From positions 1,922,001 through 1,986,000 of the forward strand of contig CDLV01000005.1 in the NCBI GenBank assembly GCA_001244265.2: 64,000 bases of DNA, in the 5' to 3' direction. Source of the DNA: Microbotryum violaceum (lineage: Eukaryota). The notes beneath the pieces are model-generated. The model had not been told where the DNA came from. It made no database searches and saw only the letters and a list, made by a program, of their open reading frames with translations. Each line of letters starts with the position of its first letter. Within the stretch, counting starts at the first letter, position 1. The position numbers and the translations under genes were made by a program. This document shows, piece by piece, positions 1 to 64,000 of the stretch.

Positions 1-800
1 GGTGAAAAGCACCTAGGCCTGCCAAGCCATCGGACTTGTCCCATATCCGATCTAGAAATTCGTAGGTTTCTAGTCTACGTTGTGAGGGTTCAAGGCCTTG
101 TAGTTGGGGGGAAAGTCGATGGAGTTCCGAAAGGCCGTAGAGGGTTCCGAGGGAGGCTCGGACCGAGTACCATTCGAGCTGCGGGACGAAAAGTGAAAAG
201 TTGGATCAGGATGTGGGGGGTTTCGTTGATATACGTGAGCTGGATAGTATTCACTCCTTGTGATTCATCGCCGGAGGCTGCGGCCAAGTCGTGGGCTATG
301 CGTGCGACGTGTTCAAAGTGGGGCAAGGGGGAAGGGAAGCGGAGGAGAGCGGAGGGGGAGGAAAGTGGGGGCGGGTCCGAGTTTGGGTGAGAGAGACGGG
401 CGTGGCGGGTTAGGGGTAGTTTTTGCGACCTATTGGGCCATTACAAATTCCTTGGACCTTTTAGCGATTGGAAATGATTGAACGACTTGTACGACACTCG
501 GATACCGTCGGCATCGGCTCAGCTCGGCTTGTATGGAATCACTTACGAGATCACTAGACCTTGACGGTTCGGATGGTTATCGCTGTTATGGATATGATGG
601 CTGGGTGCGGATGGAAGGGAAGTGAATCCGATAACTTCAGTAGGTCGAACGACGGCCGACTTGACTTGCAAGCAACCGTGGTCCAAAGCTTAACCCCCGA
701 GGGTCAAAACGGAACAAAATCCCCCGTAGTAAACACACGTTTGGTGGGTCCGGCGGTGTAAAAAAAAAAGGTGTAACCGGTGCGCGCTGCGCAATTCCTC
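1..800 (-). mobile_element. possible degenerate Gypsy-like LTR element remnant (LTR end / leader junction)
   Basis: The minus strand near 750-776 reads TTACA-CC-T-run-ACACCGCCGG, resembling the TTACA-C-T-run-CACACCGG junction after the 5' LTR of the Gypsy element at 10931. No recognisable protein domain, so extent is uncertain. Confidence 0.25.
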
Positions 801-2032
801 ACCCCGACCCCCCAGGCACATCCAACTGGCGCGCCGAGTGCGGCTCATGCATGCTCATGGGCCATCGCCTGCGCAGGCCAGACAAGCAGGCCCCCTGATG
901 CGCCAATCGTCATCCATTTGGAACTCCCCCAATCTCTCGTTTGCAATATCTTCCCGAATCGGTGGAATTGGTTTGATCCTTGCCTTTTGTGGTCGCCCTC
1001 GTCCGATCCTTTTCGTTTGATGGCAAGGTTGTCACGTCGCATCCCCGATCGTACCCCATTACGTATACGTATACATCCCTTGATGAAATATGAGATGATT
1101 TACCGGGTCCCGGAACTTTCAGGTCATCCCGCTAGTGTAGAAGTGGGATCGATTCAATTAAAACGATGGGTCTCGACTCTCGAGCTCGAACTCGAGTCTT
1201 AGCTTGGCGAGCGACTCCGCGCGCTCGCAGCCACGACGAACTCTGTCGGGCGCCGGACGCGGGCGGAAGCACCGCAGGGTCCGGTCGTCGGGGAAAGTCT
1301 CTCGAGAGGGAACATCGGCCTACCTTGCCGCCGCTTCCGGTCCTCGTCGGTCACTTGTCCGCTTGTATTAGCTTCCAATTTTTAAAAATCTTTCACCTCC
1401 GTATTCGAACAATTCGTCCAGCATCACCACAAACAACCACGAAAACCCCACGACAGCGTCAGCGTTCCTTGGGAACCGAACTAGTTTGTGCTCGCCGCCT
1501 TGTCTCACCTTTTCCCTGCGCGAAAGCGAGGCTCCTTCGGAGCCGCTCAAAGTGGTTTCTTTGTCTCACCTTTAATAAACACTTCGTCAAGTCTCACCAC
1601 TCCTTCCTTACTTTAACAAAATGGGGCTGTTCATGTCAAAGCTCTACGTAGAAGGCTCCTTCTTCCCGTGCACCGATTATTTGAATCTTTCGTGAAGCTC
1701 ATTCTTCGTGTGGTACGTTGCGGTTATTTGACTTCGCGCAACATTCGGTCCCCGAGATGATGTAAAGAGTCCTTTCTCTACCCGGTCCCCTGGGATCCGT
1801 CACCAAGATTTCGAACTCCACCCAAGCTCGTCCCGAGTACCTCAAAGGGTGAGTAACATATGCCAATGTAACCCTTCCCCCGTATCTTCAGGTCCGGCCG
1901 GGGTACGAAAAGAAGGAAGTTTGCAGTTGCTCAAGTTCTCCTCAGTGCCGCCTTGCCAGTAGCGGAAGTGGGGGTTCCAAAGGGATTGTTTTTAAGTGTA
2001 TATGATTGACAGTATGACCACGGAGGCAAGCT

Positions 2033-2965
2033 TTACATTTCGCCGATATCCTGCGAAGAACGTCCTCAAACCGTGTCAGCTCCATCCCTCACCAACGTAG
2101 AAGACGACCCCCCACATTCGAGCGACTGCCCGTCTCCTCTTTCCCGCCGTCCACAAGTGCCCAGCTGCATCACTCACCTCATTCCAAACCTCAGGCTTCT
2201 GCCTGATGAATTCCCTCATCAACCCCTTACACTTCTCCGAATCCAAATTGACGACTTCGACCCCATGATCCCTAAGGATCGATTCCCCACCGAGGAAGGA
2301 CTCGTTCTCGCCCAAAACGACCTTTTTGATCCCGTAAAGGATGATGGCACCACTGCACATGGGACAGGGGGAAAGGGTGGAGTATATGGTCGCATCTCGG
2401 TAGGCTTGGGCACTTAGTCGACCGATGTTCTCGAGGCAGTCCGTCTGTTGGTTTCGAGATGGACCAAAGTGGAAAAAGCGATGATGTCAGGGGTGGGGGA
2501 AAGATCGAACGTCGAGGAGGTTGAGAGATTCGACGAAGCTGGAGATGGGATATGAGAAGCGACGCACCTCTCCATGCCTGATCGCACTCCCTTGTTGCAC
2601 ACGTCGGTTTCGACCGACACCGATGACCACTCCATCCGATTCACGAACGAGTGCAGCTCCGATCGGCACCCCTCCTTCCTGAAGTCCGAGCTCGGCCTTT
2701 GCGCGGGTCGGAGCGAACGTGGGACCGGGCGTCAAGGTGGATTCGAGGCCAGAGCGAAGAACCGCATTTAGGTTGTAGATATGGTTGTCAAGTCAGTACA
2801 TTAGGAGCGAACCACTTCCGGATCCGATAAGATTGATCAACGCGGACCAAAACGGTCTTGGACGACGGCACTGACTTGGTAGATCGCATGAAGCATGTTG
2901 CGCACATCCGACTCTTTCGGATTCCGAGTCGGAGCCGTCTTGATAGGGTTAGAAGGAACAAGCAT
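2033..2965 (-). CDS. FCY1: cytosine deaminase (4 exons)
   Basis: The spliced product reads MLVPSNP...MLHAIYQ/AELGLQEGGVPIGAALV...AIRHGE/TDCLENIGRL...TLSPCPMCSGAIILYGIKKVVLGENESF...WNE/DIGEM*. It has HxE and PCxxC Zn motifs and GT-AG introns. Confidence 0.93.
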
Positions 2966-3147
2966 TGTTTTGAGCTGAAGAGGTTGATGTGGCGCGGTGA
3001 GTCGGAGAGGAGGGGAAGGGGGAGTTTCGCAGCTTGACATTCGAGGCGCTTCGGCCGTCTAGAAAGCTGCAACAGCGCTCACCGTCGGGAATCTGATATC
3101 TGAGGCTTGGCGCCGCAAGGTCGAGCACGCACTATCGCACCCCGCCC

Positions 3148-4236
3148 TGTATGAAAGGGGGGGGGCGGGCAAGGGGTAGGCGCCCCCCGGGGGGCCAATC
3201 CGAGACCCCCCGGGGGGACGCTTCGAGACACCCCTCGGAGTGTCGTTGATGAGATTCCCCCCGGGGGGGATCCTCAGCGTACGCGCGGAGTTGTACAATG
3301 TCTTATCCAATTACAGCACGCTGGTGCATCAGGTGCATGAGTGGTGAGGATGATGGTGGCGACGCCTTGGTGTAGTGGTGATTCGTTTGGTCGATCGTTC
3401 GGTCGATTGTTCGGTCAGAGGCTCGACGCATAATTTTCGTCTCGGGAGTAGCTCGGCACCCGCACGGTTCCGATGTAGTACAGGAGGTTTTCGCTGTTGC
3501 CCCCGCAGGACGCTGGTGCATAGAGTGCGAGGAACGGCTGCATGAGTTGTGGGGATGTTGGCGACGCCTTGGTATAGTCGTGATTCGTTCGATCAGAGGT
3601 TCAATCACAGGCTCGACGCATGATTTTCGTCTCGGGAGTAGCTCGGCACCCGCACGGTTCCGATGTAGTACAGGAGGTTTTCGCTGTTGCCCCCGCAGGA
3701 CGCTGGTGCATAGAGTGCGAGGAACGGCTGCATGAGTTGTGGGGATGTTGGCGACGCCTTGGTATAGTCGTGATTCGTTCGATCAGAGGTTCAATCACAG
3801 GCTCGACGCATGATTTTCGTCTCGGGAGTAGCTCGGCACCCGCACGGTTTCGATGTAGTACAGGAGGTTTTCGCTGTTGCCCTCGAAGGACGCTGGTGTA
3901 TCGAGTGGTGGAGGAGGGGGCTGAAGGCGGTACATTACAACAGTACCCCAGGAGGATGTGCGGTAGGTGGTTTCCCCCCGGGGGGAATCTCATGAACGAC
4001 ACTCCGAGGGGTGTCTTGAAGCGTCCCCCCGGGGGGAGACTTGTGAGCTTCCCCCCGGGGGGGATGCTCAGGGTACGCGCGGAGTTGTACAATGTCTTAT
4101 CCCATTACAGCACGCTGGTGCATCAGGTGCATGAGTGGTGAGGATGATGGTGGCGACGCCTTGGTGTAGTGGTGATTCGTTTGGTCGATCGTTCGGTCGA
4201 TTGTTCGGTCAGAGGCTCGACGCATAATTTTCGTCT
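3148..4236 (+). repeat. left terminal/subterminal repeat complex: 190-bp tandem units, ~12-bp TCGTTCGGTCGA-like repeats, six C6G6 palindromes
   Basis: GCTCGACGCAT(A/G)ATTTTCGTCTC recurs at 3421, 3611 and 3801 (period 190) and again near 4216 and 5031. CCCCCCGGGGGG occurs at 3183, 3206, 3257, 3974, 4025 and 4051. Confidence 0.92.
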
Positions 4237-4377
4237 CGCAAGCGAAAAAGGTGATTTGAAATCGAGTGAGAAGCGGGATCAAGCCTTGTGAGACGCGGTC
4301 TGTGTACCAATCAACGGGGTGTGTTTTTGGGAGTTGGGAACTGCATGTGCACGAAGTCTTGAGAGGGGGATCGATGA

Positions 4378-4982
4378 TCACGTGAAGAAGAGCGCGTCTT
4401 TGTGGTTGACGTGGACTTTGCCCAGACGACTACGATAATCGGCGAGGAGTCGTTCGCGCTGCTGCTGTTCCGCTGAAGCACCGGAGAGCGACGACATCTG
4501 CGACATGGCATCAGCACTCTCAGCCGCAAGATAGAACGCCGCGCGAGTGCACAGACGATCGGCATAGTAGGCCGGCGTCGTCACCGAAACCGATCTCGAC
4601 GCGCGAGCGTAGGTGAACGTCAGGTTGAAGGTGAGCTGTTGCCAAGCGTCGGCCGAGATCTTGGCCTCATCGAGGAGCACATTGTAGTGCGCGGAGCGAC
4701 TCGTACCTCGAAGACTGGCATGCGACTGAATGTAGAAATCGTGCTCGAATGGGGAGGTGACATCTGTTGTGGCGAGCGATCGCAGCCCACAATTGGATTA
4801 GCTGAGTTGCATGCAACCGTTGCCAAGAGCGTCGAAGAAATGACACCTACCGGTGTCAACACAAGTACCGGCCTTGACGTTGCCCGTCTTGTCGCCATCC
4901 ATGCCGCTTACAGGGAAGATGCTGAGGTGGTGCCTCTTGCCGCACACAACGAACGAGATGGTTGGATTGTAGTTCGGATCAT
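4378..4982 (-). pseudogene. Argonaute C-terminal PIWI-domain fragment with one intron (4764-4850); 5' truncated
   Basis: The spliced fragment reads DPNYNPTISFVVCGKRHH...GNVKAGTCVDT/DVTSPFEHDFYIQSHASLRGTSRSAHYNVLLDE...LTFTYARASRSVSVTTPAYYADRLCTRA...LFFT*, with hallmark PIWI motifs. There is no in-frame start, and it abuts an element repeat at 4983. Confidence 0.93.
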
Positions 4983-5120
4983 GACGCCTTGGTGTAGTGG
5001 TGATTCGTTCGGTCAGAAGCTCAATCACAGGGTCGACGCATAATTTTCGTCTCGGGAGTGGCTCGGCACCCGCACGGTTTCGATGTAGTAGAGGAAGTTT
5101 TCGCTGTTGCCCCCGCAGGA
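4983..5120 (+). repeat. additional copy of the element's subterminal repeat unit
   Basis: GACGCCTTGGTGTAGTGGTGATTCGTTCGGTCAG...GACGCATAATTTTCGTCTCGGGAG...CCCCCGCAGGA matches the units at 3361-3510 and 3564-3700. Confidence 0.9.
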
Positions 5121-5253
5121 GGCTGGCGTATGGGGTGCAGCGACACACAAGAGAAGGTTGCGGTGCAGAAGCTCAATTGGCACAACATGGCACAACATAC
5201 AAACTCGACAACTACGCTACGCAAGCTCAAACTGGACGCAAGACTGCAAATGA

Positions 5254-6695
5254 TTAACCGGAGAATTTACGCTCACGATTCGCAATTACGTTGTAGTTGG
5301 CGTCGCTCTCCGAACCTAGTTCGGTCAGCTCGGATAGGTCGAATTCAACCTCGGAAACGTGGTCGGATCCCTCCTCTGCTCCCGCCGCCAACATCGGAGC
5401 TGGACCCTTTCCCTTGGCATCCGTTTTCCTCCGCTTCCCACGGTATCTATCCTTTTCCTCCGCGGACAGTGTCAACCACTTGTTGGCACACTCGACAATC
5501 CACGCGTCCAAGACATTCTTCCTTTCGGCCTTGACGTCCGCATCGCTGAGTGGCTTGGGGGGTTCGCGACTGTGGACAAAGTTCTTCAACCCAATCGCTG
5601 GGAACCATCGTCGGAACGTGCTGTGGTCGGAGGCGAGCATATCCCAGTACTGATCGTAGGCTCGCCGCTTCGCACCGTCTAAGGGCTTGTAGGCCTTCTC
5701 GACGCGAGCAAGGCTGCGCTCCATGTCGTTTCGGCACGTCTCGGGCAACATGTCGACGGAAGGGAGGGGGCGTCGCCGTTGTTCATAGAGCGGTCGAACG
5801 ACTTCGCTGATCAGTTCCGACTGCTCACGCTTCAGGTCGACGTTGACGGGGATGGGTACTAGTCCGGCGATGGTGTCGTCATAGTCCTGGAGGCGGACCC
5901 TCCACTCCCTCAACAGTGTGGCGTCCGCCCCACCTTCCCGTGCCTTCTCCCGTAGGTATCCTTCCATTAGAACGTCCCTCCAACTGATGAGAAGGGTCAA
6001 AAGGCTCTGAGGCAGCCGTTGATATCCCTTGTGGGCGTCCCAAAGCTCATGGCGGTTCGGAGGCATGAGGTTCCGGAGGCCACCCTGGGTCGCATAGTCC
6101 CAGTCCTCGTCCTCCTGAGGGGGATCTTCCTCACCCCACGCCCGTAGGATTTCTTCGGGCTCGCACGCCAGTCGATCCGCCTTTCGTGCCTCCCACTCGT
6201 CGTGGGTCGCACGGTTCGCCTTCACCTGCGCCTCCAATGCGTCGAGTCTGGCCTTGACAGTCTTGCGGTATCTCCTCTTCAGGTTGCCAAAACCCTAATC
6301 AGATAATGAATATTGAGACAACGTGAGCCAAAGTCCACAAATGACGTAAATCATATTGATAGAAGTATTTTACCACTTACCGCTTGGACTTCAGGGTCGG
6401 TACCGATTAAGGGAAACGCCACCTCGTTGCCCCTGTACCGAGTGTCCGACGCCTTGAAGGTACAGTTGTGCTTGTCCCGGTAATGTTTCTTGATGTTTCG
6501 GACCATTTCCAGGGCGTGAACCTTCGCTACAGTGGGGGCGTTGGGGGACGTGTACCCCCCAGGCAGCTTGTAATCACCGATGCACAATCGACACCGCATG
6601 CGCCACTCGCCGGAGGGGGCGCGGACCAGGTGCGAGTCGACATCCAGCCATGCGAGATCGCCTTCCAGGGGCAGCTCCTGGGCGCGAGGAGCCAT
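5254..6695 (-). CDS. ~451-aa protein with N-terminal C2H2/BED-like Zn finger and C-terminal HMG-box-like region (intron 6295-6380)
   Basis: Exon 1 has CRLC...NIKKHYRDKH. A GTAAGT...ATTAG intron joins it in frame to the 327-aa ORF, which contains IVECANKWLTLSAEEKDRYRGK (HMG-box helix 2/3 signature W..LS.EEK..Y). Confidence 0.7.
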
Positions 6696-8326
6696 TGTGC
6701 GGCGAGAGTTGCGGGAGGGCCGACTCGGATCGACCAGACCAGACGCAACGGTAGAGATGCACGACGTCTGAAAGAAGGCCGTCGTAAGGCGTTTGTGGGT
6801 GATGCCCAGAGCAGTGAGGGGTAAGAGGGAAAGAGGGGACGAGAGGGATCACCCCGGGGGTGCGCTGTTTCGGCTCAGCCGAAGCGAAAACATAAAATAC
6901 CCTGCGAAATCCCCCCGATCCGCTCCGCGTCACCCACGCCATCACCCAATCACCCAATGCCTTTAGCCATTCATGCCAAGTTACAACCAGCATTGGCGTC
7001 TGCGAAAGACAAAGGACATCGAGTGTTTGCACGCGACAAATTGTACTGGCCACCAGGCACAGTGCCTGTTCCGGGCGTGAAGCAATACGTGGTCGGCACT
7101 CCACGCGAACTATATCAACGCTTGTGGGCAAGCGACTCAGCCCAAAACGAGAATTGCTACTATGAAATCATCGACGCTTCGCTGCCAAGCTGCTACTATA
7201 TCGATGTCGAATTTAAGCGTCCTTCAATTGACAATCCAGCCGAAATGGCGTTGTTGACGCGTAACGCAGCGTCGTATTTCCCTGGCGCTGAGCTTGAAGA
7301 TGTGGTCAGCTCGGACCTTGCGGTTTTGCGTTGGCAGGTCAGGAGTGCTGAGTTATCTCATTCATTGCTTTTCGTTTTCGTTGTTTTTCCACTTCAGCGC
7401 CAGCGAATAATCGCAGTTCTACTCTCCACCGCGGGCACGCCGTTCGAAGAACTTTACGCGGAACGAGTTCTTACCGACCTGCTGAACAAGATTCGTGTCT
7501 CACTTCGCCGGCGTCTCGGCGTCGACCTCGCGGGACGGCCAATCACCGTCCTTAGTGCTTCCACATCCTCGAAATTGTCGTTTCACATTGTCTTCCCAAT
7601 CGGGATGGACTCACATCTTACATCGTCCGCGGCACTCTCGTTCGAGCTCGCTTCAGCAATTCGCGGATTTTGCATTCAATCCTTGTCCGATATGATCAAA
7701 GACAACATACCGGATCGGATGATCGCCATTTCGCCATCGCTCCTATTTCTGCAGCTGACAGGGCAAGGAAAGGGATCGTACGTGTTTGATCTTGTTCCTT
7801 ACGGCCAACATCAGCTCTATCGACTCGGTGGCAACTCCAAAGCGCGGCAAGGAAGACCACTCCGGCCTGTACTAATGCCAGATCAGGCGACTCGAATCAT
7901 CGGTGACAACGATATGCGGTTTCGATTTAAGGACGTCTTCCCTACGTACACCACATGGTATCGAACATTTGTCCAGTCGGAGGGGATGGATATCATCTTG
8001 AACGAGACCCACCAGCCATTCACCATCAGCTTCCACCCGGCACACCCTTGGTCAACTCACGTCGCCAATGCCGGCTGCAATATCCTGGTGCGGGCTGATG
8101 TCGGCGCAATGGATTCCGCAACTGCGGAACGGCTTGCTGAACGTGCAAGACGTCGCAGGGACACGGACCGAGGCAACCAGGTACAGGCTCGCAGCGCTCG
8201 CAGAAGGGAAGTTGATGCAGAGGTGAATTCGCATATTCTCGAGGACACAGCGGCGATCGTACTTGATGACGGTACCACCACCAAACAATTCAATCTGATC
8301 ACGTTTGGGTTGTTGTGGGAAATTAG

Positions 8327-8491
<165 letters not shown>

Positions 8492-8587
8492 TAGTCGCTC
8501 TGTTACAGTCGATTGACCTTTAGCGACCCATTATCTCACAATAGGTCATCTATCGACGTCACGTAACTAGAGACGCTCCTACAATAA

Positions 8588-10306
<1,719 letters not shown>

Positions 10307-10309
10307 TGA

Positions 10310-17249
<6,940 letters not shown>

Positions 17250-20000
17250 TAGTCGCTCTGTTACAGTCGATTGACCTTTAGCGACCCATTATCTCACAAT
17301 AGGTCATCTATCGACGTCACGTAACTAGAGACGCTCCTACAATAACATGGGTCAACGGTTTACTGTCCGCGATGCGAATCCAAGGACACACCGGAGGGCC
17401 ACCAAGGTATTGGAGACCCTGTACGCGCCTTTTCCGAATTCTCCATACACCTCGCGGCGGTATGCTGACCATGCAGCAATTTCTTACTCTCAGAGTGCGC
17501 GAGTTTTCCCAACCGATGCGGGCGATCGAGCCCTCCATTGCTTCAGTTGCCGATCGACGTTGTTTGCCGCCACTACCTTCAAACGTGACCCCATGCAAGT
17601 TCTGCCAAATGAACGCATCGTGTTCACTGACCCCACGTGGCGTATCAATTCTCACGGACGGACCGACCTGAGTGTTGCTGCGGGCGTTCGTCTGTTGGCA
17701 ATTTCGGCCGCCACAGGGTTGGGAAAGTCGACCTTCATTCGCAGTATCCTCAACGACAGGCTGCGCGCCACTGTATGCGCAATGTCCTACCGCGAGTCCA
17801 TTGCCAAGTATCAGGCTCAGGAATGGAATCTGACGAACTATAAAGAGGATGGGGCATTCACCGAGCACAATGTAGCGCGGATCTCGACCTGCATCCATTC
17901 GATTACGCGAATACCGACGCATATGGCGTACGACATTGTCGTTCTGGACGAGGCGGATGCAATTAGGATGAGTTTGGGCGATTCAACCATGGACAGGCGG
18001 TACCATTTGGTGAGTGCAAGTGCATGTCTGTAGTTCAGCAATCCAATCTGCTAACTAACTGGCGTTTTCCAGGTGTATCAACGTCTTTGCGGTATCATGC
18101 GCTCGGCATCGCTTGTCATCCTGCTGCAGTCCGACCTGTCTCAAGATGTCGTCACTTGGGCTTCCGACCTTTGCATGGTGGATGCAGAGGACCGCTCCTT
18201 CGTCCAACGATCCTGTATTATGACACCACGAAGGCTTTACCCAATGGCTTCGTCCGATGATCTTGGCGTCGTTCTTGCCCAACTTCAGCATTTCTACAAA
18301 TCAAATTGGGATCCACGCCGATCTCGAGCAAGGTTCCCGACGCTCGTATTTTGTACCAGAAAACGTTTGCAGCCTCCTTATACGCCATGTTCAAGAGCTT
18401 TTGTACGCCCGAGCAGCGCCCAGGTATTCGTCTCGTGACCCGAGATACCTGCGCCCAAGACGACTGGGTCCAAGGTTTTATCAAGGATCCGAATGCGGAA
18501 ACGTCCGGAGCCGATATTGTGTTCGCCAGTCCTGTGCTCTCGGCGGGTCTTTCGCTCGACTGTCACTACACAGCGGGATTCTATTTTCTGCACAAGGGCA
18601 TCATCGCACATGACGCTGAATATCAAATGACTCAGCGACTCCGACACCAGGCACGCACTGATGAAATGCATGCCTACGTATACGCCTACATCGAAAAGGG
18701 GTGCGGCGACGAAAATCTGGCGTCCAAAGAACGGCTCTCCCAAATGTACTTCTCACTTGTCAGTACCGCTCGCACGGACGCTGGCATAGGCTTGGGCCTG
18801 GGTGGTGCGGGAAGCTTTCGTTTGCAAATCCAAGCCGAGGCCGCCGCGGAATTTGCTGATTCCCGGAATCGACACGCTTGGTTGTGGCAAGAACGGTACA
18901 ATGGCCACGTACTGGTGAAGATTGGCGGTGCCGAAGTGCCCATCACGTCGTCGGAGGCCGAGCGGCGAATCTTCTGGCTGTGCTCAATAAATACGTCAGG
19001 AATCGCTCCATCTGCGTGGCAAATTGGCATCTGGAAGATCCGCTTGCCGATTTACGGGCCGTGGCAGATGGGGAGCTGCACGCGGAGGTGGCATCACAGG
19101 TCCTGTTTGAGGCCTCCATCAAGGCCGACATGTTGATGGACGCCCTGATACGCAGCAATCGTTTCAAGGACGACATCTTACGTGACGTGGCTGTTCGCTT
19201 GCAACATGAATGCACCGCTCACCACGCCCCATGGCTGGGGGCTTTCGCGTTCGACCGTTGGCTTTCACTGGTGCTTTTTGAGACGGGGCTCAAAAAGGAC
19301 CCCTGGATGTGGCGCAGCAAAGCGATTGGGGGCGTTTCAAGGCACGCCTCTGCCTTGGCTGGGTCAGAGCTCTTACGAGCGATGCAAAATTTCCTTTACA
19401 CTGATTTCGCCATCGATGGCGATCGCGATCTCGGGATTATCGCGCCTGGCGACACGATAGACTTGTCCGAGGGCTCCGAGGATGAACGCAGGATCATGGA
19501 GTTCCGTCTGCGTTGCGCGAATCCACAAAGTGCTGAATATCGTCTGTGGAATGCGACGAACCAGAAGAAAATCGTCGCAGGGGATAAGGGCGTATATAAC
19601 ACAGCGTACAAGTTTATCAAGAGGGTTTATCACCTGGGTTGCGGTGTGCCGCTGCGGCGCTCCGCGGACGGCAGCGGCGCCACTTGGTCTAGCGATTATC
19701 TGAACTGCACAGTTCTTGCGTTGCTAGCCACACGCCATGATTCCCTGATCGAGGACTGGCATATGCTAAGGAGCTACGATCTGGACTGTGCCGTCGAGAG
19801 GGCTGAGGCAATCTTGGACGAGTGGTCACACTCGAATGTAATGCCCATGGACGTAGAGGACGTAGAGGACGTGGAGGATGAGGCTGGCGAAGGTGAAGGC
19901 GATGTCGATGAACTGCTACCGCGCCTGCAATAAATGATATTGATTCTTGAACTTCATTTCCGTGAACTGTCGATTGAATGACGACTGGGTAGCGGAAATG

Positions 20001-20280
20001 GAGACGAAAATCATGCGTCGAACCTGTGATCGAGCCTCTGACCGAACGATCGACCGAACGAATCACCACTACACCAAGGCGTCGGCCCCCTCATCCTCAC
20101 CACTCATGCACCTGATGCACCAGCGTGCTGTAATGGGATAAGACATTGTACAACTCCGCGCGTACCCTGAGGATCCCCCCGGGGGGAAACCACCTACCGC
20201 ACATCCTCCTGCGGTACTGTTGTAATGTACCGCCTTCAGCCCCCACCCCTTGCCCGCCCCCCCCCCCCACCTTTCATACA
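20001..20280 (-). repeat. right terminal inverted repeat of the PrimPol-helicase element
   Basis: The reverse complement matches 3148-3178 at the tip and 3916-4236 internally. It contains a single C6G6 palindrome at 20175-20186. Confidence 0.9.
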
Positions 20281-20322
20281 GGGGGGGGGGGGGGGAGGGA
20301 GGATGTGTGTGTGTGTGTGTGT
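20281..20322. repeat. poly-G run followed by (TG)n microsatellite
   Basis: G15 followed by a TG dinucleotide run, directly visible. Confidence 0.9.
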
Positions 20323-21015
20323 GGGTGCGGACGTATCTGGCCGGATGGGAGCGGGTGGCGCCCCGAAAAAAACAGCCGAGTGGTTAAAGAATATTACGCG
20401 TTTTTTTTGGGCCGCCCCGCCCGCCGGCCAGCCGAGATTTTAACTGTTCACAATGTCATTATCTGGCATATTGATCTCTGCCGAATCCTAGAATAGCAAC
20501 TTAGGCTTGTTCCTTTCCGTTCTTTGGCAAAATGTAGACAGCGATTACATAGATCGTGTCACCTCCGTCGGGCCGGGTTTGCAGCCTGAGTCCTGAGTGG
20601 GTGTTATCTTGCCGACGCCTTGCGCGCGTTGCGCCAGCGTCTGCGTGCCTGCGCCGGTCGTTTCCCCGCGCTGCTCAGGCGCTCAGCAGGGCTGCCCACC
20701 ACGATCACAGCAAACCCACTCGACAAGGTTGGCACCGTACAGCGCTTCTTCGGCAGCAAAACGGGGCTTGCGGCTCACCACAACACTCGGACTGGTTGTA
20801 TCCGTGCTTTCAAAAGAGTGAATACGCCTCACTAGGCTACCGAATAGTGGTTGCCTGCGGGACCCAGCAACTCGTGTGCGGACCCGGCCGCTGAGCTCGA
20901 GGTCTCAGCCGTCGCCGCCGCCGCCGCCAGACGATCCCGAGACGCCGAGCGCAAGTGATCGGTGCGACCACCTTGTCCGCCGTTCTTGGAGTGCACACTG
21001 TTTGCGTGAACGACC

Positions 21016-24000
21016 ATGTTCGCCTCACCGGCGCTGGCGCAGAGCTCGGCCGCTACGGCTCCGTTGCCGCGTCGTGTGACGTACATCATCCCCGCCCCGA
21101 CCTCGTCTCCGCCGCTGTTGTCGCTTCCGCCCGTCGACGTCGACCGAAGAGGCCACACCGCACCTCTATACACTCGCGCACCAACGGGACTACGCGACCG
21201 TGGTGCGCCTTCGACGAGCCGCTCGCTTCGTTCGTCGCCGCATCCCCGGCATCGATTGGCCGTACAGGCCCTTGCGTTGGATCTCTCGACCGTCGTTTCG
21301 CGCTCCAACGGCTCGGACGAACCGGCAGGAATCCTCTACACCGGGGCCCGTGACGGCCTACTCTGTTCGTGGGAACTCGACCTCCCCGTCAAGAAGCGAA
21401 GGAAACGCTACGGGCAACCAACCGTCGATCTCGAGGATGACGACTACGACGAACTCGGCAGCGGTTCGGATGACGATGACGAGCGCGAGGCCGAACGACG
21501 GCGTGATCCGACCGAATCCGAGACGAACGGGATCCTAGAATTGGATGATCTCGATCGTTTGAACCGATCCGTCTCTGTTCAAGAGGCTCAGAATAGAGCG
21601 AGGAGCGACTCGATCCGTCGAGGGTCCCATGCCTCGGCCTCGACGGCGAGAGGAGCCAAAGCCCCCGCCGAGAATGGTGTAAACGAGGCCTTGCCGATCG
21701 AGGAGCGGTGGGAGATTGATGACGAGAGATTGAACAATAGTCCGAGACCTTCACACTTTCGCCAGTGCATTCAGTCCCATACTGATGTAGGTGCCCGGAT
21801 CACGCGAGACGAAAAATAGCCCGAGCAAAGCTGATTTGCCCCCCCCCCCCTTCTTACGTGCCACCCGCAGTGGGTCAACGACATTGTGCTTTGCAACTCG
21901 AATCAGACTCGTACGTCCCATACCAAAGAGTGAACGTTTGAACTGAGCTGACGACTGCTCATCTTCACAGTGGTTTCGGCCTCGTCCGACTCGCTCGTTC
22001 TGGCGTGGAACCCGCATGCATCCAGTCGACAGGCGCAAGTCACTCCACAACAGATTGGCAAGCATACGGACTATGTGCGATGCCTCACCTCGGCGCGCGA
22101 TGCCGGATGGGTGGCCAGTGGCGGATTTGATCGCAAGATCAACCTATGGGATCTCGGAGAAGGTCGCGAGAAGCCCATCATCGACCTCACCCCTCCGGCA
22201 TCGATCTACTCGCTATCTTCGACGCCCTCGGGATCACTGCTGGCGGCGGGGACGCCGGAGCGCGTTGTGCGCATCTGGGATCCTCGATCGAGGTCCCAGG
22301 TTGCTCAATTGGGTGGGCATACGGACAACGTGCGAGCCGTGTTGCTGGCGGAGGAGGGCAAATGGGTATGTCCATAGCTGGAGCACTTTGGATGGTCCCC
22401 GTCGATGCTAACATTCACGTAACCCTGGTAGCTTCTGTCGGCGTCCTCCGATGCGACCGTCAAGCTCTGGTCGCTCGCGGCCCAAAAGTGCCTGCACACC
22501 TTCTCGCACCACTCAGAGTCCGTCTGGTCGCTGTTCTCGCAGCACGCGTCGCTCGAGATTTTCTACAGTGGAGACCGAGTCGGCAACCTGTGCAAGATCG
22601 ACCTGCAAGGGACGGGTGAGCCAGGCGAAGGCGAATGCGTGTTGCTGGCTCGCGATTATTGCGAGGACGAACCGAGACCGGGAAGTCAGAGCATCTCGCA
22701 AATCGTGGCGCAGGACGATGCGTACGTGTGGACCGCGGGAAGCAGCAGTACCGTCAAACGCTGGCGCGATTGCCCACCACGCCTGCGCCGCGCTGGTGCC
22801 ATCACGACTCGACGCGAAGGAATGGCCTCGGTCGTGTCCTTGTCAGCACCGCTCGAAGAGGTCGACTCGAATTATCGACCCATGACCCCGCTGCGACCGG
22901 AGAATTCGCTTGATGGTCGCGAGCGATCGGCCGTCGTTTCCTTTGCCGAGAGCCTGACCTCGGGCCTCACGCGGACTGTGTCGTCCCCAACGTCTCCGAC
23001 GGGAGCGAGTGGGAGCCAGCGAGTGGCGCATCGTCCCTCATCCCTCCGAGCTCGAGTGGTCCCATCGGCCAGTAGTGCTCGCCGCCGTCCCAGTCTGAGT
23101 GGGAACAACACGGGTTCAAGCTCCCAGCGCCTCTTTGACATCCACTACGACTCGCTCGTACCCTTGAGGTCCCCGGAGGCGTCGTACTTTTCGTCCGCTT
23201 TCCTGCATCGCGCACGGGATCCCGATGCGGCGACGATCGACTCCGTCACTTCGGGCCCCAGTCAGAGCTTCGGATCGCGTATCGCGGCCTCGACTTCGCC
23301 TTCTATGCACCACATCGCGCGTAGCCCGTCCGAGGTCACGCGCGAGAACAACCTGGCACGTCGGGAATACATGGATCGAGAAGACTGCAGCGAGGCCACA
23401 CCTTTGCGGTCGAGTCCGGACGGCGTCATCGAAGGTGGCCAAGGTTTGAAGAGGTGCGAACTGCTCAACGATCGTCGACACGGGCTTACGATCGATACCA
23501 AGGACGAGGTCGCGCTGTGGGACATTATTCGGTGCGAGTGCCTGGGCGTGTTTGAACCCCAGGAAGTGCAGCAGCTGCGTCGACGCCCCTCTGATGCAGT
23601 CTCCAGCATGAGTGGATCGAGCAGTCCTGTCTCCGAAGCCGTCTCTTCTGCGGACCTGTTGGACTCGGTGCGGGAACGCATCGAAGGTGAAGGTGCGGTC
23701 GCGACGTGGTGCAAGTGCGATGCCCGAACGGGATCCCTCGTCGTTCATCTCGAAGAAGCGAGGGCCTTTGATGGCGAAGTCTACGCCGACGAAGCGATGC
23801 ACGTCTTGGCGGACCGGGATCCCGGTCCTGAGCATCGCATCATCTTGGGCAAATGGGTCTTGCGCAACCTCTTTGACAGCTTCATCGAAGCCGAGCTCGA
23901 GCTGCGAGCAGGGGGGCGTACACCCGTCCCGCATTCGAGGCGGGCGAATGGGGTGCCGAATTTCATCTCGCTCTCGGGATTGGCGACGGCGATGACCCCG

Positions 24001-25377
24001 GCTCCGACGAGGCTAAAGACACCCGGAATGACGATCGCGCTAGCGACGCCGGCGTTAAACCCCGTCGTCATTCCGGCACATGCACCTCCTTCGTTCAATT
24101 CCTCCCCTATCGCAATTCGCTCGCACGATCTCGAGACCATCCCCCAATCACCTACACCGCACGTCTTTGATGCCGGCGACTTTGCGCGCAACAGCGTCAC
24201 TCCCGGGCTGGCCAAAACCCCCGCTGCGAACGGTCGAGGTGAAAATGACTACTTCTCCCTCCCTACTGCTCCGAACGATCCGACAACAGCCAGTCCCGTC
24301 ATACTCTCGTCACCTGGGCCTCTACCGACTCCTGGAGGAAGCCTGATGGGGAGGTTGAGGAATCTGGGCAAGGCGTCGAAGAAGGCAAATGTAGAGTCGA
24401 CGGAGGCTCCTGCGGCAACTTCGGTGCCTCTCGAACCGGAAATGGTCGATGTAAGTTCGGATAGAGATGCTCGATAGCCCTTTGATCGCACTACTGATCG
24501 TGCCCCGACCCCCCCTTCCCTCTGCCATGCAGACTCGTTCCGCGGCTGAGCAACACCAGCATCAAGTGCTGCAAACCGTTTTCTCCCGTCCATTGACTCC
24601 TTGCGAACCCAAAGATGCCCCAACTTTGACCTATCCGTCCGATACGGCGATCATTATTAGTGAAGGAGGGTTCAACTCTTCCGCTTCGTCCGTCATTTAT
24701 CGTGGACTGGTTGGAACGGGTCGAGAAGACGTTGGCGTGTTGGAGCAGAAGGCGCCGCTATGGTTGCTGGATTTCCTCCTGGGTAACAGGGTCATTATAA
24801 AGGAACCCGTCAAGCTGGTGAGTGGAGTGGGTGATTTGCATTGGCAGGGATTGGGAGCTGACAGCGTTTCTTGGCTCGTGCCCAGTCGTTCCTGATCCAA
24901 CCGTGGACAGACGAGAACGGCAAATCCGACCTTCCAGAACTGCCCAACTCGTGAGAATGGAATAGAGACCATACTACAACCACGCGCTAGACCTCTGATA
25001 ATGTTCTTTGTTCCCACAGAAACGCACGGCTTACAGCGAACCGAACCCTTCGCCTGCGTAAAGTGGTAGGCTTCGTCGCGGACAAACTGAACCTCGGCTC
25101 GATCAGAGGGCGGACCAGTATATCCAGTTCGAACGATCTTCCAAACCCGACCACAATGACGAACACTACTCTGACACCCGCATCTCCCACCGCGGACGCT
25201 CCCGATCCCATTTTCGAATCGGCCGCCGTTTACGACCCGGAGAAAGAACTCGAGATCCTCGTGGGGGACGTCGTCCTCCCTGGATGGTCGACAATCGCGA
25301 GTGCGAGGACGTTCCATTGGAAGAACGGTGGTGATATGGTGTTGCATTATCGGCTCAAGAGAACTGGCACTTCATAA
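21016..25377 (+). CDS. WD40-repeat protein WDR48/UAF1 (DUF3337) family, multi-exon
   Basis: ILYTGARDG, QSHTD/WVNDIVLC, VSASSD, HTDYVRCL, GHTDNVRAVL, and C-terminal RLTANRTLRLRKVVGFV...FHWKNGGDMVLHYR. GT-AG introns lie between the ORF pieces. Confidence 0.88.
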
Positions 25378-26049
25378 TATAACGGAGGGTAGCATGTTGT
25401 AGTTCATGTAATGGAACGGAATGAATATTTGGGACTGTTGAGAAGTGGAGGAGCGTAGCTCCGCCGGTGGGAGGAAGTTATGTGTGGCATCGGCACGCTG
25501 ACCGCCACTTTCTGCGCAACAAGGGTTCTCCGAAGATGGTTTGGGCTGCTGAACAAAACACTGGGTTGGTTATGCAATGAATGCACGAAGAAAAGGCCTA
25601 CAACATTGAACCCGTGCTCAGTCCTCGGCCAACAGCATCTCCAGGCGGACGCTCAGCGGCGCTCAGCGGGATCGTGTCTGGCTCAAATTCTCATTCGTCA
25701 AGGGTAAAGGCACGGGAGCCGATGACGGCGGTTGCGGGCGGGCGAAAGGTGGCACCGGCTGCGTGACGGAAGAGTCAGTGGGTAAAGGTGAGAGAGGAGA
25801 GGGAAAAAGGAACCTCGTGGTGGGGCTCCCCTGGGCTCCCCTTGTCCTCCGCTTGGCCATCCCTTGCAAGTGGAAAAAATTCAGCGCGACGGCTGCTCGC
25901 TCACCCGACCCAGTGGCAACATTGCAGTGCATGGACTCAACAAACATGATTTGCAGAAAACATATATGCGACTCGACCAATGCTGGAAAGTGTGGATGGT
26001 GGCCTAATGATAGAATTCGCTCATGTCAAGGCGCCCGATGCCCACCTTC

Positions 26050-28580
26050 CTACCGCTTCGCCTCCCCCGGCTGATCCTCTATCAATAAATCCCAACCTTC
26101 ATCCCCTTCCCCGACCGAGCCTTTATGAGCCACTCCAAGTACTTCCATTTCTCTCTCGGGTATTCCTCTTTCTAACGTCCGTTCCAACTCCCTCGCCTTC
26201 TGCTCTAAATCCAGCAAAACCTCCCCCTCATTGACGCGTTCCTCGAGATGCGGGATCACATGTTCCTCAATTTGATGCGCTTTGGAAGCGTGCGACGCTC
26301 GACGCAGATGAACCGCGTCCCCAGTTGGAATCGACAGAGAAGATCGGGACGAAGAGGCGGAGGAAGCGTTCGACTCGAGGGTGTGGTGGGAGCCGCGCGT
26401 CAGTTCGTGAGGTAGGTTATCGAGGTAAACGGCCGAGGCGTTGGTCTGCTTTCATGAGAGCGAAGATGATCAGCAGCTCTTCCTGAAACACAACGATGCA
26501 TCGTCGAATGTGGGTGACTCACAACCCTTAATGCCCGCGAAGCTGATCTCTTCCTCTCGGTCAACAACATGACGTCCTCGTCCTCCGCCCGATTAAGGCG
26601 CGATAAATCGACCGAGCTCAGATCGTGGTCTCCCAAATGTGGGCTTGAGCGCGCGCCGTGCCCATGCCCATGCCCTTTCGCGGACGACGGGTCGTCGGTG
26701 AATTGTTTGTATTTGAAGTAATTGTACAAGGCGATACCTGAGCAACGAGAAGTGATTCATTCTCAGCTGCGAACGAAGGCTAACATTCATTGGTGTCCGT
26801 GCCGAAACTTACCGAACAGGGTGACGACCAAACCCGAAACGTTGATGGGCGTTAACTGGTCGTGGAATATGAACATGGACAGGAAGATCATGGCGACTTC
26901 TTTGAAGATGCCGGCCACGGAGAGGGTGACGACCGAAGTGCGCTGGATCAATCTGGCAACAATGTAGGGGGTTAGCACCTCATCAGCTTTGATCGAACCA
27001 AAAGTCATTCGATCTCACCCGAACTCGGCGACATTCATCGCGAACGCCAAAAACCCCGGCAACAACATCGCAAAGAGCGTGTGAATCATGAGACCAAACG
27101 AGCCGAAAAAGGTCTCGTTCCCAAACACGTTCTTCCACCCGTCGAAAATCATGGAGCACGTCGCCAGCACGAACCCCATGATGGGTGCGAGCCAATACAA
27201 CGTCGCGATCGGGTTCGACATGCCCAGCGATTCCTTGTCGAGGAGGATCTGAACGAGCGACCACCTCAGCCCGCCCAATGCCGAGGCGGTGAGGACCTCG
27301 ACCATTCCTGCGGGGTCGAAGCGGGTCTCGGTCGACACCATGAGCACCACCCCACCCGAGATGATGGTGATGATGCCGGCAAGTCGCCACGACGGTTTTT
27401 CGAGCCTGAAGATGAAGGCAAAGAGCAGTACAAAGGCCAAGCTCGAGGATTTGCACATGGCTGTGTGCCGAGGTTGAGAACGTGTCAGCGACAGTTGCGA
27501 GAAAGGTCTTAGACTGGGGGAGGGTGACGTACTGTAGAAGGAAAGGGTGATGGTGCGCAGCGACAGGTTCGACAAGCCAATGTCCAAGCCCGAGGCAACT
27601 CCACACGGTACGATCTTGGTACTGGATGGCAAGCGCCCCTCGGAAACTGTGTGAGCTCCGACCGACCGAAATGACATGTAGCGCACGTGACCTCGGACGC
27701 CGCGCCCGGACCAACTCACCCAAAGTCCTTGAGCCCCGGTCGATTTTTGGATCGCAGTCGAGCGGTCATGCTCAGTGCTATGGCCGAAAGTGACCACTGC
27801 ACGAGCATGTGGAAGGATGTGACGAATAGTGGATATGGGCTGCGATTGGCGAGACGAAATCGCGTCAGCTCCGAAGGGGCCGGAAGGAGGCTAGACGCCT
27901 TGCATACGACGAGGAACGCACAAGTTGTAGTGCTCTTTGGAAAACATCCACTTGTCTGAGAAGGATTGATATCAGCATTTTAATTCCGTTTCTCGAGATC
28001 GCTCAGCGAAAGACGTACTGTAGACGGAGATGGCGGACGAGAACGAGTACCTGAGCGGGAGAGTTGTAGACCTCTCGGTGAGCGTCGGTTCGACATCGAA
28101 GTGGTCAGGGGGCGCATGTACTGACCACGCCGCAATGAACACGGCATTGACCGCTGCCCTTCTCCACCATTCTACTCTCCTCCTCGAAGCCTCGGCTGCG
28201 CTGAGGGGTTGGGCCCGGCGAGGAGCGCCACCCTCGAAGTGGCTGTCTGTCGCTCGCGTCGGTGTCGATGTCGATGGAGAGGGACCACGCTCGTGTGCGC
28301 CACGCGAAAGCCGCCGTTGCTCGTTCTGCCATGCCATCTCATCCTCCAACGCGCGATCGTCGTCCTCTTCGTCCTCGTCGTCATCGTCGTCGTCGCGCTT
28401 GGCACGATGTGGCTTGCCGCCGCGAGAGTGTACGATCGAATCGTAGCGTGGTGCAGCCGATCCAGAGTCACTCTCCAGTTCATGCCTCTTCTGTGCCACA
28501 TCCTCAATCGAATACGTCAACGATCGCGAGGCCAGCGCATCCTCCTCAACCAGATGAGCCGCTCGGGTGGGATCCGCCAT
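26050..28580 (-). CDS. triose-phosphate/nucleotide-sugar transporter family (SLC35C2-like), multi-exon
   Basis: IVPCGVASGLDIGLSNLSLRTITLSFY/TMCKSSSLAFVLLFAFIFRLEKPSWRL, LGGLRWSLVQILL, LIQRTSVVTLSVAGIFKEV. Confidence 0.88.
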
Positions 28581-29115
28581 GTCGTTGTGAACGTCGGACG
28601 CGGCCAATAACTTATGCGCCGATCGAGGGTGACTCAATCGCGTGGATCGAGGTGCAAACCGGGCCGAACACCGAGGTAGACTGAGCTCGGTCGACACGTT
28701 GGAAGAGATTCAGGTTTACCGTGGGGCGAGGGAGGGTTAGCACGCGGTATACGCGAGGTAAGGGGAGATGAGGAGAAGCAAACGCCGACCGGAAACACGA
28801 CGACGGCCGAGACGAGGCTGCCGCGCCGCTCAAGCCGATAAGCGAGTCTCTCGGTGAAATTTTCGACCGGCTACGGCCATGCTCTTTCCTTTTTCATTCA
28901 TATGGTCTCTTAACATTTTCGGTTCGAGAATTGACACGCTTCAATGCTACAGGAAATCGATAAGACGCTCGAGTACTAGGCTATAGTACTACTAGGCGCG
29001 CGGCGGAAAAGGCGACAAAGCTCAATAAATATATGGGTGGAAGGATCACGCGAAGCGCTTGTACATGTATATTCTTGAGAGCATGTTTTATTCCAATTTC
29101 TAGACCAGGACCGGC

Positions 29116-30673
29116 TCAGATCTTGGCCGTGACATCACCACAGTCGATCCTGTGTTGGTAAGCGTCCGTCGCCGGTGCGGACTTGGCCGTGTTGCGGCAA
29201 TGGCCAAAGATGTTCAACGAGTAGCTTCCCTTGGCGAACTTGGACGAAATGTACGATGACCTCGACTGGACCCAGCACGACGAACCGTTCCAGAAGAAAA
29301 GGGTCTGACCGCGATCGTTGCTCGGACTTTGTTTGGCCGCGAACGAGGCGCACGAGTCGTACGAGGTCACCGGGTTCGAGCCCCATTGCATGTAGGTCAC
29401 CGGGTAGCCGCCCGTAGGGGTCACGCCAGAGGTTTTGCTCGTGTTGTCTGAGACGTGCGAGAAAAGTCGAGGCGTAGGGTCAGTTCTCGAGGGAGCGCGG
29501 GGCGGTCCAAGAACTTGAAGTCGCCGAAAATTCTGCGGATGACTCACTTCCGTATTGCGAAACAGCCACAGGCAGCACGCAGTGATTGCCGATGGTGTTG
29601 AGGACAGCATCGGGTTTGCACTTGAGAGGAGCGAGCGATGGAGCGCAGGATGCCGTGTAGATGTCCGAGCAGCACGCAGTGCCTGTTTGGGCAGCAACAG
29701 CGCAAACACATCGGCTCAGTTACCGCACTCTACGGCACTTCAACCAGGGACGGCAACTCACCATCGGCGGTGTTGGCGGTGTTGGGGGGGCACTTGAAAG
29801 AAACGCACTTGCCCTTGGTGAGGACTCCGTATTCGCACTCCGTAGACTGGGTGCTGTTGCATGAGAAGGCGTTCTTGTCGGGGCAGCGCGTGCAGGTTTT
29901 CCCTGAGCAGTACGAAGATGATGATTAGCCAAAACGAACTGGCAGATATTGAATCTCATTTCGTAGTCTTTTAGACAACTCACCATTGGTAGCGGGGTAG
30001 GTCGCGCCGGTGCACGTCACGGCCGCGCACTTGCCGTTAACAGGGGTGCCAATGTTGCAAGCTACGGACCTGCCCGTGCTGTCGCATCGACTCGCGTTGC
30101 TGTCGGGGCATGCGATACAGGTGAAGCCTTAAGAAACCATAATAACGTTCAGTCTTGCGATCATATTTCACGAGAGACTTAGTGAGCAAGCGCTCACCAT
30201 CCTGAGGCGAAACATAGCGAGGACCGGAGCAGCTGGTTCTGAGCTGGCACTTGCCGTCGTCGAGCTTGCTGCGAGAGCTGATGGAGTGTTGATTAATTGA
30301 GGAGAGCAAATTAAGTTTTGAAACAAAATCAGATCACAGGGATCGGGATCAAGTGAAAAAAAATTAGCAAAAGCTACTGACCAGCTGGTGGCTTCAGACT
30401 CGGTGCAGGTCAATGCGTTGGTGAACTTGGAGGTGCAAGGCAAGCACGATTTCGCTAGTCACAGATTCGTAGCGGAAGATCAGCCAGTGCTTCTGCGACC
30501 ATCATTCCGGCCATGCCGAATTACTTACTACGCTTGTTGAAATATTGCGCGGACTTGCACGACTTTGCGGTCGCACTGACGTCCACCGAGCCGGGCGTCG
30601 GCGCAGCCACGACGGCTTGGATTGAACCAAAGCTGGCACCGAGGGCGAGGATTTGGGAAAACGACAACAGCAT
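29116..30673 (-). CDS. secreted cysteine-rich protein, multi-exon
   Basis: Signal-peptide-like MLLSFSQILALGASFGSIQAVVAAP. Repeated Cys modules (CLPCTSKFTNALTCTESEATS; CPDSNASRCDSTGRSVAC) occur in short exons. The C-terminal exon is YPVTYMQWG...DCGDVTAKI*. Confidence 0.72.
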
Positions 30674-31379
30674 GTCAACAATGCGTAAAAGTGTAGGGTC
30701 GGGGTGGGGATGTGTAGTCGGTGAAGTGTAAGTATGGCCACGCTTCGGATGAGGAAGCGTTAAAGGAAGGGAGAAAGATGAGATTTGTCGACGGGAGGCA
30801 AAGTCAACTCTTTACTGCCGGCCCGAAGCGATGGGCTTCCCGGCGAGCGCAACCTAAAGTGGTCGAAAGCGGCGATGCACTCTTCTTTCTAGTCACAGCC
30901 TAAGGTCGCCCATCTGGCGAGTTGGCTGCAGTTCAGTAAAGGGCCAAACGTACCACCAGGCTCCCGAGAATGCTCTATATCTCGCAACAGCACTAAATCG
31001 AGTGCGGTGCAGGATAGGCGCCGTCGTCGAATTGGCGATCACTTCCCAAAGCGGCGTTCATTCTTTCATCGCGCGCGGACTTGGCAATACGAGGCGGTTC
31101 CGCCTCAGTGCCCTCCGCTATCGACCTTCTCGCCGGTATTCGGGGTGACTACGAGCTGGTGGCGCTGCTTATAGATCTCCACCGAGTACAGCTCTTTTCC
31201 TTTGTCGAGCGTCTGGCGTGTATTGCGCATCGAGCCGAAGTTCGGCCAATCGGTCGGCGATTTGCGAGGGAAATGGAGAGAAGCGCTGGTTGTCTCGGGT
31301 GGGGGCCCACATCGTCAGCCTCGAAGCGGCAGATCGATCGAGTCTAAGCTCGACGCCCCCTTCCCAGAGGGAGGGCTTA

Positions 31380-34300
31380 GTTGAGCTTAGATCAGTTAAA
31401 TTTGGTGCTTCGCGATCTTTGGTCCAGGAAGACGAAAACACGAACTTCAGTCAACGGTCGATAGCAGAGTCAATGATTGGTCAATTACACACCTTTGGTC
31501 CAGGGAGACGAGAACACGGACTTCAGTCAACGATTGATAGCAGAGTCAATGATTGGTGAGGAACCAATCAAGAGGACTCCGCACCGCCGCTGACGCAGTC
31601 CGCGCCTCCCTGGCCAAGATGGCTTAAACTACCCAAAAACCACAAAGACGCTTCTAGCCATCACTGCTCGCGCAGTCCCTTCCAACACTCCCCCTGGCGA
31701 GGAGCGTCCACCATTCCAAGCATCCGAACGAACGACTCGTGCGGCACGCGCGACAGTCCCTTGGTCAATCCGTCCGCGACCATCTCCTTGGTCCCGATCC
31801 ATCGGAGCTCGATGATGCCGTTCGAGACAAGTTCTTGAGTAAAGTGGTAGCGTGTTGCCATTGTGCTTGGTGGTCGCGTGGGAGGTCGGGTGATCGGCCA
31901 AAGCAATTGCTCCCGTTGAATCACCATGAATGGTGGTGGGTGAAGATGGAGGGAACCCGAGTGAGAGAAGCAGAGAGCGAATCCACAGCGTCCAGTTAAC
32001 GTGGTCCAGCGCCCGATAAGGGTCGTCTCTTTGTAGACTAGCTGGAATTCAATTCTCATTCTCATTCCCGGGCAGCAGCCGAGAGAGCTTGATACTCGGC
32101 TTGGACGGACGAGGTGGCAACCGATACTTGGCGCTTGGATGCACATGTGATCGCTGACCCGGCCATGATGACTGTGTAACCCGAAACCGATCGACGCCCC
32201 GACTTCTACGCTGCATGATACGAGTCGCAGTACAAGGTCACATCGATTCCCAAGTGTCGATTGTACTCGAGTCGAGTTTAGTTGTGCCGCGCAGATAGCG
32301 AAGAACTCGCCGCATTTGCCTAATAAAGTGTTCCGGTTTCAGATCGGCGCAGTGTTTTGACAGTTGGGTGACCGCATAAGAGATATCGAGCCTTGTGCAT
32401 CCTGATACCCAGAGAGCTCACCAACGACCTGGCGATAGTTGAGCTTGAGATGAGCAGTCCGTCCATCTGAGTGCTGATCGCTGTCGGAGGTTGGGGTTGC
32501 CACTGTCAAGGATAGCTAGTTTCACCGTCCTCGTCCGATTACAAGATCTAAGTTGGTTCTTGGGATTGAGGCCAACGTGCTACCATTTGGCCCGTTGGTA
32601 TCTCAATCTCCCAGCTCTAATTGTCTCCTTAGTTCCTCTATTATTGCAGCACTTTACTAGTTAGCCTTCCGCGAGTCTGTCCCTTAGTCTCTGGCCACTC
32701 TGTTCTCGTCCCTGTTCATTGGACTGAGTCGTGGTCATCATCAGATTCCACTAGAGAACAAACCGTGAAAGCCACCGCGGAAGCGTTCGCAAACCCGTGA
32801 TTGTTCAGGATGGTCTCGATCTGGTGGCACTGGTCAATGGTCATGATCCAATCCCCGATGCGTCGTCGGTGGCAATCTTCATCCCCAGGAATAACTCGAC
32901 CTCGCCTCGCTTGAGCTTGAACTGTTGATCGAACTCGCTGAGGAACCCTTCGAGATCGTCGTCGCAGGCGAGAAGACCGTCGTCGACGTAGATGGCCAAG
33001 AGAGTCGTGCGATCGACACCCCCGCTGCTGCGAGCCCTTCTGTAGACCCCAAAGTCCTCCTCCATTCGCTTGAAACCGCGATTGACGAGCGCAGCATGCA
33101 AGACCTTGTTCCACTCACGACCCGACTGCTTGAGACCATACAGGGATTTTGCGCAGTCGATGGGTGTAACCGTCCGGCAGCTTGATCCATAGTGGTTCGG
33201 TGATGCGACCGTGAAGGTATGCGCTGTTGACGTCGAACTGAAGCCTTCGATACCCTTTGACGTGAGCTATGACGTTGATCATCCGGAGGAGGCGATTCGA
33301 GCTGTCGGTGAGAATGTTTGCCCGTGATGGTTCTGGAGATCCCCCTGTGCGACGATCCTTGCCTTGTACTTGATGATGTCACCTTTGTCATTCGGCTTGC
33401 GGATGAGGACGACCTTCGTTGGAATTGCTTGAACTCCTGGCGGCGGATCGGTGGCCTCCTTGTCCCATGTGTTCATGCCGTTCAGAATCGAGTACTCGGT
33501 CATGAGGGAAATGGACATCCTCGCGATCCTCGCCGGCCATCGCCTGCTTGTACGTCGGCTCGTCGGGACTTCCGGTCCAGACCTGGTACGCTTCAAGTTC
33601 CTCGATTCCGCTGATGCCCTCGGTGGATCCTTGAACGATCGACGAAAGGTTGGTCCAACCGTTGCATCCTTCGAGGTTGACGACGACGTTGAAGACTTGT
33701 TCCCATTCTGGAAGCTCGTTGAGGGAATCATGTCTCCCAAGATGGTACCCACGTCGACGAACATTGCTTGCTGCTCTGCCCACCCTCGACGGCGGGACCC
33801 TGCAGGAGCACCCCAGCGTTCGGCCAACTCGGAAGTCCGCTCCGTCGTAGGTACCACCGGCTCGTAGCCATCAGGAATCTGATTCGGATCAGGTGTGTTG
33901 TTGTCAGCTTCGTCGTCAAGAAAAGGAGACGCGCGACGGGAGGCGGTGCTCCACCGTCGCCAGCAACAGGAGCTGGCGCTCGACCGTTGGGAACAACAGG
34001 AGCTGGTGCTTGACCGTTGGGATCAATATGAGCAAGCTCTTGACCATTGCTGTGTTGAACTCTACCGCCGTCGCCTGGAGCGCGCTCGCGACCAGGCGCA
34101 GCGGGAGTGTACTCACGATCAGGAGACCTTGCTCGACCGACCGGAGGAGGGGTGTAATTTCGACTGTCGCCACCCGGAGCCAACGCTCTACGGCAGCAAT
34201 AGGAGTCGTCGCTCGATCGTCGGTGCCAGGAGCCTGAGCTCGTCGAGAGCGAATCGTCCGAATTCCCCCGGTGAAGCTCGAATGAGCTCTCGTCGAAGTT

Positions 34301-34580
34301 CGCGTCATCCGATACGAATACAGTGTTGGTGTTGGGTCGCCAGAACATCCGTGCTCCACATAGCCAATGAAACAAGCCTTGACTCTTGGCGGTTCAATCT
34401 TCGAGGCACGACGTTCTGGCGCGATCCGGACGTACGCCACGCAACCCATACGCGAATACGCGAGACATTGGGCTTGCGAAGGTGGTACATTTTGAAGGGT
34501 GTCCAACCCGGTAACGCGGCGGTAGATCGACGATTGCTCACATAGGTAAATGCGTTCGCCGCGAAGGCTCAGACGTGGCC
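31380..34580 (-). mobile_element. degenerate Copia retrotransposon (integrase C-terminus, RT, RNase H fragments, 3' LTR ~31380-31687)
   Basis: Frameshifted fragments TPFKMYHLRKPNVSRIRV, KACFIGY, KYKARIVAQG, LAIYVDDGLL, EMVADGLTKGL. On the minus strand a PPT AGGGGAG precedes TGTTGG at 31687. The outer LTR boundary is approximate. Confidence 0.88.
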
Positions 34581-35549
34581 AGGTCGTTTCAGAATGATCG
34601 TCTGAGTTGTCCAAGAGCAAAGGAATGAAAGAATGACTATCCAACGATCCTGTGAGAGATCTATCAAATAAGGAGAGGAGATCTTGTCTCAGTTGGGGGC
34701 AAGGCCCGTAAAACTTAAAACTTGAAGGGGGGGGCCATCCCTCACAAGGGCTGAGATCCTCATCCTTCAAGTGTCGAGACAGTCTTAGTATCCTCGACAA
34801 AGCAACTCCGCATCGGTTCGGACTCAGGACTCTTGGTCTCGGAATTGGCTCTTCTAGAGCCGTTGGATCGTAAGACATTAACTCCTGCCTGGCCGAGTCA
34901 TTCGGGCGATATGTATGAAATGTCGGAGACTGCCGCGAGGGGAGTTCAAGTTTCGGCGCAAGTGCCCGGCTCGTGCTGGCCTGAGAAACCGGCGGCCCGA
35001 GCACGGCAGTAAGCCTCCGGTTTCGAACGCAACACAAACCCAAGGTTTTGACCTGATGTGAAGACTGGGCGACCGTTTTAGATATTCTGTGGTTTTCTCA
35101 CGATCCACGACTTGTTCAAGAGTTGAGAATCATGCCCGGCAGTGAGCCCGAGCCCGCGCGAACTGCGAGAACCCCAATTCAGGGGCCGCTTGGACCCACG
35201 CCTCAGGGGCTATCCGACACTAGTCAAATTGGACCCACCCTCGGCTTGTCGGTCCGGACGGCGGTAGAGCTCTAGAATCTGCCACTTTTCCGCACACACG
35301 GAATCAAAGGACGTTGATCCCAGACTAAATGCTGACTGCCACCGGTTACGCTGGTGATTCAGACCCGACCTAACCCGACCTACCCGGAAATTGCCTGCAG
35401 CTACCTGCGGGTCGTCTCTTGCTGTAAGGGGAAGCCTTACAGAACGGCCCTATAAGTAGCCTCTGAGTAGCTAGAACTGCCGAGTTCTAGTTACGACTTG
35501 CTTTTAGTCTATTGGGCAAAAATGACAGATTGTATTTTATGCACACCAG

Positions 35550-38121
35550 TGGGAACCCATTAAATTAACGGGAGGATGAAATTCAAAAAATAGCAGGATA
35601 ATCGAACAGTCTACATGATATCAGCGCAGAGGTTGAGACAATACGAAATACAGCAAAGAAACAAAATCCATTCATCTTACATTCATTGCCGAAACAGCCT
35701 GCATGTTGCTTGTTGCCGGACTTGGCTTCAAACACTCGTGCAATGAGATCCGGACGGTTGCATGCTTTATCGGCCCCAGTGCAGCCGTGATTTCCGGTGA
35801 GTCGGGGTCGTACGTCATCGTGATGAGCAGCGGAGGCTTTCCATGTTTGACAACGCACGCCATCGCATCCTGGTATCGCTGCGTGATGTCGCAATTTGGT
35901 TCGGGGTCAAGCCGTTGATGCCTTGGGTCGTGGTGAGGTGTAGGTTCTCTTGATGCAACCGGATGTGTAGAGTCGATCGGTCTCGACTTGGAGTATATCC
36001 ATAAATCACAGATTCCAGGAAGGGACCGTGGGTGCAATGCGGGATTGAGAAGTACTCGTCGCCTTTGGCAAGTAGTGCGCAAAGAATTGTGAACGCGAGA
36101 CTCGCCACCTCGACTCCTTTACTGGACCTTTGTCCTAGGTGTTCAAAAGTTCAATGTCAGTCTGTGCTTGCGCCTTCGGCAGAATGGAACATCAGAGAAA
36201 GAGCCGAAGACGCGTACGTTCGCCATCACCATCCTCTTCGTCCCCTTCCTCGCCGTCTTCATCCTCATTGTCGCGGTCTTCGTCCTCCTGTTCGTCTTCG
36301 TCATCCAGACCGAGACCGGCAAGTAGCTCGCGCAATTGGCACCATTGTCGATCTGCTCTCGGTTTCTGGCGATTGGCGGCCCAGCTTGGTGGAACCCGCA
36401 AAGAGGAATGTTGGGGTGGAACCCATCTTCCCCGGCAGGAAAAAGTAGTGGGTAACGGAGAGGCATCGCGGACGGATGGAGCGAGCTAACGACTTGGTAC
36501 TTGGGCCGACCATCGGACATCGATCACCGTGCACCTGGAGAATAAGGTCTTGCGGTCCACGATCTCCCGTGTTGGTGTCGGAATCGCAGATAAGCATCGC
36601 CATTTCCGTGCTCGACGTAGGAGGGTTGTGGGTGCGTCGGTCCCGGCCTGGCGGGAGGCAGAGGCGCAGGATCCACTCTTTGGCCGTATCCCAACCTGCG
36701 CGAGGTTTGGCCGATGCGAACTCCCTCACAAAGTGATTCTTGGTACGCAACATGGACTCGAGCTTGGTCAAAGTAGATCGTTGCATGTGACTGTCTGCGC
36801 CGTCGGGTTCAAGTCGAGTGTCGGTGGCCTCGGCCGGGTTGATCAGCCATGTTTGAGCAAAGGCTGGGCATTGATTCACGGCAGGGATCAGGGCGCCGAG
36901 TCGATGGTAGAGGCGACCAAACACGCGAAACACGGGGGTCCTAGCGTGCCCACTTGAGTTTGGTCCCAGAGGGCAGCGAGCGAAGTGAACGACAACGCGT
37001 TGTTGTACGACCGGGCATTCTCGCGGAATGCAACCGCTTCTGTGTGGGTGGGTAGAACAGTTCAGCATGTGGGTCTACTGCAGACGAATGTTGTTGGACG
37101 GAGCAACTGACCGCTATCCGAGCCTTGAAGAAGCTGCCGATACTCGAGATTGGGCTGGGGAGGGGGAGGTAGCCGCACCTTGCCCTGCGAAAACGTGGGG
37201 CTTGAGGGGTTTGAGCGCGATTCGAGCCCGGCGCACTCGCCTTTGCGGAGGTGGTGGTGGGCGAGCCCAGCGTCGAGTTGGCCATCGCGCTGACCACGCT
37301 GTCCGTTCTGCACAGCTGCACGGCGGGCTCGTATACGTGTCGCAATGCCAAGATCGGTTAAATTGTTGTGATGACGCGCGGGGGGCTGATTCTGTTGATC
37401 GGAGCGGGACGAAGAGGGTCGAGCCGCGGGGCGCCCAGCAGCGGGCGCTCGAGCAGGCCCATGGGACGGCGCTACCCTCACGCCCAAGACTTGGCGAGGC
37501 TGGCGACCTTGGGCCGTGACCGGGGCATAGTGGCGAGGGTTTGTTCTTGAATGAGTGTCACTAAAATTGGATGAGAGTGGGAGGGAGAAAGGAAAGGTTC
37601 GAGGGAGTGGCGCAGGATTATTTACGTGGTTTGATTTGTTGTTCAGCCCCTAATGCCGCTGGTCGAATGCCATACGGGCAAATTGGTTGTTCAGCCCCTA
37701 ATGCCGCTGGTCGACTGCCGGAATGACACTCCACCGCCGGCGCGCCGCATCACGTGACAAACGCCAGCCCTCGCCTCGCACGTCAAGCAGAGCTCTGCTG
37801 TAGAAGCAATATCATGCAAAGCCACGCGCTTGCGGTTCATTAAATGCAATATGAGTGGAAGCATTGTTTTATGTGAGCGAAAAAAAGAAGGAAAATACTG
37901 GGAGCGCTGTAGCTTCGTTGGAACGGCGCGGAAAATACAAAAGGCACCACAGCGCTTGTACATGACTTCTGATCGGAACATGGACACCACAGGCAGGTGC
38001 GGCAGACACAACAGTATGCTGGTACATCCACCACAGGCGGCCCGGAGGGCCGCAACCTAGTTAAAAACAGCGATTTTAGGTACATTCCTTAACTCACACT
38101 TTTTTTTTACTAGTTAGGGTA
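35550..38121 (-). mobile_element. truncated, frameshifted Helitron (Rep region) inserted in the TRIM 5' LTR
   Basis: Helitron RepHel N-terminal motifs VFRVFGRLYHRLGAL, PAFAQTWL, PLRYPLLFPAGEDGFH, RYQDAMACVVKHGKPPLLITMT, RPDLIARVFEAK. No helicase part is visible. Confidence 0.85.
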
Positions 38122-38378
38122 ATCAGAGGCGCATACCTTACAGCTAACTAGAACTCACTGTACCTGGAACTCACCCAAGGGTGGACGTGGGTTCGAATCC
38201 CGTTGTGCGCCGCCTTGTCACCGGGCACAATTGGGACCCCCACGGTGCCGGCCTCGAGGCTCTGGTTCCCTGGACCCTCGGCTTGGTCAGCCGAGGTGGA
38301 ACTAACCCTGGGCAAGCCTGCTTATGTCCTCACGAAAGGGATCTCCGTTGACACTTGGTCAAGAAGGGGAGGGTGTAA

Positions 38379-39582
38379 TTATTTTTTTGTAGAAAACGTT
38401 CATCATATTGCCCCCAGTTCCTGTTCCCCCTGTTTTGGCCTACGGAAAAACTAGATGGAAGACTACGATGATAACACAAATCGCCCGCAAAAGTGCGAGA
38501 AACGAGCCAAGTCCACCAATCCGAGATTCGGATTCAAATGCCCTAGCCAAGCGGTTGCTCCCCCCAGGAGACTAATGAGAGAGAGAAAGAGAGATGAAGA
38601 GAAAAAAAGAAAGAAAAGAAATGTACTAACGACAGAAGGCCCACCCCACAGCCACTTCCCACTCGGTCGAGACGAAGACACGAGCACGACTGCGCAACCA
38701 CCACGACCCTCGACGCTCCAAGTCTCTGCTCAGTCACAACAAGACGCGGTGAAGGTCCCTCAAAACCTCCCCCATCGGCAGTCCCTGGCCCCTCAAAGCC
38801 GACTTTCTGCCTGTGTCCGCTGATCCCTCCCTTGACTCAGAACCCCGAAGCCGAAGAGCGCGAGCCACACCGAGTCGACGCCAAATCGCGAGATGGTCCA
38901 TAATCCGCAACGGTGAACCTGTAACAAATGAAAGATGAAAGCGATCTATTTAGTGTACAGTAGGAGAAAATGATGTCACGAGAATTTGGTATGTGTGTGT
39001 GGTGGTGTGGGGGGGAAAGTCGAACCCAGCCTCTACTGCCCTCTCCTCCCCCAAGCTCCTCCCGCCCTCAGCTTCAACCTCTCCTCCAAGATGATCCTCC
39101 TCCTCCCAACACCCTCCATCCTCGTCCCCCACTTCTGCATCCCCCACCTCCCGCTGCTGATCATCTCCAAGACCAGCCCGGTGAACATTTCGATCGTCCT
39201 CCCCGCTCCTTCTTGATCGCGCAGACTGGCCTTGAGCTTCGGAAGTCCGAACATGCGTTGAACAGCCGTGTAATGCGTGTTGTCGATCGTGTCGAGCCCT
39301 AGTTCGTGGCAGAGCACGCTCCTGGCCGCGATCCAAACGTTCCCAGAGTCAACGCAGTCGAAGAAGTAGTGCTCCCGATCGTCCTTGGGCGCTCCACAGA
39401 CGAGGCACGCGGGCGAGTCGTCGTGCTTTTGATGAAACTGCAGACTCCGAGTCGGAGTGAAGTTTCTGATGAGCTTGAACCACACCTCGCGTTCCCTCGC
39501 CGTCAATGCCTTCGAGTTGACCCCCTTCCAGAATCCCTTGATATCGTCGGGCTGCAGCGAGTCCCTGAAACCGATCGTGTCG
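38379..39582 (-). mobile_element. 5'-truncated non-LTR retrotransposon (LINE) 3' end inserted in the TRIM 3' LTR
   Basis: ORF 39033-39506 has a zf-RVT-like CCHC motif (CLVCGAPKDDREHYFFDC...W). There is an A-rich tail on the minus strand at ~38379-38388, and GTAA is duplicated at 38375-38378 and 39583-39586. Confidence 0.82.
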
Positions 39583-39814
39583 GTAAGGGGAAGCCTTACA
39601 GAACAGCCCTATAAGTAGCCTCTGAGTAGCTAGAACTCCCGAGTTCTAGTTACGACTTGCTTTTAGTCTAGTGGTCAAGAATGACAGATTGTATTTTATG
39701 CACATCAGAGGCGCATACCTTACACTTGCCTTCTCACATCCCTGTTCCGACCCCTCACCCTTTCAGTCACTTGTTCGCCAGACCCCAGACCCCCACGGCA
39801 CCGCAAAACCTCTA

Positions 39815-40690
39815 ATGATTTGCTTCAGTCTGCATGTGCTCGCTCTCGCTATGGTTGCGTCGGTGGCGACAGCCAAACTGTCCTTCCCTCTGTCCGCGAT
39901 CCCCGGCGAATTTCAGGAATTCGATCTGAAATGCCGCAGCTGGGCGGACGGCCACGCGCTTCTGGTAAGGTTACCTGCAGGCTGTGCTGATTGACCCAAA
40001 AATTCCACGTTTGTAAAGACAAGGCAATCTTCACGAGCGCTGACTGCTATATATTCGAATTATACGTGTTACAATCCAAAGGGCTCGAATCCGTTTGACT
40101 TGCAGAGCTGCGCCGTCTTGGCCTTCAACGCGACCCTCGTCACCTCGGGCAAAGCCAAGTCGCCTATCACAGACCTAGCAAAGATCGAGGCAGCCAAGGT
40201 CGTCTACGAGCGCGATTGCTTCTGCGAGTCTGCGGCCCAAAATACGAGAATATGGTTCGAGACGTACAAGAACTGCACGTTGCGTGGTGAGCAGCTATTA
40301 GACATTCATGTTTCCGTGGTATATAATAAGCTAGGTAACAAGAGTGCAGGATCCGAGTCGGGTCTGAACAGTCTGCATCTTGTCCGCTCGCAGGACACGA
40401 GCAATCCGGCGATCTCCCCAAGGAGCCCCTTCGAGGAGGGTGCCCCCGCTCAGCTAAGCTATTGGCAGCGCGTTGTAGCCAATGCCAGCAGGACATAACT
40501 GATCGCCGTGAGTTTGGACTGATGATCCCCGCGCCGGCGTCCGGCTGGCGTATCCACTTTCGCGCCCACATCATGAGAAGCAGGTGAGCTGGATCATAGA
40601 AGATGGGAAGGCTGAGTAAACCTACAACACGGTGTATCAGGAACTGCCGGGTGCTAACAAGATGGGCCAATTGGTGTCGAATAAATAGAA
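39815..40690 (+). CDS. putative small secreted Cys-containing protein, multi-exon (3' end uncertain)
   Basis: Signal-like MICFSLHVLALAMVASVATA, a GTAAGG donor and TTGCAG acceptor, and an exon SCAVLAFNA...DCFCES...NCTLR. Confidence 0.5.
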
Positions 40691-41624
40691 GGCTCAATCA
40701 TGCGGCGCAACCCAAGAGGTGTGCGCTTTCGGCACCTTCAATTGAACCCTCCCATCACCAATGGTCCCGCTACAACCTCCACAATCCGGGACTTTTGAGC
40801 CTCCGTATCGATTCTGACCCGTCTTTTTCTCGCATATTGTAAGTGCAGCCATTGATTTCGATCTCACGGGCCTTCCGTCGTGGGGGAATCTCCTAACTGA
40901 CCTCAGTCGGCGCCGCCGGTGCCCCCGTGGTTGTCGAACATCCGGTACCTAAGTGTCTAGTGTGAGGCACTGAGTCATTGTTCAGTGCCTGCAGTAAATA
41001 TTTACTTCCCTCAACTCGATTGGAAGCAAGACGTTGCTTGGCGCTCACCTTTGCAGCACGGCGTGCGAGATTCCGTTGCAATCTCACTAGTACCATCATT
41101 CCATTCACGACTGAGGAGTGGACCTTCCACTGCAGCGCATCTCACGCACCGTGATATCATACCCTGACAATTATTTGTAAGTATTCCCTCAATCTTCCAA
41201 CTTGGAGTCTTAAGGCAGCGTCGTACTCGAGCGGAGCGGCAGAACTCCTCGCGTCGGATGAACTTCGAACCTACTACTACCTCCGGCTCTTCAGCTGCGC
41301 TCGTATGGGTTGCTGTATACTGTCGTAAGGTAGAATTGGATGCTTGTCTGCATGGTTCTACTTAACTTCTCCGCGGTCTTGCGTCGCTTGTTTTGTGCTG
41401 CATCCCGATGCTGTGCATAGCTGTGCCTAGCTGTGCTCGCTGCAAGAATCGCCGGGCATCGGCACATCGGGTCCGGCGCTCAGCGCTGCAGCCTGTGACC
41501 GAGCTCAGTACTCAGTCTCGCGCTCGCTCCTACTCGACACGAGTGGTCGCTCGCTGAACCCACGGAGAACTGATGAGCGCATGACCCCATCCACGCATTC
41601 TTGGCCTGAAAGCCACAGACAATA

Positions 41625-43604
41625 ATGAACGACACGGCCCCAGTGCCACTGACAGTGAACACTACAGCTGTACTCAAGCCCGCGATCGAGACAATGTCGT
41701 TATCTTCATCGGCATCGCTCCGATTGCTCGACCTCGTCTTACCCGCGCTGTTGCTCCTCCTCTCGCTCGTCCTACGCGTGCTCTACACCGACACGCAACC
41801 CAAGAGTCGAGGTGCCCACTTGTACAGAGCCAGGACGGCGCATGCTCGCTACCTCCCCTCCCCCGCCGGCCATCGCTTCTCGTATCCCGTCCTCTTTCTT
41901 GGCCTCGATCTGGACCAACTCGAGCACCCGGGACGACCCTTGGATCAGGGTAGATGGTTCCGGTACGACTCGAAGCGATGGAGCTGTATGGCCATCCGAC
42001 CGAAGGTGTACCTCGAACCACCGAGCGTGGGAAGGAGCGCGCTCGAGCAGGGCCAGTCGGCGGTCGACGATCACACGCCGATCAAGACCAAACTGCTGCG
42101 TCACATCCAGCAAAGAGGCATACCCGTCGATCTGGTCGACAAGATATACACGGTCACGATGCCGGCCTTTATGGGTATGCAGGACATCAACCCGCTCACG
42201 ATCCACTACGTCTATTCGCTGCTCAACTCGGAAGGAAAGCCTCGACCGGAACGGCAGCTCATCGTCGTTGTGCTCGAGGTGTCCAACACTTTTGGCGAAA
42301 AGCACCTCTATATTCTCCGATGCGGTGTGGACGAGGATGAACGTGTCGTTTCTGGGTCAGTCCATTCACGCCATGCGCTGGCGACCGGAACCCTCTTGAC
42401 TTACCCACGCGCAAACCCTTTCCCCCCTCCTAGCTTTGACCATCAATGGACGTTCCCTCGAGCATTCCACGTCTCGCCCTTCAACGACCGCACGGGCCAC
42501 TACCGCGTATCCCTCTCGGACCCTCTCGCCAGACCCAACCCTTCCACTCCAAACTCATCTTCGTGCCTGCCCTCGCATGCCCACCTCAACCTCAAGATCG
42601 TCTTCCTGACCCCTTCGTTCGAGAAAAAGTTCTTTGCTGACCTCTCAGGCCCCGGCGAACCTTTATCACCGTCGTCAATCCTCTCGGCTTTGCTCAAGTG
42701 GCCTTTGACGTTGTTTTTGACGACGCCACGGATTCTGTACCAGGCGATGCTGTTGCATTATCGGCATCGGCTGGACGTGTTCCCCCGACCCGAGCCGTTC
42801 GTTCAGAGCCCGATTGAGCAGGCGAGGAATGCAAGGCTCGTTAACCCCGTTCAACAGGGAGCCTTGCCTGCAAACGTACAATGGCAGGAAGAGACAGCGT
42901 TTGAAACCAGGTGTCGAGGCAAAGTCGTCGCGTACTTGGAACGACGGGTGGCGGGGATGACTGCCTCGGAGGAACGGAGGGTGCGGATCGTCATTCGCGC
43001 CGCCAACACGTCAAAACCAATCACAACTGTTCCTCACAACTTGGAGCTTCCTGCTCTCGGCAATAAAATCGAAATCGAAACCGTCGTCATCAACTTCGTC
43101 TCGAACCAATTCTGGACGGACCTTTACACGTCCCCTTCGATCCACCTCGCTCTTGAACTCGGATCGAAAACCGAACAAAGGTGGTCGACGAATAACGAAG
43201 ACTTGTTCCTTGAGGTTTTCAAACCTCTCTCGAATCATCTTGCCAATCTATCACGCACAACGAAGTACATCCACTCGCTCCGGATCAGGCAAATGAACTG
43301 GTCCAGATCTTTCTCATCCATTTATTGTCACGCACCTCGCGAATTTACGCTCGGCGTCCATCCCTTGGACGATGACGCGACTTCCATTTCAGACCTCCAA
43401 TCGCTCCTCGAACACTTTCTCGTTGTGCGATTAGGATACTGGTTTTTTGTCGTCTTTGGAGCAAGATTCGTTCGAGGCACCGAGCCCTGGGAGGAATGGG
43501 CGAGATGGGAAAGAAAGTTCGGGGACGTGGATGGTGGGGGAGGGAAGACGTGCGAGGTCGAGGACATGGCTGTGGGAGGTGTGGGGAGTGTACTACGAAC
43601 ATAA
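41625..43604 (+). CDS. DUF1365 family protein (likely one in-frame intron ~42356-42433)
   Basis: HRFSYPVLFLGLDLDQL, INPLTIHYVY, VLEVSNTFGEKHLY, FPRAFHVSPFN, RILYQAMLL. Confidence 0.85.
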   Translation: MNDTAPVPLTVNTTAVLKPAIETMSLSSSASLRLLDLVLPALLLLLSLVLRVLYTDTQPKSRGAHLYRARTAHARYLPSPAGHRFSYPVLFLGLDLDQLEHPGRPLDQGRWFRYDSKRWSCMAIRPKVYLEPPSVGRSALEQGQSAVDDHTPIKTKLLRHIQQRGIPVDLVDKIYTVTMPAFMGMQDINPLTIHYVYSLLNSEGKPRPERQLIVVVLEVSNTFGEKHLYILRCGVDEDERVVSGSVHSRHALATGTLLTYPRANPFPPPSFDHQWTFPRAFHVSPFNDRTGHYRVSLSDPLARPNPSTPNSSSCLPSHAHLNLKIVFLTPSFEKKFFADLSGPGEPLSPSSILSALLKWPLTLFLTTPRILYQAMLLHYRHRLDVFPRPEPFVQSPIEQARNARLVNPVQQGALPANVQWQEETAFETRCRGKVVAYLERRVAGMTASEERRVRIVIRAANTSKPITTVPHNLELPALGNKIEIETVVINFVSNQFWTDLYTSPSIHLALELGSKTEQRWSTNNEDLFLEVFKPLSNHLANLSRTTKYIHSLRIRQMNWSRSFSSIYCHAPREFTLGVHPLDDDATSISDLQSLLEHFLVVRLGYWFFVVFGARFVRGTEPWEEWARWERKFGDVDGGGGKTCEVEDMAVGGVGSVLRT

Positions 43605-43659
43605 TGCTTCCTCGTCTCGTTACATTATAGAGTTGTAAACATAGCGCACTCCGCATCCC

Positions 43660-45560
43660 TTACGATTGGAGAGTCGAGACCATGATAAGCCACAACGAGT
43701 GAACCAGACCGAGAGCAATAATCTCACAATTTTTTTGAAATAACTGGTACACGACCACGAAACCGCTACTGAGGCCAACGACGATTCGAGAGGCGATGAA
43801 CTCAAGAACAACACGCCTCTCGCCATTTGCTCCCTTTGGGCTGAGGCCCCAATCGAACGACCGGACCGCCCCTCTCGAGCTGATGCTTACGCTCCTTCTC
43901 GTCCTTGTACCATTGCCACGTGGCCCTTCTGGCGATGTACTCGAACCTGAAAAGTCAAGCCCACTCAAGGTATCAATTCTCGCGTAGTTGGCTCTCGCCA
44001 TGGGGCGCCTCCAGACTCACACATCCTCGACGCCTTCCCCCGTTTTGGCCGACGTTCGAAAAAGCTTGATCCCATCCTTCCCATAGCTATAACCCCCTGC
44101 CAATCCAATACTGGCAGTTCCCATCGGGCCACCCACTTCTCCACCCGGAATAATACCCGTTTTTCTCTCGTTCCTCTTCCGTTCCTCCTTGATCAACCTC
44201 ATCTTTTCGCTCCTCTGGAACAACGAAGGTCCCCCGAGGTGCTTGCCGATCGTGACGAGGTGCGACGGCGGATGGGGTGGAGAACTGGCCATGAAAGGGT
44301 CGATCCCTCTCGCCACATCCCTCTCGTAGTCGGCCGAGTTGAAGTTCTCTTTAGAAATCTCGAGCCCATTGGCCATATCTCCGAAGTTATCTTCTGAAGC
44401 CTCGGACGAAGTCAACGGACTTCTGATCAAGGACGGCTCCCCTCGTCGGCCGCTGGCAAGCGAGTCCCACGACTCGTTTAAGCTCGAAGAAGGTGTGTGG
44501 TAGATCGTTTTAAGCGAAGTCGAAACCGGCATCTTGTTATTCTGGACGCTGAGGCCGCGAGGGGATCGCAATAGTTGAGGCGCCGTTTCCCGAGTCGGAG
44601 AGCTCGATCCACTTCCTCCGGTGGTCGAAGAGGGGGGAGGGAGGACATCGATTCGAGTCGACATTTCGGCACAACATGTTGCTACACCGTTTTTAATGGA
44701 GCCCTTCGTCGTCGTGTTGGAAGCGTTTGATACTTTTCTCCGTCTCGTCGTCTTCCGGGGTGGAGACACCGCCGGCCCAGCAGAGTCCTTGACCGTGTAT
44801 CCGACCGTCTCCTCCTCGACATCAAGGTCTTCCGACGACTGGCCCAACAGATTTCGCAAGAGTTCTTCTTCCCCTCCCGCGGTGAAAGGGCTTCCACTTC
44901 TTCAAGCGTCGCGCCCAAGTCAATCTTGGATCGGACAGCGACCCAGGTGAAGTTGCGCAGATCGTCGACGGGCGCCTTGGTTGTGAATTCGTCGAACCAG
45001 CTTTGGAGTGAGCGCAGAGATCGGGAATCCGAATAAACGAGTACACAAGCATCTGCACCCCGATAGAACGATACTCCCAAAGCTCTGAAACGATCCTGGC
45101 CTATATCAAGGGCCGATGAAACCCGGAATCACTCGCTCGCTCAGCAAGCGGAATGACTTGAGACGAGCTCTATCCAAGCCGACATACCGGCCGTGTCCCA
45201 TACACTCAACGACACATGGACGTCTTGATCTATCTCGACCACTTTGGAGATGAAATCGACGCCAATCGTCGCCTTGTAGCCCAAGGTGAAGGCCTCGGAA
45301 AGCCACCGTTGTCGGAGCAAGGTCTTGCCGACTCCGGCGTCGCCAATCAGCACGACCTTGAAACGATGTTGCGGGGGCGATTTGGGGGTGGAATTTGTTG
45401 GAGCTGTGTTCGATGGGTAATTCCCATTCGGAAGTGTGGATGTGGAAGCGACGGGTGCGGTGGACGTATTGTGGGAGCCTTCGTTGCTGACTGCTGTCCG
45501 CCGCCATGGAGCCAATTGTGGGGCGGCGTTGGTTATCGCAGGCGGTGTGATTGTCGTCAT
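43660..45560 (-). CDS. atypical Rab7-like small GTPase with long C-terminal extension; apparent frameshifts
   Basis: KVVLIGDAGVGKT, YKATIGVDF, VWDTAG/QDRFRALGVSFYRGADACVLVY, and G4-like SKID. The reading frame changes near 44870 and 44020 without obvious introns. Confidence 0.7.
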
Positions 45561-46423
45561 AATGCGATCAAGCACGAGCGACCGCGGGCCTGCACGAGCA
45601 GCTGCAGCGCCCTTCGGGCTGCGGGCTGTAGACGCCTCGAGGCAACGGGGTGGACAGAGCTCGAGTGAGGGCAGTAACAAAGGCTCGTGGATTCAGTCGT
45701 TCAACTCGTAGTTCTTGGCTGTAGATTCGACGAAGGCTCCATCGGACCATCGGGAGGAGACGAAACGGGAAGGCGGCCAGTTCAAGGTAGTGATCGAATA
45801 CTAGTAGCCCTCAAAATACCAGTGCAGAAAGACTTCTGGGATCGGCAGTTAGTAACTACCCAGTTTTCAATGCTCCTAATCCTTAGTGTAGATCAGGTTC
45901 AAGACTTGGGGACGAAAAATCGTGAGCTCGGCTACTTGACTAGTGTACGTTCTCGAACAAAAGGACAATCGATGGGCGGGCGAGACTGCAGTCGCCGGCA
46001 CTGCAACCAATTCAACTTCAAATTTGCGGATCTCTCACTACTGGGAAAACAACTTCATAAAGGATAAGTTTCAGGAAGGATGAAGTCGATCGCTCTTCCT
46101 TAAGGTTCATTGTTGACCCACCCAACTTAACCTAGATGCAAATCTTCAGACTTCTGCGCATGCGCCAGAGTCCGGTCCCGACGGCGTCCTGACTGCGATT
46201 CTTCGTCATATATCAGCCCAAGTCTCAAACATGTCGGAAGCTGACTGGCGCAGACCCGAACGAGGGATAGCCACCATTTCTTGTCCGAAATCGGCGAGAA
46301 GGGTTCGGCACACCGACCTTTTAGCCTGGTCCGTACTACGGTACCTGGCACCAAGGGCCGGGCACCAGTTCCAGGCCGCAGGACCACGCGGTCTCAGGCG
46401 GTGAATTGGCCCTCTTCGAGTAC

Positions 46424-48567
46424 CCCGTGTCCGCGCCGCTTATCCTCTCCTCGGTTCCGCACCGTCGACAGTTTATGAACGGCTTCAGCACTGCGACCCT
46501 CTGCCGAGGGTCAGTGGGTCCCCCAACATTGGAACCTCATTCACGCGATCCGTCGCACACTCAGTAGTCTCCTTCCTCAACAGGACCTTACAGCAGCCTG
46601 CTGCTTTCCAGAAACCCTCGACGCACGCATGCCTGCCACGCGCTCGACTCAGGTAAGTCTTCGGAATACGCTCGGCTTGTTGCACGACGTACTCATTATT
46701 TACTTGCTGTGCAGTAGCTCTCCGCGACCTCTCTGTACGATCCCTACCCTCTCCTGGGATGCCCTAGTTGGGCGCACCAAACTGACGCATAGCATCCTGT
46801 AAGCTGCCTTCCACGTTCCATTGTATTGGACGCCCGCGCTACGCCTTGCAAAGGGATGCTACGCTGCGCCCTGTCCTAGTTGCCGTGTTTACGTAAAAGC
46901 GATTCTTCTCTTTCTTGAGCTTTTGCAGCACGCCTTTGGCGCGCTATCAAGATCTTCTCTTTGCCACCCCACGATAAGGACAATCCGTTCCCGGTTCCGC
47001 TGAAGCGAACGACAGACAAGGTCAAGCTGGGGTACGCGTCGCTATTTGATGCAGGCCTTGCGGAGAATGTGCGCAGAGATCTTATAACCAACTTCTCTCT
47101 CGAGGAGGGAATCACCAAAAACCATCCCTCTGGGTATATCGAAGTGGGCTTTTGGACAGACGTTCATCTCGCGATCGACAACCTCGGGGAGCTTCACCCC
47201 GTCGCCGCCTATGCCTTGGCCTTGGAGGACGTTAAAAAATTCTTCCAAGCAAACCGCTTTCGTTGCTGGACGAACGACAACTACTACCGCAAGCGCGCAA
47301 CTTCAGCGGCACCTGCTCCCACGACCCTGCTATTGGGGAGCTCGAGGGCGCCTCGATCTTCACCCCGGCTACGTCGGCTGCCGATGGGGTTCTAGGGCCC
47401 CCTCAAATCGTCGCGACAGAAGGCGTTGGCGAAATCCCATCCTACCACCTAGCGCTCTCCCTTGGGGAAGGTACGGGATGGGACTTCGCCAACGCCTTTT
47501 ATCGTCACGATTTGAGGGGCAACATAAACCACAGCGGTAGACGGCGTAGCCGGAGCGATGATCGAGGGGCCTTCCCCGTTAGCGGGGTCGAGGGGAGCAA
47601 GTGCCGCTGAAGTTGCGCGCCTGCGGTAGTAGCCTTCGTTAGTCCAGTAGCGAGAGCCGTTTGCTTCTACGAAGTCTCTAACATCCTTCGAGACCAGGAA
47701 GTGCGCGACGAGGGGCGGGGTGAAACTCCCCAAGATTATCGATCGCTAGAGGAATGTCCGCCGGGATGGCACGCAGCTGTCCCAGCCAAAAGACCAGTCC
47801 GACATTCCCAGAGGCGTCGTTTTCTGGTCGATCCCGCCTCGAGAGAGAGCTTGATCACCAGATCTCTGCGCGCGTTCTCCGTAAGAACTTCGGCAGATAG
47901 CGACGCGTGCACCAGCTTCACCACGTCGATCGTTCGCTTCAGCGAATCCGGGATCGGATTGTCCTTATCGTGGGGTGGCAAAGACATGATCTTGATGGCG
48001 CGCCGAAGGCGTGCTGCAAAAGCTCAAGAGACAAAGGGATCGCTTTGGGAGACGTAGCGATCGGATATAATAAGCAGACAGGGCAAGTAGGACGGAGGCG
48101 CAGCGTAGCATACCTTTGCGAGGCGTAGCGCAGGCATACAATACAATGGAACGAGCGTCCGGGAACATTCCGCGGAAGGTAGCCTATAGGATGCTATGCG
48201 TTAGTTTGGTGCGCCCAACTAGGGCATCTCAGGAGAGGGTAGAGATCGTACAGAGAGATCGCGGAGAACTACTGCACAGCAAGTAAATAATGAGTACGTC
48301 GTGCAACAAGCCGAGCGTATTCCGAAGACTTACCTGAGTCGAGCGCGTGGCAGGCGTGCGTGCGTCGAGGGTTTCTGGAAAGCAGCAGGCTGCTGTAGGG
48401 TCCTGTTGAGGAAGGAGACGGCTGGTGCGACGGACCGCTTGGATGGGGTTCCAATGTTGGAAGACCACTGACACTCGGCAGAGGGTGGCAGTGCTGGAGC
48501 AGCGAGCTGGTTCCAGAAAGTTTCGACGGTGCGGAACCGAGGAAAGGGTAAGCGGCGCGGACGCGGG
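46424..48567. repeat. ~2.1-kb imperfect palindrome (two ~1-kb inverted arms, ~17-20 bp spacer at ~47451-47467)
   Basis: 46424 CCCGTGTCCGCGCCGCTTA pairs with 48549-48567, and 46600-46800 pairs with 48185-48395. The arms encode paralogous PPHDKDNP..LKRT ORFs on opposite strands. Confidence 0.92.
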
Positions 48568-48891
48568 AATCGCCAACGAATATGTGCCTCGATATCTACC
48601 TACCCCCACGTCATACGTCCGGTACATCTTATCGGTTAATGCGTTTATGGTTCCATTTTTTCATTAGACGTGACCTGATGATCACGCACCTGAGAACCAT
48701 CTGCGCCGGAAGACCCCTGAAATCGTGATGTAACCTCAGAGCTCAGACGGCGCGCCTCTGGATGGTGAAACACTAGTGATATGAGTGCTGTTATCTCCCA
48801 CGATCTTCTTCTCTTCTTGTTTCATAGAGTTAGGACGGACACTTCCGCTGGTTCACAATGCGGTTACAGAAGATTCCGCGGTCCTACAATG

Positions 48892-50667
48892 CTAAATCAA
48901 CAGCAAGTCCTCGCACTCTCCGGCGTGTTCGGATCCAACCGACCAATCTCGCGTCGTCTCGTCGCAGGTCCCAAAGATTCCAAAATCGTACCAGCGCTTG
49001 TTCGTCCAGCTTTTGACATCAACGGCAAAACCGTCGATGGGAATGAAGAGGCATTGACCTCGCCCAGTGTTAGCAGTCCACATGTAAGTCGTGTTGCGCC
49101 GCCTCGCTTCGATCGCGCAGGTTTCGACGGAGGTGCGAGGCCAGAAGTTGAAAGGGCTTGTGCGGGCACCGTACATGAAGGTGCCACCTATAGACATAGG
49201 TGTAGATCTCATCAGCTTCTGAAGGTTCAGTGGGCCAGAGAGGGGCCGACGGGCTAGCCCAAGTCGAGTGTGGACCCCATAGGCCGGGCCGGGATGACTT
49301 ACGACCATAGCGAGACGAGTAAGGACCTTGACAAGCAATGGTCCCGTTCATGGTACCACTGACTTTATAGCCTTTATCGCATATAAGAGAATTATTGGTG
49401 TCTTCGCAGGTTAGGGTGAAGTTGGAGCAGCATGAACTCCCTGTAAAGTGAGGCCAAGCAGCAATGTCAACCCTTCTCTGTCCTACTCCAAGGGCCGCTG
49501 TCTTAAACTTGAGTACCACTCACCATGAACGCTGACCGGACCTGTCGGACACATGACTTCTTTACATTGACCGCCACTGACATCCCCGTAACTACACGCA
49601 GTGGCTTGTCCCTGATCGTCACACGAAGTCGAGTTGGTCGGACAGTCCAGGCATGAAAGTCCTAACAGATTAACAAATCCCAAGACTCAGCGTCAAGTTA
49701 CATCCGCATAGTTCTTACCAGACTCACTATCTTTGGAAGGATATCTGGGTGGTGATCCACTGCAATCCGCGGGTTTGGGGCACCTCCCATCCGAAGGCGT
49801 TCCATACTTGCATGAGAGCGAGCCGCCAGAGTTGCACGTGATTGCATAGGGGTCAGGGCAGCAGCCGTTGCCTGTGGGAAATAACGAAATATGCATCTCC
49901 CGTCAGAGTTCCCCAGAGCTTCGCACCGCTTTGATAGCATTCCAGTCCAGTTCTGACATACCATCAGTGTTGACTGAAGAGGTGGGACACTTGATCGCGA
50001 CGCAAGCACCATTCTCAGGTACGCCATACGAGCAGGCCGTCGAGCCGCCGTTGCGATCGCATGACGTCGCGTTTTGACTCGGGCAAGGATAGCACGAGAC
50101 ATCTTCGGGAAAAAAATGATTAATATCCAAATCAGACGAAGGTAAAATGGGCAGCGAGCCAGACCAGAGTGACTGACTGTCGGGTGCAAGGTAGCGCGGT
50201 GGAGCGCCGTTGCAGTCCCACGACGTGAGACAATATCCATCCTTGGGGGCAATGCCACTCTTGCACGTGACCGCTTCAGAGGAAGTGCAAGTGATGGCAT
50301 AGGGATCTTGACAAGCGATGCAGCGTCGACCTGTCGATTGAAATAAGATGCCCGCGTGAGCTAAGGTTCTCCACATCGTCGAAGTATCTGCAAAACTCTG
50401 CTCGCACCTACCATCGGCCGACGGATATAGGCCAGCTGGGCATTGGATAATGTTCTCGTCGATGCGCATGGTTCCGGTGCAAGGGATCACTCGGGGGCTA
50501 CGCTTGATGGGGAAGTCCCGCGCGAACAGGGAGGAAGATGGGGCCTGAGGCGGGATTCGCATTGCATCGACGAAGGCGGACTGCGACACCGCCAACAGAG
50601 TCACGGCGACAGAAAGGAGGCTCGACATCGACGTTGCAGTGGCAGCACGAACCGCTGAGTTGGTCAT
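48892..50667 (-). CDS. secreted cysteine-rich protein, paralog A, multi-exon
   Basis: Signal-like MSSLLSVAVTLLAVSQSAFVDA. Repeated C..C.DPYAITC / C.PCP..NATSCD modules occur in short exons, and the product ends CEDLLLI*. Confidence 0.78.
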
Positions 50668-51497
50668 GGTGAGATATTGAATGTGAAGTGTGGGACGGGA
50701 AGAAGACCGGGAGAGGACACGGATTTCCTGGAATAGCAACACCTCTGATGTTACCTCGACGCGAGCAGAAACCTATCCTCAATGATAGCACTGCAAAAGG
50801 AGACGAATGCCTCGCAAGACCATCGCGCTTGAAGAAAACCTTCCTGATCGGGGTGCCCGATCAATACCTCTGCTTGCCTCTGCCCGCATCCGCCTAACCA
50901 CGCAGGCACCGCCCGATCGGCGCCTCTGTCCGCATCCGCCCTTCCTCACAGGCGCGACCAGAGCAATCTTCGTCTACAACCGCTCGCATCAGAAGACGAC
51001 CCAAACGACCAAGAAGTTTCGCCGCCATGTGCCTGTGATCACACACTCGCTCGCAAGGTGATCATGTACGGTTATGAGGCGTGTACGTGCAAAATCGTTC
51101 TTCTGTGTTTGACCAAGAGTTTGAGCGTGCATTCGTATGCGAGTCTTCTGCATTATCAGTCCATAGAGTACAAATTACCTTCTGCGCGTCCGAGCCTCCA
51201 TGTCTTATAAGCCCGTTCGAATCGGATTTGCCACTCTGAATGCCGTTGAAAGGTTTTCCGAGTTCGCCGACCACCGTATGCGAACATAGCTGACTTAATA
51301 TCCTAGCCATAATATGCACAGTTTCAATACTCTTATGAGTAGGTAGAGTCTCAGGGTGATACAACACAGCGCCCACAACTGGGTTGCTGATCTTCACGTG
51401 ACTTTTTACCGGACGAGGCGCCTTCCGCCTCCTATTCAGACTATATCAAACCCGCGAAAGATTCGATATATCAAAGACTGTTGACAAGCCGACTCAA

Positions 51498-53300
51498 CTA
51501 AATCATCAACAAGTCTTCGCACTCCGAAGCATGCTCTCTCCCGACTGGCCAGTTCTGCGTCGTTTCTGCACACGTCCCAAACTTTCCAAAATCGTACCAA
51601 TGCTGAGCGCCCCAATCCTCTCGCCCAACGTTGAAATCTTCAGTGTGTTAGAAGACGCATTGACCACGCCCGGTGTAAGCTGTCCACATAAAAGTCAGGT
51701 TGCGCTGATAGGCTTGGATCGCGCAGGTCTCGACCGAGGACTGAGCCAGATAGGCCACCATCCAACGGCCAGCATCGCCGTACTTGTAGGTCTCGCCTGT
51801 TTGAAGCATTCCAGAACATCAGTATATGTCTTAGTATTTGAATATGGATAGCGCACAAGCATGACGCGAAGGTTCAATAGTCTCAATGACTCACGGCCAT
51901 AGCGGGACGAGTACGGTCCCTGACAAGGTATAGTTCCGTTGACTGTGCCGTTGACTTTGTAACCGCCTTGACAGGTGAGGGAAGTGTTCGCGTTCTGGCA
52001 CGAAGTCGTGAAGTTGGTGCAGCATGATCCCCCTATCGAGCGTGAATCACATCCGTCAGCGCCGAGGTCCCCTCAGCCGAGCAAAGATCGCTCACACCTC
52101 GCCGGAACTTGAAAGGGGATGATGAGGAACTCACCATCATTGCTGACTGGTCCATTCGGGCAGATCACCTCCTTGCATTGGCCAGCAGTGAGAGCACCGT
52201 AATTGCACTTGGTCGCTTGCCCCTGATCGTCACACGAGGTCGAATTAGTTGGACAGTCGAGACACGAAAGCTCTGTCGCCGGGCCAAAAATTATTAAGAT
52301 TTAGTAATCGGTCCTTCAAGCCGGGATTGCCCTCACGGCCTTCGTCGAGGACTCACGGTCTTTGGAAGGATATCTTGCAGGTAATCCACTGCAATCTGCG
52401 GGTTTGGGGCAGTTCCCATCCGAGGGAGAACCGTACTTGCAAGACAGCGAGCCGCCCGAGTTGCACGTGATCGCATAAGGGTCCGAGCAGCACCCGTTGC
52501 CTGCGAGACGTAGAGCCATGTTGCCGCAGCGTATAAGATGCACCAATCATGAAGGGAGCATGGCTAAGAACGTCATACCGAGAGCAGACTCACCATCAGT
52601 GTTGACGGAGGAGGTGGGACACTTGACCGCTACGCAGGCGCCATTATCAGGCACACCGTAGGAGCAGCCTGTCGAGGCGCCGGTGCGATCGCAGGATGTC
52701 GCGTTCTGTCCAGGGCAAGGATAACAGGAGAGATCTTTAAAACCGCGGGAGAAATCTCAAACATTAGTATGGATAGTATCAAAAAAAAGTAATGTAGAAG
52801 AAGATTCAAAGTGACTGACTGTCGGGTGCCAGGTAACGCGGTGGAGCGCCGTTGCAGTCCCACGAAGTGAGACAATATCCATCTTTAGGGGCAATACCAC
52901 TCTTGCACGTGGTCGCTCCCGCGGATGTGCAAGTGATGGCATAAGGATCTTGACAAGCGATACAGCGCCGACCTGTAAATTGAAAGTGCATTCGGAAGTG
53001 AGCTAAGGTTCTCCACATCGTCGGAGTATCTGCAAAACTCTGCTCGCACCTACCATCGGCCGACGGGTATAGGCCAGCTGGGCATTGGATAGTGTTCTCG
53101 TCGATGCGCATGGTTCCGGTGCAAGGGATCACGCGAGGACTACGCTTGATGGGGAACCTCCGCTCCGATAGGGATGAGGATGGGTCCCGAGAAGGGATCC
53201 GCATCGCGTCGACGAAGCCGGAGTGCGACAGCGCGAGCAGCGTCACGGCGGCGGAAAGGAGGTTGGACATGGGTGACTTGAAGAAGGCTGTGTTGGTCAT
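51498..53300 (-). CDS. secreted cysteine-rich protein, paralog B, multi-exon
   Basis: Exon-by-exon similarity to paralog A (PIKRSPRVIPCTGTMRIDEN.IQCPAGLYPSADG; CQDPYAITC). It ends CEDLLMI*. Confidence 0.78.
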
Positions 53301-53895
53301 GTAGAACGTTGAGCGTAAAGTGTGGAATGGGAGGAAGAGCAAGAAAAAGTGCCAGCGACGGTAGGACATTCATAGAAGAGCTACACCTATGAGGTCACCT
53401 TAACAAGAGCAGAAGTCCGTCATCAATGATAGCACTGCAAAAGGGGACGAACGCCTCGTGAGAATGTCGCGCTTGAAAAGAACCTTCCTGATCTGGGCGC
53501 GGTCAGCGCCTCTGTCCGCATCCGCTGTTGATGGCCAAAGCCGGAGGGTCCAATTTCCGCGGGATTCGCCGCTTGTCTCGACCAGAGCCTTCGTAGATCC
53601 CTCCTTCACAGCTCCAGTTGCACGCACCTTCCTTTGTCGAGGAACTCCGACCTCGATGGGTATGCCGACTCGGAGACTGCTGATCACGTGATGCCTCCGT
53701 TTCTGCGCCGGTCAAGATTGAGTGACCCATTCCCGAGAGCCACCAAATCTCGAGCATTCTCAGATCCTAAGCCTTCAAGAAGAGAATGTTCTATTACAAG
53801 CGTCCCACAGTGGATCTGACATCCTCCTAGCAAGTCCGAACCCGAGTCACTCCGAAAGCTTTTACTGGTCGAAACTGTCTTTCGATTCTCGTCGC

Positions 53896-54559
53896 TCACA
53901 GCCTTCCCTCCTTGTGTAACTTTCTCATCGTATCGATCGAATGCTGCACCAAATCACCAATGACCTTGTTCGCCTTGTCGACGTTATCGACATCTTCCTT
54001 GGACAAAGTCGGAACCCCATTCGAGAAAGAGTAGGTCAACTGCAATTCGCCTTGAGGGTCATGCGAGACGAGGTTGATGATGTGACCGTGGGGGGCGGTC
54101 GTCATATCAAAGTAGACGATCGTGGGTTCGTATAGAGTGCATTCTTCGATCGTGGTCGGGGAGGAGGCAGAGCCAAATTTGACGTGGCGGGTGATCTGAT
54201 GAACACCTCGGACGGGACAATAGGGTCAGCGAATCTCACTTTGTGGAGGCCGTCAAGACTTAGACACACCTTGTTTCCTTCCTCCTTGACGACTTTGCAC
54301 GAACGAATCATGGGCACAAACTCCTGTTTTGTGAAGTGATGGAGAGCAGTGGACGGAGTCGGATTTACTAATCAGCTCGGAGCCCTCACAGCACACTGCA
54401 GCTCCTTTACGACCGTCGCCATCGACAGACCTGGGGTTCCCTCGTCTTGATCGTCAACGCTTTCCACACCTCTGCCTTAGTAAGACGAGGCTCAGCGCCG
54501 GGAGGGTTGATCGGACGCGTCGCCGCGAAAGAGGGGGGTGAGGTGGGGGCGGCGGACAT
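53896..54559 (-). CDS. DUF1857 / SRPBCC-like protein, multi-exon
   Basis: FAATRPINPPGAEPRLTKAEVWKALTIKTREPQ/EFVPMIRSCKVVKEEG...IINLVSHDPQGELQLTYSF...SIDTMRKLHKEGRL. Confidence 0.78.
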
Positions 54560-55037
54560 GGTGAGTATGGTGCTGATGACGGTATTGGTGGACTTGGAAG
54601 TTTCAGAACGAGAGTTGTTCAAGTGGATGTAATGTAGGAGTGTAAGGGGAGGAGAGTGGGCGAAGCTGTTCGTGTTGTACTTTTGAAAGGGTCAGGACGT
54701 TGTAAGCACTGAGGGATGTTCCTTCCCACTGCAGTGATGGTCAGTCATACAATCGCGGGGCGAAGGGTTGCGCGTCGGGATGCACCGTCGCTACTGGTCC
54801 TTCGAATCTCGAAGGCGCCAGAAATCTTCTCGCCCCGAACCCCGAGTTGCGGCTTAGTTACCACAACAGAGACCGAGGAAGGTTCAAGAAGGCTGATGTG
54901 AGCCCGGATTCCGAGAATGCCAAAGCAAAAGCCAGCTTCCGGTGCTTCGCGACAAATTTTCAGTGGATCGTGCATTGCAAAGTGCAGAATTACAAATGTG
55001 ACATATTCTCGCGACAGGGGGAGGGATGTTTAAAAGA

Positions 55038-56957
55038 TCAGTTTTGCGCATAGAAGTGCGCCATAATTTTGAGAGTCGCGTCCTCGAGTACATTAAAGAG
55101 CGGATGTGCCATTCTCTGTGAAGAGCGTCGCATGATGATGAAATGTCAGCTTGCGCCTCCTATTTGCTCGGATGATCTTCACAGAACGTCACTCACCAAC
55201 TCATTATCCTTTTCCCCAACCACCACAGCCTTCACCCCAGCCTTCCACCCCAAACTCCGACTCCAACATTCCCTCATCCTCTTTTGCGCATCCTCGTCAC
55301 TTTCCTCTCCATCCTTGATCATCTCGACTTGCCGCTTCTCCCCATTCTCTTCTTGATCCAGATCGATAATCTTGCTCGTCTCCGCCGTCGCAGGGAAGGG
55401 CGAAATGAATGCTTCTCTCCGTTCCTCGATCGATTTCCACGAATGTCGATATCGGTGTTGTGCCGAGGACAGGCCGGAGAGATTGTAGCAAGTGTGGTAG
55501 CCGTCTGAGGGCTTCCCAGGCTTGTCGCGAAGACCGCCTGTCGGTGCTTGAGCGCAGTAGAGAACATATTCTTGGAGAGCCTCTGCATAACAATGAGGTC
55601 AAGTCCCCGTCAGTACTGAAAGAAAAGGACACAATTCTCCACCACTATCTAAGAGGAAACTCACGTCGATCAAATAAATCCCTCCTCTCCACCTCCGCGC
55701 CCTCCTCAGCCTCAGCCTCATCCAACAAGCCATCAATCACGCCAAACAAGCCCCCATTCCACCAACTATAACACCCATCGACCAACTTGTTGGACCTCCC
55801 CCTGAATCCTCCTCCCTCGATCGGCATCGCCTGCATGCTCGTCGCCCATCGGATTAGAGCGTCCAGGTCCAATTCGCGCTGCTTTCCGCTCGAGGTGATA
55901 TAGGTTGGGGATTTGGGATCGGTATAGGGTCTAAGCATGGCGTAGGATGCGGCGGCACAGAATGCATAGCCGCCATGGGCTTCACCCAAGGGAGGGTGCG
56001 AAGAAGGTGAAGAGAATTGTTGCTCTGCCGAAGAGGACGAAGCGAATGCGTGGGAGGAAGACGCGAGTCCACCTTCGTACGTCTGACATGAAGCGATAAA
56101 GGATGAAGTGTTGTGTGCAAGTGACGGGGTGAAGATGTTGAGGAGTGTGGCGACCGTGAGAGCGCAATAACATCCTCTGTGTAATCGACGGGTGGTTTGT
56201 CAGTCGGGCGAAAATGAATGAATGGAAGGCTTGAGACCTACCGAACATCGGCTTCTCCTCCTTGATGCATGATGAATGATCCATCAGGCTGTTTTACGCT
56301 CAATAAGAAACGATGCATGCCCTCCCTATCGACACCCAAGAGTACGCGTTCAGCCAAAAGGAAGACCCTCGCCTCTATACTCCGGATATAGCACTCACCG
56401 ATCGATGATATCCCAGCCTATCTGACCGCAGTACGCGAGCGCACAAACAGCTGCATACGACGGTGCCAAATGACTGATCTGACCTGGTCCACCCCCGAAC
56501 CCACCGTCCTGATTTTGACAGGCCTTGAGCGTATCGACGATCCGTTGAAGCGCTGCTTGATCGAGCTCTGCATCCAACAAAGCAAGCGAATGCAACGTCC
56601 AATACAACAACCAAGGTCTCGAAGCATCCAGAGCGACGAACGGCGCGGGAAGAGGGTGGGACAGCATGCCGGTGAGGTAGTTGAAGTGGGAGGAACGATC
56701 GAGTGTCGCGGGGAGGAAGCTGGTCATTTGTTTGGTCAGGAGCGTCGAGATGGTGTGTTCGACTTGGAGTTGCGCATCGAGTGTGTCTGAATCGAGGATC
56801 CCATCGGTTGGAGTCGCGATCCAGGGATGGGTGAGGACTGTACCGCGGAATAGGAGCGTCGAGTCGTGATCCGGGGGTGTGGGGGTGAAGTCCAGATCAG
56901 CCTCCGCCTGAGTTTGGGTGCTTGCGAAGCAAGATAGCACTCACCTGAGGTAGCCAT
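55038..56957 (-). CDS. RAM1: protein farnesyltransferase beta subunit, multi-exon
   Basis: LDASRPWLLYWTLHSL, GGFGGGPGQISHLAPSYA, GEAHGGYAFC, GGFRGRSNKLVDGCYSWW, GGLRDKPGKPSDGYHTCYNLSGLS. Confidence 0.93.
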
Positions 56958-57549
56958 GGTGCTCTGAAATGGGAGTGCAAGTGGTGAACGAGGAAAAGTG
57001 ATGAGAGACGAAAGAAAGCTGCGTAGGTCCGTCACGATCGGCTCGAAAAGGCGCGGTGCGACAAAGCTCCGGTCGGAAGAAAGGGACGTGGCGCTCCTCT
57101 TTCGGTCACGCTGCCGCCGTTGGCCTGGCTCGTCGGACAAAGGACTCGGAACTTAGATTTCGCTTTTGACTTTGCATCCGGAATCAGAGTTTAACGCCGG
57201 GTTCAAGCTAAATTTTAGCGGGCCAGCTTGAAAAGACATGTCAAATTATCGCGGATAGGAGTACATTCTCTCGTGCGACGTCGCAAGCCGGAGCGGTGAG
57301 CTGCGGTGGGGCAGTCCGAGCCACGCCTCGAAGCAGTCGCGGCTCGGAGTGTTCCTTCGCCGGTAAAGGAGGCGAAATCACTCAAGACCCATCCAGGGCG
57401 TTCTGTTTGTAAGCGAATAAATGTACAGTCGTTCCTCAATCTTCTGAAAACTCCTGAAGTTCTCGTCCCTCCCATCATGAACCTGGCACGTGACCGCTCC
57501 GCCCCCGTCCGTCCTTGCTTGCTGCTACTCTTCGACCAACCCGTCTCGA

Positions 57550-57965
57550 TCAAATGTTGACGCCAAGAGCGCAGAAGGCAAAGACGAGTCCAAAACCACC
57601 CAGTATGGACGCGACGAGGGCCGTTGCGATTTCAGTCGTAGGGATCTTGCTCGGTCTCAGTCTGCCGGGATGATGTCGACGTGTCATCGGGGCCAGGTTC
57701 GAAGAGGAGAGCTCGTGTGATGTCAGCGTGGGTGCGATTGTGTTAGAGTGCGAATGGGACTCACGTTGAAAAATAGAAGGAAGAAACGAAGGCAATTGAG
57801 AGCAGGACGATGGCCAACGGTTGAGCGGCCGAGGGCGAGATCAAGGGCGAGAACGGCGTCGACGAGGCGTGCTCGCGCTGCAGAGAGGAAGGCACATACG
57901 TTACATACGAAAGAGACAATACATTCGAGCGAGAGACTGACCTGGAGACCAGCGTAGGAAGACAT
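57550..57965 (-). CDS. OST5: oligosaccharyltransferase small subunit Ost5/TMEM258-like (3 exons)
   Basis: The spliced product reads MSSYAGLQ/REHASSTPFSPLISPSAAQPLAIVLLSIAFVSSFYFST/LRPSKIPTTEIATALVASILGGFGLVFAFCALGVNI*, with two TM helices and a family-typical C-terminus. Confidence 0.8.
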
Positions 57966-58114
57966 GGCGAGAGGGAGTCACGTGGGTCGGGTTGGACGGC
58001 GTGTGGGCCGAACCGAGCGAGAGAGCGACAGGCGAGCCCAAATCGGCGCACACGGCCAGCACGGCCTAGCACGGCTTGGCTTGTGAACTCACACTGCGAC
58101 GACGCCCTTGTATC

Positions 58115-59294
58115 ATGTCGGTGACCTCGGGTGCGCCGACTCACCCTACTCAAGTGCAACTAGAAACAACCCTCAGAGTAAGCACCACCAGCCCCTCTCT
58201 TTCGGAATCAGCATCACCGCACGCTGCTGAGCCCCTGTCGTCCTGTTCGCAGTCAACACTACACGCGCTCTCGTTGATCCTCTCGTTCTATTCATCGGTC
58301 CAACAACTCGGGGTCCTCAACCACACCCCACATGCACCACGCCAGCTGACGAACCAGCTCAAGCTCGAGGCGGCAAAGTACGATCAGATTTGTGGACAGC
58401 TCGAAGCGACCATCGTCAGTACAGCCCAGCGTGGGTGTCCAGCTCGACTCTCCTTCAAATACTAAGATCTCGGTTAGCTTTCGTCTGTAGCTCCGAGCGA
58501 TCGCGACGCTGGAGCGGGACGCACTCAAAGCCGCCCAAACCGGTCAACTCGTGCTACCCCCTCCACCACAACCGACCGGCGATGCTCCGTCAGCAGGGGA
58601 TTCTGCATCCGGCTCGAATACAGGCGAAACAGCTGTGATAGATCTCACGACAGGGGATGCATCGATCTCGGGGACTGATACCAACATGACCGACGTAGGC
58701 TTCCTTGACCTCACTGGAGACGCCTCGACGACCAGTGCCGCCGAAACAGCCTTTGCCCTTCCCGCTGGAACCGACTCCCAAACTACAGCAGCGACAACCA
58801 GCGGCGAACAACCCTCCACAGCTCTCTCCCTCCTGGGTCTCTCCGTCCCCCCGATTGAAAGCTCGACCGTCGAACTGGCCGACCCGCAAGACCTCTCCGC
58901 TTTACTGGGGAGCATCGTCACCGACGCCTCGTTCCCGTCCACCACCTTCTCAGCCGACGCAACCCTTCTCCCCTTTTCCGGTGCTGACCTGTCCTCTACG
59001 AGCGCACCAGCGGATCTCGATCTCAATGCGATGTTAACAATGCTTTCGGGGGCGAACGCAGCCACCACGTCAGGTGCGGGGGGTGAAACCGACCTCGTTC
59101 TTCCGGCGTTCGATCCGAGTACATTGAATCTGACGACGACGGCAACGACAGCGCAGACGACGACGACGGCCGAAACGGAGGGACAGGGTGCACAGGGAAT
59201 GGAAGTCGATTTGGACAGCTTGGATTTCAGCAATATGGACCCGGGTAGGTTGGAGGAGCTGTTACAAAGTTTGGGCGCGGGGGAACCGGCGTGA
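58115..59294 (+). CDS. hypothetical protein, possibly Mediator tail subunit Med2/Med29-like
   Basis: A spliced N-terminal helical region with KYDQICGQLEATI/LRAIATLE is followed by a low-complexity S/T/D-rich tail. The family assignment is only a weak motif resemblance. Confidence 0.5.
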
Positions 59295-60317
59295 TGGGTT
59301 TGGGAAGGGAATTTTGAGGGAGTGATCTTTGCGGTGGGCAACGTGTTGTAAGATTATTGAGGCGAGCTCTGATGGATCTGTTGGGCTTCGGAAGTGGTGC
59401 AGTGACTGAGACCGGGTGAATGGACGAATAAAAGCGCTCCAAACGCAATTGACTTTCAGGCGTCAAGTGCTGTCCGAGTCAAGGCGCTCGCCCACGTGTG
59501 GCCACACACCGCAAAGTCCGACTTGCCTGAAAAGACCTATGGAACAGCGAGGCCGGACCATCCAAGACAGAAAAGGCAATACCTGTTCGGCTTAGCACGG
59601 CGTGCCGTGACTTTTGCCGCCTGAGGCGGTGCTCGCCGAAGTAGGAGAAAGGGGCTAACGCCAGAAATTGGTCCCCTCGCCTCGCTCGAGCACATCCCAC
59701 CGTTCGTGATTCGAGGTCGTCCGCTAAACCGTTCACGTCAGTTTGACGAAGGCTCTCCGTTCTGGTTCTCACGTTTTCCTTGTAGCTTCCCCTTCCTTCT
59801 CATGAGAAAACAATTTTTTTGATTCAGTGACATGCGCGCGCGGGCCTAAAGATTCGCTACTGGGTTTTTGGTAACGTGGGGTTAATCCCGCATGCCTGTT
59901 CAATTTCCCAAACAAATTGTGCCTTTTTCCGACGGAAGTCAATTCACCTCCGCTGATGACCATAATCGGACCCACACTCACAAGTGCCGCGCCGTTAACC
60001 GCGGCGCCGATGCAAAGGCGGGGAAGGGTGCAGCCGCGCCCCGGGAGATCTGTTACGGTTCGCCGCGAGCTACCGGTCCCACCAGCAGTTATTCGGTTCG
60101 TTTTCCTGTCACCCGTATGTGAACTTACCTCTGGCACCGAGACAGCGCTTGCCAAATCCGCCACTTTATCTACGAGATGGGTAGAAAAACTTCGGACTGG
60201 CTCCGTTTTCTCTTTTGCTCCTCCTTTCCCCTTGTCACAGCCTCTCGACGTTTCCCCAGCTACTGAAGTTATATTCGGGCAGTCTTTAATCCAAGTCAGA
60301 TCATCTCACAACGCAGA

Positions 60318-60874
60318 ATGTTCCGCTCCAGCTTCATCGTTCTAGCTATCATCGCGACCATGACTTCGAACATCCTCGCCACAGGAGACGGCCCTAAGCC
60401 CCTCTCCGGGCTCGAATTCGACTGTGCGATGAACGCCACCGGAAGTGCGTCTGCACGTGCCATCGTAGGTCATTTCAACTTATTACAAATCCCATGCGAC
60501 TTTCATGCTGAAGCGTCTTCTATGATCAAAGACACAGCTTTGTAAGGGCAATAGCTGAGAGGGTAAATTATTGGCAATTTGTAGTGCCCAACGGCGACGG
60601 AATGGGAGTGCATTTATGCGCCTGATGATGTGTCGACTCAATACGCCCAAGCGATCATGGCTTATACCAGTGAGTCCGGGAACACAATCACTTGAGCCTT
60701 AGCAGAGTGCTCACGGTGGTGTGATACCTCGCCAGGGGCCCACCACATATGCCACAAATACACCAAGAAGATTGCAAAATTTGGATGTGCGAAATGCGAG
60801 TACCAGACCAAGGCGGAGCCAACTAGTGAGGCATGCTTATTATCAGAGGACACGCTTTCGGACCAACTAAAGTA
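60318..60874 (+). CDS. putative small secreted Cys-rich protein (exon structure uncertain; possibly pseudogene)
   Basis: Signal-like MFRSSFIVLAIIATMTSNILA, followed by CPTATEWEC...CSRWCD...C...GCAKC. An in-frame TGA near 60693 must be skipped by a 36-nt GT-AG intron or is a lesion. Confidence 0.5.
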
Positions 60875-61317
60875 GCGCCGTGTCTTGACTTGCCGTCACA
60901 CCTAGCCTGCTGGAAGAAGCTAAAGGACGCCGCGGTTCTCCAGGGGCTGCCGTGGTAGCCGCCTCGTCAAGTTCGCCATGCTGAACAACTCCTTCTCTCG
61001 GAAATTGGCCTGATGCTGGTCCCAACTTCTCAGTAATTGGCCTGAAGCTGGTCACACCTCCTCAGTTCGAGCTCCTTGTTCGATATTGCTTTCTCGTACA
61101 TGCTCCAAGTTCAACCCCGAGTTCAGTCGAGTCGGCTTGCCCCGCTCCATCCTCAGCTTCTTCTTATTCTCATCTCCTTTCTTAGTCTGCTCCTCCTGGG
61201 CAGCTTTCCTTTCCCTTTAAAGCTTGGGTAGCGGCCCATTTTTTTGTTTGTGAGAAAATACATCATTTGTGCACAAAAGGGCAAACGGAATCGCAGAGAG
61301 CTCGACAGAGCATAGTG

Positions 61318-61398
61318 TTCAAACTGCGAGCGTTCAGGTAGTACATTGCGACACGTATGGTACCGTACGCTTTAAGTTGAAGAGCGTGCCATCGCTCA
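61318..61398 (+). mobile_element. ~80-bp diverged relic of the Copia family at 8311-17347
   Basis: CAGGTAGTACATTGCGACACGTATGG...AAGTTGAAGAG...CATCGCTC matches 9645-9725 with substitutions. Confidence 0.7.
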
Positions 61399-61803
61399 AG
61401 AATATGGTTATACAAGTCTAAGAAAACCCCTGAAGACCCCAGGGTTATACAAGTCTGAAAAAAACCCACCGATGGGTGGTCCACTCCGTTTCAACCCCAA
61501 GTCGCGCCCGCGTCCCCTTGCGCACGTCGAATCCTCCAGAGAGCTTGTTCGATAGCGCGTTGCTTACATGAGCCGTCCTCGATCTGCTACTCAAGGATCG
61601 CTACGACGGTCACGCCACGAGACTTGGTTGCACACCAAACCTCAAGACCAATCTCCATAGATCGCAATTAGCGGACTGTCGTCGATCTAATGATCTCCCC
61701 GGTTGTCGGACTTGCGGCCGCTCGACGCACCGTCTCCTTTTCGCTCGTGGTCACAGCGCGCACGGACATCGTCTCCTCTCCGGCAGAACTGCACAACTCT
61801 TTG

Positions 61804-61855
61804 TTCGTCTTCGTCTTCTTCTTCTTCTTCTTCTTCTTCTTCTTCTTCTTCTTCC
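61804..61855. repeat. (TTC)n microsatellite
   Basis: Directly visible run. Confidence 0.95.
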
Positions 61856-61884
61856 TCGCCTTTCCCGAATTATAACTCATCTCC

Positions 61885-64000
61885 TGGACTGCGTCCTGTG
61901 TTCTCTCCGTGGATCGTTCGTCAGTCCAAGTTCGGCATGTGGTCGACTGAGGGCGCCACTCAAGGCTACTCGGCTTGCAAAGCTGAGCTTGTTGGCGGGA
62001 TCATCGACGACTTCGGAACAGACCGCTTGTATCGTGTGGTCGCTGAGCGTATTCTGGCCAGCCGTGCGGATGCCGGAATATCGCTTCCACTTGGATGTGA
62101 CCATGTCGAAGAGGAACCTTGTACGCGCCACTGCAAGAATGTCGCCAAGTGTCAGCATATTCGATTATGCCATGCATCTCGCCGGGAACTAAGGATCTCA
62201 CGCTTGGCGACTTTCTTGGCGCGTGCAAGGTTCCTCTTCGACATGGTCACTGTAAGGGTTTGATCCTTCAAATGTCGCGAGAGCTGCTACAATCGACTGT
62301 TGACTTGTTCTGGTCGTTTCAGGTTGATCCAAATTGAAGTCCTCCCAAAAGGTCTAAAGGAAAGAAAGACTATCCAAAGGTACTGTGACAAATCTATTCA
62401 AATGAGAGGAGAGCAGAGCAGAGCCTCATCAGCAACTTTACCACGCGCGCTTCAGAACAGTCTAGAGCATGCGCAGTTCAGAGCCGTTCTAGATCAATTC
62501 AGGCATAAAGCGCGTAAAGCGCATTCAGCCCTGCACTGCTAGATTGCTCTAGATTCTGTCTGGAAATCCAGATATTCAGTGCGCTTCCAGAGCTTCCAGA
62601 GCATTTCCAGAGCATTTCCAGTGCAATTCAGAGCATTTCCAGAGCATTTCCAGTGCCATTTCAGACCAATTATGACATATTCAGTAAGTGTTATGTGCAA
62701 TGGTATGATCTCATTGCATTTACAGCCAAACCTTCGAGACTCTACGTTCTTCTAAGAGCACAAGTTAGGCATCAAACCCGAACAAAGCCGCTTCAGCGCA
62801 CGTTGTCTCAGTTGTGGGCAAGGCCCGTGGGAGGGGCGCATCCCTCTCATCCTCCTTCCCAAGTCCAGAATGGACTTCATCGTCGGGGACCTTAGTACGG
62901 TTCGAATCGGAACGTCTTCATGCGTTCGTTCTCAAGCTTCCTAACTTGTTGTTGGAGGTTTTCCCGGTCGAGAAGAGTGCCTCACCGACCGACACTCCTG
63001 TTGTGGCCGAGCATAGGTGCGAGCTGGAGCCCGGTCACCCCAAAGACCGCTACAAGCTCAACCCACCGAAGCCGCTCGCAATTCGTGGCATTCAAGAGAT
63101 GCTTGCTGAACCATTTGGCGGTATTGTCTACAAGGTCTACTTCAAAGGGCAGACCAGCAAGAAGAGTGACGGTCAGCCTCGACGCTGACCACCCGGATCT
63201 GGGCACTGTGGGATGCCTACTACGCTGGCCACAGCACTCCATTGAAATTCTGGATGACCCGGGAATACCAATGCAAGGGCGAAGGCCCGCTTTGGGAAAA
63301 ATCACGGAACCTGGACACGGAGCGACAGGCAAATGGCGCTATCAGCTTTCATACAATGCGACTCCACGAACGTGATCTCGCGGATCAGGAAGGAAAAGCT
63401 GGCGGAAGGGTCACTCACATAGCCAAAATGCGTGTCGACCGGGAAAACCTCCTGCAACAAGTCAGGAAGCTTGAGGACGAACGCATGAAGACGTTCCGAT
63501 TCAAACCGCACTAAGGTCCACGACGATGAAGGCCATTCTGGACTTGGGAAGGAGGATGTGAGGAGTGCGCCCCTCCCACGGGCCTTGCCCACAACTGAGA
63601 CAACTTGCTTTTCTCTCGTTTGAATAGATTTGTCACAGTACCTTTGGAGACTTTCTTCGAATAGTATTTCTTTCCTCTAGGCCTTTTGGAGGGGCTTCAA
63701 TTTGGATCAACATGAAACGACCAGAACACGTCAACAGTCGATTGTAGCAGTTCTCGCGACATTTGAGAGATCAACCCTTACAGTCACATCCAAGATGAAG
63801 CGACATTCCGGCATCCGCACTGCAGGCCAGGACAACCTCAGCGACCACACGATGGAGGTGGCCTGTTCTGATGTCGTCGATGACCGCAAACCTCAGCTTT
63901 GCAAGCCGAGCAGCCGTGAGTGGCGCCCTCAGTCGACCACATACCGGACTTGGACTGACGAACGATCCCGCCGCCGGGAGCGAACACAGGACGCAGTCCA
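61885..64000. repeat. second large inverted duplication (arms ~61885-62985 and ~63430-64000+, running off the window)
   Basis: GGACTGCGTCCTGTGTTC at 61886 is the reverse complement of the window end. 62800-62970 pairs with 63435-63605 (both arms encode ENL.QQVRKLE.ERMKTFRF). Confidence 0.88.

What the first reader, a model, noticed from the sequence alone, without database searches (positions are those of the whole stretch)
4237..4982. Argonaute PIWI C-terminal fragment captured between the element's own subterminal repeats
Seen: ~170 codons of the PIWI C-terminus, the stop codon and ~140 bp of 3' flank are bracketed by element repeat units (ending 4236, resuming 4983). The retained GT-AG intron indicates DNA-level capture rather than retroposition. 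The frame is open but has no start. Known: Argonaute is the effector of RNAi-based transposon silencing, and gene fragments captured by TEs can yield siRNAs against the donor gene. Inference: small RNAs against the element could also hit host AGO mRNA, giving a counter-silencing decoy; neutral Pack-TE-style capture is the alternative.
Basis: partly seen in the sequence, partly recalled or inferred. Interest (0 to 1): 0.85.

Follow-up and report, generated by a model that had tools for sequence, protein, structure and literature searches.

The report
Argonaute gene piece inside a transposon
One copy of a rare DNA mobile element in the anther-smut fungus Microbotryum carries the last 700 bases of the host's own Argonaute gene, most likely pasted in during DNA repair, and nothing yet shows that it helps the element escape silencing.

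Summary
Window 4280-4980 (minus strand) is the 3' end of a Microbotryum Argonaute gene. It holds a partial exon, an 87-nt GT-AG intron, the last exon, the stop codon and 98 nt of 3' flank. It lies inside a ~17-kb element with inverted ends, between that element's ~190-bp subterminal repeat units.

It is already a public gene model, MVLG_06889 (145 aa, M. lychnidis-dioicae), which starts at an internal ATG. "No start" is therefore wrong.

Contigs from public runs bridge both junctions. They also show the full-length donor gene (AGO-A type, MVLG_06823-like) elsewhere in the same genome. By k-mer depth the fragment is single-copy, while the element interior is about two-copy.

The fragment is 160/172 aa identical to AGO-A of three species alike. 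Four of its substitutions fall at positions that are otherwise invariant. It replaced at least 118 bp of repeat and has short filler at both joints. The carrying copy's main gene is broken by a copia/gypsy nest.

Best reading: a non-adaptive templated insertion (Pack-TE-like capture). A 173-nt block identical to the donor suggests later gene conversion. The counter-silencing decoy idea could not be tested because no small-RNA data were available. Copy number argues against it.

The carrier is itself unusual: it encodes a PrimPol-like primase fused to a UL9-like helicase.

The parts
3146..3177 (+). Left terminal tip of the carrier element (begins CCCTGTATGAAAGG). It is the inverted match of the right tip at about 20250-20283.
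   Evidence: Pairwise alignment of 3100-3300 with the reverse complement of 19990-20340.
3204..3444 (+). First copy of the end module. It contains CCCCCCGGGGGG palindromes. Segment 3206-3273 is inverted relative to 3969-4036.
   Evidence: Repeat families D2 and I1. blastn: 3246-3444 matches 4041-4238 at 97.5% and 20188-20001 at 92%.
3395..3964 (+). Three tandem subterminal repeat units of about 190 bp.
   Evidence: Family D1, four copies including 5005-5194.
3908..4238 (+). Second copy of the end module, the inverted match of 20244-20001. It ends in a truncated unit (4155-4238) at the same point where the right-end module ends.
   Evidence: blastn: 3916-3992 matches 20244-20168 and 4049-4237 matches 20188-20001. 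Alignment.
4239..4279 (.). 41 nt of filler of unknown origin between the repeat unit and the donor-derived DNA.
   Evidence: Donor contigs diverge before 4280 (loose ends in X1, X2, X15). blastn-short finds no other match in the window.
4280..4377 (-). 98 nt of AGO-A 3' flank. It is rich in indels relative to the donor in the same genome.
   Evidence: X1 record 2 and X2 record 24 align from 4280. Indels at 4319-4344.
4378..4763 (-). Last exon of the Argonaute fragment plus the stop codon (4378-4380).
   Evidence: Piwi E 1.2e-22. 94% identical to M. saponariae AGO P0001.
4764..4850 (-). Retained 87-nt GT-AG intron.
   Evidence: Read directly from the sequence. The Piwi profile is continuous across it. 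It is skipped in RNA-type contig X16 record 22. The donor version has 6 substitutions and 8 gap letters over 4762-4897 (X1 record 5).
4851..4980 (-). Partial upstream exon, cut off at its 5' side. The in-frame ATG at 4902-4900 is used by gene model MVLG_06889. Bases 4981-4982 are 2 nt of filler.
   Evidence: Piwi E 2.3e-5. P0010 sequence. Donor contigs run on into upstream AGO coding sequence after 4980.
4983..5194 (+). Repeat unit that resumes from its first base, so at least 118 bp of unit sequence was replaced by the insert.
   Evidence: blastn: 4983-5126 matches 3563-3706 at 91.7% and 4983-5131 matches 3753-3901 at 90.6%. Family D1.
5254..6848 (-). Element ORF in two exons with a Cys/His finger-like motif. 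No family was found. It lies upstream of the AGO piece on the same strand.
   Evidence: ORFs. No convincing Pfam match (none; only a sub-threshold 0.073 zinc-finger match on the first exon). No homologue of 190-606 aa.
6900..8310 (+). N-terminal half of the element's large gene: a PrimPol-like archaeo-eukaryotic primase domain.
   Evidence: Profile A1 hits human PrimPol chains 5l2x and 7jk1 at E 1.6e-11. Atlas points to AEP_C962R / Herpes_UL52. P0013 residues 1-289 align to 7422-8309.
8311..17347 (+). Copia retrotransposon with 279-bp LTRs 100% identical and a TGGGT target duplication. A gypsy element is nested at 10709-15072 with 224-bp LTRs 100% identical. The nest splits the large gene.
   Evidence: Pfam, self-blast, flanks.
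17353..19933 (+). C-terminal part of the large gene: a P-loop helicase resembling herpesvirus origin-binding protein (UL9), plus a tail.
   Evidence: P0013 residues 317-1093 are collinear with 17494-19825. Atlas: Herpes_ori_bp clusters at 0.96. Weak PDB profile hits to origin-binding protein, E about 0.06. Weak AAA_22.
20001..20283 (-). Right end module and terminal tip of the element.

Best explanation
The window comes from Microbotryum lychnidis-dioicae or a near-identical relative. One copy of a low-copy element with inverted ends acquired about 745 bp in its left subterminal repeat region.

The element spans about 3146-20283. Without its nested retrotransposons it is about 8 kb. It encodes a PrimPol-like primase fused to a UL9-like helicase.

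The acquired DNA consists of 41 nt of filler, 701 nt copied as DNA from the 3' end of the host Argonaute gene AGO-A (MVLG_06823 type), and 2 nt of filler.

Inferred mechanism: a break inside the repeat array was repaired by copying an ectopic template, probably on the same chromosome. This deleted at least 118 bp of repeat. That is the way Pack-TE-like gene fragments and filler-DNA insertions arise.

The piece is a gene relic. It holds only the last 172 of about 860 codons and lacks the N, PAZ and MID domains and most of PIWI. It has drifted about 6-7% from the donor, apart from a 173-nt block that is identical to it. That block is best explained by later gene conversion.

The piece has not spread with the element, and the copy that carries it is now disabled by a copia/gypsy insertion.

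Shown here: identity of the piece, the intron, both junctions, a donor elsewhere in the genome, single copy by depth, and a broken carrier. Inferred: the repair mechanism, gene conversion, and neutrality.
For: Identity and organism:
- Piwi domain matches on both exons.
- 100% identity to MVLG_06889.
- 160/170 aa identical to P0001 residues 689-858 of 859.
- In an IQ-TREE tree the fragment falls in the AGO-A clade (95/92). It sits in an unresolved three-way split with M. saponariae and M. lychnidis-dioicae plus M. silenes-dioicae. Its end branch is 0.046, against 0.026 for M. saponariae and about 0.008 for the pair.

Junctions and donor:
- X1 record 1 (4140-4648) and record 6 (4890-5014) bridge the left and right junctions with 0 differences.
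- X2 record 23 bridges the left junction with 0 differences.
- 14 of 24 listed runs hold at least 0.89 of the sampled words. These come from 4 studies and 10 samples.
- Donor-type contigs align only over 4280-4980 and then run on into other sequence.

Copy number from k-mer depth:
- X1: fragment-specific contigs 6.46, 6.2 and 4.87, against donor-specific contigs 5.91 and 4.6.
- X2: fragment-specific 42.2 and 44.7, against donor-specific 36.8 and 45.1.
- The element interior from 4985 is at 12.9 in X1 and 85.6 in X2, about twice single copy.
- At 4983 another path enters from an ordinary repeat unit (loose end).
- The X1 contig from 4985 is 6060 nt long. Interior without copia would be 3326 + 2734 nt and would end near 20086, so a sibling copy without copia and without the AGO piece is likely.

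Relaxed constraint: four substitutions, L63R, L121F, D128A and M172T. The first three sites are invariant in all 8 comparison sequences. At 172, 7 of the 8 have M and Sporobolomyces has L.

Mosaic divergence: no differences over 4619-4791 (X1 record 3 at depth 9.1, about twice single copy). Next to it, 4762-4897 has 6 substitutions plus 8 gap letters, and 4280-4648 has 35 differences plus 21 gap letters.

Deletion plus insertion: the unit breaks at 4238 and restarts at its first base at 4983.

Disabled carrier: P0013 is collinear across the copia nest, and the nested LTRs are 100% identical.
Against: - Contig depth is only a proxy for copy number, and the tool warns against reading it as such.
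- The sibling-copy inference rests on one contig length, and the predicted end is about 5 nt off a repeat boundary.
- The coding part is much less diverged than the 98-nt 3' flank, and it has no stop or frameshift in 172 codons. Selection on the reading frame could produce this, as could gene conversion. I could not compute dN/dS because the donor's nucleotide sequence was only partly shown (99 difference rows were hidden).
- The 145-nt exonic part of the identical block would let any siRNA made from it match AGO-A mRNA perfectly.
- The fragment is held by every high-share run, so it may be fixed. That is compatible with benefit as well as with drift.
- No target-site duplication could be read at the element tips, so mobility of this exact 17-kb unit is inferred from its repeated ends, not shown.
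Confidence: 0.65

Rival explanations
1. Counter-silencing decoy. Transcripts of the element that include the AGO piece are turned into siRNAs by the fungal RdRP/Dicer pathway. These siRNAs also hit AGO-A mRNA, which lowers RNAi pressure on the element. The model is the capture of nxf2, piwi and aubergine fragments by Drosophila telomeric retrotransposons.
For: - The captured gene is the RNAi effector.
- A block of at least 173 nt (145 nt exonic) is identical to the donor in the same genome.
- M. lychnidis-dioicae has expressed RdRP, Dicer and two AGOs, and AGO-A is the copy induced during infection (PMC4469406, passages).
- There is precedent: seven captures of piwi or aub and one of nxf2, with piRNAs targeting the host gene (PMC13534243 passages; PMC7785250 abstract). 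CACTA elements carrying miR820 target rice DRM2 (PMC3459959, listing and abstract start only).
- The piece is on the same strand as the element ORF at 5254-6848 and downstream of it, so read-through could transcribe it. This is inference.
Against: - By depth there is one copy, in one of about two element interiors. In Drosophila, capture families have higher copy numbers and the captured piece is amplified.
- The carrier's main gene is broken.
- No inverted partner of the piece exists in the window.
- Depth shows only three PIWI-tail sequences in the genome.
- No small-RNA data exist to show any siRNA.
Confidence: 0.08
2. In-situ relic. A third AGO gene, or a partial duplicate of AGO-A, once stood here between AGO-A and AGO-B and was shredded by transposon insertions. 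Only its 3' end remains, so the element did not capture anything.
For: - The fragment shares a 35,749-nt public contig with AGO-B (MVLG_06899) and with the element's primase gene (MVLG_06887). It therefore lies an inferred 4-32 kb from AGO-B.
- Its locus-tag number falls between those of the two AGO genes.
- Three residues (I22, V161, V163) match the B paralogue.
- Five Piwi/Argonaute-domain genes are absent from one M. silenes-dioicae strain, which suggests a dynamic AGO region (PMC5967549 passage).
Against: - The sequences that abut the fragment are internal element sequence in one orientation. If the insert is removed they rejoin into the normal element layout. Element tips do not abut it.
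- No other AGO exon lies in the 64 kb.
- A host deaminase gene lies about 350 bp outside the left tip.
- There is filler at both joints.
Confidence: 0.07
3. Foreign origin. The capture happened in another Microbotryum lineage, from that lineage's AGO-A, and the element copy or the chromosome segment reached M. lychnidis-dioicae later by introgression or horizontal transfer. This concerns origin, not function.
For: - The fragment is equally distant (160/172) from AGO-A of M. lychnidis-dioicae, M. silenes-dioicae and M. saponariae.
- It shares A125, M131 and A152 with M. saponariae only, and lacks the I134 and V152 states of its own genome's AGO-A.
- The element interior is nearly identical between its two copies (0 and 1 differences over 316 nt), yet the fragment is 6-7% from the resident donor.
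Against: - It shares V25 with the resident lineage.
- The tree does not resolve its position.
- T131M is a CpG transition that can recur.
- A position between the two resident AGO genes fits a local template better.
- A block identical to the resident donor exists.
Confidence: 0.12
4. Exapted piece. Either the 145-aa PIWI tail is made as a protein that interferes with Argonaute, or the AGO 3' flank serves as the terminator of the element ORF upstream of it.
For: - There is an open frame with an ATG, and it is a public gene model.
- No stop or frameshift occurs in 172 codons, whereas the flank and intron carry at least 8 indels.
- It lies on the same strand as ORF 5254-6848 and downstream of it.
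Against: - It holds less than half of the PIWI domain (profile 182-299 of 302).
- It has radical changes at invariant residues, including the C-terminal residue.
- No expression evidence was obtainable.
- The genome paper does not mention the locus tag MVLG_06889 (0 occurrences).
Confidence: 0.04

Closest known systems
Capture of piwi, aubergine and nxf2 fragments by Drosophila telomeric retrotransposons (PMC13534243, passages read; PMC7785250, abstract read)
   Same: A mobile element carries a piece of a host silencing gene, here also an Argonaute-family gene. Identity to the host gene (about 93-94%, with a perfect 173-nt block) falls in the range where those captures yield cross-targeting small RNAs (76-95% reported).
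   Different: - Here the carrier is a DNA element in a fungus, not a LINE in an animal germline.
- The piece is about 700 bp with an intron, against 140-235 bp.
- It is in one copy and not amplified.
- No small RNAs are known.
- The pathway would be siRNA/RdRP, not piRNA ping-pong.
Pack-MULE, CACTA and Helitron gene-fragment capture (transduplication), including rice CACTA miR820 versus DRM2 (PMC3459959, listing and abstract start only)
   Same: A host gene fragment with its intron lies between the ends of a DNA transposon, and the donor gene is intact elsewhere.
   Different: - The carrier has no recognisable DDE or HUH transposase.
- The fragment sits in the subterminal repeat array with a matching deletion.
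- There is no evidence that the fragment-bearing version has transposed.
Filler-DNA or templated insertion at double-strand-break repair (general knowledge, recalled)
   Same: A deletion of resident sequence is combined with insertion of ectopic sequence. Short untemplated or unknown stretches lie at both joints (41 nt and 2 nt).
   Different: At about 700 bp it is long for a typical filler, and it happens to be in a transposon.
PrimPol / AEP primase plus UL9-type helicase replication proteins (herpesvirus primase and origin-binding protein, ASFV C962R-like, cyanobacterial plasmid CyRepA1). This concerns the carrier element.
   Same: - The three AEP motifs are conserved in alignment A1.
- A profile of A1 hits human PrimPol at E 1.6e-11.
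- The helicase part resembles Herpes_ori_bp clusters.
   Different: - Here the two domains are fused in one gene of a chromosomal, inverted-end, multi-copy fungal element.
- Only 16 relatives at E <= 0.001 were found among 1.84 billion representatives.
- No integrase or transposase was found.

Membership tests
Argonaute / PIWI domain (Pfam PF02171) | Significant match to the Piwi profile | tested here: met
   E 1.2e-22 and 2.3e-5 for the two exons. E 3.4e-29 for the spliced public model P0010.
Argonaute / PIWI domain (Pfam PF02171) | Full N-PAZ-MID-PIWI architecture of a working Argonaute | tested here: not met
   Only profile positions 182-299 of 302 are present. The piece aligns to residues 689-858 of an 859-aa AGO. 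No other AGO exon lies in the window.
Argonaute / PIWI domain (Pfam PF02171) | Conservation of residues that are invariant in relatives | tested here: not met
   L63R, L121F and D128A fall at sites invariant in all 8 comparison sequences. M172T falls at a site where 7 of the 8 have M.
Pack-TE-like gene-fragment capture by a DNA transposon | Host gene fragment located between the element's terminal inverted repeats | tested here: met
   The fragment at 4280-4980 lies between the tips at about 3146 and 20283 and is flanked by repeat units.
Pack-TE-like gene-fragment capture by a DNA transposon | Copied as DNA (intron retained), with an intact donor elsewhere | tested here: met
   The intron at 4764-4850 is retained. 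Donor contigs with the same intron run on into upstream AGO sequence. Full-length MVLG_06823 exists.
Pack-TE-like gene-fragment capture by a DNA transposon | The fragment-bearing element has transposed (several copies carry the fragment, with target-site duplications) | tested here: not met
   Fragment depth equals single-copy depth in X1 and X2. Only one short Piwi protein was found in the protein collection. No target-site duplication is readable. Depth from contigs is a proxy.
Anti-silencing capture (TART-nxf2, piwi/aub type) | Captured gene belongs to the silencing pathway, and identity is high enough for small-RNA cross-targeting | tested here: met
   Argonaute. A 173-nt block identical to the donor.
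Anti-silencing capture (TART-nxf2, piwi/aub type) | Small RNAs from the captured region that are antisense to the host gene | not testable with these tools
   No RNA holder was listed. No Microbotryum small-RNA study was found.
Anti-silencing capture (TART-nxf2, piwi/aub type) | Capture-bearing copies predominate or are amplified | tested here: not met
   By depth, one fragment against about two element interiors and more ends.
Archaeo-eukaryotic primase, PrimPol-like (carrier element's gene) | Conserved AEP motifs and a profile match to a solved PrimPol | tested here: met
   Invariant K250, L251 and H254 and near-invariant acidic residues in A1. 5l2x and 7jk1 at E 1.6e-11. The naming of the motifs is recalled.
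UL9 / Herpes_ori_bp-type SF2 helicase (carrier element's gene) | Significant profile match to the family | tested here: inconclusive
   Atlas feature hits at 0.93-0.96 to Herpes_ori_bp clusters. The PDB profile gives only E about 0.06. Pfam gives only weak AAA_22.

The most novel reading that the evidence does not exclude
A fungal DNA element that replicates with its own primase-helicase has taken a piece of the host Argonaute gene. Gene conversion keeps a block of it perfectly matched to the host gene. siRNAs raised against the element would then also silence AGO-A, the Argonaute copy induced during plant infection. This would be the first anti-silencing gene capture outside animal piRNA systems and plants, and the first by an element of this kind.
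Probability: 0.07. Interest if true: 0.8.

Novelty: new member of a known kind. Interest (0 to 1): 0.4.

Why it matters
Capture of silencing-gene fragments by transposons has recently been shown to be a recurrent counter-defence in Drosophila. A fungal case would show that the strategy is general and works through siRNA pathways.

The evidence here points to an ordinary, single-copy, decaying capture. The main practical results are:
- MVLG_06889 is a transposon-borne relic and should not be counted as a third Argonaute.
- It gives a clean, testable locus for the decoy idea, because fragment-specific bases allow small RNAs and transcripts to be assigned to it.
- The carrier is a rare element that encodes a PrimPol-like primase fused to a UL9-like helicase and has no recognisable transposase. 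It may deserve study in its own right.

Tried and rejected
- No whole genome is held for this window, so element copies could not be counted directly.
- No RNA holder was listed among the sequencing runs, so expression and small RNAs could not be examined.
- X15 (organism C) has a contig identical to the fragment over 4762-4897 beside a donor-type contig. No listed contig bridges either junction, so I cannot tell whether that organism carries the capture.
- 99 difference rows and 38 contig rows were not shown, so no full donor alignment, dN/dS or formal gene-conversion test was possible.
- phmmer of the primase ORF and of the helicase ORF against PDB sequences found nothing. Only the profile search did.
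- The ORF at 5257-6294(-) has no Pfam family and no homologue of 190-606 aa.
- There is no tRNA in 3000-5400. I had suspected that the repeat unit was tRNA-derived.
- Rfam gave only sub-threshold hits (mir-1460 at 39 bits against a gathering score of 74, on the palindromic end region; RsmW). I rejected these as chance hairpins.
- Alignment A2 of the large protein's tail was too shallow (4 sequences) to justify a structure prediction, so none was run.
- Literature searches found no description of a fungal primase/UL9-helicase transposon and no Microbotryum small-RNA data. These searches cover only the held open-access library.
- Supplementary table S3 of PMC5967549, which lists the five Piwi/Argonaute-domain genes, could not be opened. 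It may name this locus.
- Earlier scan notes: nothing was on record.
Full report
**What is in the sequence**

The window is eukaryotic, at 52-62% G+C. Its best protein matches are Microbotryum proteins.

On the minus strand, 4851-4983 and 4381-4763 translate to 172 codons of an Argonaute C-terminus, ending in a stop at 4378-4380. Each exon, sent as an unbroken reference, matches Pfam Piwi. The last exon scores E 1.2e-22 over profile 224-299/302, and the partial upstream exon scores E 2.3e-5 over profile 182-222. The matches are adjacent in the profile. The 87 nt between them (4764-4850) begin with GT and end with AG on the minus strand, so this is a real retained intron.

tblastn with four full-length Argonautes finds only this piece in the 64 kb.

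**It is already annotated**

A search for proteins of similar length returned one hit, P0010. This is MVLG_06889 of M. lychnidis-dioicae p1A1 Lamole, 145 aa, 100% identical, spliced at the same intron and starting at the in-frame ATG at 4902-4900. [quoted passage not shown]

**Which gene it came from**

The piece is 160/170 identical to residues 689-858 of the 859-aa M. saponariae AGO P0001. Against the "A" orthologues of M. saponariae, M. lychnidis-dioicae (MVLG_06823) and M. silenes-dioicae it is 160/172 in each case. Against M. intermedium A it is 150/172, and against the "B" paralogues it is 82.5-83% identical (137/165, 137/165 and 141/171). I left the M. lychnidis-dioicae B model (P0008) out of the tree because its annotated C-terminus is out of frame.

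The tree places the fragment in the A clade (95/92). It sits in an unresolved three-way split with M. saponariae and the M. lychnidis-dioicae / M. silenes-dioicae pair. Its end branch is 0.046, against 0.026 for M. saponariae and about 0.008 for the pair.

Four of its substitutions stand out. L63R, L121F and D128A fall at positions invariant in all eight comparison sequences. M172T falls where seven of the eight have M and Sporobolomyces has L. Three residues (I22, V161, V163) match the B paralogue. Three (A125, M131, A152) match only M. saponariae A. One (V25) matches only the resident lineage.

**Independent reads** (contigs of four coded public runs laid on 4000-5300 at 80% likeness)

- *Junctions.* In X1, a 509-nt contig (4140-4648) and a 125-nt contig (4890-5014) bridge the left and right junctions with no difference. 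In X2, a 509-nt contig bridges the left junction. No X2 contig across the right junction is among the rows shown. Fourteen of the 24 listed runs hold at least 0.89 of the sampled words. These come from four studies and ten samples, one of which may be the source of the window. The structure is therefore not an assembly artefact.
- *Donor gene.* In the same runs, a second set of contigs aligns only over 4280-4980. Beyond those points it runs on into other sequence. After 4980 that sequence reads, on the minus strand, as upstream Argonaute coding sequence. This is the intact donor gene. It has the same intron, with 6 substitutions and 8 gap letters over 4762-4897.
- *B paralogue.* A third set (for example X2 record 25, with 76 differences over 4378-4766 and a different intron) is the B paralogue.
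- *Splicing.* X16 holds intron-less contigs. Record 22 skips 87 nt at 4765->4853, within 2 nt of my borders, and one synonymous change explains the shift. The intron is therefore spliced in a real Argonaute mRNA of a related organism.

**Copy number**

K-mer depths of fragment-specific contigs equal those of donor-specific and B-specific contigs:
- X1: 6.46, 6.2 and 4.87 for the fragment, against 5.91 and 4.6 for the donor.
- X2: 42.2 and 44.7 for the fragment, against 36.8 and 45.1 for the donor and 38 for B.

The contig that starts at 4985 in the element interior has about twice that depth (12.9 in X1, 85.6 in X2). At 4983 a second path enters from an ordinary repeat unit. In X1 that interior contig is 6060 nt long. 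The interior without the copia nest would be 3326 + 2734 nt and would end near 20086, about 5 nt from the start of the right-end repeat. I therefore infer a sibling copy that lacks both the copia and the Argonaute piece.

The tool warns that contig depth is no copy number. For single-organism DNA runs I treat it as a proxy only.

**The carrier element**

Self-comparison shows:
- a terminal tip at about 3146-3177 that is inverted at about 20250-20283;
- an end module present at 3204-3444, 3998-4238 and, inverted, at 20001-20244;
- units of about 190 bp at 3395-3964, 4155-4238 (truncated) and 4983-5194.

The unit breaks at 4238 and a new unit starts from its first base at 4983. Relative to the intact array, at least 118 bp of repeat was lost where the 745 bp came in. 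The 41 nt at 4239-4279 match nothing else in the window. Two extra bases sit at 4981-4982.

The combination of deletion, insertion and filler at both joints is what break repair on an ectopic template leaves. This step is inference.

Element-internal sequence, in one orientation, flanks the piece on both sides. A host cytidine/cytosine-deaminase-like gene lies about 350 bp outside the left tip. Insertion of elements into a resident Argonaute gene is therefore unlikely.

**What the element encodes**

ORF 6825-8516 is an archaeo-eukaryotic primase:
- A profile of it and nine relatives (A1) hits human PrimPol at E 1.6e-11.
- The Atlas points to AEP_C962R and Herpes_UL52 clusters.
- Only 16 proteins among 1.84 billion representatives match at E <= 0.001. 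They come from Microbotryum species, from Cryptococcus wingfieldii and from unnamed assemblies.

An intact 1120-aa relative (P0013) is collinear with 7422-8309 and 17494-19825. Its later part resembles herpesvirus origin-binding-protein (UL9-type) helicases and cyanobacterial plasmid replication proteins. The PDB support for this is weak, at E about 0.06.

The gene is split at 8310/17353 by a copia element with a TGGGT target duplication and 279-bp LTRs that are 100% identical. The copia in turn holds a gypsy element with 224-bp LTRs that are 100% identical. This copy of the carrier is therefore disabled, and recently so.

No transposase or integrase was recognised. The two-exon ORF at 5254-6848(-) has no family and no homologue. 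I could not read a target-site duplication at the tips.

**Genomic neighbourhood** (inference from public records)

MVLG_06887 (the primase, marked "partial"), MVLG_06889 (the fragment) and MVLG_06899 (AGO-B) are each reported on a single contig of 35,749 nt. If that is one contig ending in the copia LTR, AGO-B lies 4-32 kb to the left of the fragment. By locus-tag order, AGO-A lies further to the right. A nearby template on the same chromosome fits ectopic repair. It also keeps the relic-of-a-duplicate idea alive at low probability.

**Divergence pattern** (unexplained in part)

Fragment and resident donor are identical over 4619-4791. That is 173 nt, including 28 nt of intron, and the shared contig has double depth. 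The adjoining 4792-4897 has 6 substitutions and 2 indels. 4280-4648 has 35 differences and 21 gap letters, many of them in the 98-nt 3' flank.

An abrupt switch from 0% to more than 5% divergence is best read as a gene-conversion tract. Constraint on the reading frame cannot be excluded. A proper test needs the full donor sequence, which the truncated tables did not give.

**Function**

The decoy hypothesis has real precedent. Drosophila telomeric retrotransposons have captured nxf2 once and piwi or aubergine seven times. Those fragments are 140-235 bp and 76-95% identical to the host gene. They yield piRNAs against the host gene, and capture-bearing families have higher copy number (PMC13534243, passages; PMC7785250, abstract). 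Rice CACTA elements with miR820 target DRM2 (PMC3459959, listing and abstract start only).

In this case the gene class and the identity fit. The copy number, the dead carrier and the lack of any inverted partner do not. No small-RNA or RNA holder was available.

I put the decoy at about 7-8%. I put a neutral, Pack-TE-like templated insertion, later touched by gene conversion, at about 65%. Origin in another Microbotryum lineage, an in-situ relic and an exapted peptide or terminator are the remaining readings.

**Verdict**

DNA-level capture is supported. The counter-silencing role is not supported by the tests that were possible, and it was not directly tested. This is a new member of a known kind, with moderate interest. 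The interest is raised somewhat by the unusual primase-helicase carrier.

Noticed in passing
window 3146-20283 (without the nested retrotransposons at 8311-17347): The carrier is an element of about 8 kb with inverted ends and subterminal arrays of 190-bp units. Its one large gene fuses a PrimPol-like primase to a UL9-like helicase. No transposase or integrase was recognised. Only 16 relatives at E <= 0.001 were found among 1.84 billion representatives. Three literature searches of the held library found no description. It may be an undescribed kind of eukaryotic mobile element.
   Followed up: partly
window 3178-3275 and 3973-4062: Segments of 63-68 bp bounded by CCCCCCGGGGGG palindromes lie in opposite orientation in the two left-end modules (3206-3273 against 3969-4036, 94% complementary). 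This looks like an inversion between palindromic sites in the element end.
   Followed up: no
window 8311-17347 and 10709-15072: A gypsy element (chromodomain integrase) is nested in a copia element. Both have 100% identical LTRs, so both are very recent insertions. The copia has a clean 5-bp TGGGT target duplication.
   Followed up: yes
protein P0008 (MVLG_06899, AGO-B of M. lychnidis-dioicae): The public model's last ~150 residues do not align with its orthologues and read like an out-of-frame translation. Either the B gene carries a frameshift in that strain or the assembly or model is wrong. DNA contigs of run X2 do hold a B-type PIWI tail.
   Followed up: partly
window 46424-48567: A stretch of about 2.1 kb matches its own reverse complement at 79%. 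It is a large palindrome or foldback structure of unknown nature.
   Followed up: no
window 49721-50853 vs 52350-53497, and 61885-62971 vs 64000-63435: There is a direct repeat of about 1.1 kb (78%) and, at the window's end, inverted repeats of 170-220 bp (84-93%). These are probably further transposon remains.
   Followed up: no
window 2076-2792 (-): A host gene with a cytidine/deoxycytidylate deaminase zinc-binding domain (E 2.8e-9) lies about 350 bp outside the element's left tip.
   Followed up: partly
PMC5967549 (passage): Five genes with Piwi/Argonaute domains are reported absent from one M. silenes-dioicae strain. Together with the inferred clustering of AGO-A, the fragment and AGO-B, this suggests one deletion of the whole AGO region. 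The supplement that names the genes could not be opened.
   Followed up: no
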